Source: an uncultured Candidatus Saccharibacteria bacterium (GTDB lineage: Bacteria > Patescibacteriota > 4484-211 > JAGQKX01). From it: a stretch of DNA of 64,000 nt. A program made the translations under genes and the position numbers. The stretch covers positions 285,498-349,497 of the forward strand of contig CAYMOT010000001.1 in assembly GCA_964392315.1 (NCBI GenBank), written 5' to 3'. Positions 1-64,000 of the stretch are shown here, one piece after another. The notes beneath the pieces were generated by a model that did not search any database, was not told where the DNA came from, and saw only the letters and a list, made by a program, of their open reading frames with translations. The first letter of the stretch is position 1, and the number at the start of each line of letters is the position of its first letter.

Positions 1-1570
1 AGAGGTCACTCCAGTACAAGCAACTGGCGAACAAGGAACACTTCCTGGCATCCCCGATTATGAGTCACCGCCGATCTCTCTTCTATCTGATGCAAAAGAG
101 ATAGCAGCAGATAGAGGCGACGTTGAGAAGAATGCGGCCATTATCGAAAAAACGCTCGATAGTTTTGGGGTGCAAGCACGTGTTGCTGAAGTGAACTTAG
201 GGCCTGCGGTAACCCAGTATGCGTTGAACCTTTCCGAAGGTACCAAGATTAATAAGATCACTGCCCTACAAAATGATCTTGCCCTTGCCTTGGCAGCGCC
301 AACTGGCGCAGTGCGTATAGAAGCGCCTATTCCTGGTAAGAAATTAGTTGGTGTTGAAGTACCAAACTATACATCTACACTGGTGACGATGCGTAATTCA
401 CTCGTCTCTGAGCAAGCGCAGCAAACCAAAGCGAAGCTCATGGTCACCTTGGGGCAGAATGTGGCAGGTGAGGTAGAAGTTGCAGATGTTACGAAATGGC
501 CGCATGTACTTATTGCGGGATCCACGGGGTCAGGTAAGTCAGTATTAATTCATTCGTTTATTATTTCGCTTTTATATACACGCCGCCCTGACGAAGTACA
601 ATTTATGTTTATTGACCCAAAGCGTGTAGAACTTACTCAGTATGATGGTATTCCGCATCTTCTTCGTTCTGTGATAGTCGATCCAGATAAAGCGGTGAAT
701 GCATTTAAGTGGGCCGTGCATGAAATGGAACATCGGTACAAATTATTTCAGCAGATACCGGGAGCTCGTGACCTCGCCTCTTTTAATGAAAAAACTGACA
801 CTCCGAAATTGCCATATATTGTGATTGTAGTGGATGAAATGGCAGACTTAATGGCATATGCCAAAAATGAAGCTGAAGGTCTTATCACGCGGCTTGCGCA
901 AATGAGCCGTGCAACGGGAATTCATCTGATATTGGCAACACAACGTCCATCTGTGGATGTTATTACTGGGTTGATTAAAGCGAATATTCCTACCCGAATT
1001 GCGTTAAATGTCACATCGGTTACTGATTCACGTGTTATTTTGGATGCTTCAGGTGCAGACAAACTAATAGGTAAAGGTGACATGTTATATTTGCCACCTG
1101 ATGCTGCAAAGCCTCGGCGTATACAGGGTGTGTTTGTGTCAGATGATGAATTGCGTCGAGTTATTGAACACCTTAAGCAGTATACACGGCCGCACATCAG
1201 TGTAGAGGAAGCCTTGGAAGTAACGTCCTCTTTAGGCGGTCCATCGTCTGGAGTTCAGGCATATGAACAAGAGGCTTCGTGGCAGCAGCCAACTGCAAGT
1301 ACCCGTACCCCGGATTTTGACGAACCCGATGACAATAAATTTGATGAAGCAGTACGGGAGATTATGAGCCATGATCGAGCCTCCGCATCTCTTTTACAGC
1401 GCAGGTTAAAAATAGGATATGCGCGAGCAGCACGTCTACTTGATGAACTTGAAGAGCGGGGTATCGTGTCACCGCCAGATGGGAGCAATCCGCGGGATGT
1501 ATATAAAGACAAGGCGCGCATCTATCTAGAAAATTCCGGACAACTTGAAGGTCATGCCCCCCAATTCTAA
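1..1570 (+). CDS. ftsK: DNA translocase FtsK/SpoIIIE, C-terminal motor and gamma domains. The 5' end lies outside the window.
   Basis: The reading frame is open from nt 2. It has Walker A GSTGSGKS, Walker B IVVDEMADLM, an ATQRPS motif and a C-terminal winged-helix gamma-like segment (LLQRRLKIGYARAARLLDELEERGIV). Confidence 0.85.
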   Translation, partial: EVTPVQATGEQGTLPGIPDYESPPISLLSDAKEIAADRGDVEKNAAIIEKTLDSFGVQARVAEVNLGPAVTQYALNLSEGTKINKITALQNDLALALAAPTGAVRIEAPIPGKKLVGVEVPNYTSTLVTMRNSLVSEQAQQTKAKLMVTLGQNVAGEVEVADVTKWPHVLIAGSTGSGKSVLIHSFIISLLYTRRPDEVQFMFIDPKRVELTQYDGIPHLLRSVIVDPDKAVNAFKWAVHEMEHRYKLFQQIPGARDLASFNEKTDTPKLPYIVIVVDEMADLMAYAKNEAEGLITRLAQMSRATGIHLILATQRPSVDVITGLIKANIPTRIALNVTSVTDSRVILDASGADKLIGKGDMLYLPPDAAKPRRIQGVFVSDDELRRVIEHLKQYTRPHISVEEALEVTSSLGGPSSGVQAYEQEASWQQPTASTRTPDFDEPDDNKFDEAVREIMSHDRASASLLQRRLKIGYARAARLLDELEERGIVSPPDGSNPRDVYKDKARIYLENSGQLEGHAPQF

Positions 1571-2210
1571 CTATATGAAGACAGTCGGAGAACTCCTCAG
1601 GGACGAACGCCTAAAACAAAAAAAGACGCTGGAGGAGATTTCGGAGATTACAAAAATCCGCCCAGCGATTCTATCTTACGTAGAGAAGAGCGAATACGAC
1701 AAATTACCAAGCAAAACCTACGTACGTGGTTTTGTTCGGTCATATGCGCAAGCACTTCGTATGGATACAGAAAAAGCGCTCGCATTTTTCAGGCGCGAGT
1801 ATGAAGAGACAAGTCAGGATGCATTACCACCCCAGCCGATCGAAAAACCCGAAGTGGTTATTACTCCGGCAAAAATCATCGTTGTTTTTGGAAGCCTCAT
1901 CCTTATTGCGTTTTTTATTTTCCTATTTTTCCAGTATCGGCAATTTGCCGGTCGACCGGTACTTCTTGTAGACTATCCACCTGATAGCCTTATTCTCGAA
2001 CAGGCAATGGTGAATGTGAGTGGAAAGACTGATCCTGAGAATACGATTGTTATCAATGGCGAGGACGTTCCGGTGTCGTCAGATGGCAGTTTCGGTGTTA
2101 CGGTTACGCTCATACAAGGGATAAATCGACTTACGGTAATTGCACGCAATAGTATCGGGAAAGAAACGATTATAGAGCGGCAAGTGCAAGTAGTCTCAAC
2201 GGATCAATAA
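1545..2210 (+). CDS. RodZ-like membrane protein with an N-terminal XRE-type HTH and a single TM helix
   Basis: The N-terminus reads GELLRDERLKQKKTLEEISEITKIRPAILSYVEKSEYDKLPSKTYVRGFVRSYAQAL, a RodZ-type HTH. A hydrophobic helix (IIVVFGSLILIAFFIFLFF) is followed by a beta-rich C-terminal part. It overlaps the ftsK 3' end by about 26 nt, so the true start may be the ATG near 1575. Confidence 0.55.
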   Translation: MKVMPPNSNYMKTVGELLRDERLKQKKTLEEISEITKIRPAILSYVEKSEYDKLPSKTYVRGFVRSYAQALRMDTEKALAFFRREYEETSQDALPPQPIEKPEVVITPAKIIVVFGSLILIAFFIFLFFQYRQFAGRPVLLVDYPPDSLILEQAMVNVSGKTDPENTIVINGEDVPVSSDGSFGVTVTLIQGINRLTVIARNSIGKETIIERQVQVVSTDQ

Positions 2211-2239
2211 AAATTTCGGCTTTTGTTCATCGCGTAAGG

Positions 2240-2248
2240 TGTTATAAT
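2240..2248 (+). promoter_or_regulatory. Extended -10 element TGtTATAAT upstream of the ytxG-like gene
   Basis: tgttataat spans 2240-2248, about 37-50 nt upstream of the TTG/ATG starts at 2285/2300. A weak -35-like TTGTTC sits at 2224-2229. Confidence 0.35.
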
Positions 2249-2284
2249 CGACCTTAGTTTCATTTCCAATTCCTACTTGGATTA

Positions 2285-2644
2285 TTGGAAAAACTGCCCA
2301 TGTTAGATACAACTCAGATTTTATTACTCATCCTAATACTTCTTATTACCACTATCATTACGATAGTAGGCGTCCAGTTCTATTTAGTACTTAAAGAGAT
2401 CCGCAAAGGCGTAGAAAATGTTAATGGTATTCTCGAAGAATTCAAGTCAACCGCGATGAACTTCACGAGTGGGAGTCAACACCTAAAAGAAGCAACTGCT
2501 GAAATAAAACAATTAGCAGTCAACGTACAAGAAGGATTATCCACTCCGCTTGTCTCTGGTGTTGCAACGTTTGGTTTGATCCAGAAGTTAATTAAGCCCT
2601 TCTTTGCCGAAAATGAAGAAGGGGATAATGAAGATGAGTTATAG
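2285..2644 (+). CDS. Small membrane protein of the DUF948/YtxG-like type
   Basis: An N-terminal TM helix (ILLLILILLITTIITIVGVQFYLVL) is followed by a charged helical region. The track start at 2285 is a TTG; an in-frame ATG lies at 2300. Confidence 0.35.
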   Translation: MEKLPMLDTTQILLLILILLITTIITIVGVQFYLVLKEIRKGVENVNGILEEFKSTAMNFTSGSQHLKEATAEIKQLAVNVQEGLSTPLVSGVATFGLIQKLIKPFFAENEEGDNEDEL

Positions 2645-3098
2645 CCAAAAATCTACTGATGAAAAAGGAGTTCTCGTTGGAATAGCAATAGGTGCACTTC
2701 TTGGGGTTGCAGTGGGGTTACTCTATGCTCCTCAAAGTGGCGTCAAAACAAGAAAGAATATCAAGGATAGTGTGAGAAAGGCTTCTCACGGCGCCCACAC
2801 ACTAAAAAAGACAGTGGCTAGTCAAGCGGGTGATGTCCAACAAAAGGTGCAAAAAGTTGCAAAACAAGCAGCGTCTGAAATTGAGCAAACCGCACGTGAG
2901 AATATAGAAAATGCACGTGCTAAAACTCTCGAGGTAAAAGATACGGTTATTGAAACCGCGACCTTGCATGCTGAACGAGCAACTGATGCAGCACTCCAAA
3001 AAACTGGGCAGACAGCTAATACAATTGCTCAAGCAGCATCGAGTGCGCGGACGTCTCTAGCGACCAGGCGCGTGCCCAAACGATTTAAGGGTGTGTAG
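2604..3098 (+). CDS. YtxH-like protein with an N-terminal glycine-zipper TM, followed by a charged helical region
   Basis: The segment VLVGIAIGALLGVAVGLLYAPQSGVKTRKNIKD resembles the YtxH/DUF3618 family. It lies next to the YtxG-like gene, as in Bacillus ytxGH. The likely true start is ATG 2628 or 2634, after the GAAGGGG ribosome-binding site. Confidence 0.4.
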   Translation: MPKMKKGIMKMSYSQKSTDEKGVLVGIAIGALLGVAVGLLYAPQSGVKTRKNIKDSVRKASHGAHTLKKTVASQAGDVQQKVQKVAKQAASEIEQTARENIENARAKTLEVKDTVIETATLHAERATDAALQKTGQTANTIAQAASSARTSLATRRVPKRFKGV

Positions 3099-4086
3099 GG
3101 TTTTGTGTGACACCAAGGTACTTGAAGTTTTTTGCAAACTCTTTAAAATAATATCCCAGGTTCGGTACTCGTGTAGACAACCGTTCTAATTTTCCTTCGA
3201 CTTCTACGAGTGGGTCTACAAAACGCGGTTTATTCGGTCCATAAAATTCAGCCGTTTCTTTGCCAGCATACTCAAAGAGTCTTCCGGGTGTTAGTCGATC
3301 AAGAAAAGCAAGTATTTGAGTGTCATGAGCATCACGCATTTTCTTCATCAGCACTTCATCGTCGGTGAAGAAATCATTTTCTGTTATAAGCCCCTTGGTA
3401 AGTGCTTTCTTCATTGCTTCGGCAATCAGAAAAAATGCTCCATGAGAGTTTGGGTCTAGCCAAATGAGTCGCGAGAAATTCATAAATAGAAGTGCGAAGA
3501 CTGATGCAGTCGCAGTGTCACCGAAATACATGGAGTCATCTTTGAGCTTGAGTGCACTGAGAAATTGTTGAGCCCATGTTGGTGAGAGGTAACCCATTGA
3601 GATTCCATCTCGTAAAAAGTAGTCCAATCGATCAAATGAAATGTCAGGTAAGGTGTTCTCTAAAAGCGGAAACTGATCGACATTGAGCACCGTATCTAAA
3701 AGAATTCCATGCTTGTCCAAAATGTCGGGGATTTCGGATTCTTTGATAATTTTTTCTGTAAACTGCTCATGAAACTCATGTTTTTCATCTTGTACAACAA
3801 AATCGATAACATGGGAGAATGCAGTGTGCGGCACATCATGAAGTAAACAAGCAATTTGTTCTTCGACTGGGCGTTTATACAGGAAGGACAAATACCAGAC
3901 ACCAATACTGTGCTCAAGCCGATTAACATTTCGCTGCGGTTGCAGAAAGTGCGCCGCCCCATCTTGACTGATTTTTTTGAGACGTTGCATTGGCGCACTC
4001 TGGATAAGTTCTTGAATTACAGGTTCAGTTATGTGAATCTCTTTGTATACTCTGTCTTGTATGTGCATTAAGTGATTATAGTACAT
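3085..4086 (-). CDS. HD-domain phosphohydrolase, of the dNTP triphosphohydrolase / COG1078-like type
   Basis: It has the paired motifs HSIGVWYL ... LLHDVPHTAFSH, characteristic of HD hydrolases of the dGTPase/SAMHD1 class. Confidence 0.55.
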   Translation of the reverse strand: MYYNHLMHIQDRVYKEIHITEPVIQELIQSAPMQRLKKISQDGAAHFLQPQRNVNRLEHSIGVWYLSFLYKRPVEEQIACLLHDVPHTAFSHVIDFVVQDEKHEFHEQFTEKIIKESEIPDILDKHGILLDTVLNVDQFPLLENTLPDISFDRLDYFLRDGISMGYLSPTWAQQFLSALKLKDDSMYFGDTATASVFALLFMNFSRLIWLDPNSHGAFFLIAEAMKKALTKGLITENDFFTDDEVLMKKMRDAHDTQILAFLDRLTPGRLFEYAGKETAEFYGPNKPRFVDPLVEVEGKLERLSTRVPNLGYYFKEFAKNFKYLGVTQNPTHP

Positions 4087-4094
4087 GCAGTATA

Positions 4095-4988
4095 ATGTCG
4101 ATAATGAATGGAATACAGAGGGTTAAAGGCACATCGTACATAACAATTTCGGCATTGTTTTTTGCAAGTTACGGGATTTGGAGTCGGCTCATGCACGAGA
4201 GCTTTACTCCATTTAACCAAGCGTGGAGTAGAGGACTTTTTCTATTATTCATCTGCATAGTCGCCGGATACATAACTCATCAATTTAGAAAAATCGCTCG
4301 CGTGGATCTAATATGGTTTTCGATTATTGCCCTTTGTGGCGGACTTAACCAGGCGCCGTATTATTTTGGATTTGATTACTTACCTATTGGAACAGCTACA
4401 TTGCTTTTCTATGTTTCACTCATTTTGGGCGGGTATCTTGTAGGGAAATTAGTTATGCATGAGAACATAGACAAGACGAAAGTTCTCTCATTATTTCTCT
4501 CTGTGGTAGGGATGGGAATAATCTATCGATTTAGCCTAAGCCCAAGTCAAATCTTTCCGGCCACGATGACCGTCCTTGCAGGGCTTATGGGTGCTGGGTC
4601 AGCAGTATTACCAAAAAAACTTTCGAGCGACTATTCGGAACTGCAGATACTGACTTTTACTCTCGCGTCCATGTTTATCTGTAATTTAGTTATTGCTATA
4701 GTGCTCAATCAAACGCTTCCTGAAATACAATTAAACAGTAGCTGGCTTGGTTGGCTCGCATATGCAATAAGTTTGCTAATTGCTAATCTTACAGTAATTG
4801 CAGGATTCAAATATATTGATGCAACGTGGGGTAGTATCTTAGGTACGACCGAAATTATCTTTGCAATTGTGTTTGGCATTGTATTCTTTTCAGAATCATT
4901 AACTACAAGTAGTGTTGTGGGCGGGCTCATTATGTTGTTAGCGATCTTACTTCCGTACATTCCTGTTAAGCTTTTGCGCATTGAATAG
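4095..4988 (+). CDS. EamA/DMT-family integral membrane transporter
   Basis: About 10 predicted hydrophobic helices, with a duplicated five-helix architecture typical of EamA-like transporters. Confidence 0.5.
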   Translation: MSIMNGIQRVKGTSYITISALFFASYGIWSRLMHESFTPFNQAWSRGLFLLFICIVAGYITHQFRKIARVDLIWFSIIALCGGLNQAPYYFGFDYLPIGTATLLFYVSLILGGYLVGKLVMHENIDKTKVLSLFLSVVGMGIIYRFSLSPSQIFPATMTVLAGLMGAGSAVLPKKLSSDYSELQILTFTLASMFICNLVIAIVLNQTLPEIQLNSSWLGWLAYAISLLIANLTVIAGFKYIDATWGSILGTTEIIFAIVFGIVFFSESLTTSSVVGGLIMLLAILLPYIPVKLLRIE

Positions 4989-5095
4989 AATTCTTTCGTA
5001 TAAAGTAAGCCTGTTTGTTATAAGAAAAATGTTGGGATCTCCCTAACCATCTAGCGCCATTTCAACAAGTTTTATTTCTGCTAAAACAAAAACAC

Positions 5096-6250
5096 ATGAA
5101 CATAAAGAAAGATGATATTTGGAACAAGCTTCATCACCATTACTCTGCCCAAGATTGGATAAATAAACCAAATATTTTTGCAGAAGAAGTACTAGAGTAT
5201 TTTCCCAAGGAGGGCAATATACTTTGTTTAGGTGACGGGCAAGGTCAGGATGGCAGGTTTTTTGCTTCTAAGGGCTATAAGGTGCTCTCTACTGATATTT
5301 CGGATTCAGCGTTAGAAATAAACAATAAAAAGATCATAGAACAAGGATTAAGTGGTATCAAAACTGAAAAGCTTGATTTAACTTCCCTCTTTCCTTACGA
5401 AGCCAGATCATTTGATGTTGTCTATGCCCACCTATCATTACATTACTTCACTGAAGATATAACAAAACAGATTTATAGCGAGATGAGACGAGTATTAGTA
5501 AAAGGTGGTATTGTGGCGATTCTTGTTAATTCGATCAATGATCCTGAATTCAATACAGAAAGAAGAATTGAACAGGAATTGTTTGAAATCGAAGGAATAG
5601 CAAAAAGGTTTTTCTCGAAATATTCGATGGATCATTTTGCCTACGATTTTCAAGTGATTCTTTTGGATGATAAAGGAAGAACGTATAAAGATGAGGCTAA
5701 AAATGTACATAACCTCGTTAGATTTATCGGAAGAAATTATCCAAGAAAGGTCGATAACAAAGCACTACCTTTTGTTTCGGCTATTGTAGAGCGGGAAAGT
5801 AATGGAGAAACAGAAGTGTTGATCCAGACACGATGGCGACCCAATGCTGAATGGAACTACCACAACACCATAGAGATTCCTGCTGGTGTTTTAGATAAAG
5901 ATTATGAGGATGTAGTCGACGCTGTGAAACGTGAGGTTAAAGAAGAGACAGGGTTAGTTGTTAGTGAAATAGTCGGATCGGAAAGATCAAACATGTACAC
6001 TCCAAATAATGATGCCTCGTATGCATTCAGACCATTTGCTTGCTCCCAACAGCTGAAGGGTGGACTCCCTTGGGTTGGATTTGCTTTTATTTGTAAGGTT
6101 GAAGACGCAGAGCTTAAGCATCAAGAAGATGAAACGAGAGATATTAGGTGGATTAAAAAGAGTGAACTAAAACAGTTATTTCTAAAATCACCAGAAAAAT
6201 TCTTTACGCTTCATCTAGGAACGCTAGAATTGTATTTAGAAGGCATTTAA
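5096..6250 (+). CDS. Fusion protein: N-terminal class I SAM-dependent methyltransferase plus C-terminal NUDIX hydrolase
   Basis: The methyltransferase glycine motif reads ILCLGDGQGQDG ... VLSTDIS. The C-terminal Nudix box reads GVLDKDYEDVVDAVKREVKEETGL, matching GX5EX7REUXEEXGU. Confidence 0.6.
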   Translation: MNIKKDDIWNKLHHHYSAQDWINKPNIFAEEVLEYFPKEGNILCLGDGQGQDGRFFASKGYKVLSTDISDSALEINNKKIIEQGLSGIKTEKLDLTSLFPYEARSFDVVYAHLSLHYFTEDITKQIYSEMRRVLVKGGIVAILVNSINDPEFNTERRIEQELFEIEGIAKRFFSKYSMDHFAYDFQVILLDDKGRTYKDEAKNVHNLVRFIGRNYPRKVDNKALPFVSAIVERESNGETEVLIQTRWRPNAEWNYHNTIEIPAGVLDKDYEDVVDAVKREVKEETGLVVSEIVGSERSNMYTPNNDASYAFRPFACSQQLKGGLPWVGFAFICKVEDAELKHQEDETRDIRWIKKSELKQLFLKSPEKFFTLHLGTLELYLEGI

Positions 6251-6461
6251 GTAGTCGGTCTAATAAAAGAGTCAACTGATTTATTTGACACGGTAAAGAT
6301 TTAAAAGATACTGCATAAATATGTATAAATTTGCCAGGTGTTACGCGACCAGTGACGACCATTGAGGAATTGAATCATAAGGCTGTTTATAACTTTTGAG
6401 GTCAGAAAACGTTTACAGATAAGCACAAAATCGGGTCCGGCTCCTAGTCGGATTTTTGAGA

Positions 6462-6776
6462 TTATTTTTGATTATAGAGCTGATACACGTCAATTGCAGG
6501 AGTTTCGTAAGGGTGTACTGATTTGATTGCTGTGACTACTGCATCGAGTGCATGTTCTGGACAAACCATTTCCACTCTTGTTTCCGGCTCCTGGCTCATT
6601 GTACCGACCGTCCCTATTGTTGGGTTGGAGCCTTCTCCTGAGAACCAATTGCCCATGCCGTTTGTAATAAATGCATTATGCGTATAGTTGCCCACCACTC
6701 CGGCACCGGCTTCTGCCATTGCCCGGATGAGTGCATCAACATGTATCTCAGGAATAAAGGTTACAATTTTAAACAT
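6462..6776 (-). CDS. GlnB/PII-like superfamily small protein, CutA-like
   Basis: The sequence MFKIVTFIPE ... ETRVEMVCPEHALDAVVTAIKSVHPYETPAIDVYQL contains an HPYExP motif as in CutA1 and the Nif3 PII-like insert. The track ORF (to 6848) runs into tRNA-Cys, so the start was moved to ATG 6774-6776. Confidence 0.4.
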   Translation of the reverse strand: MFKIVTFIPEIHVDALIRAMAEAGAGVVGNYTHNAFITNGMGNWFSGEGSNPTIGTVGTMSQEPETRVEMVCPEHALDAVVTAIKSVHPYETPAIDVYQLYNQK

Positions 6777-6787
6777 ATACACGCTTT

Positions 6788-6862
6788 TGGAGGCCTGGGC
6801 GGGAGTCGAACCCGCGTATAAGGGTTTTGCAGACCCTTGCCTTACCACTTGGCTACCAGGCC
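6788..6862 (-). tRNA. tRNA-Cys (anticodon GCA)
   Basis: The reverse complement reads GGCCTGGTAGCCAAGTGGTAAGGCAAGGGTCTGCAAAACCCTTATACGCGGGTTCGACTCCCGCCCAGGCCTCCA. It folds as a cloverleaf with an anticodon stem AGGGT/ACCCT, loop CTGCAAA, a GTTCGA T-loop, discriminator U and an encoded CCA. Confidence 0.85.
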
Positions 6863-7024
6863 ACCTACAAGATAAGTATGGAATGTTTTCCGTACCTGCA
6901 GTAGTTCTGAGTTTATCAAAGAATGCTGACTTGGCGTTACTGCTGGGTCTTGTTTATGCATTATACGATAAAAGTGCTACGCGCATGATAGAATACGCCC
7001 ATACCTTAATATAATAAACAAAAT

Positions 7025-8935
7025 ATGATTACTATTACTGCGTGGGAATTTGTAGAGAAATATTTAGACTTTTTTAAGAAGCATGGGCATGCCATTTTGC
7101 CAAACGTCAGCCTAGTACCGAAAGAAGACCCGACGACCTTATTTATTAACTCAGGAGTACAGCCTATCGAAAAATATCTCGCCGGAGAGTCTCACCCATT
7201 GGGCAAGCGGCTTGCATCTGTACAGCGGTGTGTGCGTACTAAAGACTTAGAAGGTCCGGTTCATGATAGTGTTGGTGACAGTACGCACCATGTATTGTTC
7301 CATATGTTGGGGAATTGGTCGTTGGGTGACTATTTTAAAAAGGAGACAATCACTTGGTCGTATCAATTTCTTGTCGATGATTTGCATATAGATCCAAAAC
7401 GCATTTGGGTGACCATATTCGCAGGGGATCAAGACGCACCATTTGATCAGGAAGCAAAAGACACGTGGTTATCTCTCGGTATTCCAGACGAGAGAATAAT
7501 ACCTCTTGGGAAAGAGGATAACTGGTGGGGTCCCGCTGGGCTAACCGGTCCCTGTGGTCCAGATACCGAGATTTTTGTAGATAGACTCCCGGAGCGTGGG
7601 ATGAATGGAGAGACTCCAGGAGAAGAGTTTAAACATACTGAACGCTTTATTGAAGTGTGGAATAACGTGTTTTCTCAATATTATAAAGATGCTCAAGGCA
7701 CCTTTACGGAACTTTCCCAAAAGAATGTTGACACTGGCATGGGGCTTGAAAGAACGATCGCAACGCTACAAGGTTTCTCGGATAATTACCAGACAGAGCT
7801 TTTTCTGCCGATTATTGAGAAGATTGAGTCGCTTTCGGGGAAAGCCTATCCACGACAAAAGACTGGAGATTGGACGCCACTTCCGTTAACTGACGAGATT
7901 CGTGCATTTAGAATTATTGCTGAACATGCCCGTTCATCAATATTCATGGCAATGGATGGTGTTACCCCTTCAAACAAAGAGCAAGGATATATTCTGCGTC
8001 GGATTATTCGGCGCCTTGTGCGGTTTGGTGCACAATTGGGGATTTCTGAAGAACGTTCATTAACACGGGCTTTGGGTGAAGTGGTCATCAGTGAATATGT
8101 AAGAATATATCCACAGCTTAGTGAGGCAAAAGAGTATATCCTCACTATTCTTGACGCTGAAGAACAGGCATTTACACAGTTGCTTCGCCGCAGTAACCAG
8201 CTTGTTCATAAAATTATTGCAGCGCAAGAGGGATCTATACAGAATACGCTTACAGTTGATGGCGCAGCGTTAACTCTAGGCGCTTTTGGTTTTTATATGT
8301 TTGAGACCTATGGCCTGCCGGAGGATGTAACATTGGGTGCGTTACAAGACGAAGGGATTGCTCTCGATGAAATTGTTATAAAGAAATTTAATGAAGATTT
8401 TGCACTCGCAAAGAATAGACACGAGGAGAGTTCCCGTGCTGCCTCTGCTGGTCGGTTTGCTGGAGGACTTGCTGACCATTCAGCAGAAACAACGAAACTC
8501 CACACCGCAACACATTTACTGCACAAAGCGTTGCGTACGGTATTGGGTGAGCATGTGCAACAAATGGGAAGCAATATTACTAAGGATCGGCTGCGTTTTG
8601 ATTTTTCGCATGATGAAAAATTAACGGACGACCAGATTACAAGAATTGAGCAATTGGTAAACGAGGCTATTCGGCAAGATTTGTCTGTGATCCAAAAGAC
8701 CATGCCGTATCATGAAGCAATTGCACGTGGTGCGCTTGCATTTTTCCAGGAAAAATATCCCGAAACTGTTTCTGTGTATGTGGTTGGGGACGAACAGTCT
8801 CCGTTTAGTATGGAATTGTGTGGCGGGCCTCATGTAGACCGTACAGGTGATTTGGGGCTATTTCGTGTTACAAAGCAGGAAAGCGTTGGCAAAGGAGTAC
8901 GACGCCTTAAGGCAACACTTGAGGCAACAAACTAA
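7025..8935 (+). CDS. alaS: Alanyl-tRNA synthetase, short form of 636 aa lacking the C-Ala domain
   Basis: Class II catalytic motifs are present (FINSGVQP, QRCVRTKDLEG, WWGPAGLTGPCGPDTEIF). The editing domain is present (HTATHLLH ... CGGPHV). The protein ends right after the editing domain. Confidence 0.9.
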   Translation: MITITAWEFVEKYLDFFKKHGHAILPNVSLVPKEDPTTLFINSGVQPIEKYLAGESHPLGKRLASVQRCVRTKDLEGPVHDSVGDSTHHVLFHMLGNWSLGDYFKKETITWSYQFLVDDLHIDPKRIWVTIFAGDQDAPFDQEAKDTWLSLGIPDERIIPLGKEDNWWGPAGLTGPCGPDTEIFVDRLPERGMNGETPGEEFKHTERFIEVWNNVFSQYYKDAQGTFTELSQKNVDTGMGLERTIATLQGFSDNYQTELFLPIIEKIESLSGKAYPRQKTGDWTPLPLTDEIRAFRIIAEHARSSIFMAMDGVTPSNKEQGYILRRIIRRLVRFGAQLGISEERSLTRALGEVVISEYVRIYPQLSEAKEYILTILDAEEQAFTQLLRRSNQLVHKIIAAQEGSIQNTLTVDGAALTLGAFGFYMFETYGLPEDVTLGALQDEGIALDEIVIKKFNEDFALAKNRHEESSRAASAGRFAGGLADHSAETTKLHTATHLLHKALRTVLGEHVQQMGSNITKDRLRFDFSHDEKLTDDQITRIEQLVNEAIRQDLSVIQKTMPYHEAIARGALAFFQEKYPETVSVYVVGDEQSPFSMELCGGPHVDRTGDLGLFRVTKQESVGKGVRRLKATLEATN

Positions 8936-8987
8936 TTGATTGGTTAGCTTTCCTCATGCCTCTTTTTGAGATACACTGGTTGTATCT

Positions 8988-10112
8988 ATGTTGGGATTTC
9001 TCAAACGTAAACAAGCGAACGATGCGTTGTTTTTGCTTGATATTGGTACACATTCCGTCAAGACTACAATTGTGCGTTTACCAAACGAACTTGAATCTAA
9101 GCCCGTGACCCTTGCCCGTGCAGAACAACCACTCCCTGAAACGGTATTGTTTGGGCGCTATTTTCATGACCTTGACCAGTTACTTGATATTGTGAACCAG
9201 ACACTTGAGCATACAGTGATTGCAAGCGGTACTGAACCAAGTCTGGTAGCTCTAGGGCTTTCAGCAAATAGTATCCAATATGTTGGTCAAACTGTGCGTA
9301 TACACCGTGACGATCCTGAGGTAGAAGTGAGCAAACGAGAGCTTGAAGAAATTCTTCAACGTGTTGAAACAGAAACAACGTCAGTTGCAAAAGAAAAAAT
9401 TGGGCTTGGAGCGGAGTGGGTGCATCTTGGTATTGCGGTAACAGATTATAAGATTGGCGGAAGCTTTGTGAAGTCTCCTTTGGGCCTGGTGGGAGAAACG
9501 GTAGACTGTACTGTATTACATGGATTCTGGGAGGAGCGAATACAAAAAAGCGTCGATGCGTTCGCAAATCAACTCAGTTTGTCTATAGATATGGTTTGGG
9601 AAACAGCGCTTGCACGTGCGCTGCGAGCTCGCGAGAATCATGAATCATGTGTCGTCGTTGATATCGGAGGAAAGGCAACTGAGTGCATTATCTTAAAGAA
9701 CCGAAGGGTTGTTGCAAATACAACAATTAATATTGGGTCTGATCTCTGGACCCAGGCAATAGCACGTGAATTAAAAATATCTGACAGTCAAGCAGAGAAG
9801 GTTAAGCGTGCTTTTCATGAAGGGGTTTTGGATCAAGAGAGATCAGCAAGTACAAAAGACGTGCTCGAGTCAGAAATCAGTACATTTATGCATCTGATAG
9901 CTGCTGCACTGCATGACACCGCTCATGAAGAACCGTTGCCTAGCGCATTATATTTTGGAGGCGAAGGTTCGAAAATTGACCTTGTTAAATCAAAAGTTAT
10001 TGCATACCCGTGGACACAAGGCGGGTTGTTCGAGGCATTCCCTCATGTAGGCCGTATCGAGGACACCTACATGAATGAGTCTCTTTATTATGGCTATACT
10101 ATACTGTCGTGA
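8988..10112 (+). CDS. Actin-like ATPase of the FtsA/PilM family
   Basis: Phosphate-1 reads LLDIGTHSVK, phosphate-2 reads VVDIGGKATE and an adenosine-type motif reads YFGGEGSKID, a fold typical of FtsA/PilM. Confidence 0.55.
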   Translation: MLGFLKRKQANDALFLLDIGTHSVKTTIVRLPNELESKPVTLARAEQPLPETVLFGRYFHDLDQLLDIVNQTLEHTVIASGTEPSLVALGLSANSIQYVGQTVRIHRDDPEVEVSKRELEEILQRVETETTSVAKEKIGLGAEWVHLGIAVTDYKIGGSFVKSPLGLVGETVDCTVLHGFWEERIQKSVDAFANQLSLSIDMVWETALARALRARENHESCVVVDIGGKATECIILKNRRVVANTTINIGSDLWTQAIARELKISDSQAEKVKRAFHEGVLDQERSASTKDVLESEISTFMHLIAAALHDTAHEEPLPSALYFGGEGSKIDLVKSKVIAYPWTQGGLFEAFPHVGRIEDTYMNESLYYGYTILS

Positions 10113-11568
10113 ACATGAAAGCTTAGCATCGCTGCTGCATAAGATCATCGAAGCTTCTGAGCAGGAGCTTGAGATTCATTGCATGCCAGCAAGTATTGTA
10201 TCTCAGAACAAGGCAAACAAGGCAGTCCTAGAGGCATTTGGCATACGTGTTGATAAGAAAATACAAGTGTCGGAGGAAGCGGTTGTCTCTGAAGAAGTGC
10301 CAAACACTACGCCCCCTCAACAGGTGGATATCCCTCCAACCGTGAGAAAGACCGTAACGGGCCGCTCGTGGAAGAAATGGTTTGTGTATCCGCGAGTGCT
10401 TATACCAATAGTAGTACTATTCTTACTTATAGGTGGTTCTCTTGCTGCATATGCATGGTACAACCTTCCACAAGCGTACATACAATTGTCGGTTTCTAAA
10501 CAAACTGTTGCAGAGAATGCGATTATCTCCCTCAGAACTGAGCAGCAGAGTATAGACCAGGAAACGATGTCTGTACCTGTCGTTGTTCAAAGTGTTGTTC
10601 AAGAAACCAGTAGAGAGTTTCCAACAACGGGTATCAAAGAAACAGGTGATAAGGCCTTAGGTTCTATAGTGGTATATAACTGGACGAACGTTTCGGTGCA
10701 GCTACCAGCTGGTCATACCTTTACGGTTAATGCGAACCAAGAAGGAGCAGGCTTCACGTTTGTTTCTCGGAAACAGGTGACTGTTCCCCCGCGCGAAGAA
10801 GTCACGAGGAGTCCCGGTGAAAAATCTACGACAGCTGGTTCTGCCACGGTAGAGGTGGAAGCGAGTGTGTTGGGAGTACAGCACAATTTACCAGCGAATC
10901 TGTTTTTTACGGTTCAAGGATATACATATAGTGATACTGGACTGCAAGGTATAAACCCCTCGGAATTTACTGGAGGTACCACAAAAGAGATAAAAGTGCT
11001 GGCTGAGCAAGATAAGGTAACTGCACGTACTGCCCTTCGTGAGACACTTGAGGCAGATGCACGAAAGGAATTGGAAGCCGAAGGGTCAGGTACTCAAAAG
11101 CTCATTCAGGAAACAATTACTGTGGAAGTGGTAAGTGAAGAGTATAGTGTTGCGATAGGTGCTGAGGCTGATACGTTTACCGCGCAAATGACCGTCCGGG
11201 TGAGTGGGCAAGTATATGACGAGGGGGATGTAGCTACCCTTTTGGAGCAGACATTGCAAAAAGTGGTGCCTGATGGGTTTATTCTTTCAGAGGATACGGT
11301 GATGCAGACTGTCAGATATCACGGTAAAACTGAAGAAGGTTTCACGCAACTTGATGTCCGTATCGAAGGTTTAGTAGTTCCGAGCATTAACATAGTGCAA
11401 CTGCAGGAAAGTCTAAAAGGCACCACCGTAGAAGAGGCCCAGACGATAATAACTGGTTTAGATCGAGTACATGAAGGAAGTGTTGTGTTACAACCTAAAC
11501 TGCCAGGTTTTCTACAGCGCCTCCCACAACGTTCTGATAGAATCACCATTACCATTTCGGAAGAGTAA
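10075..11568 (+). CDS. Hypothetical membrane-anchored protein with one N-terminal TM helix and a large extracytoplasmic domain
   Basis: The TM helix reads VLIPIVVLFLLIGGSLAAYAW and is followed by about 400 aa of beta-rich, Thr/Val-rich sequence with no recognisable motifs. The start is uncertain because it overlaps the ftsA-like 3' end. Confidence 0.35.
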   Translation: MSLFIMAILYCREHESLASLLHKIIEASEQELEIHCMPASIVSQNKANKAVLEAFGIRVDKKIQVSEEAVVSEEVPNTTPPQQVDIPPTVRKTVTGRSWKKWFVYPRVLIPIVVLFLLIGGSLAAYAWYNLPQAYIQLSVSKQTVAENAIISLRTEQQSIDQETMSVPVVVQSVVQETSREFPTTGIKETGDKALGSIVVYNWTNVSVQLPAGHTFTVNANQEGAGFTFVSRKQVTVPPREEVTRSPGEKSTTAGSATVEVEASVLGVQHNLPANLFFTVQGYTYSDTGLQGINPSEFTGGTTKEIKVLAEQDKVTARTALRETLEADARKELEAEGSGTQKLIQETITVEVVSEEYSVAIGAEADTFTAQMTVRVSGQVYDEGDVATLLEQTLQKVVPDGFILSEDTVMQTVRYHGKTEEGFTQLDVRIEGLVVPSINIVQLQESLKGTTVEEAQTIITGLDRVHEGSVVLQPKLPGFLQRLPQRSDRITITISEE

Positions 11569-11589
11569 AGATAATACATCAATAGTTTT

Positions 11590-11970
11590 ATGAATATTCT
11601 TGCTATCGATTATGGTCGTCGACGAATTGGTTTTGCGTTACGGGCAGGTATACAGGTTATTGAGCTTCCGCATCAGACATGGAAGAAAGATTTTGAACTT
11701 CATGCACTGCTCACTAAAATAATCGAAGACTATGATGTGGAGCAGGTAGTGCTTGGTATCCCACCCTACGGTCCCGTACGTGAGGAAATACAAGAACTTG
11801 GGCGTTGGATTTCACAGCGTGTGTCAGTGGTGTTACACAACGAAACCTTTTCTACAGTGCAAGCAGAACACGAATTAACGTCCGCCGCTATGCCAGCAAA
11901 AAAGCAAAAAAAGTATCGAGACAGTGTTGCAGCGCGGCTTATTTTAGAAGATTTTTTACAAACTTTATGA
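11590..11970 (+). CDS. ruvX: Holliday-junction resolvase-like / pre-16S rRNA nuclease RuvX (YqgF)
   Basis: The N-terminus reads MNILAIDYGRRRIGFAL, a YqgF/RNase H-like motif, and the length is 126 aa. Confidence 0.85.
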   Translation: MNILAIDYGRRRIGFALRAGIQVIELPHQTWKKDFELHALLTKIIEDYDVEQVVLGIPPYGPVREEIQELGRWISQRVSVVLHNETFSTVQAEHELTSAAMPAKKQKKYRDSVAARLILEDFLQTL

Positions 11971-12959
11971 TCAAGACAGTAGTAGTACTGGTCGTTTTTT
12001 TAGGAATAGCGGGTGCTTGCTCTTTATGGTTTTATAACCGAGCAATTACTACACCCTCTCAACAAGCGTCGCAGGAAGAAACGCCTTTTGTGATTGAGAA
12101 GGGGGATGTGGTTTCCACTATTGGCGCGCGGTTAGAGGAGGGTGGGTTTATTTCCTCTGCAACAATATTTCGGCTATATGCTAAGTTAAATCCTCACAAG
12201 GCACAATCGATACAAGCAGGTGCCTATTCTATACCTCCAAATCAGTCAATCGTAACGTTGTTTGAACTCTTTCAAAATGGTTCATTTGTGATGCGTCTAC
12301 GGCTCATTGAAGGCTGGCGGCGTGAACAGATGGCGGAATATGTCGCAAACGAGCTAGGACAAGCATTTGGAGAGCAGTTTCTCGCTGCTACCAAAGAGGA
12401 TGAGGGCCGATTATTCCCGGACACCTATATTGTCGAAAAAACGATAACCCCTCAGGAACTACGTGATATGCTGGTCACTACTTTTGAGCAAAAACTTACA
12501 CTGGATCGTCGAGAACAACTTCGGCAGCAAGGCATAACACAGCAGCAGCTGCTTATACTTGCATCCATAGTGGAGCGTGAAGTTGTCACAATGGACGATA
12601 GAAAAATCGTGGCAGGAATCCTTCTGAAGCGTTGGCGGAACAATTGGATGCTTGGTGCTGATGCGACAACACAGTATGCCGTAGCAACAACACAGTGCGT
12701 GTTGTTTACACAATGTGCGTGGTGGCCAAAAAGCCTTACATTTGAGGACCTCTCCCTGGATTCACCATTTAACACAAGGAGGGTGACGGGACTACCACCA
12801 GGTCCGATTGCTAATCCTGGTTTAGGTGCTATTGATGCGGTGCTTGGATATGTCGAGTCGCCCTATTGGTACTATCTTTCAGATGCCGAAGGCAATACGC
12901 ATTTTGCTGAGACACTTGAGCAGCATAATCTAAACATTGCCTCGTATATAAATACCTAA
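11967..12959 (+). CDS. mltG: Endolytic murein transglycosylase MltG (YceG-like)
   Basis: It has an N-terminal TM helix and YceG motifs (RRVTGLPPGPIANPGLGAID; LLKRWRNNWMLGADAT). Its ATG overlaps the ruvX TGA as ATGA. The track ORF starting at 11805 is a 5' over-extension. Confidence 0.85.
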   Translation: MIKTVVVLVVFLGIAGACSLWFYNRAITTPSQQASQEETPFVIEKGDVVSTIGARLEEGGFISSATIFRLYAKLNPHKAQSIQAGAYSIPPNQSIVTLFELFQNGSFVMRLRLIEGWRREQMAEYVANELGQAFGEQFLAATKEDEGRLFPDTYIVEKTITPQELRDMLVTTFEQKLTLDRREQLRQQGITQQQLLILASIVEREVVTMDDRKIVAGILLKRWRNNWMLGADATTQYAVATTQCVLFTQCAWWPKSLTFEDLSLDSPFNTRRVTGLPPGPIANPGLGAIDAVLGYVESPYWYYLSDAEGNTHFAETLEQHNLNIASYINT

Positions 12960-13078
12960 GCCTCTCTTTCGTACATTGTTGCAATATTTGCCTCTTGCGT
13001 AGGAAAAAATCGCATGATATTGTATGGGAGCCGCGGTTATGATCAGTGTGCTTGGAATGCGAAAATCATACCTACCAC

Positions 13079-13107
13079 TTGACAGGTGTGGTAGTATCAT
13101 CTATACG
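13079..13107 (+). promoter_or_regulatory. Candidate sigma70-type promoter: TTGACA, 17-nt spacer, TATACG
   Basis: A consensus -35 TTGACA at 13079-13084 and a weak -10 TATACG at 13102-13107, about 75 nt upstream of rpoB. Confidence 0.25.
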
Positions 13108-13116
13108 TACGATATA

Positions 13117-13155
13117 CCTCTACAGTTAGTTGGGATGTAGAGGTCTTTTCTTGTT
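13117..13155 (+). terminator. Intrinsic-terminator-like hairpin plus T-tract 25 nt upstream of rpoB. It is either the mltG terminator or an rpoB leader attenuator.
   Basis: A perfect 8-bp stem CCTCTACA / TGTAGAGG at 13117-13124 and 13136-13143 with an 11-nt loop, followed by TCTTTTCTTGTT. Confidence 0.45.
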
Positions 13156-13182
13156 ACGTGGCTATTCGGAGCTTTTTGTCTT

Positions 13183-16100
13183 ATGCATACTCCTATTCAA
13201 CGAATTAATTTAGGTCAGGCATCGAAAACATCGCCTGTTGAGTTTCCAAATTTTGCCGCATTACAGCAGGATTCGTTTAAAGAATTTCTCGAAAAACGAG
13301 TAGTTGAGGCTGTAACAGAAGTGATACCCATTTTAGATTATACTGAACAGGCATATAGGCTTGAATTATCAGACTTTGAGTTCGAGATGCCGAAGATTTC
13401 TCCAGAGGAAGCAGTAATAAAAGGTATTTCATATGCATTCTCTATTTACGCAAAAGCAACACTCCATGATTTGCAGGCAGGTACGAAAGAAACACAAAAA
13501 GTGTTTTTAGGGGACGTCCCACACATGAGTGCACGGGGGACATTTGTGGTTAACGGCAACGAACGTGTTGTTGTAAGCCAACTTACCCGGTCAGCGGGTG
13601 TGTTTTTTGAAGACGTTTTTGATGCTCGTGTAGGCAAGAATCTTTATACTGCCGCAATACGCCCGGAACGTGGTGCATGGATTGAATTTGAGATTGATCG
13701 GCACGAGACTGTTTGGGTGCGTATAAACCGGGGTCGTAAGATTAATGCAGTTGCTTTTCTTCGCGCGTTTGATATTCCTACAAAAATTATTCAGGATGTA
13801 TTTAATGAGGTAGCAAAAGAGGTTGGAAATGACACCATTCGTGAAATTTATGCAAATACCGCTGCCGAAACTGATGTCATAAGCCAAAACGAGGCATTTT
13901 TGGATATTTACGCTCGGATGAGGCCTGGCGATCCCAGGATTCTGGAAAACGCAAAAGAATACTTTGAAGATTTGTTCACAAACACCAGACGTTTTAGCTT
14001 GGGCAACGTAGGTAGGTATAAGCTCAATCGTAGGCTTGGCTTGGAAACACCAGAAACTGCAGAATATTTTGCTCTCCAAAAGCATGATTTGACCGCAACC
14101 TTAAAGGAGCTCATTAGAATGTACGCAGTTCAATCAGCTGGGGACGATATAGATCACCTCGGCAATCGTCGGGTCAGGCTTGTTGGTGAGATTGTAGAAC
14201 AGAGCTTTAGAATTGGGTTGAGTAGGCTTGAGAAATTAGTTCGAGAGCGGCTCTCCAGTGGGTCTGTTCCGGGAAAGCAGCTTTCTCCTACAGGCTTAGT
14301 GAATGCACGGGTGATTATGGCTGCGCTAAATGAGTTTTTTGGAAGTAGTCAGTTATCGCAGTTTTTGCAGCAAACTAATCCACTATCAGAGTTGGAGCAT
14401 CTCCGCACTATTACTGCAACCGGTCCTGGCGGTCTATCGCGGGAGCGTGCAGGTCCTGCAGTGCGTGATGTGAAGCCGTCTCACTATGCAAAGGTCGATT
14501 CTATTATGACGCCAGAAGGTCAAAACATTGGTCTTAACCTGCACTTTGCGACGCTTGCGCGTGTCAATTCCTACGGATTCTTGGAGGCTCCATATCGTAA
14601 AGTGGAGCAAAAAAAAGATGGTGCGTATGTTACCGATGAAATCGTGTATCTGGATGGTATTGACGAGGAGAAGTTCAGGATTGCAGAGGCAACGGTGGCG
14701 GTTGATCAAAAAGGAAAGATCACTGAAGGTCGAGTGTCGGTTCGGTACAACGGAACATTCATAGCAGTCCAACCTGCGATGGTTGATTATGTTGATGCGC
14801 ATCCATCCCAAATGGTCGGAACATCCGCTTCAAGTATCCCCTTTCTCTCTTCTGATGTTGGCGCACGTGCACTCATTGCGTCAAACATGTCAAAACAAGC
14901 AGTGCCACTCATTAATCCAACCCCAGCTCGTGTAGGCACCGGTATTGAACATAATATTATCCGAGATAGCGGTAGGTCAGTGATCGCAAAGAATAGTGGA
15001 GAGGTTCTGTATGTTGATGGATCAAAAATAATCGTTAATACAGGTAAAGGTGTTGACTCGTATGAGCTCATGAAGTTTGCTCGTACAAATAGCAATACCT
15101 GTTTTAACCAGACACCTCGTGTTAAAGTAGGCCAAAAGGTCAAAGCCGGGGAGGCGCTAACGGATGGACCGTCGAATGTTGGAGGAGAAATGTCTCTTGG
15201 ACGAGATCTCATCATTGCGTTTGTGCCATGGGATGGATACACCTATGACGACTCGATCATGCTTTCGGAGGAAGTTCTCAAAAAAGATCTCCTCACCTCA
15301 ATTCACATAAAAGAGTATGAAGTGCAGGTTATGGATACCAAGCTGGGGCCAGAGGAGATTACCTTTGATATTCCAAACGTCTCGGAAGAAGTCCTCCGCA
15401 ATCTGGACGAGGAAGGTCTCATTGTAATCGGCGCTGAGGTTGGGCCGGGTGATATCCTTGTCGGAAAGATTGCACCAAAGGGTGTGACAGAGCTAACCCC
15501 TGAAGAGCGGTTGCTCCGTGCGGTATTTGGAGAAAAATCGCGTGAGGTTCGTGATACATCACTCCGTGTTGCACATGGAGATAGCGGGAAAGTGATAGAT
15601 ATACAACGGTTGTCAAAGAGTAAGGGGGATAAATTGGGACCGGGAGTCTTGGAAGTTATAAAAGTAAAGGTTGCGCAAATGGCAAAAATTGAAGTAGGAG
15701 ACAAAATTGCAGGGAAGCACGCATCAAAAGGTGTCATTGCCCGAATATTCGCAGAAGAAGATATGCCATACATGGAGGATGGTACTCCGGTTCAAATTTG
15801 TGTAAACCCAATTTCAATCCTGCAGCGTATGAACATGGGGCAAGTGTTGGAAGCGCACCTAGGGTGGGTTGGGAAGCATCTTGATACCTACTATGCGGTC
15901 CCCGCTTTTGATAAAGTACCACTTGAGACGTTGACCGAGTTATTTAAAGAGGCTGGACTAGAAACCTCAGGGAAAGTAAAATTGTACGACGGCCGCACGG
16001 GTAAAGAATTAAAGAATGCAGTAGCCGTGGGCTATGCACAAATCATGAAGCTGCATCACTTAGTGAAAGATAAGATGCATGCCCGTTCGACCGGCCCATA

Positions 16101-16434
16101 TAGTTTGGTAACTCAGCAGCCCCTTGGTGGTAAATCCCAAATGGGTGGACAACGATTGGGAGAAATGGAAGTATGGGCGCTTGAGGCACATGGTGCTGCG
16201 CATATGTTGCAAGAAATGCTGACGATCAAGTCCGACGATGTGCGTGGAAGGTCAAAGGCATTTGAGGCAATTATTAAAGGTATTCCGGTTCCAGAAGCAC
16301 GGTTACCCGAAGCGTTTAAATTGTTGGTGAAAGAACTTAATGCGCTGGGGTTGGATATTGAAACAATTAAAGAGATGAATGGTAAAACCGAAGTGGTGGA
16401 TACGTCTGAATTAGCAGACGATACCGATGAATAA
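13183..16434 (+). CDS. rpoB: DNA-directed RNA polymerase beta subunit
   Basis: A 1083-aa protein with signature Rpb2/beta segments ([49 protein letters not shown]). Confidence 0.97.
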
Positions 16435-19400
16435 TATGAAGGGATACAATGACTTTAACGCACTAAAAATCAGTCTCGCATCACCTGACGAAATCAAAGC
16501 ATGGTCGTATGGTGAAGTGCTCGAACCTGAAACGATCAACTACCGAACACTCAAGCCGGAAAAAGATGGGTTGTTTTCAGAAAGTATTTTCGGGCCAACA
16601 AAGGATTATGAGTGTTATTGTGGTAAGTATAAGCGTGTTCGATATAAGGGTGTTGTGTGCGACAAGTGTGGTGTTGAAGTGACCTTATCTCGTGTACGCC
16701 GTGAAAGAATGGGGCACATTGAGCTTGCATCGCCGGTAGCACATACCTGGTACTTTAGACGTTCCCCAAATATCTTGTCTCTCATTTTAGATGTTGCCCC
16801 TAAGACACTCGAGCGTGTTATTTATTTTGTAGATTATTTAGTGGTCGGACTTGATGAGGAGAAAAAGAAGGAAGTATTAGACTCCTTAGATAGCAGACGT
16901 GTTGAACGAAAGAAAGAAATTGAAGACGCAGCAAATCAGGAGATCACAAGTCTCACAGAAGCTAAGGATGCAAAGGTCGCAGAAATTACATCCGGAAACA
17001 AGAAACTCACCGAGGCAAGCGAGATGAAGGTACAAGATATAGAAAATAATACACGACGTGAAATACTAATCCTTCGGCAGGATCTCGTTGTCCAACTTGA
17101 GGAATTAGAACAATCCTTTGGTGAGATTCATAAGTTGATTCAGGATATCAACGTGTTGTCAGTGGTGACAGAAGTAGATTTGGCACAGTTGGAGTTTTGG
17201 GGAATCTATGATCCATTTGCGGTAACCGACGATGTGAATATTGCGGGATTTGTACAACTGAAAATGGGGGCTGAGGCTGTGCTTGAAGCATTAGAAGGGA
17301 TCGATACCGAGAAAGAGATAGCCAGATTAGAGAAACAGGCTGAAACAACCTCATCGAAGGTACGACGACAAAAAATAATACGACGGCTTCGTGCGCTTCG
17401 TGGATTCCATGAAGCAAAAATTAAACCAGAATGGCTTGTCTTAACTGTTCTGCCTGTTATCCCACCTGAGTTACGACCTATGGTACAGCTACCAGGAGGG
17501 CGTTTTGCGACGTCTGATCTTAATGACCTCTATCGCAGGGTAATAAACAGAAATAATCGTCTTAAAGAGCTTATTCACCTTGGTGCTCCTCAAATCATTC
17601 TACAAAACGAAAAGCGAATGCTCCAGGAGGCTGTTGATTCACTGGTTGAAGGGAGTCGGAACAAGAATCCACGCGCCAGAAAACAATATCGAAGCCTATC
17701 CGATATGCTCAGCGGTAAGCAGGGGCGGTTCCGTCAAAACTTACTTGGTAAGCGAGTTGACTACTCTGGACGGAGTGTTATCGTGGTTGGGCCAAACTTG
17801 CGTCTCGATCAAGTAGGAATTCCAAAAGAGATGGCGCTAGAGTTATTCAAGCCGTTTGTACTTCGAGAAATTATTATGAAAGGTTACGCCCCAAATCTTA
17901 AGAGCGCAAAAAATGTTCTCGAGGATCGAGGGGACGAGGTATGGGATATCCTTGAAGAAGTGACCATAAATCATCCGGTATTGTTAAATCGTGCTCCGAC
18001 GCTTCATCGACAAAACATCCAAGCATTTTTCCCGGTTCTCATTGAAGGGCGTGCCATCCAACTACATCCAGCAGTGACCAATGGATATAATGCTGACTTT
18101 GATGGTGACCAGATGGCAGTGCACGTGCCATTGTCGCAGCAGGCGATTGAAGAGGCGAGAAGCCAAATGACTGCAAGTAAGAATTTATTTAAGCTTGCGG
18201 ATACGGTGCCCATTATAGACATGAAGCTTGAGATCACACTCGGATTGTTCTATCTCACTGAAATCTTTGATGGAGAAAAGGGAGAAGGATCTAAATTTTA
18301 TCGCAAAGAAGATGCGATCACCGCTCTCCAGAAGGAAGCTATCACTCACCAGGCACGCATTACCGTATATCTCAATGGTGAATGGGTAGAAACCTCAGTA
18401 GGGCGTCTACTCTTTAACGAAATAGTACCTGAAGGACTTGGGTATATCAACGAACCAATAACTCGTGGTGCTATGCGCCAGCTTGTGTCCCGGTCAATGG
18501 AAGAAATCGGAATAGATGAAACGGTACGGCTTATCGATGCGCTCAAGCACCTTGGGAAAATCCACTCGACGACGCCGGGGATCTCGTTTTCAGTATTTGA
18601 TTTTGAAGTTCCTGCTCAAAAGGAAGCACTTATACAGGACGCGTATAAGAAATTGGAGGAAATCGATAAAAACTATCAACGTGGTCTTATGACTGAGCGA
18701 GAACGGTATCGTCAGACGATTAGCATTTGGGAAGAAGTACAAGGGACGATTACAGATGTAGCGGTTGAACGATTAGATCCGTTTAGTCCAATAGGAATGA
18801 TTATTCGCTCAAAAGGCTCTAAAGCAAATCCAGATATTCTGCGTCAGGTTGAAGCAATGCGTGGAATGATGACTGATTCAGCAGGAAGAATTCTTGAAAC
18901 ACCTATCAAATCAAGTGTTATCGAGGGCTCGTCATCTTTCGAGGGATTCCTAGGGGCGATCGGTGGACGAAAAGGGCTTATTGATACAGCACTCCTTACT
19001 GCAAGTGCAGGATATCTCACCCGTCGCCTTGTCGACGTTGCCCATGATGTACTCATTACAGAGGAGGATTGTGGAACAAATGATCATATTATCATTCGGG
19101 AGACGCATGATGTAGATGATTGGCCTATACGTGAGCGCATTTTTGGACGAACCCTTGCTGAGGCAGTGAAACACCCCAAGACAGAAGAAGTAATAGCAAA
19201 GAAGGGACAGATGATCGATCGTGTGCTTGCACAAACTATCGTAGATGCAGGAGTTGAACAGATTGCGGTATTCAGTCTGCTTACCTGTCAAGCGGATGAT
19301 GGGGTTTGTGCAAAATGTTACGGGGCAGATCCTGGAAATCAGTTACCTGTGGAGATCGGTACAGCAGTAGGCATTATTGCTGCACAATCCATTGGAGAGC

Positions 19401-20200
19401 CAGGCACGCAGTTAACGCTTCGAACCTTCCACGTGTCTGGTGCAGCGCAAAAGGGTGAAATAATCACCCAAGGTTTGCCACGCGCAGAAGAGCTTATGGA
19501 GACCAGAACTCCGAAACAGCCAGCAGTACTTTCTGACATATCAGGTAAAGTTTCCGTCCTTGAAGAAGGAGACGATTACATCGTCACCGTCACTGCTGTG
19601 GAAAAAATTGATGGAAAAAGCGTGAAAGATGAACGAGATTACCGTGTGCCGAACACCATGGAGCTTTCAGTGAAAGATAATGATGTTGTAGAGGCAGGAG
19701 ATCGGTTAACTGTTGGAAGCATGGATCTTGATGAAGTACTCGAGTTCAAAGGACTATTGACAGCGCAATTGTATCTTCTCAAAGAATTACAACGTGTGTA
19801 CAAAAACCAAGGTGTCGTTATTCATGATAAACACATAGAAATTATTATCAGAAAGATGAGCAGTCGTCTTAAGGTAGTTGATCCCGGAACAAGTGATTTC
19901 TTACCTGGCGAGTTTATCACCCAAGACGCTTTTACACAGGCACAGCAAAAAATAAAAGAGAAGGGTGGCACACCTATTAAGGCAAATAAAACTCTTTTGG
20001 GTATTTCCCGCACTTCGTTGCTCACGGACTCTTGGCTCTCTGCAGCTTCATTTATCCAAACAACGAATGTGCTCTCTCAGGCTGCGGTGAATTGGCGTCC
20101 ACAAGTTGACCGCCTCAAGGGCTTGAAGGAAAACGTGATCATCGGAAAACTCATTCCCACCAAAGAGTCGATTGTTACCCATGACGAAATGCATGAATAG
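16427..20200 (+). CDS. rpoC: DNA-directed RNA polymerase beta' subunit
   Basis: A 1257-aa protein with the zinc motif [23 protein letters not shown], the catalytic [14 protein letters not shown] loop, and bridge-helix and trigger-loop segments. Its start overlaps the rpoB stop. Confidence 0.97.
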
Positions 20201-20208
20201 TGTATAAT
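20201..20208 (+). promoter_or_regulatory. Extended -10 element TGTATAAT, 9 nt upstream of the rpsL ATG
   Basis: tgtataat spans 20201-20208, immediately after the rpoC stop. No Shine-Dalgarno sequence precedes the rpsL ATG at 20218. Confidence 0.3.
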
Positions 20209-20217
20209 GAGCACGCT

Positions 20218-20631
20218 ATGCCGACCATTAACCAACTCGTCCGATATGGACGTATGCAAAAGAATAAAAAAGTAAAGTCAACCGCGTTGCGGGGCACATG
20301 GAATTCGTTACACAGGAAAACCACACCAACAAAAAACCCCTTCAAGCGTGGTGTCTGTATTCAAGTAAAGACGATGACGCCAAAGAAGCCAAACTCAGCT
20401 TTGCGAAAGGTTGCACGTGTTCGCTTGAGTAATCGAAAAGAGATCACCGCATATATTCAAGGTGAAGGTCACAACTTACAGGAGCATAGTATCGTACTCG
20501 TGCGAGGAGGGCGTGTGCGTGACCTTCCGGGAGTAAAATATCATATTGTCCGGGGGGCACTAGATACAGGTGGTGTAGAAAAGCGAGTCTCTAGTCGAAG
20601 TAAATATGGTGCAAAACGCGCAAAAAAGTAA
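20218..20631 (+). CDS. rpsL: 30S ribosomal protein S12, with an insertion of about 11 aa in the N-terminal extension
   Basis: The sequence reads MPTINQLVR ... [28 protein letters not shown] ... [35 protein letters not shown]. The start was moved from the track's 20200 to ATG 20218. Confidence 0.93.
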
Positions 20632-20649
20632 AGTTAATACATATCTTCT

Positions 20650-21117
20650 ATGAGAACAAAACGAGCAAAAATAAGAACAATCAAGCCTGACCAGAAGTAT
20701 AATTCTGCAGTAGTTTCTCGCTTTATTAACATGGTTATGCTCGATGGTAAGAAAACAGTGGCTGCTGATATCGTCTATAAATCACTTGAGAAAGCGGCTG
20801 AGAAGGTTAATGCAGATCCACAAATTGTATTAGACGAAGTGCTAAAGAACGTGTCCCCAACCCTCGAAGTTCGTTCGCGCCGAGTTGGAGGGGCGACGTA
20901 CCAGGTTCCCGCGCCAGTCAGAGTAGAAAGAAAACAAATGCTCTCATTCCGTTGGCTTATCAATGCAGCACGTGCTCGTAGTGGCAGTGATATGGTGACA
21001 CGCCTGTCGCAAGAATTGGTGGACGCGTATAACCAAGAAGGGGAAGCTATTAAAATGAAGAACAATGTACATAAAATGGCAGAGGCAAATCGCGCGTTTG
21101 CACATTTCAAGTGGTAA
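20650..21117 (+). CDS. rpsG: 30S ribosomal protein S7
   Basis: It contains VSPTLEVRSRRVGGATYQVP ... NNVHKMAEANRAFAHFKW. Confidence 0.93.
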   Translation: MRTKRAKIRTIKPDQKYNSAVVSRFINMVMLDGKKTVAADIVYKSLEKAAEKVNADPQIVLDEVLKNVSPTLEVRSRRVGGATYQVPAPVRVERKQMLSFRWLINAARARSGSDMVTRLSQELVDAYNQEGEAIKMKNNVHKMAEANRAFAHFKW

Positions 21118-21129
21118 AAGTAACACTAT

Positions 21130-23232
21130 ATGAGTCAGGAAACCAAACACTATCCAATTGAAAAAATCAGAAATATTGGCATTATTGCCCATATAGACGC
21201 AGGTAAGACAACCAGTACCGAGCGGGTACTCTATTACACCGGCCGAACATATAAGATCGGTGAAGTGCACGAAGGTCAGGCAACTATGGACTGGATGGAG
21301 CAAGAACAGGAGCGCGGTATTACAATCACCTCGGCAGCCACTACAACCTTTTGGAACGACCACCGTATTAACATTATTGATACCCCAGGCCACCTTGATT
21401 TTACTGCAGAGGTAGAGCGCTCGCTCAGAGTCCTTGATGGTGCGGTCATGATCTTTGATGCGGAAGAGGGTGTGCAGTCCCAGACTGAAACGGTCTCCAG
21501 GCAGGCAGATAAGTATGGGGTGCCGCGTATACTCTTTGTCAATAAAATGGACAAGCTAGGAGCAAATTACTTTAACACCCTCGAGGAAATTCGTCAGCGT
21601 TTGGGAGTCCCGGCGGTCGCGTACAACATTCCGATTGGTGCTGAAAATGATTTTATTGGTGTGGTTGATTTGCTGACGCAGGAAGCTATTGTCTGGAAAG
21701 ACGAGACCCTTGGTGCGGAATTTGAAAAAAGAGAGATCCCGGATGATTTAAAAGAAAAAGCAGTAGCGTTGCGTGAAGAGCTTGTTGAAAAAATTGCAGA
21801 ACAAGATGATGCACTTTTGGAAAAGTATCTTGGTGGAGAGGAAATTGCCCTTGATGAACTGAAGAAAGTAATGCGAAAGGCAGTAGTAAACCTACAGATT
21901 GTGCCGGTACTTGCTGGATCATCACTCCGGAATAAAGGGGTGCAACCGCTTTTGGATGCTGTGGTCGAGTATCTACCTTCTCCTGCGGATGTCCCATCGG
22001 TTACCGGTATTGTCCCCGGTACCGAGGAGACTGTTACACGAACTCCAGATGTAAACGAGCCCTTTACGGCGCTTGTGTTTAAAGTACAAACTGATCCTTA
22101 TGTAGGAAGACTTGCATATTTCCGTGTGTATGCAGGTAAAGTCTCAGTCGGCGATACTGTACTTAACGTGAATCGCGACGATTCTCAACGGATGGGAAGA
22201 ATGGTGCTGATGCATGCTAATCACCGCGAAGAAGTAAGAGATTTGCAGGCAGGAGAAATTGGTGCGGCTGTTGGCCTAAAAGATGCGTCAACCGGCCAGA
22301 CATTATGCGATCCAAACCACCCAGTGCACTTGGAAGAGATAACATTTCCGGAACCAGTTATCTCGTTATCGATTGAACCTCAATCCAAGTCAGATCGTGA
22401 TAAGCTTGGAGAGTCTCTCAGGAAGTTACAGGAGGAAGATCCCACTTTTGTGTTGCGTACGGATGAAGACACTGGTCAAGTGCTCATTTCAGGCATGGGT
22501 GAGCTTCATCTAGAGATCATGGTTGATCGATTAAAGCGTGAATTTGGCGTGGGGGTTAATGTTGGTCGGCCGCAAGTTGCCTACCGCGAAACTATTGCCG
22601 CTACCATTGATAAACATGAAGGTAAATATATTAAACAAAGTGGTGGACGCGGACAATATGGACACGTGGTTATTAAGATTGAGCCACTTGAGCGGGGTAC
22701 GGGACGTGAATTTGTTAATGCGATCAAAGGTGGAGCAATTCCAAATGAATATATACCCGCGGTAGAAAAAGGTATTTATGAGGCACTCGACAATGGAGTC
22801 ATTGCTGGATATCCACTGACTGATGTTAAGGTAACCCTCTTTGACGGTTCGTACCATGATGTTGACTCGTCTGAAATTGCATTTAAGATTGCTGGCTCCA
22901 TGGCCGCACGTGAAGCATCAAAATTAGCGAAGCCCACATTGTTAGAACCAATTATGCAACTTGAAGTTGTCACGCCTGAAGAATTTATGGGAGATGTCAT
23001 GGGAGATCTTGGTAGCAAACGGGGTCAGGTAGAGCAAAGCACTCCTCGAGGGAATGCGCGTATCATTGATGCAAAGGTGCCGCTCGCAGAAATGTTTGGC
23101 TACGCAACATCACTGCGTAGCATGACGCAAGGGCGTGCAACCTTTAGTATGGTACCATCACACTATCAGGAAGTGCCGGTTCGGATAGCTGAAGAAGTCG
23201 TAGCAGGAATGAAGCGTGAAGCAGCGGGCTAA
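21130..23232 (+). CDS. fusA: Elongation factor G
   Basis: G-domain motifs are present ([18 protein letters not shown]), the length is 700 aa and EF-G domains II to V are present. Confidence 0.96.
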
Positions 23233-23330
23233 TGAGTATTATAAAGCAATAGATAAATGACGAATCTGCATATTGGTCATTTGATTATTGGTTTATTTGC
23301 AACTATTCTTTAGAAGGGTGGTGAAAATAC

Positions 23331-24515
23331 ATGGCAAAAGAAACATTTGTACGCGACAAGGAACACGTAAATATTGGAACAATCGGTCACGTTGATCATG
23401 GTAAAACAACGTTGACTGCTTCTATTACCAAAGTGTTGCACGATATGGGCATGTCTGAATACGTGCCTTTCGAAAACATTGATAACTCTCCAGAAGAACG
23501 AGAGCGAGGTATCACCATTAACATTACTCACGTTGAGTATTCAACTGAGAAGCGCCACTATGCGCACGTCGATGCACCTGGTCACGAAGACTACATTAAG
23601 AACATGATCACTGGTGCTGCACAAATGGACGGTGCGATTTTGGTTGTTTCCGCAGCTGATGGTCCGATGCCACAAACTCGTGAACATATTCTACTTGCAC
23701 GTCAGGTTAATGTTCCTAAACTTGTTGTATTTATGAACAAGATGGACATGGTTGATGATCCTGAGCTTGCCGATTTGGTTGAAGTAGAGATTCGTGAACT
23801 TCTCAGCAAGTATGAGTATCCTGGGGATGAGGTTCCAATTATTCGTGGCTCCGCACTAAAAGCGCTCGAAGGTGATGCAGAAGCTGCAGAATCAATAAAG
23901 AAGCTGATGCAGGCAGTCGATGATTATATTGATATGCCGGTTCGTGAGGTTGATAAACCATTCTTGATGCCGGTCGAAGACGTGTTCTCTATTGAAGGAC
24001 GTGGAACTGTTGCGACTGGCCGTATTGAGACTGGTGTTGTAAAGGTTGGAGAAGAAATTGAAATCGTTGGTATTGTTGATGACAAAAAGAAAACAGTGGT
24101 CACTGGTGTTGAAATGTTTAGAAAAACACTCGAACAAGGACAAGCTGGTGACAACGTTGGTATCCTACTTCGTGGTATTGGCCATGAAGATATTCAACGA
24201 GGACAAGTACTTTCCAAACCCGGTTCGGTCAACCCGCACACGGAATTTGAAGCTGAAGTATATATTCTCAAGCAAGAGGAAGGTGGACGTCACACTCCAT
24301 TCTTTAGTGGATACCGTCCACAGTTTTACTTGAGAACGACTGACGTTACGGGCGAGGTTACCTTGGCTGAAGGAACCGAAATGGTAATGCCTGGGGATAA
24401 TGTGACATTTAAGGTCAAACTGATTCAACCAGTTGCTCTTAATGACGGACTACGCTTTGCGATTCGTGAAGGTGGGCACACAGTTGGTGCAGGAGTTATT
24501 ACCAAGGTAGTGTAA
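23331..24515 (+). CDS. tuf: Elongation factor Tu
   Basis: Motifs [14 protein letters not shown] and NKMD are present and the length is 394 aa. A strong ribosome-binding site (GAAGGGTGGTGA) lies upstream. Confidence 0.97.
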
Positions 24516-24602
24516 TACAGTGGAATCATACCCAGCACCTTTGCATGGGGTTGTTCGATTGAGAGGCAGCATGCCACGAACAACTCCATCAAAAGGTTCT
24601 GG

Positions 24603-24630
24603 TTGACAAATCAACAAATCAGTATAGAAT
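24603..24630 (+). promoter_or_regulatory. Near-consensus sigma70 promoter: TTGACA, 16-nt spacer, TAGAAT, upstream of rpsJ
   Basis: ttgaca at 24603-24608 and tagaat at 24625-24630, about 46 nt before the rpsJ ATG. Confidence 0.5.
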
Positions 24631-24676
24631 GGTGGAGAAATTACCAATTACACAATAATTGGTTAATTAATCACTA

Positions 24677-24985
24677 ATGCCAAAAGGACGCATCCGGGTA
24701 CGTTTAAAAAGCTTTGACTACAAAGTCTTAGATCAAGCAGCAATTGAAATTGTTGATACCGCACTTAGAACGGGAGCTCAAGTAGTTGGGCCAATCCCAT
24801 TGCCCGTTAAGCGTGAACTCTTTACGGTCATTCGTGGTCCCCATATCGATAAAAAAAGTCAAGAAAGTTTTGAACGCCGTACCCATAAGCGTATTGTCGA
24901 TATACATGAACCCACTGCACAAACCCTTGATCAGTTATCAAACCTCGATCTTCCTGCTGGTGTCTCTGTAGAAATTAAAATGTAA
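24677..24985 (+). CDS. rpsJ: 30S ribosomal protein S10
   Basis: The sequence reads [19 protein letters not shown] ... [39 protein letters not shown]. Confidence 0.95.
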
Positions 24986-25062
24986 GCACAGTCTTTGGTA
25001 GTTCCCACAAGATACCCATTTATAAGAATCGCTATTCTCCCTAGTATATGTGCTGAAATGTC

Positions 25063-26526
25063 TTGTGTGCTATTATTGCGTGCATGATTAGCGTAAAGCA
25101 TCTTTATAAGTCAATGCCAACGGGACCTTTGTTAGAAGATATCTCATTTGTTATAGGAAATAAGGAAAAGGTTGGCCTGTTGGGGCAAAACGGGTGTGGA
25201 AAGTCAACCTTACTCAAAGTTTTGATAGGAGTGGAAGACTATGACTCTGGAACTGTGTCTATTGAGAACGAAGTGGTAGCGTATTTACCGCAGCTCTTTG
25301 AGCAACCAGAAAGTAGCGTGAGAGAGTTCGGTAGGCTTTTATTGCAGGACAAAGCGTATGAATTTGAAAGACAACTCTCTCGACTAGGGTTGCCCGAAGC
25401 TTCTTGGGATATTGCAATTTCAAACTTAAGCAGTGGCCAGAGAATGCGTGTGAAACTTGCAGAACTCTTGGTTGATAACCCTTCTGTTCTCATACTCGAT
25501 GAGCCAACAAATCATCTAGATATAGAAGGGATTCAATGGATTGAGGCTTTTGTGAAATCATTTGGTGGGATCGTTATACTTGTTTCCCATGATCGGGCAT
25601 TCTTAGACGCCGTATGTACTCATATTTTTGAAATTGACGAGAAGCAGCTACTGATATTTCCTGGTAATTACACTGACTATAAAACACTGAAACAACAGTG
25701 GATCGAGGAACGAGAAAAGACCTACAAGCGTCAGGAGCAAAAACGGAAGCAGTTGGCTACGCTTATAGAAAACGCCAGGAGGTTGCAGGGTGGTAAAGCA
25801 CGAGGTAAGGCGGTCAGGGCTGCCAAGAAGCGGATGGAACGAGAAGTTCTGCGTAGCGAGGTGGGCAGGTATAAACTTGATGTGATTACGCAGATTTCTT
25901 TCTCCGGTACAACTCACACAGGCAAGTTAATGCTTCAAGTAGATGGCATACAAAAGAGCTTTGAGAAGGCCAACGTGCTGAATGATGTTTCTTTTGAATT
26001 GCGTGGCAATGAAAGAGCATGGCTATATGGTGCAAACGGTGCCGGCAAATCTACGCTGTTGAATCTCATTTCTGGAATAGTAGTACCGACTGAAGGGGAA
26101 GTGGTTATTGGTCACAATGTGAGGTGGGGATACTTCCGACAGAATCAAGAACATTTACCATTTGATGAGACGGTCGAAACGTTTTTTCGCAATCAAGCTG
26201 GCATCTCAGACTATCGACTATACGGTATATTGAAAAAATATTTGTTCCCGCAGGAATACCTGTCACGGAAAATCGGGACATTAAGCCCGGGAGAGCGTGC
26301 GCGGCTGGGTTTTGCCGTATTTACCCAACAAAACCTGGATTTGCTCATTCTTGATGAACCGACCAATCATTTGGATATATGGACTAAGGAAGCAATAGAA
26401 GGGTCACTGCGAGAATTTGAAGGAGGGATTTTATTGGTGTCTCATGATCGGTATTTCGTTGAGAATGTAGGTGTGGATACAGTATATCACCTCAAAAATG
26501 GTACGCTTACAAAATTGCTCACTTGA
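25063..26526 (+). CDS. ABC-F family ATPase: two ABC cassettes and no TM domain (EttA/Uup-like)
   Basis: There are two Walker A motifs (GQNGCGKST; GANGAGKST) and two signature/Walker B sets (LSSGQRMRV, ILDEPTNHLD; LSPGERARL, ILDEPTNHLD), with a charged KRQEQKRKQ linker between the cassettes. The likely start is ATG 25087. Confidence 0.75.
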   Translation: MCAIIACMISVKHLYKSMPTGPLLEDISFVIGNKEKVGLLGQNGCGKSTLLKVLIGVEDYDSGTVSIENEVVAYLPQLFEQPESSVREFGRLLLQDKAYEFERQLSRLGLPEASWDIAISNLSSGQRMRVKLAELLVDNPSVLILDEPTNHLDIEGIQWIEAFVKSFGGIVILVSHDRAFLDAVCTHIFEIDEKQLLIFPGNYTDYKTLKQQWIEEREKTYKRQEQKRKQLATLIENARRLQGGKARGKAVRAAKKRMEREVLRSEVGRYKLDVITQISFSGTTHTGKLMLQVDGIQKSFEKANVLNDVSFELRGNERAWLYGANGAGKSTLLNLISGIVVPTEGEVVIGHNVRWGYFRQNQEHLPFDETVETFFRNQAGISDYRLYGILKKYLFPQEYLSRKIGTLSPGERARLGFAVFTQQNLDLLILDEPTNHLDIWTKEAIEGSLREFEGGILLVSHDRYFVENVGVDTVYHLKNGTLTKLLT

Positions 26527-26580
26527 CATCACGCTTAATGTAAAATATAAGCATATATATATCATCAGGGAGGTGAGACA

Positions 26581-27459
26581 ATGAGAAACAATCATAAACT
26601 ATGTTTGTGGCGAAAGACAACGCGCTACCTTCTCTGTATTCTTACCGTTAACGTCTCCCTCCTTGGTGTATTTGTTAATACTGCATCGGCGGATACCGTG
26701 ATTTTTCAAGATGATTTTGAGGATACTACGTTAAATGCTTGGATTATCCAGCCGACGGAGACATGGACCAACAGTGTATCCAATGCCCATTCAGGTACCC
26801 GAAAGGCACGTGTGTCAGGAAATGTGGAAGGGGCAGTACTCCGAAGAGATCTTTCAACCACCGGATTTACTAATGTAACAGTGACGTTTTGGCACGATAC
26901 AAATACCGGTTGGGACTCACAAGATCTGCTTGAATTGCAGTGGACGTTAAATGGGGGAAGTACATGGAATACGGTGGTGACGCTAGATGGAGATGATCTG
27001 ACACCATCTATAGAAGGTGCCGCTGAGTGGATAGAGCATACAGTAGTGTTGGGTACGGAAGCAAGCAATGCCGCTACTTTAGGAATTCGGTTTGTTGCAA
27101 CAATTAGTGGCGCAAGCGACATTATGTACATAGATGATGTGCAAGTAAGAGGAACAAGTACTACGCCGGTGACGCCAACTCCGACCGTAACGGTGACACC
27201 AACTCCACCTATTGCGGTGACTCCAACGCAGTCCGTAACGCCGACTATTCAGCCAACTACAATGCCAACACCTACTCCTACAAAAGCACCTACACCAACA
27301 GTTGCACCTACGGTGATGGCAACCCCGACAGCTACGCCAACGCCATTACCTGATAACGAGAATCAGGGATCATCGTTGACGTTGATTAAGCAACTGCTAA
27401 AGTTGTTGCTTAGACTATTGTTCACACGTACATTCAGTCTATTCTGGCACCTTACATAA
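26581..27459 (+). CDS. Secreted protein with a beta-rich N-terminal domain, a Pro/Thr-rich linker and a hydrophobic C-terminus
   Basis: An N-terminal signal-like helix is followed by a roughly 150-aa Trp/Thr-rich domain, then a PT repeat tract (TPTPTVTVTPTPPIAVTPTQSVTPTIQPTTMPTPTPTKAPTPTVAPTV...). The C-terminus reads LLKLLLRLLF. Confidence 0.4.
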   Translation: MRNNHKLCLWRKTTRYLLCILTVNVSLLGVFVNTASADTVIFQDDFEDTTLNAWIIQPTETWTNSVSNAHSGTRKARVSGNVEGAVLRRDLSTTGFTNVTVTFWHDTNTGWDSQDLLELQWTLNGGSTWNTVVTLDGDDLTPSIEGAAEWIEHTVVLGTEASNAATLGIRFVATISGASDIMYIDDVQVRGTSTTPVTPTPTVTVTPTPPIAVTPTQSVTPTIQPTTMPTPTPTKAPTPTVAPTVMATPTATPTPLPDNENQGSSLTLIKQLLKLLLRLLFTRTFSLFWHLT

Positions 27460-27477
27460 AAGTTTTAGCTGTCCGTG

Positions 27478-27508
27478 AAGCCCTCCTGACATTACGTCGG
27501 AGGGCTTC
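27478..27508 (+). terminator. Strong stem-loop just 3' of the PT-rich gene. It has no T-tract and is followed by TGTATAAT.
   Basis: GAAGCCCTCC(T)GAC pairs with GTCGGAGGGCTTC, a stem of about 13 bp. An extended -10-like tgtataat lies at 27509-27516. Confidence 0.3.
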
Positions 27509-27883
27509 TGTATAATAGGACGATACAGGATTTATTGATTTTGGCGATATTAGATCAACCGATGTCTATTACGATCTGGCACATTTTCAGATATATGATC
27601 CTGTTTTCTTCCCGTTCTTGTTACATGGGTATAATTCAAAAGTCACTTTGCCTACTGATTCAAACATGAGACTTGCAATAACAAAATTCTTTATAGCGAT
27701 TCATGGAGTTGCTTAGACTGCAGTTCACCAGAAATACTCTCACGATCAGTTACTGAGACACCCGAACTGTATGGCACTAAAAGAAGGAATGTTCTTATAA
27801 AATAAGTAGATGAAAGGCTTTTGTTGATTGGAGACTTACCTTAAGCCATGCATATCTTAGTAAGATTAAAAAAATGGTACTGG

Positions 27884-28345
27884 TTATATAAGCGGTTGTA
27901 CCACATATCCTAGTACATCAAAATCAGGATGCCATATTTCTAACATATCATTCGAGAATTCTCGGATCCAGGGCGATGTATCTAACCACTTACGCTTGAA
28001 GTCGGCGAAATATGGAATTTCATAATCTCCGCATCCAACTTGTAACCTATATGGATCAATAATCCGTATTCCCACGTACTTTACAGCATGCTCCCGAATC
28101 TCTTTGTTTACTTTCACATACGAGCTTGTCTCGGAATTGAAAGGTGCAGGTGATCCCATGTGATTTATAAGAGTAAGCAAATATTCGTATTCGTCAGGGT
28201 AGTGAGCAAACAACTTAAGCGTTGTAATTGGGAGTTTGGTTTGAAACAGTTGTTGCGACATTGTATCCAACTTTATTGTTATGTACGTAATAGCTTCGTT
28301 GAAACTTTTTTCACTCGTAATAGGGCTAAATCTATAGAAGTTCAT
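27884..28345 (-). CDS. Hypothetical protein of 153 aa with no recognisable motifs
   Basis: It is the only long ORF in this interval and the only minus-strand gene inside the ribosomal superoperon region. Its function cannot be assigned from sequence. Confidence 0.3.
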   Translation of the reverse strand: MNFYRFSPITSEKSFNEAITYITIKLDTMSQQLFQTKLPITTLKLFAHYPDEYEYLLTLINHMGSPAPFNSETSSYVKVNKEIREHAVKYVGIRIIDPYRLQVGCGDYEIPYFADFKRKWLDTSPWIREFSNDMLEIWHPDFDVLGYVVQPLI

Positions 28346-28544
28346 AATGCCTTTAAATTATAACCTAAGGTAACAATGTGGCAAAAAATCTGTGTTTTGG
28401 TCTAGCACCGGTATTAATTGCTTGCGTATATAACAGTGCTTTGTTACAATTGGCCCCAGCAATGAGAATACGAGCAATACGGTATTCAAATAGCTAATGT
28501 TGCATGGGGCTTATAAACGCAACCTCTTAGGATAAAAAAGAGAA

Positions 28545-28572
28545 AGCGGGGTAAGTACCCCGTTATTTTTTT
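28545..28572 (+). terminator. Rho-independent terminator-like or attenuator hairpin immediately upstream of rplC
   Basis: GCGGGGT / ACCCCGT stem of about 7-8 bp with an AAGT loop, followed by ATTTTTTT. It abuts the rplC start. Confidence 0.45.
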
Positions 28573-28576
28573 GCAT

Positions 28577-29044
28577 ATGCACAAACAACTTACCGGTACA
28601 AAAAAGCACATGACCCAACTCTTTAAAGATGATGGAACAGTAGTTCCGGTAACTGTCATAAAAGTTACTGAGGCAGATGATTGGGAAGCGATAACGATAG
28701 GGTCGTCTGTGGTGGTCTCAGGAACCTCTAAGGGGAAAGGATTTGCTGGTGCGGTAAAGCGGTATAGTTTTGCAGGTGGGCCAAAGACTCATGGACAGAG
28801 TGACCGTCAGCGTGCGGTAGGGTCAATTGGTGCCGGAACAGACCCAGGAAGAGTATGGAAAGGGCAGAAAATGCCAGGGCGAATGGGAGCGAAGCGTATT
28901 ACGGTTAAAGGGTTACGTGTAGAGCAAATTGATCTAGAACACGGACTAATATATTTGAAAGGTGCGGTGCCTGGTGGACCAAAAAGTGAGCTTACGATTA
29001 CATTTGAGGCAGTCGATGACGCAAAGGAGAGCGTCAATTTATAA
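28577..29044 (+). CDS. rplC: 50S ribosomal protein L3, reduced form
   Basis: It has KKHMTQLF ... VPVTVIKV ... SGTSKGKGFAGAVKRYSF ... KMPGRMGAKRITV ... IYLKGAVPGG. It lacks about 50 aa of the central region found in E. coli L3. The track start 28571 is a TTG; ATG 28577 is preferred. Confidence 0.85.
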   Translation: MHKQLTGTKKHMTQLFKDDGTVVPVTVIKVTEADDWEAITIGSSVVVSGTSKGKGFAGAVKRYSFAGGPKTHGQSDRQRAVGSIGAGTDPGRVWKGQKMPGRMGAKRITVKGLRVEQIDLEHGLIYLKGAVPGGPKSELTITFEAVDDAKESVNL

Positions 29045-29049
29045 CACAT

Positions 29050-29679
29050 ATGGCAGATATAAAAATGCTTTCAATTGATGGAGCTGATGCGGGAACGGTT
29101 GCGGTCCCTGATGAGGTTTTTGCAGTGCCCGTTAATCATGATTTAATTGCTCAGGCAATTTATGTACGGCTACAAAATGCACGCTTAGCAACACGTAAAA
29201 CTAAAGATCGAGGAGAAGTTCGTGGTGGTGGCGCTAAGCCTTGGCGTCAAAAAGGTACTGGCCGTGCACGACATGGAAGTACGCGTTCACCTATTTGGAG
29301 AGGCGGCGGCCATGTGCATGCACTTCGCCCTGGAGTTCATAATGTTACGATTTCAAAAGCGATGCGAAGAGGAGCTTTGGTGTCTTCACTGTCAGGCAAA
29401 CATGCTCAAGGTGATGTGTTGGTTGTGCAAGGTCTGGCATATGAAAAACCACAGACAAAGACTGCCAAGAAAACGCTTGCAGCAATAACTGATAAGCAGA
29501 AAGCGCTTTTGGTTACAGCAGACAAAGATACTGCTGTTAAAAAATCTTTTCAGAATATACCCGGTACTAAGGTACGTGAGGCGCGCTTACTGCATGCATA
29601 TGAAATAGTCTGGAGTGATGTGGTCATTTTTACAAAAGAAGGGTTGGACGCTTTCTTAGGAGGAGTTGTCAAAGATTAA
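29050..29679 (+). CDS. rplD: 50S ribosomal protein L4
   Basis: It contains GGGAKPWRQKGTGRARHGSTRSPIWRGGG. Confidence 0.92.
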   Translation: MADIKMLSIDGADAGTVAVPDEVFAVPVNHDLIAQAIYVRLQNARLATRKTKDRGEVRGGGAKPWRQKGTGRARHGSTRSPIWRGGGHVHALRPGVHNVTISKAMRRGALVSSLSGKHAQGDVLVVQGLAYEKPQTKTAKKTLAAITDKQKALLVTADKDTAVKKSFQNIPGTKVREARLLHAYEIVWSDVVIFTKEGLDAFLGGVVKD

Positions 29680-29680
29680 T

Positions 29681-30013
29681 ATGGAACTTGCACAAATCTT
29701 AAAAAAACCAATAGTAACCGAAAAGTCATTGAACCGGATGAAGGACAACCATTATTCATTCGAAGTCCATTCGCAGGCGACAAAGTTTGATGTAGCACGT
29801 GCGGTAGGGTCACTCTTTAATGTTACGGTGTACAAAGTCAAAATGCTTAATCGGAAAGGGAAGCTCAAGAGGGTGTTTCGCAAACGGCAAATGACACAGA
29901 CAGCGGACAAAAAAATAGCAATTGTGACAATTGATCCGAAACAATCAATTGATATCTTTTCGGAATTTAATACAGAAGCGGTTGAGGAGAATTTATCTGA
30001 TTCAAAGAAATAG
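29681..30013 (+). CDS. rplW: 50S ribosomal protein L23
   Basis: It has ILKKPIVTEKS ... YSFEVHSQATKFDVARAV. The start was moved to ATG 29681, just after the rplD stop. Confidence 0.88.
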   Translation: MELAQILKKPIVTEKSLNRMKDNHYSFEVHSQATKFDVARAVGSLFNVTVYKVKMLNRKGKLKRVFRKRQMTQTADKKIAIVTIDPKQSIDIFSEFNTEAVEENLSDSKK

Positions 30014-30016
30014 AAT

Positions 30017-30865
30017 ATGGCACGCACAAATCTTATAAAAGTTAAGCGATATAAACCAACAAGTGCAGGAATTCGGCATCAGGTTTCTCTGGACGCGAGC
30101 GCAGTCTTGACGTCGAAACGGCCCGAAAAGTCCCTGGTCCAGCGTTTGCCCAAAAAATCTGGACGATCACGTGGTAAAATCACCGTGCGTCACCGCGGGG
30201 GAGGCCATAAGCGTCTGTATCGAGTAATAGATTTTAAGAGAGACAAATACGATGCACCTGCAGAAGTAATTGCGATCGAATATGACCCGAATCGCTCAGC
30301 GCACTTAGCACTGCTTGCGTATGAGGACGGAGAGCGTCGATATATTTTGTGGCCTGAAGGGCTTTCTGTTGGAGATACTGTTATTGCCGCAAAAAAAGTG
30401 TCAGTAAATCCTGGAAATGCGTCACCCCTTAAGTCTATTCCTTTGGGAACATTGGTTCATAATATTGAAACAGTGCCTGGCAAAGGCGGCCAACTTGTTC
30501 GGTCGGCAGGGGCAGGAGCTACACTTATGGGGCGTGACAAAGGGCTCGCACAGCTTCGAATGCCGAGTGGCGAGATACGGTTAATTCCTGAGGAGGCATG
30601 GGCTACTATTGGCACACTTGGTAATGCAGAGCATGGTCTGATCAAATTAGGTAAGGCGGGAAGACGACGCAATTTGGGTTGGCGACCTGCGGTTAGAGGA
30701 ACTGCTATGTCTGCGGGGGATCATCCGCATGGAGGAGGAGAAGGGCGGACTGGTGCAGGGCGTCCTTCAAAGACAGTATATGGTAAGCCTGCACATGGTA
30801 AGAAAACGCGCAAACCAAAGAATAAAACAAATCGACTTATTATTGCTCGTCGCAATAAAAGGTAA
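30017..30865 (+). CDS. rplB: 50S ribosomal protein L2
   Basis: It contains [13 protein letters not shown] and [14 protein letters not shown]. Confidence 0.95.
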
Positions 30866-30872
30866 GTAATTT

Positions 30873-31163
30873 ATGGCAAGAAGTACAAAAAAAGGTCCGT
30901 ACGTGGACGAAAAGCTAGTAAAAAAAATACAACAGCTTAACGAAGCGGGAATAAAAGAAGTCATAAAAACCTGGAGCAGGGAAAGTGCAATTAGTCCTGA
31001 AATGGTAAACCACACACTCGATATCCATCAAGGAATACGGTTTGTGCGCGTGTACATACAAGAAAGCATGGTTGGGCATAAGCTCGGCGAGTTTGCAAAG
31101 ACAAGAAAGTTTCTTGCACATAGTAAGAAAGGTGTACAGAAACCAACAGGTACAGGAGAATAA
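30873..31163 (+). CDS. rpsS: 30S ribosomal protein S19
   Basis: It has [15 protein letters not shown] ... [19 protein letters not shown]. Confidence 0.93.
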
Positions 31164-31169
31164 CATCAT

Positions 31170-31547
31170 ATGGCACGTCAAATTATTGCAGTTACCAAAC
31201 ATATACGACAGTCACCGCAGAAGATGCGTGTTGTGGCACGAAGAGTAGCCAAGCTTCCATTGGATAAAGCAGTTGCAGTGCTTGAGCAAACTCCCAAGAG
31301 AGCAGCGGAGCCAATATTAAAGACTTTGGCGTCAGCTAAGGCGAATGCAATACATAACTTTGATATACCAAAAGAAAAGCTATTTATTAAAGAAATTCAG
31401 GTGGGAAGAGGTATGATACGGCGTTCTCCAGAATTTCGCGCACGAGGGCGATTGAATTGGCGCCGGAGTGCTAGTTCTAATGTACGGGTAGTATTAGAGG
31501 AAACTGAAAATATAGATCAATCACCAAAGAAAGAAACACCCAAATAA
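31170..31547 (+). CDS. rplV: 50S ribosomal protein L22
   Basis: The position in the operon and the sequence (VAVLEQTPKRAAEPILKTLASAKANA) support the call. Confidence 0.88.
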   Translation: MARQIIAVTKHIRQSPQKMRVVARRVAKLPLDKAVAVLEQTPKRAAEPILKTLASAKANAIHNFDIPKEKLFIKEIQVGRGMIRRSPEFRARGRLNWRRSASSNVRVVLEETENIDQSPKKETPK

Positions 31548-31587
31548 ATAGATGTTTCTGTAATTATTTTTTGGTAATTAGTTGCGT

Positions 31588-32214
31588 ATGGGACAAAGTA
31601 TTAATCCGGTAGGTTACCGGCTTTCTAAAAACAAAAACTGGAATTCTGTTTGGCATAATGACCAGAACTATGTGGATTTACTTCACGAGGACTTGGCAAT
31701 TAGAAACTATTTGAATACAGAATTATCGCTTGCAGGGCTTGACCGGGTTGTCATAAAGAGAAGTATCAATCAGGTTGATATTGATGTCTATGTCGCAAAA
31801 CCGGGTATGGTTATAGGACGTGGAGGTACACGCGTAGAAGAGATAAAGAAAGGATTAAATGTATTAGCAACGGGAAAGATGAATCTCAATGTGTTCGAAG
31901 TTGCTCATCCGGATTTATCAGCGAGGGCGGTTGCAGACGATATTGCATATAAGATTGAGCGAAGAATGAGCTATAAGCGTGTAGTTGCTAAATCAATGCA
32001 AAAGACAATGGATGCGGGGGCTCAAGGTATTAAGGTATATGTGAGTGGCCGAGTTGGGGGAACTGCCATTGCTCGCACTGAGAAAAAGGTATTGGGTTCA
32101 GTGCCCACGTCTACCATGGATGCCGATATAAGCTATTCTCAAGCGACAGCAAAGACTAAATTCGGAACGATTGGTATAAAAGTATGGATTGCACGAAACA
32201 GTAAAAACGAGTAA
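31588..32214 (+). CDS. rpsC: 30S ribosomal protein S3
   Basis: It begins MGQSINPVGYRLSKNKNWNSVWH and has a KH domain. The start is the ATG at 31588; the track start is a TTG at 31582. Confidence 0.93.
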   Translation: MGQSINPVGYRLSKNKNWNSVWHNDQNYVDLLHEDLAIRNYLNTELSLAGLDRVVIKRSINQVDIDVYVAKPGMVIGRGGTRVEEIKKGLNVLATGKMNLNVFEVAHPDLSARAVADDIAYKIERRMSYKRVVAKSMQKTMDAGAQGIKVYVSGRVGGTAIARTEKKVLGSVPTSTMDADISYSQATAKTKFGTIGIKVWIARNSKNE

Positions 32215-32231
32215 TAGAAAGGTAAAAACGT

Positions 32232-32651
32232 ATGCTAGAACCAAAGAAACTTAAATATCGACGAATTTTTAGAGGAAAGAATAAGGGAAAAAGTACCAGG
32301 GGAAGTGAAGTGTCCTTTGGCGAATTTGGTTTGCAGTCTAAGACACGAGGATTTATTTCAAGCCGCGAAATAGAGGCTGCACGACGGGCAATAAGGAACC
32401 ACGCAAGTCGCGGTGGTAAGTTGTGGATTCGAGTATTTCCCCACAAGCCAATAACAAGCAAAGGTGGCGAGGGGAGAATGGGTGGAGGAAAAGGTCCGTT
32501 GGATCATTATGCGGTAGTTGTCAAGCCTGGTAGAATGCTGTTTGAATTGTCAGGATTGCCAGAAGAGGTTGCGCGAGAAGCATTCCGATTAGCAGGACAT
32601 AAGTTATCAGTGGGAACCGCATTTGTCAAAAAAGGGGAATACTATGAGTAA
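32232..32651 (+). CDS. rplP: 50S ribosomal protein L16
   Basis: It has MLEPKKLKYRRIFRGK ... IRVFPHKPITSKGGEGRMGGGKG. Confidence 0.93.
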   Translation: MLEPKKLKYRRIFRGKNKGKSTRGSEVSFGEFGLQSKTRGFISSREIEAARRAIRNHASRGGKLWIRVFPHKPITSKGGEGRMGGGKGPLDHYAVVVKPGRMLFELSGLPEEVAREAFRLAGHKLSVGTAFVKKGEYYE

Positions 32652-32868
32652 ACAATCAACGTTAATGTCTGAATTACGTACAAAAACAAAAGGGGAATTA
32701 CAAGCAATGTTGCAAGATGAGCGTGACGCACTTGCGCAGCTTCGTATGAATGTTGCGGTAGGGAAAGAATCAGAAACGCATAAATTGCGCAAAGCACGTG
32801 TAGCTATCGCCCGCATTCAAACTGTATTACGCACGTTGTCGTCTCAGGACACAACTGCGCAGAGTTAA
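32644..32868 (+). CDS. rpmC: 50S ribosomal protein L29
   Basis: It has [27 protein letters not shown]. The start is at ATG 32644, overlapping the rplP stop. Confidence 0.85.
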
Positions 32869-32869
32869 T

Positions 32870-33121
32870 ATGTCAAAAAAACAGCTTATAGGTACAGTGG
32901 TATCAACACATATGCATAATACCGTGGTCGTGAAAGTAGACCAGGTGGTAAAGCATGCACTCTACGAAAAAAGGTTTGTGCGTAGCAAAAAATATTATGC
33001 ACACACGGAACAAGACGAAATAAACGTTGGTGATACTGTGCGAATTGAAGAAACCCGTCCGCTATCAAAACAGAAACGTTGGCATGTAGTAGAACGTATC
33101 ACGAAGAATGATAACGTTTAG
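32870..33121 (+). CDS. rpsQ: 30S ribosomal protein S17
   Basis: It has [17 protein letters not shown] ... [29 protein letters not shown]. Confidence 0.92.
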
Positions 33122-33127
33122 GCATCT

Positions 33128-33496
33128 ATGATTCAAATTGGTACACAATTACAAGTAGCTGATAATTCGGGGGCAAAAAGAGTGCAATGTTTATCGATCC
33201 CTGGAGCGTCCAAAAAGAAATATGCATATCTTGGTGACACCATATCAGTCGTGGTGAAAGGAGCGATTCCTCATGGTGCAGTAAAAGATCATGAGATTGC
33301 TCGTGCACTTGTCGTCAGGACAAAAAAGGAAAGACGAAGGAATGATGGAACATACATAAGATTTGATGATAATGCAGCTGTACTTATCGACAAAAATGGT
33401 GTGCCATTGGGAACACGAGTTTTTGGCCCAATTGCCAAAGAAGTAAAAGACCGCGGGTTTTCTAAGATAGCATCACTCGCGAAAGAGGTTTTATGA
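33128..33496 (+). CDS. rplN: 50S ribosomal protein L14
   Basis: It begins [24 protein letters not shown]. Confidence 0.95.
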
Positions 33497-33804
33497 AAAT
33501 CAAAGCAGGAGATACTGTACAAATCATTGCTGGTAAGGATAAAGGAAAGAGCGGAAAAGTTCTGAAGTCATTTCCTAAGGAGGAACGCGTATTAGTCGAA
33601 GGGGCCAATATAGTAAAGCGGCATAAACGCGCACGGCAACGAGGACAAGAACATGGCATTTTGCAAAAGCCTGCACCGCTTCATGTGAGCAATGTCATGA
33701 TTGTTGACCCGGCATCTAAGGTGCGAACTCGAGTGGCCAATGATGCAACGACCGAGAAGAAGAAACGTGTTTCAAAGAAGACTCGAAAATCAGTAGATAA
33801 ATAA
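33493..33804 (+). CDS. rplX: 50S ribosomal protein L24
   Basis: It begins [24 protein letters not shown], a KOW motif. Confidence 0.92.
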
Positions 33805-33806
33805 AT

Positions 33807-34361
33807 ATGACTCGCTTAAAAGAAAAATATACAAAGGAAATAGTTCCGCAATTAATGAAAGATCTAGGGTATAATAACCCGCACGCGGTGCCACGACTGA
33901 TGAAGATCGTGCTTAATATGGGGGTGGGACGTGCAATAAAAGACAAGAAAGAGATCGAAAAATCTCAGGAGGATTTAACAAACATTGCCGGCCAAAAGGC
34001 TATCATTACAAAAGCACGTAAGTCAATTGCAGGATTTGGAGTGGGGAAAGGCAATGCGATTGGTGTAAAGGCAACGCTCAGAGGCGATCGAATGTATGAG
34101 TTCCTCGATAAATTAATTGCGATAATATTTCCGAGGACTCGTGATTTCAAAGGGGTACCGGTACGGGCGTTTGATGGACAGGGCAATTATACATTAGGGA
34201 TTAATGAACAAGTTGTATTTCCGGAGATTGATCCCAATACATTAGATCGCAGAAGGAGTTTGCAGGTGATTATTGTAACATCTGCTCAAAATACCAGTGA
34301 AGGTGAAGCGCTTTTGAGGGCATTTGGGATGCCTTTCGAAAAAGAGGCTTCACAGAAATAA
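33807..34361 (+). CDS. rplE: 50S ribosomal protein L5
   Basis: It has IVLNMGVG ... RGDRMYEFLDKLI ... DGQGNYTLGINEQVVFPEID. Confidence 0.93.
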   Translation: MTRLKEKYTKEIVPQLMKDLGYNNPHAVPRLMKIVLNMGVGRAIKDKKEIEKSQEDLTNIAGQKAIITKARKSIAGFGVGKGNAIGVKATLRGDRMYEFLDKLIAIIFPRTRDFKGVPVRAFDGQGNYTLGINEQVVFPEIDPNTLDRRRSLQVIIVTSAQNTSEGEALLRAFGMPFEKEASQK

Positions 34362-34364
34362 CAT

Positions 34365-34547
34365 ATGCCACAAAAGTCATGGATATTACGAAATGAAAAG
34401 AAAAAGCGTCCGGTAAGTAAACGTAATCGTTGCAGAGTGTGTGGGAATCCACGTGGCTTCATGGGTAAATTCGGAATGTGTCGAAAATGCTTTCGCGAGC
34501 ATGCCCTCAGGGGTAATCTTCCGGGAGTAATAAAAGCATCATGGTAA
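34365..34547 (+). CDS. rpsZ: 30S ribosomal protein S14, type Z (zinc-binding short form)
   Basis: A 60-aa protein containing [23 protein letters not shown]. Confidence 0.92.
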
Positions 34548-34942
34548 TGATAACTGATCCCGTAGCGGATCTTCTTATACGAATTAAAAATGGTTATATG
34601 GCAAGTAAGATTGAAGTAACGATGCCATACACTCGGTTGAAGGAAACAATAGCTCGTGTATTGTATGAACATGAGTTTGTAGATGATGTAACGGTGAATG
34701 AGCAAGAGAATAGAAAATGGCTGACGGTATATCTAAAGTATGATGATAAGAAACAGCCTGCGCTCATAGATATCAAGCAAGTATCTACTCCAGGACGAAG
34801 AGTGTACAAGCCGTATGCAAAGCTTCGGTCCATCCGTGGAGGGTTTGGCATAACAGTTGTTAGTACGTCAAAAGGGGTTATGTCTTCGGAGAAAGCGAGA
34901 AAACAAAAGCTTGGCGGTGAGGTACTCGCAGAGGTTTGGTAG
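34541..34942 (+). CDS. rpsH: 30S ribosomal protein S8
   Basis: It has [17 protein letters not shown] ... GRRVYKP ... [15 protein letters not shown]. Confidence 0.93.
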
Positions 34943-34969
34943 AGTGTGTCGATCTACCTAATAAAACAT

Positions 34970-35509
34970 ATGTCTAAAATAGGAAAACAACCAATACAAA
35001 TACCACCAGCAGTCGAGGTTACTATAGAGGGGAGAGATGTCAATATTTCAGGACCCAAGACGGTAGTCACGCATACTCTCCCGCGAGAGTTAAAGTTGCA
35101 GCGTGAAAACGATACGTTGCTTGTTCTAAAAGATTCGCCTGCTCGATATGTCCAAGCGTTGTGGGGATTATGGCGTGCGCTATTAGCAAATGATATAGAA
35201 GGGGCACACGTTGGTTTTGAAAAAAAGTTAGAGCTTACCGGTGTTGGATACCGGGTAAACATGAAAGGAAAAGACTTAGAGCTTATGCTTGGATTTTCGC
35301 ACCCGATCCTTTTTAAAGCTCCTGAAGATATAACGCTTAGTATTGATGATAAATATATTGTGGTGTCAGGGCCAAGCAAGCAACGTGTAGGTCAAATTGC
35401 CGCAGAAATTCGAAAGCTTCGGGCTCCTGAACCCTACAAAGGCAAAGGGATTAAATATGTGGGTGAAATAATTCGCAGAAAAGCTGGTAAGGCAGCTAAA
35501 GCCGGCTAG
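34970..35509 (+). CDS. rplF: 50S ribosomal protein L6
   Basis: It has MSKIGKQPIQIP ... the two-domain L6 pattern ... KGKGIKYVGE. The track start 34946 is probably a 5' extension. Confidence 0.9.
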   Translation: MSKIGKQPIQIPPAVEVTIEGRDVNISGPKTVVTHTLPRELKLQRENDTLLVLKDSPARYVQALWGLWRALLANDIEGAHVGFEKKLELTGVGYRVNMKGKDLELMLGFSHPILFKAPEDITLSIDDKYIVVSGPSKQRVGQIAAEIRKLRAPEPYKGKGIKYVGEIIRRKAGKAAKAG

Positions 35510-35519
35510 CTATACGAAT

Positions 35520-35879
35520 ATGTTACAAAAATACACTGGATCTTACAAAGAAAAGCAAAGACAAAGACGCCATCAGCGTGTACGTGCTAAGATTAGCGGT
35601 ACTGCTGATCGACCTCGTGTAGCTGTTTTCCGCTCGAGTGAACGATTGTATGTTCAGGCTATTGATGACACTGCGCGCAGTACCCTTATTGGCATGAGCG
35701 ATAACGCTATTAAGTTATCGCCGAAGACTGCAAAAGCACATCGGCTCGGAAATGAATTTGGGAAGCGTTTGCAGGAAAAACAGATTACGCGTATAGTATT
35801 TGACCGCGGAGGATATGCGTACCATGGTAGGGTAAAAGCTTTGGCAGATGGGATGAGAGAGGCAGGATTACAATTCTAA
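35520..35879 (+). CDS. rplR: 50S ribosomal protein L18
   Basis: It has [26 protein letters not shown] ... [24 protein letters not shown]. Confidence 0.92.
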
Positions 35880-35881
35880 GT

Positions 35882-36409
35882 ATGATAGATACAAAGAAAC
35901 CAAAAACACAAACTATGGAACAAGAACATAAAGATACTGAATATCTTGAACAACTCGTTGAGCTTAAACGTACATCCAAAAAAACCAAGGGGGGTAACAG
36001 GTTTCGTTTTGCAGCATTAGTAGTAGTAGGTGATCGAAATGGTATGGTGGGAGTTGGGGTAGGCAAAGCAAAAGATGTAAGTGCTGCGGTAAAAAAAGGT
36101 GGACGCCAAGCAAAAAAGGCCATGTTTCCCATTCAACTCGTTGGAGAAGCACGAACGATTGCACATGATGTCCGTAAAAAGTATAAATCAGCTCAAATAC
36201 TTCTCAAGCCTGCGCCGCTTGGTACGGGTATTATTGCGGGTGGAGCGATTCGTACCATTGCAGAAGCAGCAGGCATTCGGAATGTCGTGGGTAAAATTAT
36301 TGGCAGCAAAAACAAAAAAAGTAATGTAAAAGCAACGATTATGGCACTAAGAAGCATTAAACCAACATCAGCTCGCAAAATTACTCGTAAGGTATCGAAG
36401 ACTAAATAA
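35882..36409 (+). CDS. rpsE: 30S ribosomal protein S5
   Basis: It has [38 protein letters not shown]. Confidence 0.93.
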
Positions 36410-36410
36410 T

Positions 36411-36842
36411 ATGCAACTACATTCATTACCAAAATTAAAAGGGGTTCAAAAACGTGGAAGGCGTCTTGGTAGAGGACTGGGAAGTTCTAAAGGAAAAACA
36501 TCAGGACACGGAATTAAGGGGCAAAGTGTACGCAATCGGTTAAAGTTGAGACGTTTACAAATATTTAAGCAATTCCCGTTTTTAAAAGGAAAATCCGGCC
36601 GGCGGGTACAGTGGTCTATGCGACCGTACACCGTTACGTTGAATCAATGTAACACGCTGGATACGGAAAAACTCACACCTCAAGTATTGTTGGATGCTGG
36701 AGTAGTAAAGGATACAAATATGCCCATAAAAATCCTCGCTAATGGCACATTGACGCATGCACGTACATTCTCGTCTGAGTTTACATTTTCGAAAAATGCA
36801 CGAAAAAAGATAGAAGAGGCTGGTGGTACAATACAAAAGTAA
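36411..36842 (+). CDS. rplO: 50S ribosomal protein L15. It follows rpsE directly, with no L30 gene in between.
   Basis: It has KGVQKRGRRLGRGLGSSKGKTSGHGIKGQ. A 1-nt gap after rpsE leaves no room for rpmD. Confidence 0.9.
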   Translation: MQLHSLPKLKGVQKRGRRLGRGLGSSKGKTSGHGIKGQSVRNRLKLRRLQIFKQFPFLKGKSGRRVQWSMRPYTVTLNQCNTLDTEKLTPQVLLDAGVVKDTNMPIKILANGTLTHARTFSSEFTFSKNARKKIEEAGGTIQK

Positions 36843-36843
36843 G

Positions 36844-38133
36844 ATGAAATTCCTTTCCCTCCTTCGTCAAGTATGGTCGACGCCTGACGTGCGACGCAAA
36901 GTCATAGTTACCCTTGGAATACTAACCATATTTCGTATTCTTGCACATATCCCGTTACCGGGTGTTGATCTTGCATCGTTACGCAATCTGTTTGCGAGCA
37001 GCCAGTTTTTGGGACTCTTAAACCTTTTTTCTGGTGGTGCGTTATCGAACTTTTCAATAATTGCACTAGGGCTTAACCCGTATATCAACGCCTCTATCAT
37101 TTTGAATTTGATGACTATGGTGATTCCATCTCTAAAAGAGCTTTCACAGGAAGGTGCGCAAGGCAGACGAAAAATAAACCAATACACCAGGCTACTCACG
37201 CTACCACTATCGGTAATACAGTCGATGAGTATTTATTTTTTGCTCAAGAGTCAAGGAGTCATATCGTTTTTGCCACCTACGACCATCGCCCTTATGGTAC
37301 TTACACTTACAGCCGGTGCGTTACTCCTTGTTTGGCTTGGCGAACTAATTGAAAATTATGGCGTTGGTAATGGAATCTCAATTCTTATCTTTGCAGGTAT
37401 TTTAAGCGGACTTCCCGTATCATTGTCTCAGCTCAGTGCAGTCAATGTAGAACAAGGAGATTTTTTGAGTATCCTCCTTTTCCTCCTTGTTAGTGTGGTT
37501 ATCATATGGGGTATTGTTGTAGTAAATGAGGCACAACGGGAAATTCCGATTCAATATGCTCGTAGAGGTGGTGGTCGACAAGCTGCCATGGGTCAGTCGA
37601 CACATTTGCCTCTTAGATTGAATAGTGCGGGTGTTATACCAATTATCTTCGCAATTTCCCTTATTTCATTGCCTGGTTTGGCAGGTAACTTTTTAGTTAA
37701 CCTGAGTAACCAACAACTCGTGCAGCTTGTGCGGCAATTCTTAGAATACTATAACAACCCTGTCATATATGCCTTGCTGTATTTTGTGCTTGTAATTGGA
37801 TTTACCTATATTTATACGGCAGTTCAATTTAATCCTGATGATGTAGCGGATAATCTTCAGAAACAAGCTGCTTTCATACCTGGCATACGTCCAGGTGCAC
37901 ATACAGCGGAATATCTAAACCAAATACTTACGCGAATTACGTTGGTGGGAGCTATCTTTCTTGGCCTCATTGCGGTATTACCTATCGGTATGCAAGTACT
38001 ATTCCCAACACTCAGTGGTGCGGTAACACTCGGCGGGACAAGCCTCCTTATTGTGGTCTCAGTTGTACTCGATGTGCTCAAACGATTGGAGGCTATGCTT
38101 GCAACCAGAGGATATGAACAATTTCTACAGTAA
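36844..38133 (+). CDS. secY: Preprotein translocase subunit SecY
   Basis: A 10-TM protein with GILTIFRILAHIPLPGVD ... GNGISILIFAGIL ... PIIFA. The start was moved to ATG 36844, just after the rplO stop. Confidence 0.93.
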   Translation: MKFLSLLRQVWSTPDVRRKVIVTLGILTIFRILAHIPLPGVDLASLRNLFASSQFLGLLNLFSGGALSNFSIIALGLNPYINASIILNLMTMVIPSLKELSQEGAQGRRKINQYTRLLTLPLSVIQSMSIYFLLKSQGVISFLPPTTIALMVLTLTAGALLLVWLGELIENYGVGNGISILIFAGILSGLPVSLSQLSAVNVEQGDFLSILLFLLVSVVIIWGIVVVNEAQREIPIQYARRGGGRQAAMGQSTHLPLRLNSAGVIPIIFAISLISLPGLAGNFLVNLSNQQLVQLVRQFLEYYNNPVIYALLYFVLVIGFTYIYTAVQFNPDDVADNLQKQAAFIPGIRPGAHTAEYLNQILTRITLVGAIFLGLIAVLPIGMQVLFPTLSGAVTLGGTSLLIVVSVVLDVLKRLEAMLATRGYEQFLQ

Positions 38134-38191
38134 TTCCACACCCCAAGGTACGCAGACCCAAGAATTCTCACCCGACAAAAAGATAATAGCG

Positions 38192-38893
38192 ATGAAAGAA
38201 GGAGGAGCGCTGGCGGGGCAATTACGCAAAAAACTTGCTGCTATGGTGCGTCCTGGCATCAAAACCATGGAGCTTGAAGAAGAAGCAAAGAGTTTTTATG
38301 AAGCCCACGATGTAAAACCGTCTTTTCTTGGATACCACGGCTACCCGCATCGGATTGTGGTTTGTGTAAACGAGGAAGTGGTCCATGGAATGCCTTCGGA
38401 TCGTGAAATTAATATAGGGGATATTGTTACCGTGGATCTCGGTATCCTCCATAAGGGTTTTCACACCGACACTGCCGAGACGGTAGAGGCAGGAACAGAT
38501 AGTTGGTCAGGGTTTCTCAATATTGGCAAGATGGCGCTTGAGCAAGCGATTGCCCAATGTAGAGTAGGAAATTACGTGGGGGATATCTCGTATGCCATGC
38601 AATCAGTTGTCGAGTCGCATGGTTGTAGTGTAATTCGGGCATTTGTGGGACACGGGATAGGAGAGAAATTGCATGAAGAAATACAAGTTCCCTGCTTTGG
38701 ATATCCGAAAGACGGGATCGAGCTTACTGCCGGTATGACCCTTGCTGTTGAAGTTATGTATGTTGAGAAAAGACATCATGTTCACATCCTTGATGATGGG
38801 TGGACTGCGGTGACGAGGGATGGGGGCAGATCTGCAATGTTTGAACATACGATTGCAATTACTGAAGGGGAACCGTTGATTTTGACTGCGTAG
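38192..38893 (+). CDS. map: Methionine aminopeptidase, type I
   Basis: It has LGYHGYPHRIVVCVNEEVVHGMP ... DIVTVDLG ... FHTDT ... HGIG. The track start 38051 overlaps secY by about 80 nt; the first in-frame ATG after the secY stop is 38192. Confidence 0.88.
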   Translation: MKEGGALAGQLRKKLAAMVRPGIKTMELEEEAKSFYEAHDVKPSFLGYHGYPHRIVVCVNEEVVHGMPSDREINIGDIVTVDLGILHKGFHTDTAETVEAGTDSWSGFLNIGKMALEQAIAQCRVGNYVGDISYAMQSVVESHGCSVIRAFVGHGIGEKLHEEIQVPCFGYPKDGIELTAGMTLAVEVMYVEKRHHVHILDDGWTAVTRDGGRSAMFEHTIAITEGEPLILTA

Positions 38894-38915
38894 TCTGCTA
38901 GAATGCGCACTATCT

Positions 38916-39155
38916 ATGGCTAAGGCTGGTTTAGTTATCCGTGAAGGGGAAGTAATAGAGACGCTTCCGCAAACGCAATTTAAGGTGCGTTTAGATCCTG
39001 AGAGTTCAGAAGCCGAGGGGAAAGTTATCACTGCATATTTGCAAGGAAAACTAAAGCGGTTTCGTATTACTATTTTACCTGGAGATCGCGTTAAGATTGA
39101 GATCGATCCTAAATACCCTGATTTAGGAAGAATCACGTATCGTCTGAAGAAGTAA
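38916..39155 (+). CDS. infA: Translation initiation factor IF-1
   Basis: An S1-like OB fold (GEVIETLPQTQFKVRL ... KVITAYLQGKLKRFRITILPGDRVKIEIDPKYPDLGRITYRL) with a roughly 9-aa acidic loop insert. Confidence 0.85.
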   Translation: MAKAGLVIREGEVIETLPQTQFKVRLDPESSEAEGKVITAYLQGKLKRFRITILPGDRVKIEIDPKYPDLGRITYRLKK

Positions 39156-39201
39156 TTTTTATCTTACGGTATGTTTTCCACGAAACAATACACGGTGGAT
39201 A

Positions 39202-39230
39202 TTGGTATCCATGAGGTTTGGTGTATAATC
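39202..39230 (+). promoter_or_regulatory. Internal promoter for the alpha operon: TTGGTA, 17-nt spacer, TGTATAAT
   Basis: ttggta at 39202-39207 and an extended -10 tgtataat at 39223-39230, 25 nt upstream of the rpmJ ATG. Confidence 0.45.
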
Positions 39231-39255
39231 GTGCATGCTGTAATGGGTACTCACT

Positions 39256-39369
39256 ATGAAAGTCAGCGCAAGTGTAAAAAAAAGATGTCCGAACTGCAAA
39301 ATAATTAAACGGGATGGTGTGGTGCGAGTTATCTGTAGTAACCCGAAGCATAAACAGCGCCAAGGATAG
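39256..39369 (+). CDS. rpmJ: 50S ribosomal protein L36. It is not in the ORF track because it is shorter than 60 aa.
   Basis: The translation [37 protein letters not shown] has the CxxC...C...H zinc ribbon typical of L36. It lies between infA and rpsM, as expected. Confidence 0.88.
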
Positions 39370-39387
39370 TACAATAATTTATATTTT

Positions 39388-39777
39388 ATGGCCCGAGTCA
39401 TTGGGGTAGATATACCTGATAACAAAAAAATAGTATACGCGCTCCGTTATATAAAAGGCATTGGTCTTACGTCTGCGCTGAAAATTGTAGAACAGGCCCA
39501 GGTCAATCCTGATAGCAGAACGCACGAATTAACGGAAGATGATTTAGGTCGTATTTCTAAAGTTATTGAAAAGTATTACAAGGTCGAGGGTGAACTAAGA
39601 CGAGAAGTGCGAGATAATATCAAACTCCTTATTGAAATTGGAACGTATCGTGGTCAGCGACATAAAAAGAATTTGCCGGTTCGTGGACAGCGGTCACGAA
39701 GAAACGCACGAACACGAAAAGGACCGAAACGTTCTGTAGCAGGAGTAAGTGTCAGAAAAGCTGTATCAAAGACGTAA
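39388..39777 (+). CDS. rpsM: 30S ribosomal protein S13
   Basis: It has [26 protein letters not shown] ... GQRTRTNARTRKG-like tail. Confidence 0.93.
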
Positions 39778-39788
39778 CTTTATCTAAT

Positions 39789-40190
39789 ATGGCAAAACAA
39801 ACAAAACAACAATCATCTAAAAAGACGGCAAAAAGACAGGTAGCTCCAGAGCATGGTCGAGCGTATATACAGGCAACATTTAATAATACAATCGTGACGG
39901 TGACAGATGCACAAGGACAGGTTTTGACTTGGGGTAGTTCTGGCACTGTCGGATTTAAGGGGACACGTAAATCCACTCCATATGCGGCGACCACGAGCGT
40001 GAAGGTTGTTGCGGAAAAGATTCTAGAACGCGGGATGAAATCATTAGATGTCTTTGTTAACGGTCCTGGCCTGGGTAGAGACTCGGCTGTACGCTCATTA
40101 AAAGCAGCAGGATTACAAATTAAATCAATTTCTGATATTACGCCGCTACCGCATAATGGTTGCAGGCCACGGAAGAGACGAAAGGTATAA
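39789..40190 (+). CDS. rpsK: 30S ribosomal protein S11
   Basis: It has [16 protein letters not shown] ... [13 protein letters not shown] ... [11 protein letters not shown]. Confidence 0.93.
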
Positions 40191-40199
40191 TTTTTAACT

Positions 40200-40772
40200 A
40201 TGGCACGGCATACAAAAGCAAAAAGAAAATATCAAAGAAGATTCGGGCTCATACCAGATGAACAAAGACCAGTACGTGGGACACGCCCACGCGGTAAATT
40301 GTCAGCATTCGGCGTGAGTTTGGAGCAAAAACAAAAGCTTAAATTCATCTATGGCATGCTGGAAAAACAATTTAGACGATATTACCAGGAGGCACTTCGG
40401 CAAAGAGGTAACACTGAGGAACGTTTTGTCCAGTTGCTTGAAACACGATTAGACAATGTAGTGTATCGACTTGGACTTGCACGTACTCGGGAACAAGCAC
40501 GACAGATAGTGACACATGGACATGTACTCGTTGATGGAAAAAAGGTAGATATCCCTTCATATCATGTAAAGGAAGGCCAGATCGTGACCCTCAAGGCAAA
40601 GTCTATGGAATTGCCATTCGTGAAAGAGAACATAGAAGATTCTAAAGAGCGAGAATTAGTACCGTGGTTGGTGCGTAAGGGACCTGTTGGTCAGGTAAAA
40701 TCATTACCAGCTTTGAGCCAGGTGCAACTTGATGTTGACGTATCACTCATAATTGAGTATTATTCGCGCTAG
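40200..40772 (+). CDS. rpsD: 30S ribosomal protein S4
   Basis: It has [16 protein letters not shown] ... [37 protein letters not shown], an S4 domain. Confidence 0.93.
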
Positions 40773-40901
40773 TCAGCGGAAGTGCGTTTTGCCTAGTAGA
40801 ATTTGCAGAAGACACATATCTTCTGTACAATAAGGCAGGTATGTAGAGTGTACACGTCATGGCTCGTGTAGCCGTTACGTACACGCTCTGCATTTTTATT
40901 T

Positions 40902-41831
40902 ATGCCACTCTTAGATACTGTTGTAACAATAGACGATAATGATTCAAAACATGCACGATTTGTTGTAGAACCCCTTGATAAGGGATATGGTCATACACTG
41001 GGAAATGCGCTCCGTCGTGTGCTGCTGTCTTCTCTAAACGGTTCGGCGATAAAACAAATAAAGTTTGATGGTGCAACGCATGAATTCACGGTAATTCCAG
41101 GAATAAAGGAGGATGTTGTTGAGCTTATCCTAAATTTAAAAAACATAATATTCAAAATGGAGAAGAAGCAGGCAACGCTGGTGACCATTGATATAAAAGG
41201 ACCTGGCGTCGTGCGTGCTGGTGATTTTCATTGCCCAGCCGGTATCGAAATTGTCAATCCGGATTTGGAAATAGCAAATCTTGCAGATAAAAATGCTCAT
41301 TTAAAAGCAGAATTATTGGTTGACTATGGCAAAGGCTACCATTTAGTTGAAGAGAAAAATAACGAAGTTGGTGTTATCCATTTGGATACGAACTTCAGTC
41401 CAATAGAGCGGGTAAACTATACGGTCGAAGCGACACGTGTCGGTAAATTAACTGACCTCGATAAGCTCGTTATCGATATTTTCACTGATGGGTCAATGGA
41501 TCCAGAGGAGGCGCTACGCCAAGCAGGGGCAATCCTCGTAGAGCAATTTCAGTTAGTCTCGGGGGGTGTCGCGGTAGAGCGCTTGGTAAATGAAGAGAAG
41601 GTAGAGAAGAAGGAAGCGCCGAAGCAGGAAAAAGTGGTGTATTTGGAGGAGCTCGATTTGCCTACTCGAGTGTTAAATACACTCCGTCGTGCGGGAATGG
41701 AAAATGCAGAAGACGTCATCAGAAAGGGTGAAGAAGGACTCCTTGAGATCAAAAATGTTGGCCCCAAAATAGCCATCTCAGTCCTCGAAAAAGCACAGAA
41801 GGCAGTTGCCGAAAAAGAGCAATCTGAATAA
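40902..41831 (+). CDS. rpoA: DNA-directed RNA polymerase alpha subunit
   Basis: A 309-aa protein with an N-terminal assembly domain (GYGHTLGNALRRVLLSS) and a C-terminal alpha-CTD (LEELDLPTRVLNTLRRAGMENAEDV). Confidence 0.93.
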   Translation: MPLLDTVVTIDDNDSKHARFVVEPLDKGYGHTLGNALRRVLLSSLNGSAIKQIKFDGATHEFTVIPGIKEDVVELILNLKNIIFKMEKKQATLVTIDIKGPGVVRAGDFHCPAGIEIVNPDLEIANLADKNAHLKAELLVDYGKGYHLVEEKNNEVGVIHLDTNFSPIERVNYTVEATRVGKLTDLDKLVIDIFTDGSMDPEEALRQAGAILVEQFQLVSGGVAVERLVNEEKVEKKEAPKQEKVVYLEELDLPTRVLNTLRRAGMENAEDVIRKGEEGLLEIKNVGPKIAISVLEKAQKAVAEKEQSE

Positions 41832-41915
41832 CGTGTTTGCCGCCCAACCTGTTTTTAGAACATTGCTTATTGAGAATGATCTTCCTGCCCGAGTACTTTT
41901 TGGGAATATATACAT

Positions 41916-42266
41916 ATGAAAAAAAGAGTAGTTAGAAAAAAACTAAGTCGGAGTGGTGGCCATCGGAAGGCGTTAGTACGTAATTTGGTCGAAAGCCTGT
42001 TTATACATGGACGTATTACGACAACGCTCCCAAAGGCACGTTTTATTCGGCCTACCGCTGAAAAGCTTATTACCCGTGCGCGGGTTGATACTCAGTCGAA
42101 TCGTGCATTAGTGAGGAGAAGTATATTTACTGATGATACCCTCAATAAGCTCTTTGGGGAAATTGCACCAAAATACCAGGAGCGTGCAGGTGGATATACG
42201 AGAATTATAAAGTTAGGGCAGAGACAAGGTGACAATACAGAGATGGCGATTATTGAACTCATATAA
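41916..42266 (+). CDS. rplQ: 50S ribosomal protein L17
   Basis: It has GGHRKALVRNLVESLFIHGRITTTLPKARFIRPTAEKLIT. Confidence 0.92.
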   Translation: MKKRVVRKKLSRSGGHRKALVRNLVESLFIHGRITTTLPKARFIRPTAEKLITRARVDTQSNRALVRRSIFTDDTLNKLFGEIAPKYQERAGGYTRIIKLGQRQGDNTEMAIIELI

Positions 42267-42268
42267 CT

Positions 42269-42697
42269 ATGGCAAAAAATACTGTAAAACCAAAAGACAT
42301 CAAGCCATCCTGGTTTGTAGTGGATGTCCGCGATGTTGTGCTGGGTCGAGCTGCTACTAAGATAGCGAGCATTTTGATGGGTAAAACCCATCCCTACTAT
42401 AGTCCGCAATGGGATATGGGGGATAATGTAATAGTAGTGAACGCTGAGCAAGTCCTAGTAACCGGGCAAAAAGAAAGCAAGAAGGTATATTATCGACACT
42501 CAGGTTTTCCAGGTGGTCTTAAATCTCAGACCTTAGCTGAAGTACGGAAAACAAAGCCAGAACAATTACTTATTCAAGCAGTCAAAGGTATGCTTCCTAA
42601 GAATCGGTTACAGAGTGTTCGACTTAGTAAGTTACACGTATATGCAGGCGCAGAACATCCACACGTAGCACAGAAGCCGGAACAATTAGCATTATAA
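42269..42697 (+). CDS. rplM: 50S ribosomal protein L13
   Basis: It has WFVVDVRDVVLGRAATKIASILMGKTHPYYSP ... VKGMLPKN. Confidence 0.92.
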   Translation: MAKNTVKPKDIKPSWFVVDVRDVVLGRAATKIASILMGKTHPYYSPQWDMGDNVIVVNAEQVLVTGQKESKKVYYRHSGFPGGLKSQTLAEVRKTKPEQLLIQAVKGMLPKNRLQSVRLSKLHVYAGAEHPHVAQKPEQLAL

Positions 42698-42699
42698 AT

Positions 42700-43110
42700 A
42701 TGACAAAAAACGGAACCAAAACAAATTATTACTGGACATCAGGGCGGCGCAAGACTGCGGTTGCTCGTGTTCGTATGGCTCAAGGCAAAGGGGAGATCAT
42801 AGTCAATGACCGTCCTTTCACTGAATATTTTCCACAAGAAAGCGACAGGTTACGTGTATTAATGCCTTTCCAGGAGACTGGTTTGAGCAATAATAGTTTT
42901 GATATATCAGTAAAAGCCCAAGGTGGTGGCAAAAAGGCACAAGTAGATGCAGTTATGCTCGGGATAGCTAAAGCCCTTGTGCAACATGATGAAAATTTCC
43001 GTAAGCTTTTGAGCAAGAAAGGCTTTCTGACAAGAGATCCTCGTATGAAAGAAAGAAAGAAGATTGGTCTTCATAAAGCACGCCGTGCACACCAATTCTC
43101 CAAGCGATAG
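42700..43110 (+). CDS. rpsI: 30S ribosomal protein S9
   Basis: It has YYWTSGRRKTAVARVRM ... GGGKKAQVDAVMLGIAKAL ... DPRMKERKKIGLHKARRAHQFSKR. Confidence 0.93.
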   Translation: MTKNGTKTNYYWTSGRRKTAVARVRMAQGKGEIIVNDRPFTEYFPQESDRLRVLMPFQETGLSNNSFDISVKAQGGGKKAQVDAVMLGIAKALVQHDENFRKLLSKKGFLTRDPRMKERKKIGLHKARRAHQFSKR

Positions 43111-43114
43111 TACC

Positions 43115-44143
43115 TTATATAAAATATGTGGCTATACTCGCTGCATAACTGACGAGGAGTGACGCAATCGCGAAGGTTAATGCACGCTTTCCCCATATTT
43201 TTGCCCCTTTACGTATTCCTAACAATGCAAGCATAGCGCCAAAAAGCCCAAAAAATAATGGAAATATTGAGAGGAGTGTTAATAGCCCGAAGAACATTGA
43301 TATAACACAGTATGTATTACCCTCATCTTGCGATTCTTTGAAGAGGTCAGGTATAAACAATTTTGGTGCTACATCTCGAAAGTGGAATAAGTTTATTAGA
43401 TATCCCAAGGTCACAAACAGGCATCCCCATACTGCAATGGTAACGAAAAAAAGTTTTGGTAGTGCTTCTGACACTACGATAAAATAATTATAGAGTGAAT
43501 GCATACTTGTCGTAAAAGCAATCGCAATCCAGACATTATGAAAATGTCGCCGGTTATCACGTAGCATATGCTCCGCAAGGATCCCACCCATAATAGCGCC
43601 TGTTCCTCCATGAAGTATTGGTATAAAGAGCGCTCGGAAGAGTGAAGAGTATGTGTCTATCTGCAGAGAGTAGAATGTATTCTCTACGAATGCAAAACCT
43701 AGCCCTACCAGTCCACCCCATAAAATGCCATCCATATGCTTAGTGATGCGTTGATGTCGAAAAACGAGTAGCCATATCGTTATAAGCTTTGAAAACTCTT
43801 CGCTGACAGCAAGCCATGCTATTACCCCGAAATTCCCTTTTGCAAATAGACTGTCGAGTTGATCAGATTGTATGCCCATGTATGCCAAAACAGGGAGAAC
43901 GATAACGATGGACAATAGAAATGAAATACTGCCTGCAGCGAGGGCAAAAAGAATACTTTTTGTTCCTCGGTGCCCGGTGCTTTGTTTGTAGAAAAAGAGG
44001 GACCATAATGCAGTAAATAGGCTTGAGCTTATGATTCCAACGATGAGCGACATATAGTTCATTGTATGGTAATAGCGCACTGAATACACGCCCAAGTTTT
44101 GAATTTGACCTACATTCTGAGAAAATGCGCGTATGAGAATCAT
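43115..44143 (-). CDS. PrsW-family intramembrane protease-like membrane protein
   Basis: A multi-TM protein with the PrsW-type motifs SEEFSKL, GLGFAFVENTFY and MHSLYN (an HxxxN motif), and extra C-terminal TM helices. Confidence 0.5.
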   Translation of the reverse strand: MILIRAFSQNVGQIQNLGVYSVRYYHTMNYMSLIVGIISSSLFTALWSLFFYKQSTGHRGTKSILFALAAGSISFLLSIVIVLPVLAYMGIQSDQLDSLFAKGNFGVIAWLAVSEEFSKLITIWLLVFRHQRITKHMDGILWGGLVGLGFAFVENTFYSLQIDTYSSLFRALFIPILHGGTGAIMGGILAEHMLRDNRRHFHNVWIAIAFTTSMHSLYNYFIVVSEALPKLFFVTIAVWGCLFVTLGYLINLFHFRDVAPKLFIPDLFKESQDEGNTYCVISMFFGLLTLLSIFPLFFGLFGAMLALLGIRKGAKIWGKRALTFAIASLLVSYAASIATYFI

Positions 44144-44906
44144 CCCCCGTTATAAGCCGAGTGGCGTTCAAAATACAGAGATTCTGAATGAGGTACGTAA
44201 ACAGTTTCCAGATACTGCTGTAATGCACGCAGGTGCATTGGATCCTCTCGCGGAAGGATTACTTTTAGTTGTCGTCGGGACAGAAAAACATACGGATATA
44301 CTACCTCTGATTGCTACAAAAAAGACCTATGAGTTTGAGATACTTTTGGGTTTTCGGACTGATACGTGGGATATCCTGGGTATTCCCATTAGCATTGCGC
44401 TGCCAGGCGTAGTGGATGTCTGCAGCAAGATAAACATGCAAGAACTACTATCTTCATATAAAGGGGAGATTATTCAGAAGGTGCCGCACTTTTCTAACAT
44501 GCGGTATCGTGGCAAACGCATGTATGAATGGGCACGTGAAGGAAGGGTGCATGAAGTACCATCTGTTTTTAGAAAGCGTATCGTGCATGATATTAGCTTC
44601 TGTGGTATCCGGAAAATACCGGCAACCTTATTATTCAAGGAAATATGTGAGAAATTAGTAAAAGTGCAGGGAGACTATCGTCAGGAAGAGATCCTTGGTA
44701 GTTGGCAGGACCTGTTTAATGCTCTTGATAGGGATGAACAATATGCTATCGTGTCAGGCAGAATGGTCTGTGATAGTGGTACATATGTCCGAAGTTTGGC
44801 ATATGACTTAGGGGAGCAGTTAGGTGTTGGTGCTACAGTTTGGCGCATTTGTAGAACACATATAGGAACGTATACCCTTGATGATGTCGAAAAGATGCTA
44901 GAATAA
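44133..44906 (+). CDS. truB: tRNA pseudouridine(55) synthase TruB, short form without an obvious PUA domain
   Basis: The catalytic region reads HAGALDPLAEGLLLVVVG ... KTYEFEILLGFRTDTWDILG. Confidence 0.8.
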   Translation: MRIIPRYKPSGVQNTEILNEVRKQFPDTAVMHAGALDPLAEGLLLVVVGTEKHTDILPLIATKKTYEFEILLGFRTDTWDILGIPISIALPGVVDVCSKINMQELLSSYKGEIIQKVPHFSNMRYRGKRMYEWAREGRVHEVPSVFRKRIVHDISFCGIRKIPATLLFKEICEKLVKVQGDYRQEEILGSWQDLFNALDRDEQYAIVSGRMVCDSGTYVRSLAYDLGEQLGVGATVWRICRTHIGTYTLDDVEKMLE

Positions 44907-46574
44907 GCGCTTTTGTACAGGACGCAGCTTAGGTTTGATCGGTTTAGTGCAATCGTGAACGGTGATTCCTTTAAGATCTCTTGTAAATCTTGAAGCCTCC
45001 ATCACTCTACGAGTGCCGTAAATAGTTCGGTTAGCTGCACAAGAGAGATATAAATGGTCTTTTGCCCGAGTCATTGCAACATATGCGAGTCGTCTTTCTT
45101 CATCAAAGTCCGTTGCTTCTCCTTCTCTCATATGCGGCAAGACTCGTTCTTCTAAGCCTGGTAAAAATACCACTGGCCATTCCAAACCTTTACTTGCATG
45201 TATTGTCATAACGCAAATTTTCTCTGTTTTATAGGTGGTGTCTGGATCGCGGAGTATGAGCTTACTGAGTTCCAAAAAAAATGGCAGGTCTTTTTGAATG
45301 TCTCCAGTTTCGAGGATGCGGGCCTCTCGGGCAAAAAGGGTCGTTGTAGCAGGATCTACACTCGCTGCATCAAATGATTTTCTTACGAGATCAACAAGCG
45401 ATGTGTTAAACACAAGCGTAGAGGGTTGTAAGCCATTCAAACTATTCAGTGCGGAAAGGGTTTGTTCATTCGAATTCATGGTGATAGGAGAAACAGTAAC
45501 GGGTAACCCGCGGTGTACAAGTGCCTTTTTAATCACATCCATCTGGGAGCGACTTCGTACAAGAATTGCGATGTCACCGAATGTGAAAGCCCCTTCCGTA
45601 TTGCTTTCGACCGCTCCGGTGTCATAATCTTGTCGACGTATACCACCAATGAGACGATGTATCGTATCGGTAATAAACTGGGCTTCGGCTTTGTCGGATG
45701 GGGTGGTGTATAGACCAATATGACCGACGGATTGCCTTGTGGCCAATTGTGATGAGGAATTTGGAAATAATTGCTGAGATATAGTTAGTATTTCTTTGCA
45801 CGAGCGGTAATTGTTAGCAAGTGTATACCTATGAGCGTTAGGACATCCGGTTCGGAGCTCTTCGAACCCGTGGGTATTTGCACCACGAAAGCCATATATA
45901 GTCTGTAAAGGGTCACCTATCACAAATAGCGTTGACCCCTCAGAAAGCAGTAAGATAAGTGCCTGTTGTGCTTTGTTTAAATCTTGATACTCATCAACTA
46001 ATACATGTGAAAATTGATTTTGGTACTTCTGCAGTATCGCCGGATCATTCTGGAATAAACGTATTGTGTGCAAGATCAAATCATCGAAATCAATCCAGTT
46101 GTTTTCATGCAGACGAGCAGTATACGCATCTATGATGGGGCGTATAGCGGTAGGTAGTTGTGAAGAAGGTGTTGGAGAAGCTTTGTAAAGACTCAGCTGT
46201 CTTATGGTATCTTGCACCTTTGCGATACCTTGGTGTTTACAAATGTCGGATATGATTTCTGCTTGGGTGTGTTCATCAATGAGCAGGGGAAGCGTACCGG
46301 TTTCAATGTGCAGTATATTGAAGCACCATGCGTGTAGGGTTTGTATTATTGGCGGTTTGGGTGTGCGTAGCATATTGCCTACTCTTTCAGTTATTTCCGT
46401 GGCCGCTTTATGCGTGAACGTAACAGCAAGGATTTGTGAAGGATGGACACCTTGTTGAATGATGTGTGCTATGCGCATAACCAGGGTGTGTGTCTTTCCG
46501 CTTCCAGGTCCCGCAATAACCAGTATCGTTGAAGCATTACTTTGTACTGCGTTGTGTTGTGCACGATCGAGCAT
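44898..46574 (-). CDS. UvrD/PcrA/Rep-family SF1 DNA helicase, compact
   Basis: It has motif I VIAGPGSGKTH, Ia TFTHKAATE, II VLVDEYQDLN, III VIGDPLQTIYGFRGA and VI VMTIHASKGLEWPVVFL ... VAMTRAKDHL. The track start 46676 overlaps the upstream gene, so the start was moved to ATG 46572-46574, 7 nt after the EndoQ-like stop. Confidence 0.8.
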   Translation of the reverse strand: MLDRAQHNAVQSNASTILVIAGPGSGKTHTLVMRIAHIIQQGVHPSQILAVTFTHKAATEITERVGNMLRTPKPPIIQTLHAWCFNILHIETGTLPLLIDEHTQAEIISDICKHQGIAKVQDTIRQLSLYKASPTPSSQLPTAIRPIIDAYTARLHENNWIDFDDLILHTIRLFQNDPAILQKYQNQFSHVLVDEYQDLNKAQQALILLLSEGSTLFVIGDPLQTIYGFRGANTHGFEELRTGCPNAHRYTLANNYRSCKEILTISQQLFPNSSSQLATRQSVGHIGLYTTPSDKAEAQFITDTIHRLIGGIRRQDYDTGAVESNTEGAFTFGDIAILVRSRSQMDVIKKALVHRGLPVTVSPITMNSNEQTLSALNSLNGLQPSTLVFNTSLVDLVRKSFDAASVDPATTTLFAREARILETGDIQKDLPFFLELSKLILRDPDTTYKTEKICVMTIHASKGLEWPVVFLPGLEERVLPHMREGEATDFDEERRLAYVAMTRAKDHLYLSCAANRTIYGTRRVMEASRFTRDLKGITVHDCTKPIKPKLRPVQKRLF

Positions 46575-46581
46575 AGGTGCC

Positions 46582-47874
46582 TTAGATAAGCGATAATTGA
46601 TTGTCTGGGTCTTTGGTATCAATCCCGGTTCGTTCCTCTTTCGAAAAGACGTGTACCTCCCCGTATAGTCCATCATAGCCTGGGGTTATCGTAATGTCTC
46701 CTGTGCGCGTTTTCTCTATTGCAGTCGCGAGTAGCGGGGAGCTGGCTTCGGCAATGTCTTGTATTGAAAGATCCATCAGAATACGGAGCTCTGGACCAAG
46801 TTTGTGTAGCAAGTCCATATACGCGCTATTGACCGTCTTAGACTGTATGCCTTTCTGTTCAACCTCGGCAATGATTTCGTTTAAAGGAATAAGGTGCATG
46901 CACCGTTCAGGGTCTTTTGCCTCTACACGGTCGGAAAGTGCCATTACCCGATTGAGTACCCCAAGCGTCAACTTTTTGTGGCAACGAGGGCATATATTAC
47001 CTAATGTTTTGCTTTCTGAGGGATGAAGTAGTACCTCACAATTGCGATGGCCGTCATAATGGTATCGTCCTTCGTGCGGATAAAACTCTGTTGTGCCAAT
47101 AAACTGAGCCCTATCTTTTGTTTTGACTGCATCCCATATCCCGTTGTATGAGATTTCTGTGTCGAATATGCAGGTTTCCCTTCCAATGCGGGGTGCAGAG
47201 TGACTATCGGATCCAGACATGAGCGCTACAGAATCAAGTGCAGACCATAAACGGTTCATCGCCGGATCGGATGACAGTCCTGTTTCAATAGCAAATATAT
47301 GGCTCGTGAGATCTCCATAACATGCTTCGAGAGAATCAAATCCCGAATTGGATCCGAATACTGCAAAGTGTGGTGTCCATGCATGGGCGGGTACCAGGTA
47401 CGCATATGGGGTAGTCTTCGTCACCATTCGTAAAAGATCCTGGCTATCAACCCCGAGTATTGGTCTACCGTCAGAGGAAAGATTACCAATCGCTCCAAGC
47501 TGCTCATTAATCGCTTCTACTATCTCAAAACTTGGTGCGTACAAAAGGTGGTGGACTTTGCGTACTTTCTCGTCTTTCGAATAAATAGTACTCACTTCAC
47601 TTTCAAGCATAAAGAACACCTCTCTATAGCACGAAGAGGGAACTTCGCTTTTTGCTGCGCGGGTTATCTCATCGGTTGGTTTGAACAAGCCATTGTTCAT
47701 AGGGATGAGATCTTTTTGCAATTCTTGCAACCAAAGAGGGTGTGTAAAATCTCCGGTTGCCATGACGGTGATTCCTTTGAGCATCGCCCATTTAGTCAAC
47801 TCTTTTATAGATAATGATTTGCTGCAAGCGTAGGCGTAGCGAGAGTGTAAATGAAGGTCGGCAGTAAAGCGCAT
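46582..47874 (-). CDS. PHP-domain nuclease, endonuclease Q-like (TIGR00375-type)
   Basis: It has the PHP metal motifs ADLHLHSRYAY and ATGDFTHPLW, plus VHHLL, SDGRP, VPAHAWTP and SGSDSHS. A central Cys cluster (HRNCEV ... ICPRCH) looks like a zinc finger, and the C-terminus reads GYDGLYGEV. The architecture matches archaeal/Bacillus EndoQ. The start is at ATG 47872-47874 (MRFTADLHLHS). Confidence 0.6.
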   Translation of the reverse strand: MRFTADLHLHSRYAYACSKSLSIKELTKWAMLKGITVMATGDFTHPLWLQELQKDLIPMNNGLFKPTDEITRAAKSEVPSSCYREVFFMLESEVSTIYSKDEKVRKVHHLLYAPSFEIVEAINEQLGAIGNLSSDGRPILGVDSQDLLRMVTKTTPYAYLVPAHAWTPHFAVFGSNSGFDSLEACYGDLTSHIFAIETGLSSDPAMNRLWSALDSVALMSGSDSHSAPRIGRETCIFDTEISYNGIWDAVKTKDRAQFIGTTEFYPHEGRYHYDGHRNCEVLLHPSESKTLGNICPRCHKKLTLGVLNRVMALSDRVEAKDPERCMHLIPLNEIIAEVEQKGIQSKTVNSAYMDLLHKLGPELRILMDLSIQDIAEASSPLLATAIEKTRTGDITITPGYDGLYGEVHVFSKEERTGIDTKDPDNQLSLI

Positions 47875-47880
47875 GTAGGC

Positions 47881-47888
47881 ATTATAAT
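47881..47888. promoter_or_regulatory. Palindromic -10 element ATTATAAT shared by the divergent EndoQ-like and methyltransferase genes
   Basis: On the minus strand a TATAAT sits 6 nt upstream of the EndoQ-like ATG (47874). On the plus strand a TATAAT (47883-47888) sits 8 nt upstream of the methyltransferase ATG (47897). Neither gene has a Shine-Dalgarno sequence. Confidence 0.4.
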
Positions 47889-47896
47889 ATGTAAAT

Positions 47897-48646
47897 ATGC
47901 AAATCAACGAATTTGCCTACCTGCGCAGGCAGGCAAATAATGACCGGTGGCAACACTCGTATCTCAACCTCAAACATCGGCGGATGCTCTTTCCTGATAA
48001 GCCGAGTGGTGCAGGAAGGCAGTTGTTAGAATTTTTAGATTCGCAGTCTGAATTTGATAAGTCTATGGCAGCGGTACTTGATATTGGGTGCGGAAATGGA
48101 AGGAATGCATTTGCTCTCGCACTGGATGGGTTTGGGCAAGTAATAGGATTTGATATCATTCCCCAAGCTATACAAGATGCAACTCAACACGCTGAAGACT
48201 CCGGTTTACAGAACGTAATGTTCACCATACACAATGTTGAAAATCCATGGCCGTTTGACAATGCAACATTTAATGTCGCCATTGACGTAAATACTTTTTC
48301 ATCTCTGTTGTCTGATGTGCGGACAATATATATTAATGAGCTTGTTCGGGTACTTGATGTGGGTGGTTACTTTTTTTTAACAACATACACCCTGCAGGAC
48401 GGCTATTACAATTCTTTCGTTGCGCATGATTCGGAGAGGCTATATCCAGGTATTGGGATAGTCTGTCCAGATGACAATATCGCACGTGTTTTGTACACAC
48501 CTGAGGAACTTAAAGAAATATTCGCTACGGTTTCAGATGGGCAATTGTCTGTTATGGGCACAAACGTTCACACGTGGTACGGCAAAATGTTTGATCGCTA
48601 TTATAAGCGAGAATTTTGTTCATTTGTTTTTAAAAAACATGAGTAA
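47897..48646 (+). CDS. Class I SAM-dependent methyltransferase
   Basis: Motif I reads VLDIGCGNGRNAFALALDGF ... VIGFDI. Confidence 0.7.
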   Translation: MQINEFAYLRRQANNDRWQHSYLNLKHRRMLFPDKPSGAGRQLLEFLDSQSEFDKSMAAVLDIGCGNGRNAFALALDGFGQVIGFDIIPQAIQDATQHAEDSGLQNVMFTIHNVENPWPFDNATFNVAIDVNTFSSLLSDVRTIYINELVRVLDVGGYFFLTTYTLQDGYYNSFVAHDSERLYPGIGIVCPDDNIARVLYTPEELKEIFATVSDGQLSVMGTNVHTWYGKMFDRYYKREFCSFVFKKHE

Positions 48647-49322
48647 TACCGGCATACGAACAAAAGTTACTAATACAACCAAATGTACTAATGGTATTCT
48701 ATTTCTGCAACTTAAAAGACCAGAGGGATTCGAGTATCAGGGAGGCCAGTTCATCGAAATACAAATCACGAAAGTTGGTGAATGGTATCCGTTTTCCCTA
48801 GCATCCTCACCTTTGGAGAGTGAGCTGTTGATAGTAACACGATTACGCGACACCGCATTCAAAAGGCAGCTTGGGTCATTGGAAATTGGCGACGAGGTTG
48901 CACTAACCGGACCATGGGGAAACTTGGTGTTACCAAAAACACTCCCTCCAAAAATCGGATTTCTGGCGGGTGGTCTTGGTATAAATCCGGTGAGGAGTAT
49001 GCTTTATGGTTTGGTGGCTGATCATAGTGACATAGTGGTTCTGCACTCAGTGCCCGACAAAGAAACAGCCCTTTTTTGGGACGAACTACATGCTTTGCCT
49101 ATTTCGTATATTCCAACATTTACAAAACGAATAGATGATAGTGTAATGCATGAACGTGGAAGGATTACTTCCTCTATGATTCATAGTCACCTGACGATAC
49201 ACCCTGAGGCGCTTATATACATCATTGGCTCTACACACTTCGTACAGAGTATGGTCGAAGAAGTGATTCGAGCGGGTTTTCACCGTGACCAACTTCGTGT
49301 TGAAACATTTACCGGTTATTAG
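48639..49322 (+). CDS. FNR-like FAD/NAD(P)-binding oxidoreductase domain protein
   Basis: An FAD-binding RxYS-like element (WYPFSLAS) is followed by a glycine-rich NAD(P)-binding segment (GFLAGGLGINPVRSM). The start is at ATG 48639, overlapping the methyltransferase stop; the track's 48471 start is a 5' over-extension. Confidence 0.5.
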   Translation: MSNTGIRTKVTNTTKCTNGILFLQLKRPEGFEYQGGQFIEIQITKVGEWYPFSLASSPLESELLIVTRLRDTAFKRQLGSLEIGDEVALTGPWGNLVLPKTLPPKIGFLAGGLGINPVRSMLYGLVADHSDIVVLHSVPDKETALFWDELHALPISYIPTFTKRIDDSVMHERGRITSSMIHSHLTIHPEALIYIIGSTHFVQSMVEEVIRAGFHRDQLRVETFTGY

Positions 49323-49383
49323 CGTCTGTTAGTACATTGCCAAGGAGAGCTGCCGGGCGTATATTTTAATAAGCACTACTCCT

Positions 49384-49761
49384 ATGCATAATGTTCTTAT
49401 CGTCGAAGATGATCGTCCAATGGCCCGCGCATTAGAGCTCAAATTAACCGAGGCTGGCCTTGCTTGTATTACTGCCTCAAATGGTAAAGAGGCTCTGGAG
49501 CGATTAGATGGATCAGATGTGGATATAATCATTTTAGATATCCTGATGCCCAAAATGAATGGGCTCAAATTTCTTGAGGAACTAGCAAAAAAAAATCTTT
49601 CAATACCCGTTATTGTAACGTCCAACCTCAGTCATGATGATGATATAAAAGAAGCGAAACGATTAGGTGCGGTAGATTACTTCATTAAAGCTGAAATAAC
49701 ATTGAATCAAATAGTAGACAAGATACAGGAAGTGCTGGGTGCCTCGACTAAGCAAGCGTAA
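49384..49761 (+). CDS. Stand-alone response-regulator receiver domain, CheY-like
   Basis: It has VLIVEDDRP ... DIIILDILMPKMNGLKF ... VIVTSN ... DYFIKA, the canonical D, D, T and K positions, and no output domain. Confidence 0.8.
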   Translation: MHNVLIVEDDRPMARALELKLTEAGLACITASNGKEALERLDGSDVDIIILDILMPKMNGLKFLEELAKKNLSIPVIVTSNLSHDDDIKEAKRLGAVDYFIKAEITLNQIVDKIQEVLGASTKQA

Positions 49762-49769
49762 CTACACCT

Positions 49770-51362
49770 ATGATACTCCAGCTCATTATCACGATCGTGC
49801 TTGGTGTTTGTATTCTGTTGATTGTCTATTTGTATACCGCAAGGCAAACTGCCCTTGCTACACTACGAGAAACGCTAATCTCTTTGACCCTGACCCAGTA
49901 TTCGCCACATGCAGCACCTCATATATTGGTGCAAACAAATAAAGACGGAGTAATTACTGAAATAAATACCGATATCAAAACAATTGGTCAATTTACTCCA
50001 TATGAGCTTATCGGTAAGAGTGTGGACATTCTTAATACGCGGTTGGATGATGCGAAATCAGATTCGATGTGGGAGACGCTCCGTACATTAGTGCCGTATC
50101 GTTTCGAAGTGTCAGGCTTTTATAAATCGAATGTGCCATTTTCGTTTTTGCTAACAATAGTACCAGTTTTAGATACAAAACATGTAGTTATTGGATATTT
50201 GGGAATACGGATTCCAGAAGCTGTTGAAAGTTCTCATTCGGAAGAGTTGTTGCACGCCTCTTCAGTTCAGACTCAGGCACATGCAGAAGCAATTATTGCG
50301 AGCATCGCTGAAGGCGTAATTGTGACCGATCAGCATGGAGATATCACCATGACCAACCAGGCGGGAAAAGAAATGTTGGGAATAACTGATAGCGAAGGAA
50401 AGTCAATCATAGAAATTTTGCCACTGGAGGATGAGCATGGCGCGATGCTCCTTCCTGAATTTCATCCCGTATATGTAGCACTGAGAGAAGCGCGTGCGGT
50501 AGTGACACATAAATATACCTACGTACGGTCAGATTTTACAAAAATGCGTCTTGCAGTGACCACCTCGCCGATATATACAGGAGGTAGTGTTATTGGTATT
50601 GTAACTGTACTGAGAGACGCAACTTTAGAAGAGCAGATCGATCGTTCAAAAACTGAGTTTGTATCTCTTGCGTCACATCAATTACGCACTCCCTTAACGG
50701 CGATTAATTGGTATACAGAACTCTTGCTGGATCAAGGGGTGGATCGCCTTACAGACGACCAGAAAAGTTTTTTGCAGCAAATTCAAGCAAGTAGTGCGAG
50801 TATGAATGAGCTCGTAAGTTCGTTGCTCAACGTCTCTCGTCTTGAATTAGGCACTTTTATCATAGAGCCAGCCCTTACTGATATTGTGCAATTAGTGGAA
50901 GAGGTTCTAGCAGAGCTCCAGGTCAAAATAGTTGAATCTGGTCATGCAGTAGAGAAGGAGTTTGATGCCACGCTGGAAGAGATTGCGGTTGATCCGAAAC
51001 TTATGCGAATTGTGGTGCAGAATTTGCTCTCCAACGCGGTCAAATATACTCCGCCACGGGGCACGGTTAAGATTCGGTTATATCGACACTATCCTGATAT
51101 GCGGTTTGAGGTAAAAGATACCGGATACGGGATACCGCAAAACCAGAAGGACAAAATATTTACAAAACTATTCCGCGCTGATAATGTGTTAGAAGAAAAC
51201 CTAGAGGGCAATGGTCTCGGGTTGTATATTGTTAAAGAAATTTTGGATCAGAGTGGTGGAGCAATTTGGTTTGAATCTCAGCAGGATAAAGGGACGACGT
51301 TCTTTGTGAGTATTCCCTTAACAGGTATGCGTAAAAAAGAGGGAACCAAAGCACTTATATAG
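49770..51362 (+). CDS. Sensor histidine kinase: N-terminal TM, PAS-like repeats, HisKA and HATPase_c
   Basis: The H-box reads SLASHQLRTPLTAINWYTELL, the N-box reads LLSNAVKYT, and the G-boxes read DTGYGIP and GNGLGLYIVKEI. Confidence 0.85.
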   Translation: MILQLIITIVLGVCILLIVYLYTARQTALATLRETLISLTLTQYSPHAAPHILVQTNKDGVITEINTDIKTIGQFTPYELIGKSVDILNTRLDDAKSDSMWETLRTLVPYRFEVSGFYKSNVPFSFLLTIVPVLDTKHVVIGYLGIRIPEAVESSHSEELLHASSVQTQAHAEAIIASIAEGVIVTDQHGDITMTNQAGKEMLGITDSEGKSIIEILPLEDEHGAMLLPEFHPVYVALREARAVVTHKYTYVRSDFTKMRLAVTTSPIYTGGSVIGIVTVLRDATLEEQIDRSKTEFVSLASHQLRTPLTAINWYTELLLDQGVDRLTDDQKSFLQQIQASSASMNELVSSLLNVSRLELGTFIIEPALTDIVQLVEEVLAELQVKIVESGHAVEKEFDATLEEIAVDPKLMRIVVQNLLSNAVKYTPPRGTVKIRLYRHYPDMRFEVKDTGYGIPQNQKDKIFTKLFRADNVLEENLEGNGLGLYIVKEILDQSGGAIWFESQQDKGTTFFVSIPLTGMRKKEGTKALI

Positions 51363-51366
51363 TTTT

Positions 51367-51750
51367 ATGACTGGCAAAAAAATTCTCATCGTTGAAGACA
51401 TGCGTCCGATTCAAGAAGCGCTTGCTGCATCCCTCGCTGATGCAGGGTATGCAGTACTAACCGCAGGGAATGGAGAGGACGGTTATGAAAAGGCGCTGGC
51501 TGAAAGACCAGATCTGCTGCTTGTTGATATTATTATGCCTAAAATGGACGGAATTGCTATGATCAAGAAACTCCGTGAGCACGAATGGGGAAAGCACGCA
51601 TATGTTATGCTTTTGACTAACCTAGATGATTCTGACAAAGTCATGGAAGCGCACGCATACAATGTGTATGATTATTTGGTAAAAGCAGATTGGCGGCTAG
51701 AAAACGTTGTTCAACGTATCAACGAACGGTTGGGAGTTGTGACGAGTTAA
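51367..51750 (+). CDS. Second stand-alone response-regulator receiver domain
   Basis: It has ILIVEDMRP ... LLLVDIIMPKMDGIAMIKKL ... VMLLTNL ... DYLVKA. It is a paralogue of the upstream receiver and shares the DI(L/I)MPKM(N/D)G block. Confidence 0.8.
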   Translation: MTGKKILIVEDMRPIQEALAASLADAGYAVLTAGNGEDGYEKALAERPDLLLVDIIMPKMDGIAMIKKLREHEWGKHAYVMLLTNLDDSDKVMEAHAYNVYDYLVKADWRLENVVQRINERLGVVTS

Positions 51751-51817
51751 ACAGAACTGTGTGGTATTTTCCCCTCGAGTTCACGTACCACTAAACTACG
51801 GTCATAGGCTATAATCA

Positions 51818-52930
51818 GTGCGTATGAAACATGTATTAATAGGTGCTTTTGGTATTGCTCTCGTTTTTATACATATAAGCACATCGTATGCTCAAGAGAA
51901 TGTACGAACCGAGTTTTTAGAGGGCGAGGTCGTATCCGTGCAAGAAGTTGCACGCGAAGAGGGTCAGCAGGTTGAAGTACCGATACAGGACTTAGGTGTT
52001 CGTATCACAAAAGGCCCTCTCCTTGATCAAACAATTACGCTTCGTTCTGATAACTATGCAGGTGTGCACGTCCCCACGTACTCTATTGGAGATTTATTGG
52101 TTATCCGGTATGAAGTAAACGAGAGCGGTGTTCCGACATTCCAAATACAAGATTTTGTCCGTAGGACGCCGATGGTTTGGCTACTTGTGCTTTTCTTGAT
52201 TCTTTCGATCATTATAGGAGGGAAGCATGGCGTACGCTCTTTGGTCAGCCTCGGGATATCATTTCTTATAATTGTTCTGTTTATCCTGCCGCAAATTGGG
52301 GCAGGAAGAAATCCAGCATTTATTGCAATAGTGGGGGGGACAGGCATTGCGCTCCTATCGTTTTACGTTTCTCATGGTGTCAATAAAAAGACAACAGCAG
52401 CTATTGTAGGAACTATGTTTTCGTTTATTGTGACCGCTTTAATCTCCCAAGTCTTTATCAGTTGGGCACACTTAAGCGGGTTCTCGGCAGACGAAAGTTT
52501 GTTTTTACAAATTGCCAAGGGCGATTTGGTCAATATACAAGGGCTTGTGCTTGCAAGCATTATTATCGGTGCGCTCGGTGTTCTTGACGATGTAACAATA
52601 TCTCAAGCTTCAATAGTACAAGAGCTTAAGTATGCAGATCCATCCCTCACCGGAAGCCAGCTGTTCATCAGAGCAATGCGTGTAGGACGAGACCACATCG
52701 CCTCACTGATTAACACCTTGGTCCTGGTGTATACCGCAGGTGCATTACCATTGTTATTACTGTATATCGATAGTTCTATTTCGTTTTCACAATTTATAAA
52801 TTATGAAATCGTGGCAGAAGAAGTAATTAGAACCCTTGCGGCAAGCATTGGATTGATTCTTGCGGTTCCCTTAACAACCCTCATTGCGGTTCGTTATGTT
52901 AATGCGGAAAAAGAGATCCACCGTCGGTAG
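51818..52930 (+). CDS. YibE/F-like integral membrane protein
   Basis: A signal peptide-like N-terminus is followed by a roughly 100-aa soluble region and then 6-7 TM helices, an architecture typical of the YibE/F family. Confidence 0.4.
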   Translation: MRMKHVLIGAFGIALVFIHISTSYAQENVRTEFLEGEVVSVQEVAREEGQQVEVPIQDLGVRITKGPLLDQTITLRSDNYAGVHVPTYSIGDLLVIRYEVNESGVPTFQIQDFVRRTPMVWLLVLFLILSIIIGGKHGVRSLVSLGISFLIIVLFILPQIGAGRNPAFIAIVGGTGIALLSFYVSHGVNKKTTAAIVGTMFSFIVTALISQVFISWAHLSGFSADESLFLQIAKGDLVNIQGLVLASIIIGALGVLDDVTISQASIVQELKYADPSLTGSQLFIRAMRVGRDHIASLINTLVLVYTAGALPLLLLYIDSSISFSQFINYEIVAEEVIRTLAASIGLILAVPLTTLIAVRYVNAEKEIHRR

Positions 52931-52948
52931 TTTCTAAAAAACATCACA

Positions 52949-53365
52949 TTACTCAATAAGACCGTCCTTGATCAATTTGGGAATAATGCTATTTTTTAGA
53001 ATATTGCCGATGGGTACGGAATCCATATTTTTTGAATTTAGCCAGAACTCACTTTCAATTTCACCGTCGCTATAAATCAAGGGTTGCTGTTCCCAGTTTT
53101 TTATTAGATATGTGTGCATGTGTACCGTTCGGTCTGTGAAACCAATTGCGCTATCTGCGTGTACACCGTATTCTTCAAGGTTTTCTTGCGACAATTGCAA
53201 ATTAAGTTCCTCTTGAAGTCCTCGCACCAATGCCTCTTTTGGATCTTCTCCTTGCTCTATTACGCCGCCAGGTATGAGAAAGGCATCACGATCAATTGGT
53301 TTAACAACCAGTAATTGTTTGTCTTTTATCAGAAGTCCGCCAGCATTATAAAAATCTTGGCTCAT
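52949..53365 (-). CDS. NUDIX hydrolase
   Basis: The Nudix box reads GGVIEQGEDPKEALVRGLQEELNL. The track ORF (to 53437) overlaps tRNA-Pro, so the start was moved to ATG 53363-53365. Confidence 0.75.
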   Translation of the reverse strand: MSQDFYNAGGLLIKDKQLLVVKPIDRDAFLIPGGVIEQGEDPKEALVRGLQEELNLQLSQENLEEYGVHADSAIGFTDRTVHMHTYLIKNWEQQPLIYSDGEIESEFWLNSKNMDSVPIGNILKNSIIPKLIKDGLIE

Positions 53366-53392
53366 AATGGAGTGAGCAATCAATTCTGTTTT

Positions 53393-53468
53393 TGGTCGGG
53401 GTGACAGGACTTGAACCTGCGACCTCCAGTACCCCATACTGGCGCGCTAGCCAACTGCGCCACACCCC
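53393..53468 (-). tRNA. tRNA-Pro (anticodon GGG)
   Basis: The reverse complement reads CGGGGTGTGGCGCAGTTGGCTAGCGCGCCAGTATGGGGTACTGGAGGTCGCAGGTTCAAGTCCTGTCACCCCGACCA. It folds as a cloverleaf with an anticodon loop AUGGGGU, a GTTCAAG T-loop, discriminator A and an encoded CCA. Confidence 0.85.
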
Positions 53469-53628
53469 GATAGTAATAGTCAAATAGTACTAATAAACAA
53501 ATAATCAAATCTACAAATCAATGTTTTGATAGAGATTATAGCAATTATTCTTGGTAGAAACCAAAATGCCCCGGGGTAGACATATGTCAGTATATATATC
53601 CCCTTGTAATGTATGCTACAATCGCTAC

Positions 53629-54705
53629 ATGCCGAAAGAGACTTCTGCGACCAATGGCAAGAGCGAAGCGGTAAAACTCGCGATTGATCAAATAGAAAAA
53701 CAGTTTGGCAAAGGTGCAATTATGCGGCTTGGTGAGGAAGGCAAGCGGGAGCAGATAGAAGCGATTCCCACGGGATCCATAGCGTTAGACTTGGCGCTTG
53801 GTGTGGGTGGTGTACCACGGGGACGTATTATCGAAATCTTTGGTCCCGAAAGTAGCGGAAAAACTACTTTGGCACTTCACGTTGTTGCAGAAGCTCAGCG
53901 AATGGGGGGAATTGCAGCATTTATTGACGCTGAACATGCACTCGATCCGGTGTATGCGGGAAAGATTGGGGTCAATGTTGATGAGCTCCTTCTCTCGCAA
54001 CCTGATACTGGAGAACAGGCTTTGGAAATTGCTGAGACCCTGGTTCGTTCGGGTGCTGTTGATATCATTATTGTTGATTCGGTTGCTGCGCTTGTGCCAC
54101 GTGCAGAGATTGAAGGTGAAATGGGTGATAGTCATGTAGGTCTGCAGGCTCGTCTTATGAGCCAGGCACTGCGTAAGCTCACCGGAGTAATAAATCGCTC
54201 GCATACAACCGTCATTTTCATTAACCAATTGCGCTTAAAAATCGGGGTTATGTTTGGCAATCCAGAAACAACACCTGGAGGATTAGCGCTTAAATTTTAT
54301 GCCTCTGTTCGCATGGATATCCGTCGCAAGGCTGCGCTCAAAGACGGAGAAGAGACTGTGGGTAATAGGCATGTCGTAAAAGTAGTGAAAAATAAGGTTG
54401 CACCGCCATTTCGCCAGGCGGAATTTGATATTATGTATGGTGAGGGCATTTCAGGAGAGGGAAGTCTTATTGATGTGGGTGTTGAGCTTGGGGTGGTTGA
54501 TAAATCAGGTAGTTGGTACGCGTATAAAAACGAAAAGATTGGACAGGGGCGTCTTGGTGCACTGGAGTTTCTCAAAGAAAATAAAAAAGTAGCCAATAGT
54601 ATACAACAGGACATCATGAAGAAAATGAAGGAAGGTAATACACCGCTAGAACTTGGAGAGACAAAAGAAGCAAATAATGTAGAAATGGCTATAGAAGAAC
54701 AGTGA
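53629..54705 (+). CDS. recA: Recombinase RecA
   Basis: It has Walker [10 protein letters not shown], plus ALDPVYA and VIFINQLR, and the N-terminus reads [20 protein letters not shown]. The track start 53551 adds 26 non-RecA residues; ATG 53629 is preferred. A TGcTACAAT -10 ends 6 nt upstream of it. Confidence 0.93.
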
Positions 54706-54712
54706 TGTACTT

Positions 54713-55351
54713 GTGCCCGTTGTTACCAATATCCTTCCACAAAAAAAGGACCCTTCCCGTTTTAATGTGTATATAGATGATGAATTTGCGTTTGGCCTTT
54801 CTCAAATTTCACTGGCCAACCTAGGTCTAGCAATAGGAAAACAACTTACCCCAACGGAACTCGAACAGGTAAGAAGTGAAAAGGAGTTTGATATGCTTTT
54901 GCAAAAAGCAATAACCTATCTCTCATATAGGCCACGTTCGACACGAGAGCTCATAACACGCTTGTCTCAAAAAATACCTACAGCACAAAAAGAAAAAATA
55001 CAAAGCGTCGCTGATTACTTATTGGAAAAGCACTATCTTGATGACAAAGCATTTGCTGAGTGGTGGGTAAGACAACGAAGAGAATTAGGTAAACGCTTTG
55101 GCAAGCATCGGATACGTCAAGAACTGAGAGCAAAGGGTATTTCCGAGGAGTATATAGAGACTGCGTTGCAAAATTCGGAAGAGGATAATGATGAAAGCGA
55201 AATCGCCTATGAAGAAGCATTGAAGATCTGTAAACGAGTGAAAGAAAAAGATACGCAAATTGTGAGAAATAAGTGCATACAAACACTGGTCCGGCGAGGG
55301 TTTAGCTGGGATATAGCGCGCACCGCGGCCACAAGGGTCTTGAGTGAGTAG
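54713..55351 (+). CDS. recX: RecA regulator RecX
   Basis: A three-repeat helical protein (FNVYIDDEFAFGL ... AITYLSYRPRSTRELITRL ... AEWWVRQRR) located directly downstream of recA. Confidence 0.8.
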   Translation: MPVVTNILPQKKDPSRFNVYIDDEFAFGLSQISLANLGLAIGKQLTPTELEQVRSEKEFDMLLQKAITYLSYRPRSTRELITRLSQKIPTAQKEKIQSVADYLLEKHYLDDKAFAEWWVRQRRELGKRFGKHRIRQELRAKGISEEYIETALQNSEEDNDESEIAYEEALKICKRVKEKDTQIVRNKCIQTLVRRGFSWDIARTAATRVLSE

Positions 55352-55472
55352 TGTAGTTGTATATTAACGTTTTGATTGATACAATAGGTTAACTATGTTG
55401 AGCAGTATTACTACTCGTGTACGGTTAATAACAAAAGAACTGTCCAATCGCGTGGTAACCTGTGGATAAGTA

Positions 55473-56906
55473 ATGATTTTTGATACATCTCCACAAGACA
55501 CAGATCAGACATCTGATCCAACCCTACAGCCCCAAAACGATACACCAACCCTATCTACAACCATTGTTGATACCGATGCAAAAGCGGTGCTTCTTGAGGC
55601 GAAATCACAAGCACTTGCAATGAAAGAAGAAGCGGAGCGTGAGGCGCATGGTATTCGAGAACGTGCTCAACAGAAAGAGAGTGAAGTCAATCGGTTGCAA
55701 GAACGTCTGCAGGAGCGCCTTCGTGAAATCGATGAGTTAAGGGGTACGCTGCTTAAAGATATCGAGAAGACACATTCTCTCAGTAGAAGTGAGGCTGAAG
55801 AAACATATCTCGCACAACTTGATGAAGAATTAAAGCAAGAATCAGCGCGACGGATTAAAGAGAATGAGGATCGCATAAAGGCAGAGTCCGAAAAGCGTGC
55901 ACGAAGCATATTAGTTACCGCTCTTCAGCGTGTGACGTTGGATCACGTTTCTGAACTAACAACTGCTGTTGTTAAACTCCCAAATGAAGCAATGGTTGGT
56001 CCAATTATTGGTAAAGAAGGGCGGAATATTAAAGCATTTGAACAGGCTACGGGTGTGAATGTTGAAATTGGTGAAACCCCTGGTGTGATCACCTTGTCGT
56101 CTATTGACCCTGTCCGGCGCGAGATTGCACGCCGGTCTCTTGAGCAGTTGATTGCTGATGGTCGAATCCAACCTGCACGTATTGAAGAAGTCGTCTTGAA
56201 GATGCGTTCGCAGATGGATGAGGAACTGATCAAAGAGGGAGAGCAGCATGCACTTGATGCAAAGGTTGCCGGTTTGCCGGAAGAGATTATTCGTCTCTTG
56301 GGTCGTCTCAAGTACCGCACCTCTTATGGGCAAAATATGCATGCGCATAATCTCGAAGTAGTAAATATTGGGAGAATGCTTGCAGCAGAATTAGGCGCAA
56401 ACGTTGAAGTTGTCAAAAAAGCATGTCTTTTGCACGATATAGGAAAAGCAGTAACGAGTGAGGTTGAGGGAGGACACGCAGAAGTTGGAGCTGAAATTTG
56501 TAGACGGTATGGAGTTGAAGAAGAGGTTGTTGTTGCCTTTGAAGGACACCATACTGATAATTTGCCAACTATTGAGGCTGTTATTGTATACCTCGCTGAT
56601 GCAATCTCAGGTGCACGTCCTGGCGCTCGTAGAGAAGACTATGAGGCCTATATTGAGCGAATCAAGGAACTTGAATCAATCGCTGAAGCGTTTCGCGGTG
56701 TAGAGAAAGCGTATGCGATTTCCGCGGGGAGAGAAGTTCGCGTCATAGTGAAGCCAGCGGAGATTGGAGATGCAGATATGGTTCGTTTAGCACATGACAT
56801 CAGTCGCAAGGTTAGCGAACAAGTGCAAAATTTTCCGGGACAAATTAAGATAAATGTTATTCGGGAGCTGCGCGCACATGCGTATGCACAACCAAAAAGC
56901 ACTTAG
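55473..56906 (+). CDS. rny: Ribonuclease Y with KH and HD domains. No N-terminal TM helix is evident.
   Basis: A coiled-coil N-terminus is followed by a KH domain (VGPIIGKEGRNIKAFEQATGVNVEI) and an HD domain (LLHDIGKA ... HH). Confidence 0.85.
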   Translation: MIFDTSPQDTDQTSDPTLQPQNDTPTLSTTIVDTDAKAVLLEAKSQALAMKEEAEREAHGIRERAQQKESEVNRLQERLQERLREIDELRGTLLKDIEKTHSLSRSEAEETYLAQLDEELKQESARRIKENEDRIKAESEKRARSILVTALQRVTLDHVSELTTAVVKLPNEAMVGPIIGKEGRNIKAFEQATGVNVEIGETPGVITLSSIDPVRREIARRSLEQLIADGRIQPARIEEVVLKMRSQMDEELIKEGEQHALDAKVAGLPEEIIRLLGRLKYRTSYGQNMHAHNLEVVNIGRMLAAELGANVEVVKKACLLHDIGKAVTSEVEGGHAEVGAEICRRYGVEEEVVVAFEGHHTDNLPTIEAVIVYLADAISGARPGARREDYEAYIERIKELESIAEAFRGVEKAYAISAGREVRVIVKPAEIGDADMVRLAHDISRKVSEQVQNFPGQIKINVIRELRAHAYAQPKST

Positions 56907-56985
56907 CAGTGCAATTACCAATTTCCAATAACTCAAAGTTTGCCAAGCTTTGGTTTTTGAGTAATTAAAGATTGCACACTTCTCT

Positions 56986-57774
56986 ATGAATCTTCTTTTC
57001 GTTGGTGATATTGTCAGTCGTCCTGGCCGTACTACCGTAAAATCTTTACTCCCGTCCCTTCGAGATGAATATGCTATCGATGTTGTAGTAGCAAATGCTG
57101 AAAATCTATCGGGAGGACGTGGCGTTACGATTGAGACACTCGACGAAATGTTGCAGGCTGGTGTCGATTATTTTACTTCAGGGGACCACATTTTTTGGGG
57201 AGAAGACTTTGCTACTATTCTGGAAGACGAAGGAATGCGCATTCTCCGACCCGCCAACCTTCCTACAGATATACCAGGACGTGGGTACACTGTACTGGAC
57301 ACCGGCCAGTTTAAGCTTGGCATAATTAACCTCATAGGACATACTACCGAACAACTAGATACTGTTTCATTAGATATTTTTCGGACAGTTGATGGTATCC
57401 TGGACGAGATTGGTACAGGCTTTCCTATAATGATTGATATTCACGCTGAATACACATCAGAAAAACAGGCATTGGCTCAGTACGTCGCTGGGAGAGTTAG
57501 TGCTGTTTTTGGAACGCATACACACGTAGGTACAATCGATACTGAGATTCTTCTAGACAAGACCGGTAAAGTTACCGATGCGGGAATGGTGGGTGCTATA
57601 GACTCTGTACTTGGTGTTGAAACAGACATCATTATTAACAAACAAAAGTATCCGTACCCGCAACGTTTTGAGTGGGTAAAGTCCGGCAAATCAAGGTTTA
57701 ATGCTGTGTTGGCAACAATTGACGAAAACGGTACATGCACATCAATTACCCGAGTTGATCGCGTAAATCCTTGA
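56986..57774 (+). CDS. ymdB: YmdB-like metallophosphoesterase (2',3'-cyclic-nucleotide phosphodiesterase, TIGR00282 family)
   Basis: It has LLFVGDIVSRPGR ... VVANAENLSGGRG ... DIHAEYTSEKQAL ... GTHTHVGT, and it is adjacent to rny as in Bacillus. Confidence 0.8.
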   Translation: MNLLFVGDIVSRPGRTTVKSLLPSLRDEYAIDVVVANAENLSGGRGVTIETLDEMLQAGVDYFTSGDHIFWGEDFATILEDEGMRILRPANLPTDIPGRGYTVLDTGQFKLGIINLIGHTTEQLDTVSLDIFRTVDGILDEIGTGFPIMIDIHAEYTSEKQALAQYVAGRVSAVFGTHTHVGTIDTEILLDKTGKVTDAGMVGAIDSVLGVETDIIINKQKYPYPQRFEWVKSGKSRFNAVLATIDENGTCTSITRVDRVNP

Positions 57775-57797
57775 CACTGTCAGGTTTGCGTGATAAT
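57771..57797 (+). promoter_or_regulatory. Candidate promoter for hup: TTGACA, 15-nt spacer, GATAAT
   Basis: ttgaca at 57771-57776 overlaps the ymdB stop, and gataat lies at 57792-57797. A strong GAGGGGGGG ribosome-binding site precedes the hup ATG. Confidence 0.3.
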
Positions 57798-57860
57798 CTC
57801 GTCTTCGATACAGTATGTCGTGTAAAAAATTATTTACTGTACACTTTAACCTGAGGGGGG

Positions 57861-58145
57861 GTGAGTCCACACATGACTAAGCAAATGCTCATAGAAGAAT
57901 TGGCTGGCCGTGCTGACTTAACAAAGCGTGCTGCTGGTGATGCGCTCAATGCATTACTCGATATCGTAACTGAAGCAATGGCACGTGGTGAGAAAGTTAC
58001 TTTAACTGGCTTTGGAACTTTCCTTGTAAGAAAGCGAGCAGCTCGCATGGGCCGCAACCCTCAAACGGGAGAACCTTTGCACATTCCTGCACAGGCAACC
58101 CCAGCTTTCCGAGCGGGTTCTGCGCTCAAAGAGTCAGTGAGATAA
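57861..58145 (+). CDS. hup: DNA-binding protein HU
   Basis: It has MTKQMLIEELA ... FGTFLVRKRAARMGRNPQTGEPLHIPA, the HU/IHF arm. Confidence 0.92.
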   Translation: MSPHMTKQMLIEELAGRADLTKRAAGDALNALLDIVTEAMARGEKVTLTGFGTFLVRKRAARMGRNPQTGEPLHIPAQATPAFRAGSALKESVR

Positions 58146-58315
58146 GTCACTGTGTGACATCCCGGATTGTGCAACGGGATACGTTACTATCCCCCGCACC
58201 TTCTCATGGGAGTTATCTATGCCAGGCAGGTTCGATATATTCGAAACTTTTTGACTAGATAGAACCTATAAGAAGGTGCGGGGTTCTTGTATAACCTATC
58301 GATCGCACCTGAAGT

Positions 58316-59275
58316 ATGGCATCTCCAAAGCTTATTACTATCGTTGGTCCAACTGGTACAGGAAAAACAGCGCTTGCATTAACCCTCGCAAAGAAACTTA
58401 ATACCGAAATTATTTCTGCAGATTCAAGACAGGTATATAAAGACGCACATATTGGGACAAACAAACTACCCACTACCACAAAAGAATTATCAGTACAAAA
58501 AGGCGAAGGCTATTGGAACATTGATGGTGTGTACGTGCATCTCTACGATGTTGTTTTTCCACATGAAGCATTTGCCGTGGGAGAGTTTGTGAAGCTGGCG
58601 AGTGCGCTCTGCACAAAGCTCTGGAATGAAGGTCGAATTCCAATTATAGCTGGTGGTACAGGATTTTATATAGATGCTCTAACAGGTCGCCGAACTTTTA
58701 GTGCTGCTCCACAGTTAAAGGATAAAAGGCGTGAGTGGATCAATTATAGTAACGACTCATTACTCGCAGAATTGAAGAAAAAAGATCCATATTTTGTAGA
58801 AAGTATGCACTATGCCGATACGCAAAATAAGCAACGTTTGCTGAGGTATTTGGAACTTGCTGTCTATGCAGGGTCGGTATTAAGGGCGTCTGAAAGCACT
58901 CCGTTGCCCGATGATATGCATACCTTGTGGGTAGGGTTGACTGCTGATCGTAGAGAATTACACCAAAGGGCAGATGAGTGGGTCAATTCGTTGTTTTGGA
59001 GAGGCATAGTACGGGAAACGCAAGCACTTGTAGAAAAAGGGTATAAGGACACACCACTCATGCAGGGAATGATATACAAACAAGTGGTGCAATTTTTAGA
59101 GGGAACACATACCGCTACAGAGACACTTACACAAATACAGACATACATGCATGCATATATTCGGCGTCAATTAGTATGGTTTCGTCGGAATACCGAGATT
59201 AATTGGTTTGATGTGTCAAAGCCTTCGTATAGTAAAGATCTGATGCACTTGGTAGAATTATTTGTAGAACGATAG
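58316..59275 (+). CDS. miaA: tRNA dimethylallyltransferase MiaA
   Basis: It has a P-loop (IVGPTGTGKTALAL), followed by ISADSRQVYKD and IAGGTGFYIDAL. Confidence 0.9.
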   Translation: MASPKLITIVGPTGTGKTALALTLAKKLNTEIISADSRQVYKDAHIGTNKLPTTTKELSVQKGEGYWNIDGVYVHLYDVVFPHEAFAVGEFVKLASALCTKLWNEGRIPIIAGGTGFYIDALTGRRTFSAAPQLKDKRREWINYSNDSLLAELKKKDPYFVESMHYADTQNKQRLLRYLELAVYAGSVLRASESTPLPDDMHTLWVGLTADRRELHQRADEWVNSLFWRGIVRETQALVEKGYKDTPLMQGMIYKQVVQFLEGTHTATETLTQIQTYMHAYIRRQLVWFRRNTEINWFDVSKPSYSKDLMHLVELFVER

Positions 59276-59283
59276 TTTGAATT

Positions 59284-60300
59284 ATGTTGTCCGATCCGAT
59301 TAAAAATACCATACGAACCACATTGACTGTTTGCGCAGTCGCGGTAGGACTCCTTTTACTCTATCAGCTAAGAGATATTGTAATCCTTCTTTTTATTGCT
59401 TTTATTATCGCTTCGGCGTTTCGGCCTATTGTTCTAAGATTAGATACTTTTAATGCACCTAAGTGGGTGAATATTCTTGCGGTGTACGTAGTTTTTTTCT
59501 GCCTTATCGTGCTTATTCTGGGAGGATTAATACCGTTGGTCTTGGAGCAGGTGCGTATTTTTATCCAAGGGTTACCAGCTATTCTAGCCGAATTTACGCA
59601 ATTATTGCCCCTGCAGGAAATTGCTGGTGCCATTGACCTCCGAGCAGTGGTTTCAGATCTTTTCCAATCCTTTTCAGCTGAATTAATTACCACACCTTCA
59701 AATGTTTTTAATGTAATTGCAGATGCCTTTAGTAGTTTATTTACCATTTTTATGGTGATTATGTTCTCGTATTACTTACTTCTTGAGCATGATAGGATAA
59801 AAAATAAATTTTTAGTTCTGCTTTCCAAAAAGGATCGAGATATTGCGATTGACATAATTAATCGTGCGGAGGAAAAGTTAGGAGCATGGCTCCGTGGACA
59901 GGTTGTTGTGATGCTTCTAATCGGTTTGCTGACATTTATAGGGTTACTTATATTACGTGTAAATTTCGCGTTACCCCTTGCGATTATCGCCGGTCTTTTA
60001 GAAATCATTCCGTTATTTGGTCCGGTTGTGGGGATGGTACCGGCATTGATCGTGGCAGTTACCCAATCACCTTGGCACGCTCTTGGTGTCTTTGTTTTGT
60101 ATATCTTGGTGCAGCAGATTGGTGGTGTTGCAATAACGCCTAAAGTGATGAATAAGGCGGTGGGTGTTGATCCGCTTATCATCATACTGTCAATTATGGT
60201 AGGGGGAAGATTAGCAGGCACGGCAGGTGTGTTGCTTGCGATACCAGTTGCGGCAGTACTTTCAATATTGCTAGAAGAGTTACACACAAGAAAGACCTAA
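59284..60300 (+). CDS. AI-2E family transporter (PerM/UPF0118)
   Basis: It has 7-8 TM helices and a conserved C-terminal block (IPLFGPVVGMVPALIVAV ... IGGVAITPKVM). Confidence 0.7.
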   Translation: MLSDPIKNTIRTTLTVCAVAVGLLLLYQLRDIVILLFIAFIIASAFRPIVLRLDTFNAPKWVNILAVYVVFFCLIVLILGGLIPLVLEQVRIFIQGLPAILAEFTQLLPLQEIAGAIDLRAVVSDLFQSFSAELITTPSNVFNVIADAFSSLFTIFMVIMFSYYLLLEHDRIKNKFLVLLSKKDRDIAIDIINRAEEKLGAWLRGQVVVMLLIGLLTFIGLLILRVNFALPLAIIAGLLEIIPLFGPVVGMVPALIVAVTQSPWHALGVFVLYILVQQIGGVAITPKVMNKAVGVDPLIIILSIMVGGRLAGTAGVLLAIPVAAVLSILLEELHTRKT

Positions 60301-60302
60301 TT

Positions 60303-61130
60303 TCACGATCGAACATCAAAACGATAAACTTTTTTCTCCGGCTCGGCCTGGATCCTGACATCGTTGGAGCTCGCCTTTGTCATCAATAGTTGTTTTTCCA
60401 ATTGTTGTAATTCTTTTTTATTTTTCATCATTTGGTGCAATAGCAGAACAAACAGTACAAGCAATATACCTAATAGTATCACTATTCCCCATATACTCGA
60501 CTGAAGCATTGTGAGTGCAGCAGGAATGGGGGTTGGCGTTACGACTGTGTGTTGGGTTGTTGCTTCTCCGAGCGTGTTTCCCGTTTGTTGTTGATACACC
60601 ACCGGAGGGACAATATACAACGGTTGTTGGTACACCGGTTGATAATAGGGTGGTGTTTGTTGAGTATACGTGTTTTGAGGATATGTCTGAGCATATGGAT
60701 TCACGTAGGGAGTTGGTGTTGGAGTCATGGTTAATTGTCCAAATGTTCCGAGGTCATCTTCAAACGTAAAAGAGAGAGTAGAAAACCGTTGAACATCACT
60801 GGTCACGGACTCACCGCTTTCAGTAGTGGATGTTACCTTAAAAAGGTATGTGGTAGCAGGGCGTAATTTTGTCACGGTAATCGCATGATAGGTATTATAT
60901 TCGATGCTTGCGGGGGATTTGAGCGCATCTGCGGAACTTTCTCCATAACTTATTTGGCTATTTGTAGGGACATCTGTGCGCCATGCAATTGTTACAGAGG
61001 TGTATCCGATATTCCTTATTTCGGTGTTTGTAATCACCGGTTGCGCAAATACGCTTTTTGTATCCAGGAGCGCAAGGAATGCGAGCGTTAGGCTGAAGAG
61101 GAGGATTCTTTGCAGGGACAGTTTGTGCAT
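60303..61130 (-). CDS. Secreted/membrane protein: signal peptide, FN3-like domain, Tyr/Gln/Pro-rich low-complexity segment and a C-terminal TM helix
   Basis: The signal peptide reads MHKLSLQRILLFSLTLAFLALL and the FN3-like block reads YTSVTIAWRTDVPTNSQISYG ... TTYLFKVTS. The low-complexity segment reads PYAQTYPQNTYTQQTPPYYQPVYQQPLY. A TM helix (IWGIVILLGILLVLFVLLL) is followed by a charged tail. Confidence 0.4.
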   Translation of the reverse strand: MHKLSLQRILLFSLTLAFLALLDTKSVFAQPVITNTEIRNIGYTSVTIAWRTDVPTNSQISYGESSADALKSPASIEYNTYHAITVTKLRPATTYLFKVTSTTESGESVTSDVQRFSTLSFTFEDDLGTFGQLTMTPTPTPYVNPYAQTYPQNTYTQQTPPYYQPVYQQPLYIVPPVVYQQQTGNTLGEATTQHTVVTPTPIPAALTMLQSSIWGIVILLGILLVLFVLLLHQMMKNKKELQQLEKQLLMTKASSNDVRIQAEPEKKVYRFDVRS

Positions 61131-61196
61131 AGTTATCTTAAATTATATCCTACAGGGATATTTTGTATAGTGCAATTCTAGCTGTTATTACGCCAA

Positions 61197-61205
61197 ATGA
61201 TATAA
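61197..61205 (+). promoter_or_regulatory. Extended -10 element TGaTATAAT, 7 nt upstream of the RNase P RNA 5' end
   Basis: tgatataat spans 61197-61205, and the predicted RNA 5' end (the P1 helix) starts near 61213. Confidence 0.4.
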
Positions 61206-61212
61206 TTAGCAT

Positions 61213-61545
61213 ACTGGGAGAAAGGATGGCTGCCTCTGACGTAAGTTGGGGGAGGAAAGTCCAGACTACATAGAGCAAGGGGTTGGGGTGTAAGCCCTGA
61301 GCGGTAACGCCTGGTGGTCTATGAGCGAAAGCAATTAGACACAGAACATGAAATGACATGCTCTGAGACCCACAGTGACGAACTTTGGCTGTCTCCTGTT
61401 TCAGGAATGCCAAAGCAGTGAAACGTTGGGAATCCCACCCGTAGCAACTTCCGAACGTCACGTACGCTGCTCGCGGAGTGACAAAGTCGAAGGCATAGAT
61501 AGATGGCCATCGTAAAACAGAATCTGGCTTACTCTTCTCCCAGTG
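61213..61545 (+). ncRNA. rnpB: RNase P RNA, bacterial type A
   Basis: P1 pairs CTGGGAGAA at the 5' end with TTCTCCCAG at the 3' end. The P4 strands read GGAAAGTCC and ACAGAATCTGGCTTA. GGTAACGCCTGG and GCAAT ... ACAGAACAT elements are present. The ends are approximate to about 5 nt. Confidence 0.8.
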
Positions 61546-61649
61546 AGGACTATAACCAAAAACACCTAAATAAATCTAAATAAGCCTGTTACGTATAGGA
61601 CGCTTTAGTAAATTTGTAATACGTATATATTACCTGATATACTGAATAA

Positions 61650-63191
61650 GTGTTAGCGAGAGTCAACTCAGGTGCGGTTCTTGGCCTCGATGGGATATTG
61701 GTTCAGGTGGAGGTCGATATCGTGAAAAAAGGCTTTCCTGGTTTTGCAATTGTTGGACTTCCCGGTAAAGCGGTTGAAGAGGCAAAGGAGAGAGTCAAAT
61801 CCGCACTTATAAATTCAAGTGCACAATTTCCTAAATACAAAATAACGGTGAATCTTGCACCAGCAGATTTGCGTAAACAAGGGCCTGCGTATGATCTTCC
61901 CATAGCATTAGGTATATTGCTTGCGGATGAGCAGTGCACGATGAGCAGGTATATAGAAGAATCATTATGGCTTGGGGAATTATCTCTTGATGGAAGCATA
62001 CGGCCGACCTCTGGTGTTTTGCCTATGGCGCTTCTTGCAAAAGAAAAGGGTTTTAAACGCATTTTTGTACCTCAGCATAATGCCCAAGAGGCTGCGGTGG
62101 TACGGGGGATAGAGGTGATTCCGCTGAATTCCTTAACGCAGGTGCACGCATTCCTATCGCAGGAACAGCCTGAGCTGGTGCCAGAGGTTTTTGACACATC
62201 AATTTTTACAAAATATACGGATAAGACATCTACATATGACTTTAAGCATATTTATGGGCAAGAAAATGCAAAGCGAGCATTAGAGATAGCAGCGGCGGGA
62301 GGACATAACGTTATTATGATAGGACCACCTGGTTCGGGGAAGACGCTCTTGGCACGTGCGTTTTCGATGATTATTCCTCCACTCAGTGAGCGAGAAACGT
62401 TGGAGGTAACAAAGATCTATTCAATTGCTGGTCGCTTAGATACCAACAGGCCGTTAATTGTGGAACGGCCATTTCGTGCTCCTCACCATACAATTTCACG
62501 GGTAGGGCTTGTTGGTGGTGGACATTCATTACAACCGGGAGAAATTTCGTTAGCACATCGAGGCGTTCTGTTCTTGGACGAATTTCCGGAATTTCCGCGG
62601 AGTGTACTAGAATCCCTGCGTCAGCCGTTGGAGGATGGATGGGTGCACATTAGTCGCGCACACGGATCAGTAATGTACCCCTCTAAATGTACCCTTATTG
62701 CGGCTGCAAATCCTTGCCCGTGTGGATTTAGGGGTAGTTCAGTACGACAGTGTACCTGTTCTGAATTTCATGTACAGAAGTATCAAAAGAGAGTAAGTGG
62801 TCCCATCTTAGACCGAATCGATTTGCACATATCTGTTCCCATGGTTGAAATTGATAAGATCATTTCCGGGCATAGAGAAACTGGAGCTGAGGAGTCAAGT
62901 GCTGTCCGCTATCGCGTTACGCAAGCACGGAATATACAGCAAAAACGTTTTGATACTACAGACATATTCATAAATGCAGAAATGGATGCACAGCAGATGA
63001 AAGAATTTTGCAAAGTACGCCCAGAAGGTGAATATATCCTTAAGCGTGCAATTGGCTCGATGGGTCTTTCTGTACGTGGTGTACATAAGGTATTGAAAGT
63101 CGCGAGAACAATAGCTGATCTTTCTGGGAGTATTGAAATTGAAGTTGAGCACCTTGTGGAGGCATTAAATTATCGATTTACGCTCCATTGA
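61650..63191 (+). CDS. comM: YifB/ComM-family Mg-chelatase-like AAA+ ATPase
   Basis: The N-terminal ChlI-like domain begins LARVNSGAVLGLDGILVQVEVD. It has Walker A IGPPGSGKT, Walker B VLFLDEFPEF and a C-terminal Mg_chelatase_C-like region. The start is a GTG at 61650. Confidence 0.85.
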   Translation: MLARVNSGAVLGLDGILVQVEVDIVKKGFPGFAIVGLPGKAVEEAKERVKSALINSSAQFPKYKITVNLAPADLRKQGPAYDLPIALGILLADEQCTMSRYIEESLWLGELSLDGSIRPTSGVLPMALLAKEKGFKRIFVPQHNAQEAAVVRGIEVIPLNSLTQVHAFLSQEQPELVPEVFDTSIFTKYTDKTSTYDFKHIYGQENAKRALEIAAAGGHNVIMIGPPGSGKTLLARAFSMIIPPLSERETLEVTKIYSIAGRLDTNRPLIVERPFRAPHHTISRVGLVGGGHSLQPGEISLAHRGVLFLDEFPEFPRSVLESLRQPLEDGWVHISRAHGSVMYPSKCTLIAAANPCPCGFRGSSVRQCTCSEFHVQKYQKRVSGPILDRIDLHISVPMVEIDKIISGHRETGAEESSAVRYRVTQARNIQQKRFDTTDIFINAEMDAQQMKEFCKVRPEGEYILKRAIGSMGLSVRGVHKVLKVARTIADLSGSIEIEVEHLVEALNYRFTLH

Positions 63192-63205
63192 CGCCTTGCT
63201 GAATA

Positions 63206-63784
63206 TTGGTGTACTCTGTAAATACCATGGATGAAGTCTCTTCTTTGAGTACAGGCATCAACCTTGTCCCGCAAAAAACAAAAAAACCGCAACAAGTGCG
63301 CCATGCCATTGTTGTAGCCGTTTCTGTAACGAGATATATTCTTTTGGGATTAGGAGGAGTATGTCTTATCCTTCTTGGTTATCAATCGATATTGTCTAAG
63401 CAATTGGCTGGAAAAGTCCAAGCCATGAACCAAGATATTGTGTATATCAAAGCGCAAGACGAATTTCAGCAAGATTTTCAGCAATTGCAAACATACATGC
63501 AGGAACTTGGCACTACCCATGCACAACTTGATGTCCAAGCAAATACGTTTGCGTTGTTAGAGCAGATAACGCCACAAGTTATCACGCTAACAAACTTAAC
63601 CTTTGACTTAGGTGAGGTTCGGATTGCGGCAACAACGACCGAATACCCAGCTATAGCGGACTATTTTGTTCAGCTTTCCCAGTCTGATATTTTCGAGAAT
63701 GTTGAGATTGTAAATATTGCTCGGCCTGATGAGGAAGATGGGGAGGCACCCATTCAATTTACTATTTCTGCTGATAGAAGATAA
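63206..63784 (+). CDS. PilN-like type IV pilus/competence assembly protein
   Basis: An N-terminal INLVP motif (the PilN INLLP signature) is followed by a single TM helix (ILLGLGGVCLILLGY) and a coiled-coil periplasmic part. Confidence 0.5.
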   Translation: MVYSVNTMDEVSSLSTGINLVPQKTKKPQQVRHAIVVAVSVTRYILLGLGGVCLILLGYQSILSKQLAGKVQAMNQDIVYIKAQDEFQQDFQQLQTYMQELGTTHAQLDVQANTFALLEQITPQVITLTNLTFDLGEVRIAATTTEYPAIADYFVQLSQSDIFENVEIVNIARPDEEDGEAPIQFTISADRR

Positions 63785-63793
63785 GGTATATCT

Positions 63794-64000
63794 ATGAAAT
63801 TGTCACGTAAAAAGCAATTCCAAGAGTTTGTCCATGATCCAACAAATCTTCGGACAATTGAACTTGTAGTAGTTAGTATACTAATACTCCTCATTACTGT
63901 AGTCGTTGGGGTACCTACTATATCAGATATCATGCAATTACGAGATGATTTGAAGCAAGCGAATGTTCTTCAGGCAGGCCTTTCCCAGAAACGTACAAAC
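63794..64000 (+). CDS. PilO-like protein, N-terminal part only; the 3' end lies outside the window
   Basis: ATG 63794 begins MKLSRKKQFQEF ... a TM helix (LVVVSILILLITVVVGV) then a coiled coil. It sits downstream of the pilN-like gene. Confidence 0.35.
   Translation, partial: MKLSRKKQFQEFVHDPTNLRTIELVVVSILILLITVVVGVPTISDIMQLRDDLKQANVLQAGLSQKRTN

Follow-up and report, generated by a model that had tools for sequence, protein, structure and literature searches.

A single open reading frame in the genome of an uncultured Candidatus Saccharibacteria bacterium appears to join a SAM-dependent methyltransferase and a Nudix hydrolase, which raises the question of whether such a fusion is genuine and, if so, what the two activities would accomplish together. 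The window analysed here is a 64,000 nt stretch of contig CAYMOT010000001.1 (assembly GCA_964392315.1, positions 285,498 to 349,497, forward strand). A preliminary description, made from the letters of the window, proposed that the two activities are uncommon in one chain and that their fusion implies a coupled pathway, acting either on a nucleotide-derived substrate or cofactor or on RNA 5' caps and NAD caps; it added, rightly, that sequence alone cannot assign the function.

A conserved two-domain protein

The presence of both domains in one polypeptide is genuine (Table 1), as each half matches Pfam profiles above their cut-offs. The N-terminal half matches Methyltransf_25 at aa 42-138 (E 8.4e-15, 55.7 bits, cut-off 27) and Methyltransf_11 (54.8 bits, cut-off 21.2), as well as Methyltransf_12 and Methyltransf_31, while NUDIX (PF00293) matches at aa 230-361 (E 4.1e-14, 53.2 bits, cut-off 21.1). 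About 190 aa had initially been allotted to each half; these lengths did not hold, since stand-alone relatives of the two halves end at aa 213 and start at aa 223, respectively.

Table 1. Features of the fusion gene and its product (positions within the window; aa, residues of the protein).
Feature	Position	Strand	Basis
Complete ORF, methyltransferase-Nudix fusion protein	5096..6250	+	384 aa + stop, ATG start, TAA 6248-6250
Class I SAM-dependent methyltransferase module (putative activity), aa 1-213	5096..5734	+	Pfam, Foldseek, stand-alone homologue ends
SAM-binding motif I (glycine-rich loop) LCLGDGQGQDG, aa 43-53	5222..5254	+	alignment of 50 members
Motif IV and following loop, DVVYAHLSLHYF, aa 107-118	5414..5449	+	alignment
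Inter-domain linker, sequence variable, aa 214-222	5735..5761	+	block pLDDT 78-82; stand-alone halves
Nudix-fold domain, small distinct subfamily, aa 223-384	5762..6247	+	
Nudix box G-VLDKDY-E-DVVDAVK-REVKEETGL, aa 264-287	5885..5956	+	sequence, family alignment, model helix
Long family-specific loop past the box, at the Nudix 'X-loop' position, aa 298-326	5987..6073	+	alignment

A frameshift or sequencing error that artificially fused two genes had been named as an outcome that would overturn the finding, and a chimeric assembly of two neighbouring genes would be an artefact of the same kind. Stand-alone forms of both halves do exist, and one member from a Chlamydiae MAG (L032) is frameshifted, though inside the methyltransferase half. 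Nevertheless, 16 independent contigs from several samples encode exactly this 384-aa protein, and the domain order recurs, with a conserved junction, in more than 120 clusters, so that an artefact is scarcely conceivable and is rejected. In the window gene itself the reading frame is unbroken and the junction is modelled confidently. Homologues form 252 clusters at 90% identity, the best 120 of which are all full-length proteins with both domains (45-99% identity); fusion clusters are 370-400 aa long and come from Saccharibacteria and some Chlamydiae. The architecture is thus uncommon in general, as had been supposed, but not in this lineage.

The fusion gene is real and intact, and both domains carry intact cofactor or catalytic motifs. 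Their predicted folds are confident, with lower model confidence in the linker; the pTM of the full-length model is 0.60, compared with 0.85 for an isolated domain, and the model therefore gives no support for facing active sites. The GC content of the ORF (0.371) is the lowest among the 66 ORFs of the window, and a scan for promoters and terminators found nothing exceeding shuffled expectation. Overall, the protein is an uncharacterised variant of known enzyme kinds. Public databases already list the architecture, though by generic names only; each fold is a textbook one, and the case of a conserved, functionally unassigned protein is solid but ordinary.

The two halves and their nearest families

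The methyltransferase module opens with an N-terminal lid helix, followed by the Rossmann core and by a C-terminal beta subdomain that is conserved and terminates in ...GVHNLVRFIG. Its glycine-rich motif I was correctly recognised from the outset, and L43, L45, G46, G48, Q51 and D52 are invariant among 50 family members. D67 (in VLSTD) is likewise invariant and closes predicted strand 62-67, a position from which it would be the acidic SAM-ribose residue at the end of beta-2. The region of motif IV (aa 107-118), where D107, Y110, H112, L113, S114, H116, Y117 and F118 are invariant, is a candidate methyl-acceptor pocket. With a class I motif I, an acidic residue at beta-2, profile matches above threshold and a matching fold (Foldseek probability 1.00 to many methyltransferase structures), the N-terminal module is a putative class I SAM-dependent methyltransferase of the small-molecule type. 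Indeed, it resembles 2p8j, Slr1183, TehB, Rv0560c and halide and thiol methyltransferases rather than those acting on nucleic acids. It shares with 2p8j (from C. acetobutylicum), Slr1183 (3mer/2kw5), TehB (2xva) and Rv0560c (7ndm) the class I Rossmann fold and a short C-terminal beta subdomain; Foldseek E-values to such small-molecule enzymes run from 2e-14 (2p8j) to 5e-12, with a target TM of up to 0.87 (Slr1183, 3mer), and a profile search against the PDB reached E 7e-17 to 2p8j. However, identity to these structures is only 13-21%, and they lack the family-invariant YAHLSLHYF, NSxxDPE, KR and GxTYKD. Both 2p8j and Slr1183 are deposited merely under generic methyltransferase or 'Slr1183 protein' names.

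Several named families were considered for this half and rejected. The NCBIfam models of the tellurite/selenite methyltransferase TehB score 24.5-32.7 bits against cut-offs of 218-303, and the Pfam TehB match (27.8 bits) lies beneath the stronger generic match to Methyltransf_25. The best NCBIfam match is MduS (NF045649, E 1.4e-22), with which the N-terminal module is shared because aa 5-190 align to model positions 7-195. Membership fails, however, at 80.1 bits against a cut-off of 380, the match covering only those positions of the 338 and the gene having no in-frame UGA; the C-terminal half of MduS carries CxxU selenocysteine motifs and no Nudix domain (PMC13188914). The selenoprotein review that describes MduS supplies a name and a motif only, hence no functional lead (PMC13188914). 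Among defence systems (PADLOC), the match to mad2 of MADS is confined to the core common to methyltransferases in general (aa 8-165, aligned to model positions 257-419 of 492) and that to PDC-S07 is generic (E 7e-6 over 66 residues); the three neighbouring ORFs scanned gave no PADLOC match.

In the Nudix half, the REVKEETGL core recognised earlier was confirmed (aa 279-287), and EX7REUXEEXGU is matched exactly (E271-x7-R279 E280 V K E283 E284 T G L). The full 23-residue box GX5EX7REUXEEXGU, by contrast, is not canonical as first described: the spacing is G264-x6-E271, one residue more than x5, and this x6 is conserved across the methyltransferase-fusion family. All metal-binding and catalytic positions are present, with E271, E280 and E284 invariant, R279 found in 45 and E283 in 44 of 50 members. 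A box displaced from the catalytic helix had been named as another refuting outcome; instead, R279, E280, E283 and E284 lie on predicted helix 273-285, within an alpha/beta/alpha Nudix fold that carries the box on a loop-helix-loop. The module is thus predicted, from motifs and model, to be a catalytically competent Nudix pyrophosphohydrolase. In one subclade of the fusions the box has degenerated to HEIxSESGL, which means that not every member needs hydrolysis. A mainly non-catalytic Nudix domain that binds a nucleotide and recruits or regulates the methyltransferase, like the Nudix domains of NrtR and TRPM2-NUDT9H, is very unlikely here, as the full R-E-x2-E-E set is present in the window protein and about 90% of sampled members, E271 is invariant, and stand-alone members of the subfamily keep the catalytic set too.

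Past the box runs a loop in which D306, F311, P313, Q318, Q319 and W326 are invariant or nearly so; given the X-loop concept for Nudix enzymes (PMC5389931), it is a candidate specificity determinant. An X-loop proline about 15-17 residues past the box marks the ADP-ribose diphosphatase group (Dunn 1999, reviewed in PMC5389931). A proline (P303) stands 16 residues past the box in the window protein, as it does in 36 of 50 members; however, the loop is much longer than usual, and in NCBIfam no ADP-ribose-specific profile was matched by the Nudix half or its stand-alone relatives. In an alternative that we regard as rather unlikely, the Nudix half would be a diphosphatase of ADP-ribose, NDP-sugars or CDP-alcohols, with the methyltransferase methylating the released phospho-sugar, phospho-alcohol or cofactor fragment. 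Such a function would belong to a metabolite or cofactor pathway and not to nucleotide sanitation.

The subfamily is small and uncurated (320 representatives among 1.84 billion), and better-known specificities were rejected. MutT 8-oxo-dGTP diphosphatase scores 18 bits against 97.9 (TIGR00586) and 16.4 against 148 (PRK10776), and the stand-alone relatives reach 26-38 bits with MutT models; RppH scores 22.1 bits against 116; NudC/NAD diphosphatase scores 16.3 against 158, and SQPWPFPxS was not found in aa 288-330. No curated specificity came near its cut-off in NCBIfam searches with the protein and ten stand-alone Nudix relatives, or in PDB profile searches with each half, and fold searches indicated no specificity for either half.

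These scores bear on the second of the pathways originally proposed, in which the Nudix domain would remove, and the methyltransferase methylate, NAD or dinucleoside-polyphosphate caps (or 5'-triphosphates) at RNA ends. The best near-full-length NCBIfam Nudix match is indeed the RppH model (aa 236-361, E 7.7e-5), weak Nudt16-like Pfam matches occur, and methylated NpnN caps are known in E. coli (PMC7044304). Against this stand the RppH and NudC scores, the lack of an RNA-binding module, the small-molecule affinities of the methyltransferase half, for which the mRNA cap guanine-N7 methyltransferase appears far down the profile list (E 7e-7), and the fact that RNA-metabolism genes do not recur among the 142 neighbours scanned. 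An RNA 5'-end enzyme is hence improbable, and the proposal gained no positive evidence. A variant, in which the methyltransferase methylates and the Nudix domain hydrolyses NpnN- or NAD-type RNA caps or their free precursors, is similarly improbable. E. coli RppH removes NpnN caps but not their methylated forms, and cap methyltransferases were still sought in 2020 (PMC7044304); if the cap-editing variant were true, the protein would be a candidate bacterial NpnN-cap methyltransferase (PMC7044304).

Fused and separate relatives and their neighbours

A search for split homologues, suggested with the initial proposal, proved positive, as each half is also found as a stand-alone gene. Among 84 loci, 29 carry the fusion, 40 the methyltransferase alone, 14 the Nudix alone and one both genes side by side. 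Class I methyltransferases of about 212 aa that stand alone in Saccharibacteria and other CPR (e.g. P0285, P0305, P0311, L027, L028 and L030) belong to the same family: they are 45-78% identical to the window half over aa 1-213, have the same invariant residues and equal the fused members in profile score, but lack a Nudix domain and are annotated only as 'class I SAM-dependent methyltransferase'. Similarly, diverse CPR phyla have Nudix proteins of about 170 aa (e.g. P0123, L054 and L062) that stand alone and belong to the same subfamily as the window domain, with 40-60% identity over the whole domain. These and the Nudix relatives fused otherwise share LxQTRxKP, LExPxG, REVxEETGL and F-x-PFCC-x-QQL with the window domain, while most have the canonical G-x5-E in place of the G-x6-E of the methyltransferase fusions; no stand-alone Nudix relative examined reached a curated family cut-off.

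In the methyltransferase tree, fused and stand-alone forms are interleaved, including stand-alone genes 70-78% identical to the half in the window, and the Nudix domain of the window clade groups with stand-alone CPR Nudix proteins. Taken together, the two trees suggest repeated fusion and fission of the two families. Moreover, this Nudix is the sole fusion partner of the methyltransferase half among the best 120 of its 1,253 relatives. The two families are evolutionarily linked, and the coupling of the halves proposed earlier is supported by the separate genes, the interleaved trees, the one adjacent locus and the exclusive partnership.

A link in evolution could nevertheless arise from a fusion of convenience, in which gene fusion in the compact genomes of CPR brought together a detoxifying small-molecule methyltransferase and a Nudix enzyme for general house-cleaning that have neither substrate nor pathway in common. 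At about 40 of the 84 loci the methyltransferase has no Nudix within 5 kb, and it therefore works without one covalently attached; the Nudix subfamily is joined to at least eight unrelated partner domains, the inter-domain geometry is poorly defined, and the gene is the AT-richest of the window, as an accessory gene might be. On the other hand, the same families have been joined or placed side by side repeatedly and in different clades, the methyltransferase has no second partner within the relatives mentioned, at another locus (L069) a second, distinct class I methyltransferase gene runs into the start of a gene of the same Nudix subfamily, and the fusion persists in relatives as little as 45% identical and in more than one phylum (Saccharibacteria and Chlamydiae). 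We consider a fusion of convenience unlikely, if deserving of some weight.

Part of the case for convenience comes from the neighbourhood, as no conserved operon or partner gene emerged from five divergent members, from clusters of flanking ORFs at the 84 loci or from a bulk Pfam scan of 142 neighbours. Further NUDIX genes (5) and further methyltransferases (3) were the most frequent families among these 142. Upstream in the window lie an HD and an EamA gene, which are retained in near-identical contigs only. DNA polymerase I lies near nine loci, at six of them directly upstream with overlapping or abutting stop and start; HAD hydrolases occur near ten loci and HD hydrolases near five. These associations (5-10 of 84 loci) could be inherited Saccharibacteria synteny. 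At individual loci, an ASCH gene follows 3 nt downstream (L005), and Maf, two further Nudix genes and a cytidylyltransferase-like gene are neighbours (L008).

A possible common substrate and comparison with known systems

In the reading that we favour, and whose probability we put at roughly 0.45, the enzyme is bifunctional and both halves work on a single small molecule derived from a nucleotide, probably as part of nucleotide salvage or house-cleaning. The Nudix domain would cleave the pyrophosphate bond of a nucleoside di- or triphosphate derivative, and the methyltransferase would methylate that nucleotide or a product of its hydrolysis; together they may remove or convert a non-canonical nucleotide, a step that would benefit a reduced organism which depends on a host and lives on scavenged nucleotides. 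That the substrate is shared, that it is a nucleotide and in which order the reactions would run are what we infer from indirect evidence. Of the two pathways initially put forward, the nucleotide-derived one is thus the better and is adopted here, short of demonstration. Matches to curated functional families, all far below cut-offs for both halves, count against this reading, as do the absence of a conserved operon, the loci whose methyltransferase has no Nudix nearby, the degenerate box of one subclade and the low pTM of the full-length model.

The nucleotide theme is drawn from the other partners of the Nudix subfamily and from some of the neighbours (ASCH, Maf, Nudix, the cytidylyltransferase-like gene, DNA polymerase I, HAD and HD). 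These partners are ASCH, Nuc_deoxyrib_tr (P0218, E 1e-14), DUF2064, GNAT, GGACT, ABM and a weak pyrophosphatase-like segment. Of these, GNAT, GGACT and ABM are not connected with nucleotides and count against the theme. The ASCH gene 3 nt downstream at L005 is weakly related to the Nudix-fused ASCH of P0121 (29% identity, E 8e-4). DNPH1 belongs to the deoxyribosyltransferase fold family. It is a nucleotide-pool sanitiser (PMC10603095), and ASCH enzymes deacylate N4-acylcytidine with a role in nucleotide salvage (PMC6972931; preprint 10.64898/2026.08.01.741249).

If the halves do share a substrate, the protein would represent an unrecognised nucleotide-processing step in Saccharibacteria, other CPR and some amoeba-associated Chlamydiae, organisms that rely on scavenged nucleotides and much of whose metabolism is still unannotated. 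Through the fusion, a CPR methyltransferase family that is widespread and uncharacterised (1,253 clusters) is tied to a small Nudix subfamily whose candidate specificity loop is distinctive, and biochemistry on one protein could annotate both families as well as the other fusions (ASCH, deoxyribosyltransferase-like, DUF2064, GNAT).

No relevant paper was found on methyltransferase-Nudix fusions, on Nudix in Saccharibacteria or on ASCH with Nudix, and the 2017 survey of the Nudix clan does not mention a methyltransferase partner (0 occurrences of 'methyltransferase'; PMC5389931). Bifunctional Nudix fusions that have been characterised, such as NadM-Nudix (NMN adenylyltransferase/ADP-ribose pyrophosphatase, 2qjt/2qjo) and Tnr3 (Nudix with a thiamin-pathway enzyme), differ in both partner and Nudix subfamily. 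A functional analogy, and only that, is offered by human TPMT and NUDT15. Although these are separate proteins, the weak Pfam TPMT match to the methyltransferase half (E 0.067) lies under its cut-off and a thiolated substrate of the fusion is unsupported, they pair a small-molecule S-methyltransferase with a Nudix hydrolase on the same family of non-canonical (thiopurine) nucleotides (PMC12259257, PMC12259244).

Architecture and integrity of the fused gene

As the preliminary description had claimed, the gene encodes a methyltransferase and a Nudix hydrolase in a single chain: Methyltransf_25 and Methyltransf_11 (aa 42-142, E about 1e-14) and NUDIX (aa 230-361, E 4e-14) all score well over the curated Pfam cut-offs. 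The motif LCLGDGQGQDG occupies aa 43-53 and REVKEETGL aa 279-287. The modules are not halves of roughly 190 aa each, as first described; their boundaries (Table) are fixed by the points at which stand-alone homologues end or begin. In a 50-sequence alignment the SAM-binding positions L43, L45, G46, G48, Q51, D52 and D67 are invariant, as are E271, E280 and E284 of the Nudix box, with R279 kept in 45 and E283 in 44 sequences. The box, initially called canonical, is so in its core, but its G-to-E spacing is x6 instead of x5, and x6 is kept across the fusion family. AlphaFold2 modelled the whole chain with a mean pLDDT of 89.7 (pTM 0.60) and the isolated Nudix domain with a pLDDT of 88.3 (pTM 0.85), and R279, E280, E283 and E284 are predicted to lie on helix 273-285.

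Sixteen contigs from several sequencing runs carry the identical 384-aa protein. Searching 5.8 billion clustered proteins returned 252 relatives, the best 120 of which all have 370-403 aa, the same domain order and 45-99% identity; a frameshift or sequencing error joining two genes is therefore hardly credible. Given this conserved architecture, the invariant motifs and the modelled position of the box residues, the fusion stands against both objections considered at the outset, an artificial join and a box lying off the catalytic helix. Nor is the architecture, supposed to be uncommon, rare in this lineage; relatives with a named source come from Candidatus Saccharimonadales/Saccharibacteria MAGs and from Criblamydia sequanensis. 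In a Chlamydiae MAG (L032) the copy is broken by a frameshift within the methyltransferase half into two overlapping ORFs; this copy is a pseudogene or has been misassembled.

The two families, joined and apart

Sequence profile and predicted structure place the methyltransferase half (METHYLTRANSFERASE) among small-molecule class I methyltransferases, with matches to 2p8j (profile E 7e-17, Foldseek E 2e-14), Slr1183 (target TM 0.87), TehB, Rv0560c and halide and thiol methyltransferases. Its best NCBIfam match (E 1e-22) is the N-terminal module of MduS, an uncharacterised selenoprotein with which it has this module in common, although the score of 80 bits lies below the cut-off of 380. Family-specific invariants (W9, Y16, W21, YAHLSLHYF 110-118, N145, D149, P150, K170, R171, GxTYKD 194-199, R209) point to one putative conserved acceptor.

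The Nudix half forms a small, distinct subfamily, since phmmer found just 320 relatives at E<=1e-3 in 1.84 billion cluster representatives. The long loop C-terminal to the box (aa 298-326) is part of its signature (D306, F311, P313, Q318, Q319, W326). A proline 16 residues past the box, present in 36 of 50 members, recalls ADP-ribose diphosphatases, a likeness that is suggestive only. Subfamily members are fused to ASCH, ABM, DUF2064, GGACT, GNAT, nucleoside 2-deoxyribosyltransferase-like domains (the fold family of DNPH1) and, by a weak match, a pyrophosphatase-like segment (P0121, P0126, P0138/P0146/P0148, P0171, P0194/P0224, P0212/P0267, P0218 and a gene of L069); most of these relatives have the canonical G-x5-E spacing. 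One methyltransferase-fusion subclade (P0068, P0099, P0109, P0118, P0105, P0114) combines intact methyltransferase motifs with a degenerate box, HEIxSESGL, P0105 and P0114 having no NUDIX Pfam match, and here the Nudix domain may be non-catalytic. That the Nudix domain of the fusion serves mainly for ligand binding is improbable.

For the Rosetta-stone comparison, one genome per species was scanned with the family alignment, and ORFs from the scanned loci, the related loci L005-L008 and the window were compared with each half by blastp. Split homologues, which the preliminary description had thought worth seeking, do occur: besides 29 loci with the fused form, 40 carry the methyltransferase alone (ORFs stopping at about aa 213), 14 the Nudix alone (about 170-190 aa), and a single one (L067) both genes, separate but adjacent and convergent. 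Hosts of the lone Nudix are Nomura-, Magasanik-, Falkow-, Doudna-, Davies-, Uhr-, Buchanan- and Liptonbacteria, a Calditrichia MAG and a Woesearchaeota MAG. The stand-alone methyltransferases of L027, L028 and L030 share 70-78% identity with the window half, above most fused proteins, and no Nudix remnant was found near them. The methyltransferase-half profile finds 1,253 relatives. The best 120 take two forms only, which score equally well: a lone methyltransferase of about 212 aa and a NUDIX-bearing chain of about 381 aa. L069 has a gene from the same Nudix subfamily whose start is overlapped by a different class I methyltransferase. Neighbour-joining trees without bootstrap intermix fused and stand-alone methyltransferases, and group the Nudix of the window clade with stand-alone CPR Nudix, apart from other fusions. 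Taken together, these patterns are good evolutionary evidence that the families are functionally linked, and they show that the covalent link can be dispensed with. An opportunistic fusion of unrelated activities is rather unlikely in our estimation.

Genomic setting

The window is core chromosome (ftsK, alaS, rpoB, rpoC, tuf, ribosomal-protein operon). The absence of L30 between S5 and L15, typical of CPR/Patescibacteria, fits the Saccharibacteria-like homologues of the fusion. MAGs with the closest relatives (L009, L010, L027, L028, L030, L075) are labelled 'uncultured Gammaproteobacteria bacterium', probably wrongly, since homologues and window gene content look CPR/Saccharibacteria-like. 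At 0.371, the GC content of the fusion gene is the lowest among the 66 ORFs called in the window, whose mean is 0.434 (z = -2.6); together with its patchy distribution, this suggests an accessory gene that may have been transferred. Scanning for promoters and terminators gave nothing over chance.

Positions of the fusion gene, its modules and related features
Feature	Locus	Position	Strand	Remark
Fusion ORF	window	5096-6250	+	ATG start, 384 aa
Methyltransferase module	window protein	aa 1-213		
Linker	window protein	aa 214-222		
Nudix domain	window protein	aa 223-384		
Small ORF	window	6462-6776	-	about 104 aa
tRNA-Cys (GCA)	window	6788-6862	-	between small ORF and alaS
Alanyl-tRNA synthetase (alaS)	window	7025-8935	+	636 aa
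S5	window	35882-36409	+	
L15	window	36411-36842	+	1 nt after S5; no L30 gene between
polA next to methyltransferase	L016	2344-4998		
polA next to methyltransferase	L044	2464-4995		
polA next to methyltransferase	L050	29-1753		
polA next to methyltransferase	L064 and L066	2476-5007		
polA next to methyltransferase	L085	17-2644		
Small-ORF homologue	L084	3664-3984		
Small-ORF homologue	L007	2168-3193		
Fusion, ASCH and bordering genes	L005	7476-13146		
Fusion cluster	L008	1763-9271		
Frameshifted copy	L032	4932-6157		
Nudix-subfamily fusion	L069	802-1746		

No conserved operon surrounds the family genes across the loci examined. A few neighbours recur, each in a minority of loci. DNA polymerase I lies upstream in nine loci, six of which have its stop codon overlapping or abutting the methyltransferase gene start; in several Saccharibacteria loci the polA 3' end lies 4-16 nt inside, or 3 nt short of, the start of a stand-alone or fused methyltransferase gene, which suggests co-transcription or translational coupling. 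HAD hydrolases occur nearby in ten loci, and five loci have an HD protein about 200 aa long. In a single case (L005, GCA_034680565.1, the closest long contig) an ASCH gene follows the fusion by 3 nt. There, fusion and ASCH border mobile-element or defence-type genes (DUF4411, Peptidase_M78, cREC_REC, HTH_3, serine recombinase). On one Saccharibacteria contig (L008) the fusion is clustered with Maf, MutT-like and NUDT9-like Nudix, FMN reductase, FMN-dependent dehydrogenase, a cytidylyltransferase-like gene and another class I methyltransferase, a setting that suggests house-keeping of nucleotides or NAD.

Directly downstream of the window fusion lies a convergent small ORF with a weak CutA1 match only in Pfam, which looks like a NIF3/YqfO-insert-like (PII/CutA-like) protein. 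Its true start is probably an internal ATG (MFKIVTF...), since the longest GTG-start version (6462-6848) would overlap tRNA-Cys. Homologues lie within two genes of the family in three phylogenetically distant loci: the window, Buchananbacteria (beside a stand-alone Nudix) and Criblamydia (apparently a tandem duplicate). The alanyl-tRNA synthetase beyond stops directly after its tRNA_SAD editing domain and seems to have no usual C-terminal domain.

Proposed function and relation to known families

The best-supported reading, to which we give a probability of about 0.45, is a bifunctional enzyme with both active sites acting on one nucleotide-derived small molecule: the Nudix half would cleave a pyrophosphate bond, and the methyltransferase half would methylate the Nudix substrate or a hydrolysis product, in a nucleotide salvage or house-cleaning step. 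The evidence for the nucleotide theme is indirect, coming from the partner domains of the Nudix subfamily and the scattered neighbours; ASCH enzymes deacylate N4-acylcytidine and have a salvage role (PMC6972931 and a 2026 preprint), and DNPH1 is a nucleotide-pool sanitiser (PMC10603095). A pathway acting on an NDP-X metabolite seems unlikely. Both domains belong to their superfamilies, and neither half falls into a curated functional family among TehB, MduS, MutT, RppH, NudC and MADS, and no profile specific to ADP-ribose diphosphatases was matched. Methylation of an RNA 5' cap coupled to decapping is, in our judgement, very improbable.

No description of a methyltransferase partner of Nudix was found in the literature searched, and the word 'methyltransferase' is absent from the 2017 survey of the Nudix clan (PMC5389931). 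The fusion is uncharacterised, its sequences being already public under generic names ('methyltransferase domain-containing protein', 'UbiE/MutT'), and its main interest is that it offers a workable way into the annotation of two CPR protein families. Like NadM-Nudix and Tnr3, it would be a bifunctional Nudix fusion, but one whose partner is a methyltransferase.

What the first reader, a model, noticed from the sequence alone, without database searches (positions are those of the whole stretch)
24986..28576. The rpsJ-rplC junction of the S10 operon is split by a 3.6 kb insert
In almost all bacteria rplC follows rpsJ directly. Here rpsJ ends at 24985 and rplC starts only at 28577. In between lie four things:
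- an ABC-F translation-factor-type ATPase;
- a PT-rich secreted protein;
- a 424-nt stretch with no ORF;
- an unknown 153-aa gene on the opposite strand, the only minus-strand gene within the 24.7-43.1 kb ribosomal block, followed by a terminator hairpin abutting rplC.
The ABC-F gene is thematically coherent because ABC-F proteins bind the ribosomal E site, but this location is atypical. Together with the terminator, it implies that rplC-to-rplO are transcribed separately from rpsJ.
Basis: partly seen in the sequence, partly recalled or inferred. Interest (0 to 1): 0.65.

Follow-up and report, generated by a model that had tools for sequence, protein, structure and literature searches.

The report
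Split S10 operon in WWE3 bacteria
In this tiny-genome (CPR, WWE3-type) bacterium the ribosomal gene rplC is cut off from rpsJ by an old, lineage-wide rearrangement rather than a recent insert; the gap holds a conserved ribosome-binding ATPase gene and a surface-protein gene, and rplC has its own promoter and a previously undescribed folded RNA leader.

Summary
In detail: every coordinate checks out.

- **Not a recent insert or misassembly.** An independent run gave an identical 3,883-nt contig.
- **Conserved core.** Six related lineages (S10 88-95% identical) carry the same ABC-F gene between rpsJ and rplC. Five also carry the PT-rich protein gene.
- **Variable segment.** The stretch just upstream of rplC differs between relatives.
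  - The 424-nt 'ORF-free' stretch is the decayed 3' end of an APH kinase gene that is intact in relatives.
  - The 153-aa minus-strand gene belongs to a CPR-restricted family with a VOC (YecM-like) fold.
- **The split is wider than this clade.** In three more distant WWE3 lineages rplC is not near rpsJ at all.
- **The hairpin is not the minus gene's terminator.** It ends a conserved ~120-nt rplC leader that sits behind a conserved promoter (-35 TTGCGT, 17 nt, TGTTACAAT). The leader has four hairpins, a U7 tract four bases before the ATG, and a near-isoenergetic alternative fold. It has no Rfam match.
- **Best reading.** rplC-rplO is a separate, attenuator-controlled operon. The ABC-F is a native translation factor expressed with rpsJ.

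Interest is moderate.

The parts
24603..24630 (+). Promoter-like site upstream of rpsJ (TTGACA, 16 nt, TAGAAT)
   Evidence: Consensus scan, 11 of 12 matches. Not tested for conservation in relatives.
24677..24985 (+). rpsJ (ribosomal protein S10), last ribosomal gene of the rpoBC-rpsLG-fusA-tuf-rpsJ run
   Evidence: Pfam and NCBIfam S10 matches. It is 88-95% identical to S10 of loci L081-L088.
25084..26526 (+). ABC-F ATPase, 480 aa (the ORF list starts it at the TTG at 25063). Two ABC domains plus the inter-domain linker; no arm domain and no C-terminal extension.
   Evidence: ABC_tran matched twice and ABC_tran_Xtn once. NF000355 scores 410.9 against a cut-off of 380. Nearest solved structures are EttA, YbiT, PoxtA and VmlR. 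Orthologues sit between rpsJ and rplC in L081-L083 and L086-L088; L124 carries the same gene upstream of rplC, but its 5' end and any rpsJ lie beyond the locus.
26581..27459 (+). PT-rich surface protein, 292 aa: signal peptide, beta-sandwich domain (CBM/MAM-like), Pro/Thr linker, hydrophobic C-terminus
   Evidence: No Pfam or NCBIfam hit. Homologues of 42-62% identity lie next to the ABC-F gene in L081/82, L083, L086, L087 and L124. A low-confidence model (pLDDT 57) matches CBM and MAM domains.
27477..27508 (+). Strong hairpin (10-bp G+C-rich stem) right after the PT-rich gene; probable end of the rpsJ-ABC-F-PT transcription unit. It has no U tract.
   Evidence: Fold of 27465-27520 gives -24.3 kcal/mol. 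L087 has an analogous hairpin after its PT-rich gene.
27519..27791 (+). Remnant of an APH-family phosphotransferase gene: about the last 90 of ~319 codons, with an internal stop at 27714-27716 and no start codon
   Evidence: Frame-3 translation. Pfam APH E 0.002, below the gathering score. It is 55-62% identical to residues 220-283 of the intact plus-strand APH genes of L122 and L124. tblastn extends the match to residue 308.
27884..28345 (-). 153-aa protein of a CPR-restricted family with a VOC (YecM/glyoxalase-like) fold
   Evidence: 52 homologues, all 'hypothetical', named sources Patescibacteria and Dojkabacteria. It is 65% identical to the minus-strand 152-aa gene of L124. The AlphaFold2 model has pLDDT 96.5. 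Best Foldseek match is 1k4n (TMq 0.67), followed by glyoxalases, extradiol dioxygenases and methylmalonyl-CoA epimerases.
28357..28384 (-). Promoter-like site for the 153-aa gene (TTGCCA, 16 nt, TATAAT), back to back with the rplC promoter
   Evidence: Consensus scan, 11 of 12 matches.
28422..28450 (+). rplC promoter: -35 TTGCGT (28422-27), 17-nt spacer, extended -10 TGTTACAAT (28442-50)
   Evidence: The same hexamers and the exact 17-nt spacing occur in W, L081, L087, L088 and L122-126, and in the distant WWE3 loci L127-L131.
28456..28576 (+). rplC 5' leader, about 120 nt. P1 28466-87, P2 28499-523 (GUUGC/GCAAC), P3 28524-42 (CUCUU/AAGAG), P4 28545-64 (terminator-like), U7 28566-72.
   Evidence: Sequence blocks are invariant in five distinct sequences. 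Each of the four segments folds as a hairpin in all five, and P1 uses different sequences in each. Folding z-scores are -2.1 to -3.2. An alternative pairing of the P2 loop with the P4 loop and 3' arm is near-isoenergetic with the terminator fold. No Rfam match. The motif occurs only upstream of rplC in the loci held.
28577..29044 (+). rplC (uL3), short form of 155 aa that lacks the internal region; first gene of the rplC-rplO-secY run
   Evidence: TIGR03625 scores 150.4 against a cut-off of 142.9, in two stretches. L3 proteins of 140-157 aa are typical of WWE3 relatives.

Best explanation
The window comes from a CPR bacterium of the WWE3 (Katanobacteria) type. In this lineage the classical S10 operon is broken after its first gene.

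**Transcription units**
- rpsJ stays at the end of the rpoBC-rpsLG-fusA-tuf cluster.
- rplC heads its own unit (rplC to rplO and secY). That unit is driven by a conserved promoter with an extended -10 box.
- Behind the promoter lies a ~120-nt four-hairpin leader. Its last hairpin plus U7 looks like an intrinsic terminator and sits four bases before the start codon.

**How the leader most likely works (inferred)**
- Transcripts from the promoter must read through this hairpin to express 20-odd essential genes.
- The leader can also adopt a near-isoenergetic alternative fold in which the P2 loop pairs with the terminator's loop and 3' arm.
- The most likely function is therefore an attenuator. 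It would set operon output by feedback from a ribosomal protein encoded downstream, L4 or L3 by analogy with the E. coli S10 leader.

**What fills the gap**
- In the window's subclade the rpsJ-rplC gap has been colonised by two vertically inherited genes. They are transcribed after rpsJ and end at the hairpin at 27477-27508.
- The first is a minimal ABC-F ATPase. It is most likely a housekeeping E-site translation factor whose expression is thereby tied to rpsJ and tuf.
- The second is a secreted or anchored PT-rich beta-sandwich protein.
- Between that pair and the rplC promoter lies a fast-turnover segment. Relatives carry up to six accessory genes there: an RNA methylase, two APH kinases, an AlkZ-like glycosylase, a VOC-fold protein and an HD_3 hydrolase.
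- This genome has been reduced to the VOC-fold gene and a dead APH stub.

**Shown:** gene identities, conservation of the arrangement, the promoter and leader conservation, and the pseudogene.

**Inferred:** the transcription units, attenuation, the regulatory ligand, and the ABC-F's housekeeping role.
For: - **Lineage.** The nearest ABC-F and L3 homologues are named WWE3 or Dojkabacteria. uL30 is absent between rpsE and rplO.
- **Arrangement in relatives**:
  - L087: rpsJ, ABC-F, PT, rplC.
  - L088: rpsJ, ABC-F, HD, rplC.
  - L081/82: rpsJ, PT, ABC-F, GDSL, rplC.
  - L083, L086, L124: rpsJ, (790 aa), ABC-F, PT, MTase, APH(-), APH(+), AlkZ, 152 aa(-), HD_3(-), rplC.
  - L122: APH(+), HD_3(-), rplC.
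- **Vertical descent.** The rank order of identity is the same for S10, L3 and ABC-F.
- **Independent assembly.** A 3,883-nt contig from another run is 100% identical.
- **Native composition**.
- **Distant WWE3 genomes.** ABC-F lies beside mutL (L084). rplC lies behind smpB and other genes with no rpsJ within 7-8 kb. These genomes still have the TTGnnn, 17 nt, TGnTAnAAT promoter and a leader hairpin with a U run.
- **Leader.** Conserved blocks, four hairpins, different P1 sequences that still pair, a P4 register shift kept paired, and z-scores of -2.1 to -3.2. The terminator and alternative folds lie within about 4 kcal/mol of each other. The P2-loop to P4 duplex is -8.6 to -10.8 kcal/mol, reached by 2-17% of shuffled loops.
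- **Leader conservation outruns the protein.** The leader is 100% identical between W and L122 although their L3 proteins are 94% identical.
- **ABC-F type.** It is closest to EttA and YbiT rather than Msr, Lsa or Vga, and its linker has EttA-like length.
- **Co-transcription in a relative.** In L087 only 18 nt separate rpsJ from ABC-F.
Against: - There are no transcript data, so promoters, terminators and attenuation are all predictions.
- Only five distinct leader sequences (four independent lineages) are available. P2 and most of P4 are invariant and so carry no covariation signal.
- MAFFT alignments could not carry P1 and P3, so helix support rests on per-sequence folds and hand pairing.
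- The alternative-fold statistic is weak for L087 (17% of shuffles).
- The hairpin could simply insulate rplC from upstream read-through, or act in translation initiation. There is no Shine-Dalgarno sequence between it and the ATG.
- The ABC-F passes the NCBIfam 'ribosomal protection-like' cut-off and lacks the EttA arm, so a resistance role is not excluded.
- Whether the ancestral WWE3 state was 'linked with a gap' or 'fully separated' is not resolved.
Confidence: 0.7

Rival explanations
1. The junction is a drug-defence island. The ABC-F would be a ribosome-protection (ARE-type) factor. The variable genes next to it (APH kinases, RNA methylase, AlkZ-like crosslink glycosylase, VOC-fold protein, esterase) would detoxify or tolerate antibiotics and genotoxins made by neighbours or hosts. 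The island would be anchored at the ribosomal operon.
For: - NF000355 'ribosomal protection-like ABC-F' scores 410.9 against a cut-off of 380.
- The protein is 480 aa without an arm domain or C-terminal domain, like Msr and Lsa.
- Relatives carry two APH genes, a UPF0020 methylase, an AlkZ-like gene and the VOC-fold gene in the same gap.
- From background knowledge, an ABC-F plus phosphotransferase pairing recalls msr(E)-mph(E).
Against: - All specific ARE models fall far below their cut-offs: Vga 272 against 725, Msr 257 against 680, Lsa 234 against 750.
- The protein is closer to EttA and YbiT than to Msr, Lsa or Vga, and the linker is not extended.
- The ABC-F is a core WWE3 gene, present elsewhere in the genome of distant relatives.
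- The accessory genes are being lost here, not kept.
- Every family named also has housekeeping members.
Confidence: 0.2
2. The 3.6 kb is a recent horizontally acquired or mobile insert that happened to land between rpsJ and rplC.
For: - The region just upstream of rplC has lower G+C (0.37-0.38) than the window as a whole (0.435).
- Gene content there differs between relatives.
Against: - ABC-F and the PT-rich gene are at this position in six lineages whose ABC-F is only 58-70% identical.
- G+C and GC3 of both genes are typical for the window.
- There is no integrase or transposase and there are no flanking direct or inverted repeats.
- The low-G+C parts are a pseudogene and intergenic DNA.
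Confidence: 0.04
3. The junction is an assembly artefact (chimeric join).
For: Many MAG contigs break just upstream of rpsJ, inside tuf. This neighbourhood is therefore assembly-prone in general.
Against: - A contig from a different sequencing run (SRR7051044) matches window 25018-28900 at 100% over 3,883 nt.
- The same gene order is assembled independently in several other samples.
Confidence: 0.01
4. The hairpin with U7 in front of rplC is a plain, constitutive terminator or insulator, or an mRNA-stabilising or translation-initiation structure, rather than a regulated attenuator. The conserved upstream blocks would be promoter-proximal elements without a switching role.
For: - Hairpin and U run are the only leader features shared with the distant WWE3 lineages.
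- The region between hairpin and ATG is U-rich, with no Shine-Dalgarno sequence. Many genes here lack one too.
- Covariation evidence for the alternative fold is thin.
Against: - The hairpin lies downstream of the conserved promoter, so a constitutive terminator would block an essential operon.
- The tetraloop UAAG and the complementary CUUA in the P2 loop are conserved, which is unusual for a simple terminator.
- About 70 nt of leader upstream of the hairpin is also conserved.
Confidence: 0.25

Closest known systems
E. coli S10 operon leader (L4-mediated attenuation and translational control)
   Same: A leader of more than 100 nt with several hairpins in front of the L3-L4-L23-L2 gene run. 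The last hairpin is an intrinsic-terminator-like stem with a U run close to the first start codon. The logic of feedback by an encoded ribosomal protein fits.
   Different: It lies upstream of rplC, not rpsJ. There is no sequence or Rfam similarity. The ligand is unknown. According to published surveys (background knowledge), the E. coli leader is confined to Gammaproteobacteria.
Archaeal gene order (S10 with the EF genes, L3 heading its own operon) and the Archaeoglobi L4 r-leader candidate upstream of rplC (Eckert and Weinberg 2020, PMC7247131)
   Same: rpsJ stays with tuf, and rplC is the first gene of a separate operon. A candidate leader directly upstream of rplC-rplD-rplW-rplB has been described there.
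   Different: This is a bacterium, and the arrangement arose independently. The RNA motif is unrelated by Rfam search. The archaeal gene order is cited from background knowledge and was not tested here.
Housekeeping bacterial ABC-F translation factors (EttA, YbiT/YkpA, Uup/YfmR)
   Same: Two ABC domains joined by a linker of EttA-like length. The best solved-structure matches are EttA (2.6e-73) and YbiT (1.5e-68).
   Different: It lacks the EttA arm and the Uup C-terminal domain. It scores far below the EttA, Uup and YbiT family cut-offs. It is encoded inside a ribosomal gene cluster, and two literature searches found no description of that placement.
ARE ABC-F ribosomal protection proteins (Msr, Vga, Lsa, Sal, OptrA/PoxtA)
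   Same: Compact architecture of about 480-500 aa. It passes the generic NF000355 'ribosomal protection-like' model. APH kinase genes are neighbours in relatives.
   Different: It fails every specific ARE model cut-off. It is chromosomal, vertically inherited and conserved across a CPR clade, and it shows no extended linker.
YecM (PDB 1k4n) and the VOC superfamily
   Same: The 153-aa protein's high-confidence model matches the paired beta-alpha-beta-beta-beta fold. The family has invariant His and Glu residues.
   Different: Sequence identity is 14% and there is no Pfam match. The family is restricted to CPR bacteria. Substrate and metal are unknown.

Membership tests
ABC-F ATPase | Two ABC nucleotide-binding domains in one soluble polypeptide | tested here: met
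   PF00005 matches twice, E 5.4e-51. The 480 aa are fully covered by the two domains plus the linker.
ABC-F ATPase | Inter-domain linker (PtIM, ABC_tran_Xtn) | tested here: met
   PF12848 at residues 189-260, 32.8 bits against a cut-off of 25.9.
ABC-F ATPase | Binds the ribosomal E site | not testable with these tools
   Needs biochemistry or cryo-EM.
ARE-type (antibiotic resistance) ABC-F | Score above a curated resistance-family cut-off (Vga, Msr, Lsa, Sal, OptrA, CplR) | tested here: not met
   Scores of 226-272 bits against cut-offs of 680-1450. Only the generic NF000355 model passes (410.9 against 380).
ARE-type (antibiotic resistance) ABC-F | Extended linker (antibiotic resistance domain) reaching the peptidyl transferase centre | tested here: inconclusive
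   The alignment to M. tuberculosis EttA shows a linker about 8 residues longer than EttA's. PoxtA and OptrA also have short linkers, so length alone does not decide.
EttA | Family score and arm subdomain in NBD1 | tested here: not met
   296.7 bits against cut-offs of 599 and 806. About 47 residues of the NBD1 insert are missing in the EttA alignment.
E. coli-type S10 leader | Match to a described RNA family | tested here: not met
   No Rfam family reaches its gathering score. The best E-value-mode hit is an unrelated sRNA at 23 bits against a gathering score of 80.
E. coli-type S10 leader | Lies upstream of rpsJ | tested here: not met
   It lies upstream of rplC. The rpsJ 5' region is short and unrelated.
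Ribosomal-protein leader or attenuator (general class) | Conserved structured 5' UTR of a ribosomal-protein operon, between promoter and first gene | tested here: met
   Promoter plus a ~120-nt leader conserved in five distinct sequences, with four hairpins in each.
Ribosomal-protein leader or attenuator (general class) | Terminator and antiterminator alternative folds | tested here: inconclusive
   The two folds lie within about 4 kcal/mol in all five sequences. P2-loop to P4 complementarity beats 83-98% of shuffled loops. There are too few sequences for firm covariation.
Ribosomal-protein leader or attenuator (general class) | Bound by a protein encoded in the operon | not testable with these tools
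   Needs binding or termination assays with L4, L3 and other candidates.
APH phosphotransferase (PF01636) | Complete kinase-like domain | tested here: not met
   Only profile positions 189-220 of 239 match, at 18.4 bits against a cut-off of 23.2. The fragment aligns to residues 220-308 of intact 316-319-aa homologues and carries an internal stop. It is a pseudogene.
VOC (glyoxalase / bleomycin-resistance / dioxygenase) superfamily | Paired beta-alpha-beta-beta-beta modules forming a metal-binding cleft | tested here: met
   The model has pLDDT 96.5. Foldseek gives 1k4n at TMq 0.67, probability 1.00, then many VOC enzymes. This tests fold only. The invariant His48, Glu52 and Glu136 are candidate ligands and are not verified.
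Mobile element or genomic island | Integrase or transposase, flanking repeats, foreign composition | tested here: not met
   No such genes. No flanking repeats. G+C and GC3 are native.

The most novel reading that the evidence does not exclude
WWE3 bacteria may have replaced the bacterial S10-operon layout with an archaeal-like one, controlled by a new class of rplC leader. This would be a terminator/antiterminator switch that senses a ribosomal protein. The freed rpsJ-rplC junction may then have become a dedicated slot for ribosome-directed defence: an ABC-F that protects or rescues the reduced CPR ribosome, next to kinases, a methylase and detoxifying enzymes. That would make it a chromosomal, vertically inherited antibiotic-tolerance locus in an episymbiotic lineage.
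Probability: 0.15. Interest if true: 0.65.

Novelty: new member of a known kind. Interest (0 to 1): 0.42.

Why it matters
- Gene order around rpsJ-rplC is among the most conserved in bacteria and is used as a phylogenetic and binning anchor. A whole CPR lineage in which the operon is split, with its own promoter and leader, shows how such a cluster comes apart. It also warns against treating the gap as a misassembly.
- The rplC leader is a concrete, testable candidate for ribosomal-protein feedback control in CPR bacteria, where no regulatory RNA of this kind has been described to my knowledge.
- The conserved placement of a minimal ABC-F between rpsJ and rplC suggests stoichiometric co-expression of an E-site factor with ribosome components. 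These organisms have reduced ribosomes: no uL30 in this window, a short uL3, and, per the literature, no bL9 in WWE3.
- None of this overturns current understanding. It is a lineage-specific variant.

Tried and rejected
- **Metagenome scan with S10.** It returned only relatives with S10 identity of 69% or less, so it gave no new clade members.
- **Rfam, in gathering and E-value modes.** Nothing relevant.
- **MAFFT and RNAalifold on the leaders.** Only P2 and P4 were recovered, because P1 and P3 differ in length and sequence. I therefore did not build a covariance model or use the pair-counting tool. I used per-segment folds and constrained folds instead. My first constrained-fold run had a register error for the terminator and was redone.
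- **Leaderless-mRNA idea for rplC.** I considered a -10 box inside the U run and dropped it. There is no matching -35, and a far better conserved promoter lies 130 nt upstream.
- **Single-sequence structure prediction of the PT-rich domain.** It gave pLDDT 57, so the CBM/MAM-like matches are only a hint.
- **Literature searches.** Searches for ABC-F genes in S10 operons or in CPR found nothing.

Full report
**1. The observation**

The ORF map reproduces every coordinate in the finding.
- rpsJ is 24677-24985.
- A 487-codon ORF runs from 25063. Its real start is the ATG at 25084, giving 480 aa. This matches the independent gene call P0001 and the N-termini of relatives.
- A 292-codon ORF is at 26581-27459.
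- No ORF of 60 aa or more lies in 27460-27883.
- A 153-codon ORF is at 27884-28345 on the minus strand.
- rplC starts at 28577.

Pfam and NCBIfam confirm S10, a short L3 and an ABC-F. They find nothing for the other two proteins. The scan finds a hairpin at 28545-64 with a U run on the plus strand.

Adjacency of rpsJ and rplC is the rule in the comparison material:
- nearly all of the 80 genome loci fetched with L3, mostly Chloroflexota;
- most of the 33 other CPR metagenome loci fetched with S10.

**2. Whose genome**

- The closest homologues of the ABC-F (50-69% identity) and of L3 carry the names candidate division WWE3, Dojkabacteria or Patescibacteria.
- rpsE is followed directly by rplO, with no uL30.
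- uL3 is the short form that lacks the internal region. Both features are known CPR traits (Tsurumaki et al. 2022, PMC9297842).

**3. Not a misassembly and not a recent insert**

A contig from another sequencing run is 100% identical to window 25018-28900.

Contexts of ABC-F and L3 homologues from independent samples show the same theme:

| Locus | Gene order |
|---|---|
| L087 | rpsJ, ABC-F, PT protein, rplC |
| L088 | rpsJ, ABC-F, HD protein, rplC |
| L081/82 | rpsJ, PT protein, ABC-F, GDSL esterase, rplC |
| L083, L086, L124 (together) | rpsJ, (790 aa), ABC-F, PT protein, UPF0020 methylase, APH(-), APH(+), AlkZ-like, 152 aa(-), HD_3(-), rplC |
| L122 (L3 94% identical) | APH(+), HD_3(-), rplC |

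- S10 is 88-95% identical across these loci, the ABC-F 58-70%, and the PT protein's N-terminal domain 42-62%.
- The rank order of identities is the same for S10, L3 and ABC-F, as expected for vertical descent.
- G+C and GC3 of the ABC-F gene (0.434, 0.418) and the PT gene (0.464, 0.396) match the window (0.435). Only the pseudogene and intergenic DNA are lower.
- There are no flanking repeats and no mobility genes.

**4. The smaller pieces**

*The 424-nt stretch.* Frame 3 reads DDTGFIDFGD...YYDLAH. This is a weak APH match. It is 55-62% identical to residues 220-283 of the intact plus-strand APH genes of L122 and L124. With an internal stop, the match extends to residue 308. The stretch is the stub of a deleted gene.

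*The 153-aa protein.*
- It is 65% identical to the minus-strand 152-aa gene of L124.
- It belongs to a family of about 50 'hypothetical' proteins from Patescibacteria.
- A high-confidence model (pLDDT 96.5) has a VOC fold. The nearest structure is YecM (1k4n), followed by glyoxalases, extradiol dioxygenases and methylmalonyl-CoA epimerases.

*The PT-rich protein.* It has a signal peptide, a beta-sandwich domain, a Pro/Thr linker and a hydrophobic tail. A low-confidence model resembles CBM and MAM modules. A surface glycan-binding or adhesion role is plausible but weakly supported.

**5. The split is wider than the insert**

- In three more distant WWE3 lineages rplC follows unrelated genes (smpB, a ~570-aa protein, a bPH_2 protein). 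No rpsJ lies within 7-8 kb. These are L127/128 (GCA_013335095.1), L129/130 (GCA_020429745.1) and L131.
- In GCA_013335095.1 the ABC-F orthologue sits beside mutL.
- Uncoupling of rpsJ and rplC is therefore a WWE3 trait. ABC-F in the gap marks one subclade.

**6. The hairpin belongs to a conserved rplC leader**

The hairpin is on the promoter side of the minus-strand gene, so it cannot terminate that gene.

*Promoter.* Aligning the DNA upstream of rplC from W, L081, L087, L088 and L124 shows a promoter with -35 TTGCGT or TTGCTA, exactly 17 nt, and TGnTACAAT. In the window it is at 28422-28450. The distant WWE3 lineages have the same layout.

*Leader.* The conserved ~120-nt leader contains, in order:
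- P1, a hairpin built from different sequences in each lineage;
- P2, the invariant GUUGC...GCAAC stem;
- P3, CCUCU paired to a purine run, with variable inner stems;
- P4, GCGGGG-UAAG(U)-CCCCGU, followed by a U run and then AUG.

Supporting points:
- The leaders fold better than shuffles, with z-scores of -2.1 to -3.2.
- The leader of L122 is 100% identical to the window's, although L3 is 94% identical and the DNA upstream of 28419 is unrelated.
- The motif occurs only upstream of rplC among all loci held.
- No Rfam family matches.

**7. Likely mechanism**

- Transcription from a conserved promoter runs straight into a terminator-like hairpin in front of an essential operon. That argues for regulated read-through.
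- The conserved tetraloop UAAG and 3' arm CCC(C) of P4 are complementary to GGGnCUUA in the P2 loop.
- The resulting alternative fold lies within about 4 kcal/mol of the terminator fold in all five sequences.
- The loop-to-arm duplex (-8.6 to -10.8 kcal/mol) is matched by 2-4% of shuffled loops in four sequences and 17% in the fifth.
- The fourth loop base co-varies with the base after UAAG(U): G with C, C with G, U with A. I established this by hand inspection.
- I therefore propose a terminator/antiterminator attenuator under feedback from a ribosomal protein, L4 or L3 by analogy with E. coli. This is inference and the sample is small.

The upstream unit probably runs rpsJ, ABC-F, PT gene.
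- No terminator is predicted between rpsJ and the ABC-F gene, and only 18 nt separate them in L087.
- The unit would end at the -24 kcal/mol hairpin at 27477-27508.
- The 153-aa gene has its own promoter-like site at 28357-84.

**8. What kind of ABC-F**

- The best solved relatives are EttA, YbiT, PoxtA, VmlR and Uup.
- The linker is about EttA length and the arm domain is absent.
- All specific resistance models fail their cut-offs. The generic 'ribosomal protection-like' model passes.
- It is a core WWE3 gene, so I favour a housekeeping E-site factor co-expressed with rpsJ.
- A resistance reading is not excluded. It gains some colour from the APH, methylase, AlkZ-like and VOC-fold neighbours in relatives.
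- Its constant pairing with a Pro/Thr-rich gene is noted. ABC-F proteins are reported to help with hard-to-translate sequences (abstracts). This link was not tested.

**9. Comparison and novelty**

- The layout parallels archaea, where S10 sits with the EF genes and L3 heads its own operon (background knowledge).
- A candidate L4 leader upstream of rplC is described for Archaeoglobi (PMC7247131).
- The E. coli S10 leader is the closest mechanistic analogue, but it is unrelated in sequence and position.
- Searches found no report of an ABC-F gene in an S10 operon or of this leader.

**Verdict.** This is a real, lineage-specific operon split. It comes with a conserved resident ABC-F gene and a new candidate ribosomal leader. 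It is a new member of known kinds and of moderate interest.

Noticed in passing
window 28577-29044: uL3 is only 155 aa and lacks about 55 internal residues. Homologues of 140-157 aa are typical of WWE3 relatives. The internal deletion of uL3 in some CPR bacteria is already reported (PMC9297842).
   Followed up: partly
window 35882-36842: rpsE ends at 36409 and rplO starts at 36411, so there is no uL30 gene. This is the known CPR hallmark.
   Followed up: no
L127 6890-7000; L129 7800-8000; L131 7890-8000: Distant WWE3 lineages have a different rplC leader, with a shared block CUCGGCGUAUGCA in L129 and L131. The promoter layout and the terminal hairpin plus U run are the same. In L129 the hairpin lies about 45 nt before the annotated start, and a short ORF lies in between.
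   Followed up: partly
L045, L054, L061, L039 (Anaerolineaceae / Longilinea MAGs): A few Chloroflexota also have rpsJ and rplC apart. The gaps are 8.7 kb in L045 and 2.7 kb in L039. L054 and L061 have no rpsJ within 10 kb and 6.8 kb upstream. The junction may be a recurrent break point outside CPR too.
   Followed up: no
L001-L080: Dozens of MAG contigs end 500-1,000 nt upstream of rplC, inside or just after tuf. This is probably an assembly break at duplicated tuf genes. It is a caution for synteny work on this region.
   Followed up: no
window 27405-27425 and 27708-27728: A 21-nt direct repeat (18 of 21 identical) lies at the 3' end of the PT-rich gene and at the end of the APH stub. It may be chance, or a trace of the deletion or recombination that removed the intervening genes.
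   Followed up: no
L124 1385-6818; L083 10355-12930: The fullest version of the variable segment holds a UPF0020 RNA methylase, two divergent APH genes on opposite strands, an AlkZ-like DNA glycosylase, the VOC-fold gene and an HD_3 hydrolase. All belong to families with known roles in drug or damage tolerance.
   Followed up: partly
window, upstream of most genes in 20000-37000: Few genes have a recognisable Shine-Dalgarno sequence; rpsJ, the ABC-F gene, rplC and rplD have none. The PT-rich gene has a strong GGAGG and rplW has AGGAGG.
   Followed up: no
window 6791-6862 and 53396-53469, minus strand: Two tRNA genes are the only Rfam matches at gathering score in the 64-kb window.
   Followed up: no

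Follow-up and report, generated by a model that had tools for sequence, protein, structure and literature searches.

The window analysed here, a 64,000-nucleotide stretch of DNA from an uncultured Candidatus Saccharibacteria bacterium, contains two minus-strand genes in tandem, encoding a protein of the endonuclease Q (EndoQ) family, enzymes that nick DNA beside deaminated bases, and an SF1A helicase. The original prediction had placed a 430-aa PHP protein and, 7 nt further on, a 558-aa SF1 helicase on the same strand, and these coordinates were confirmed. The features of the locus are as follows:

46582..47874, minus strand: EndoQ family gene, 430 aa, with PHP catalytic, Zn-binding and C-terminal helical domains
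47110..47874, minus strand: PHP domain, approximately residues 1–255 of EndoQ, with the metal ligands and lesion-pocket residues
46981..47049, minus strand: zinc-binding knuckle of EndoQ, H276-x2-C279 ... C295-x2-C298, placed by alignment to Pyrococcus furiosus EndoQ (PfuEndoQ)
46585..46599, minus strand: C-terminal pentapeptide QLSLI of EndoQ, a beta-clamp-binding-type motif in a disordered tail
46575..46581, minus strand: spacer GGCACCT, 7 nt, from the EndoQ stop codon to the helicase ATG, read from the sequence
44898..46574, minus strand: EndoQ-associated SF1A (UvrD/PcrA/Rep-like) helicase, 558 aa, identified by Pfam, a PcrA match and an AF2 model
44901..44915, minus strand: C-terminal pentapeptide QKRLF of the helicase, a beta-clamp-binding-type motif

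The junction of the two genes reads ...CTTATC TAA GGCACCT ATG, in which an AAGG shares letters with the EndoQ stop codon, and no terminator-like site was found between the genes. The EndoQ frame stays open up to a TTG at 47907; the ATG giving 430 aa was taken as the start, because homologues begin with M-R/P-F-I-A-D-L-H. A longer helicase ORF (592 aa from an ATG at 46676, with a 95-nt overlap with EndoQ) was not supported, since alignments to homologues open at residue 2 of the 558-aa protein, and a database entry 97% identical to it is likewise 558 aa long. The genes flanking the pair are core genes, and their synteny is conserved in relatives. We consider it fairly probable that the two genes form one operon, a judgement made jointly with the repair-module reading given below.

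Identity and conserved residues of EndoQ

The PHP protein matched the P. furiosus EndoQ structure 5zb8 in a phmmer search (E 4.2e-49; query 4–410, chain 4–383). Its AlphaFold (AF2) model, with a pLDDT of 90.5, also matched 5zb8 in Foldseek (E 1.7e-35; TM 0.82/0.88), the next PHP folds reaching a TM of only ~0.3. As the original prediction of an EndoQ-like protein had anticipated, the top homologues were EndoQ proteins, not histidinol phosphatases or PolX, and the metal ligands align. The proposed search against TIGR00375, which together with COG1379 and PF27218 (MJ0043_C) labels the family, gave a full-length match (E 1e-44; positions 2–374 of the 374-position model), with a score of 153.4 bits that lies below the curated NCBIfam cut-off of 326.6. 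Close relatives carry PF27218 and the NCBI name "endonuclease Q family protein". With both its active site and its lesion pocket intact, the window PHP protein is homologous to EndoQ; the membership of such PHP proteins in EndoQ is already known. It has the three-domain architecture of the EndoQ proteins of P. furiosus and Thermococcus kodakarensis (5zb8, 7k30) and Bacillus pumilus, is ~31% identical to 5zb8 in a structure-based alignment, and differs from characterised EndoQ in a 24-residue insertion between PHP strands (query ~66–100).

The Zn ligands H8, H10, E76, H84, H139 and D193 of PfuEndoQ, whose catalytic roles have been described (PMC5961232), correspond to H8, H10, E93, H108, H164 and D223 of the window protein, and the residue map gives H225 as the counterpart of Pfu H195. 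The lesion-pocket residues H139, G169 and S171, which keep T and A out of the PfuEndoQ pocket (PMC8307549), are all conserved as H164, G199 and S201. The mapped metal-ligand and pocket positions were invariant in 49 homologues (alignment A2). Most of the EndoQ motifs listed in the original prediction (DLHLHS, SDGRP, PAHAWTP, SGSDSHS and GYDGLYGE) were present as given, but the listed GTGD..HP.W reads ATGDFTHPLW; GTGD is the family consensus, and the window EndoQ has ATGD in its place.

The predicted central Cys cluster consists of three Cys, its first position being His276: H276, C279, C295 and C298 aligned to Pfu C249, C252, C268 and C271, so that the archaeal zinc site is C4 and that of the window EndoQ an H-C-C-C variant. 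All 49 bacterial homologues in A2 have a His aligned with H276, and the invariance of this column was lost only on adding PfuEndoQ, which has Cys there. The variant site probably still binds Zn. The proposed wedge residue of characterised EndoQ, Trp144, is replaced by His in the window protein, where a Trp stands three residues earlier.

A divergent, EndoQ-specific helicase clade

The predicted UvrD/PcrA motifs of the helicase were all found: I, AGPGSGKT; Ia, TFTHKAA; II, DEYQD; III, GDPLQTIYGFRGA; IV, NYRS; V, HASKGLEWPVVF; and VI, VAMTRAK. The motif I to VI columns showed no variation across a 42-sequence alignment (A3). The protein matched PF00580 (E 3.9e-62) and PF13361 in Pfam, and PcrA (1pjr) with an E of 7.5e-62; at this value, and at 4e-49 for EndoQ against PfuEndoQ, chance similarity is excluded. 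Its AF2 model (pLDDT 88) gave TM values of 0.70–0.80 to 1pjr, 4c30, 2is1 and 1uaa (PcrA/UvrD/Rep) and has the 1A/1B/2A/2B four-subdomain fold, with 2B shortened to ~85 residues (~362–445) compared with ~165 aa in PcrA/UvrD/Rep. As judged from its motifs, the protein is an SF1A enzyme in which the ATPase and helicase motifs are intact.

The scores of the helicase on the NCBIfam equivalog models for PcrA (328 bits; cut-off 911), Rep (277; 951) and UvrD (259; 1144) were all below those set for orthology. With PcrA, UvrD and Rep, which are ~720 aa long, the 558-aa protein has motifs I to VI in common, but the former end in a Tudor (RNA-polymerase-binding) tail, whereas the window helicase ends in a basic linker followed by QKRLF. 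No Tudor tail was found in it, as the PcrA alignment stops at residue 644 of 724 and ~20 query residues follow. On the PcrA model, EndoQ-linked helicases scored 304–398 bits and four relatives without the terminal motif 768–837 bits; one of the latter, a PcrA-like gene of WWE3, lies elsewhere in that genome. The helicase clade is divergent, EndoQ-specific and distinct from PcrA/UvrD/Rep.

Mean pairwise identity was 38% for the helicase and 56% for EndoQ. The helicase is the much faster-evolving of the two, a pattern that is unusual among core repair enzymes and would fit a conflict-driven role too. Such rapid evolution would suit an anti-phage nuclease–helicase pair, analogous to Gabija, in which EndoQ would cut invading DNA containing uracil or non-canonical bases and the helicase would aid its degradation; PADLOC GajB models also match the helicase, with an E of 1.6e-85. 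These are, however, generic UvrD-family models, and neither a PADLOC match for EndoQ nor an OLD/GajA-type partner ORF nearby was found. The surrounding genes are core housekeeping genes whose synteny is kept in relatives, and EndoQ and helicase distances co-vary as in vertically inherited genes. Further, EndoQ was not found in 50,697 phage records or 2.9 million viral contigs, it was absent from mobile plasmids, its plasmid occurrence being limited to one megaplasmid, and clamp-binding tails of the kind described below are a usual feature of replication and repair factors.

Gabija (the OLD-family nuclease GajA with the UvrD-like GajB) and Lhr-MPE cassettes follow the two-gene nuclease plus SF1/SF2 helicase logic also seen in the window. 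Their nuclease is OLD/TOPRIM or MPE, whereas that of the window is a PHP enzyme predicted to be lesion-specific, and the window pair, unlike these cassettes, sits among housekeeping genes. The cassettes are not known to have a counterpart of the clamp-binding tails. We regard the anti-phage role as quite unlikely.

Coupling of EndoQ and the helicase across bacteria

The coupling of the two genes was surveyed at the 80 best-scoring EndoQ species loci, 73 of which were informative. EndoQ and helicase formed a single ORF at 13–15 of the 73 loci, including those of KSB1, Latescibacterota, Gemmatimonadetes, Caldilineae and Desulfobacterota. At 14 of the 73, including loci of WWE3, Nitrospirota, Peregrinibacteria/Peribacteria, Omnitrophota, Elusimicrobia and Planctomycetales, the helicase lay directly 3' of EndoQ on the same strand, with gaps of 1–934 nt. 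The order in coupled loci was EndoQ first and helicase second on one strand, with no exception. A helicase was absent within ~6 kb at 42 of the 73 loci and is likewise missing next to the characterised Bacillus-type EndoQ gene, indicating that the helicase is not obligatory for EndoQ function.

Among 5.8 billion proteins, 43 of the 120 nearest relatives of the helicase were EndoQ fusions carrying PF27218 (~730–975 aa, mostly ~960), and all six stand-alone relatives that were looked up had EndoQ upstream. In an unbiased library, 141 of the 150 top-ranking EndoQ cluster representatives had a helicase domain, starting near residue 478. Fusion proteins (~950–1200 aa), whose sole annotation is "UvrD-helicase domain-containing protein", contain both modules in the order seen in the window, and their helicase part belongs to the same clade as the window helicase (32–36% identity). 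They are one polypeptide with one terminal motif, whereas in the window the two modules are split and each protein has a motif of its own. In contrast to the characterised archaeal and Bacillus EndoQ, which have no dedicated helicase, the window EndoQ is coupled to one, and elsewhere EndoQ is fused to it. The tight coupling, which the original prediction had offered as its inferred part, is borne out by fusions and same-strand adjacency recurring in many phyla and by the EndoQ-specific helicase clade.

Accidental or loose clustering of "repair genes", with the helicase a general PcrA/UvrD enzyme independent of EndoQ, would agree with the full UvrD/PcrA motif set, the PcrA/UvrD-like fold and the 42 loci with no helicase nearby. 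Against it stand the single-ORF fusions across many phyla, the nearest helicase relatives, almost all of which are EndoQ-fused or EndoQ-adjacent, and the PcrA-model score of 328 bits compared with ~800 for true PcrA-like relatives, one of which is a separate gene in WWE3. The missing Tudor tail and the shortened 2B also argue against such clustering, and we consider it very unlikely.

A literature search found neither a published function for the fused or split form nor a paper tying EndoQ to a helicase partner. Models of EndoQ repair already call for an unnamed helicase (PMC4357722, PMC8438529). Since EndoQ–helicase fusions occur in many bacteria, the helicase is probably this long-postulated, never named partner, finishing the repair that EndoQ starts. 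New here is a dedicated helicase module, predicted to be clamp-tethered.

C-terminal motifs and a proposed repair pathway

Clamp-binding-type termini recur in both families. A Qxx[LM]F end was found in 72 of 120 EndoQ relatives (88 of 120 in a looser form) and in 97 of the 120 nearest helicase relatives, and fusion proteins end in ...EQLSLF, QLSLF being the canonical QL[SD]LF. The QLSLI of the window EndoQ is a weaker match, because its last residue is Ile, not Phe. In the helicase, Q554 and F558 were invariant in A3, and among 62 long ORFs of the window it alone has a Qxx[LM]F-type end. The tails of EndoQ (residues 422–430, pLDDT <50) and of the helicase were both disordered in the AF2 models. 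The archaeal EndoQ C-terminus is a PIP box, through which PCNA is bound with a KD of 55 nM and cleavage is stimulated (PMC4858679); its bacterial counterpart is a putative QxxLF-type clamp motif, already noted in bacterial EndoQ homologues (PMC4858679; Shiraishi et al. 2016). The original prediction included neither the EndoQ–helicase fusions nor the separate helicase clade, nor the clamp-binding-type ends of both proteins.

On balance, we favour the reading that the two genes encode a glycosylase-independent "nick-and-unwind" repair module. EndoQ would flip out a deaminated or missing base, presumably dU, dI, dX or an AP site, and cut the phosphodiester bond 5' of the lesion, leaving a 3'-OH and a lesion-bearing 5'-phosphate. 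The SF1A helicase, given a suitable polarity, would load at this nick and could strip the lesion-bearing strand, probably along with EndoQ, off the template, after which the patch might be replaced by a 5' nuclease, a polymerase and a ligase. The beta sliding clamp may keep both enzymes on site by binding their C-terminal QxxL[F/I] tails, its dimer offering two pockets, one each for EndoQ and the helicase; in the fused form, one tail, on the helicase side, may suffice. UvrD in nucleotide excision repair and mismatch repair unwinds from a nick and frees the incised strand, and the role proposed for the window helicase would be analogous.

The clamp-binding-type termini on both proteins would also suit a role at the replication fork, where strands containing dU or dI (or misincorporated nucleotides), whether template or nascent, would be cut by a clamp-riding EndoQ and the stalled fork would be remodelled by the helicase, amounting to replication-coupled surveillance and not patch repair. 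Archaeal EndoQ, which binds PCNA, cuts both ssDNA and dsDNA and has been proposed as part of the replication complex (PMC8307549, PMC4858679), points the same way. Sequence data alone do not set this role apart from clamp-assisted patch repair. A template cut at the fork would produce a double-strand end, a hazard when no recombination partner belongs to the module, and we hold the fork role to be unlikely.

Beyond this locus, we see about an even chance that bacterial EndoQ is mostly one half of a clamp-tethered nuclease–helicase machine performing complete glycosylase-independent excision of deaminated bases, widespread in uncultivated bacteria including the candidate phyla radiation (CPR). 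If the nick-and-unwind reading and this extension hold, the helicase would supply the "missing" activity that EndoQ models have postulated since 2015, and the EndoQ pathway, widely distributed among uncultivated bacteria with small-genome CPR among them, would be no archaeal curiosity. The original prediction had regarded EndoQ in a reduced genome as notable; this was not well supported, as 11 of the 80 best EndoQ loci came from CPR (WWE3, Saccharibacteria, Peregrinibacteria, Nealsonbacteria and others) and homologues occur in at least 583 species-representative genomes. An EndoIII-like gene is also present in a WWE3 genome.

Identity of the PHP protein and organization of the gene pair

The PHP protein is a homologue of endonuclease Q (EndoQ), which nicks DNA 5' of deaminated bases. 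NCBIfam TIGR00375 matched it end to end with an E-value of 1e-44, at a score of 153 bits that lies under the curated cut-off of 326.6 bits, and the sole solved structures matched by sequence were those of Pyrococcus furiosus EndoQ (PfuEndoQ; 5zb8, E 4e-49, query 4-410 versus chain 4-383). The identification rests on these NCBIfam and PDB searches; a local Pfam-A scan of the protein matched no family, and PF27218 (MJ0043_C) was found solely in precomputed database tables. With an AlphaFold model from 49 homologues (pLDDT 90.5, pTM 0.90), the top Foldseek matches were the EndoQ structures 5zb8 and 7k30 (E 1.7e-35, TM 0.82/0.88), whereas the remaining PHP enzymes reached a TM of about 0.3 at most, so that the closest homology is to EndoQ and not to another PHP class. 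On alignment, all six Zn ligands of PfuEndoQ were conserved (H8, H10, E76, H84, H139 and D193, corresponding to H8, H10, E93, H108, H164 and D223), as were H195 and R114 (H225 and R137) and the pocket residues G169 and S171 (G199 and S201); in PfuEndoQ, G169 and S171, together with H139, keep out thymine and adenine (PMC5961232; PMC8307549). The EndoQ-type PHP nuclease of the original prediction was thus borne out by the HMM search and structure prediction proposed as its checks, by the 5zb8 match and by the residue map, with no catalytic metal ligand lost. Close relatives (66-74% identity) belong to candidate division WWE3, and EndoQ membership as such has already been recognized by annotation pipelines, which call close relatives "endonuclease Q family protein".

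The putative zinc site differed from that of archaeal EndoQ, being H-x2-C...C-x2-C instead of C4, and H276, in place of the first Cys, was invariant in 49 aligned bacterial homologues. The motifs originally listed for the protein were all present, with "GTGD" reading ATGD, while the "Cys cluster" held three Cys residues, the remaining position being His276. The proposed base-stacking wedge of PfuEndoQ, Trp144, corresponds to His169, and a Trp sits at 166, three residues earlier. The two genes and the zinc site are located as follows.

44898-46574, minus strand: SF1A helicase, ORF of 558 aa
46582-47874, minus strand: EndoQ (PHP protein), ORF of 430 aa from ATG
46981-47049, minus strand: putative EndoQ zinc site with His276, from alignment to the archaeal C4 site

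The open frame of EndoQ reaches upstream as far as a TTG at 47907, which was ruled out as the start by N-terminal conservation; the ATG is supported because homologues begin with M-R/P-F-I-A-D-L-H. A 592-aa helicase from the ATG at 46676, which would overlap EndoQ, was likewise rejected, since homologues align from residue 2 of the shorter product onward, and a database protein 97% identical to it has the same length of 558 aa. As predicted, both ORFs lie on one strand with a 7-nt spacer (...CTTATC-TAA-GGCACCT-ATG), an AAGG at the junction overlapping the EndoQ stop codon. No terminator-like site was found between the two genes, and no second UvrD-like gene within the 64-kb window.

The whole window (1-64000) is a core-genome block over which the cumulative GC skew climbs, and the EndoQ-helicase operon is among its few minus-strand units. 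Landmarks of this block are as follows.

13183-20200: rpoB and rpoC
28577-38133: ribosomal protein operon
40902-41831: rpoA
53566-54705: RecA
54893-55351: RecX

The gene order common to relatives was rpoA, L17, L13, S9, PrsW-like protease, TruB, helicase, EndoQ and methyltransferase. The window most probably stems from a candidate-phyla-radiation bacterium of WWE3-like affiliation. The 3' ends of truB (plus strand) and the helicase gene (minus strand) overlap convergently by 9 nt (44898-44906), and the convergent TruB neighbour was retained at two loci of relatives, with a 9-nt overlap at L001 and 3 nt past the helicase gene at L085. On the other side, the start of EndoQ (47874) and that of a divergent SAM-methyltransferase (47897) are just 22 nt apart, and the promoters of both genes must thus fall within coding sequence; a hairpin (47911-47938; stem of 12 bp) is situated barely within the methyltransferase 5' end.

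A divergent helicase joined to EndoQ across genomes

The helicase is an SF1A enzyme that is not orthologous to PcrA, UvrD or Rep. Pfam recognized UvrD-helicase and UvrD_C domains, and PcrA, UvrD and Rep were matched both by sequence and by fold (model pLDDT 88, TM 0.70-0.80); motifs I to VI were intact and invariant across 42 relatives. The PcrA equivalog model, however, gave only 328 bits against a cut-off of 911, and compared with PcrA, the 2B region was short (about 85 versus about 165 residues) and the C-terminal tail of about 80 residues was absent. EndoQ-linked helicases scored 304-398 bits on the same model, in contrast to 768-837 bits for four listed relatives without the terminal motif described below. 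One WWE3 genome (locus L087; GCA_014729135.1, contig WJKK01000001.1) encodes a PcrA-like helicase of 647 aa without a QxxLF tail (783 bits), elsewhere in the genome and adjoining rRNA-methylase and EndoIII-like genes. WWE3 lineages thus own a PcrA-like helicase apart from the EndoQ-linked enzyme, which appears to be an extra, specialised paralogue.

EndoQ-UvrD adjacency, for which a profile was called for originally, was surveyed in a forward test that scanned one genome per species. EndoQ relatives occurred in at least 583 species, and the best 80 loci were examined, giving 73 informative ones. Among these, 13-15 carried EndoQ and helicase in one unbroken ORF of 1040-1190 aa (including KSB1, Latescibacterota, Gemmatimonadetes, Caldilineae and Desulfobacterota), 14 had the helicase immediately downstream in the same orientation, 1-934 nt away (including WWE3, Nitrospirota, Peregrinibacteria/Peribacteria, Omnitrophota, Elusimicrobia, Planctomycetales and Desulfobacterales), two had it 4-5 kb downstream, and 42 showed none within about 6 kb. 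The order at linked loci was EndoQ first and helicase second, without exception. Since many EndoQ loci, the characterised Bacillus type among them, have no helicase, EndoQ as such does not require one.

In the reverse test, 43 of the 120 nearest helicase relatives from 5.8 billion proteins were fusions (about 730-975 aa, mostly about 960) with the EndoQ domain PF27218, and all six stand-alone relatives that were looked up had an EndoQ gene upstream, one of them three small genes away and one frameshifted. HMMER over 1.84 billion cluster representatives, counted at 50% identity, yielded 3503 EndoQ-like clusters (921 with E <= 1e-30), and a helicase domain beginning near residue 478 was present in 141 of the 150 best EndoQ representatives, part of this excess arising because the fast-evolving helicase scatters fusions over many 50% clusters. 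This shows the fusion to be common and diverse, the clustering effect notwithstanding. Pairwise identities of the two proteins co-varied (Mantel r 0.91; none of 5000 permutations as high), in keeping with inheritance as a unit, with the helicase diverging faster (mean 38% versus 56% for EndoQ; 43% versus 73% identity to the window proteins on a 9421-nt contig of a relative). Accidental adjacency, in which the two genes would merely happen to be neighbours, is effectively excluded by the fusions and by a helicase clade specific to EndoQ. The coupling of the two genes, originally an inferred point, has thus become the best-supported one through the forward, reverse and cluster-wide tests.

Several minor features of these loci were also observed. 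In an Anaerolineae MAG (L091, 2132-3383), the EndoQ upstream of the helicase is broken by a frameshift; tblastn gave two overlapping segments, with ORFs of 249 and 76 aa, and the split may reflect either a pseudogene or a fault of the assembly. At L089 (the P0164 locus) and on the JGI contig of protein P0150, EndoQ and helicase are separated by between one and three small genes (DUF4019, TfoX_N or unannotated), and Band_7 (SPFH) genes lie 3' of the helicase at two unrelated loci, L086 and L089. Numerous EndoQ proteins that stand alone and are about 423 aa long (P0006, P0023, P0036, P0070 and P0098) carry the NCBI/UniRef name "DNA helicase UvrD", a label probably passed over from the fusions as a systematic mis-annotation; the joining would account for hundreds of EndoQ proteins so mis-named.

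Clamp-binding-type C-termini and a possible repair role

EndoQ and the helicase of the window end in QLSLI and QKRLF, respectively, in tails that were disordered or of low confidence in the predicted models. An exact Q-x-x-[LM]-F end was found in 72 of 120 EndoQ and 97 of 120 helicase database relatives, with about a dozen further helicase relatives having one or two residues beyond it, and such a C-terminal motif occurred in just one of 62 long window ORFs. The fusion proteins terminate in ...EQLSLF, which matches the canonical beta-clamp motif QL[SD]LF, and had no such motif at the internal EndoQ/helicase junction. Archaeal EndoQ binds PCNA through a C-terminal PIP box (KD 55 nM), which boosts cleavage, and bacterial homologues with a beta-clamp motif were pointed out in the same study (Shiraishi et al. 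2016, PMC4858679), so that the motif on bacterial EndoQ is not claimed as new. What is new here is that the partner helicase bears the same predicted motif, which in the fusions appears shifted to the helicase end. A beta-clamp "toolbelt" arrangement, parallel to the archaeal PCNA interaction, is suggested.

Our data establish what the two proteins are, that their catalytic residues are intact and that their physical linkage is conserved; on the proposed route, EndoQ would nick 5' of the lesion (dU, dI or AP site), and the helicase would load at the nick, peeling off the lesion-bearing strand and possibly EndoQ too. A 5' nuclease, polymerase and ligase would then complete repair, while a clamp dimer would hold the two proteins together. 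UvrD displaces the incised strand after UvrABC or MutH incision in nucleotide excision and mismatch repair, and the proposed helicase role resembles it. Published EndoQ models already include an unnamed helicase (PMC4357722; PMC8438529) and merely sketch the post-nick steps (PMC4357722), for which this clade offers a concrete candidate. Replication-coupled surveillance, which fits the sequence data as well as patch repair does, is the less likely function of the pair.

Still less probable is that the pair is an anti-phage defence system. A nuclease plus a UvrD-like helicase would follow the logic of such systems, and the helicase evolves fast and gave GajB matches, but EndoQ had no PADLOC match, the surroundings are syntenic housekeeping genes, and the putative clamp motifs suit a replication or repair factor. 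Gabija was rejected, as the GajB models match UvrD-family helicases in general and a GajA partner was absent. EndoQ was also missing from the phages, viral contigs and mobile plasmids searched: 50,697 phage records and 2.9 million IMG/VR contigs gave no match, and the single match in 72,556 plasmids was a Bacillus-type nudF-endoQ-spoIIM locus without helicase, amid chromosome-like housekeeping genes, which argues against a mobile-element or viral origin.

Distribution of EndoQ and occurrence in CPR genomes

EndoQ has been portrayed as an archaeal enzyme found in "a few bacteria" (PMC8438529). Judged by sequence matches, bacterial EndoQ is very widespread, in view of the species and cluster counts, and our searches show most of its sequence diversity to be physically joined to one divergent UvrD-like helicase clade. 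We found no description of the linkage, the fusion or the shared clamp motif in the literature searched, in which subscription journals were incompletely covered. The pair lends itself to biochemical reconstitution as a simple system of two proteins, or of one fused protein.

EndoQ in a reduced genome, originally considered notable, proved not to be unusual, as 11 of the best 80 loci from at least 583 species belong to candidate-phyla-radiation (CPR) bacteria. In these organisms, EndoQ plus helicase points to a compact repair of cytosine/adenine deamination in very small genomes. An EndoIII-like HhH-GPD gene was located two genes downstream of the PcrA-like helicase at the WWE3 locus L087, and this small-genome lineage is therefore not devoid of base-excision repair.
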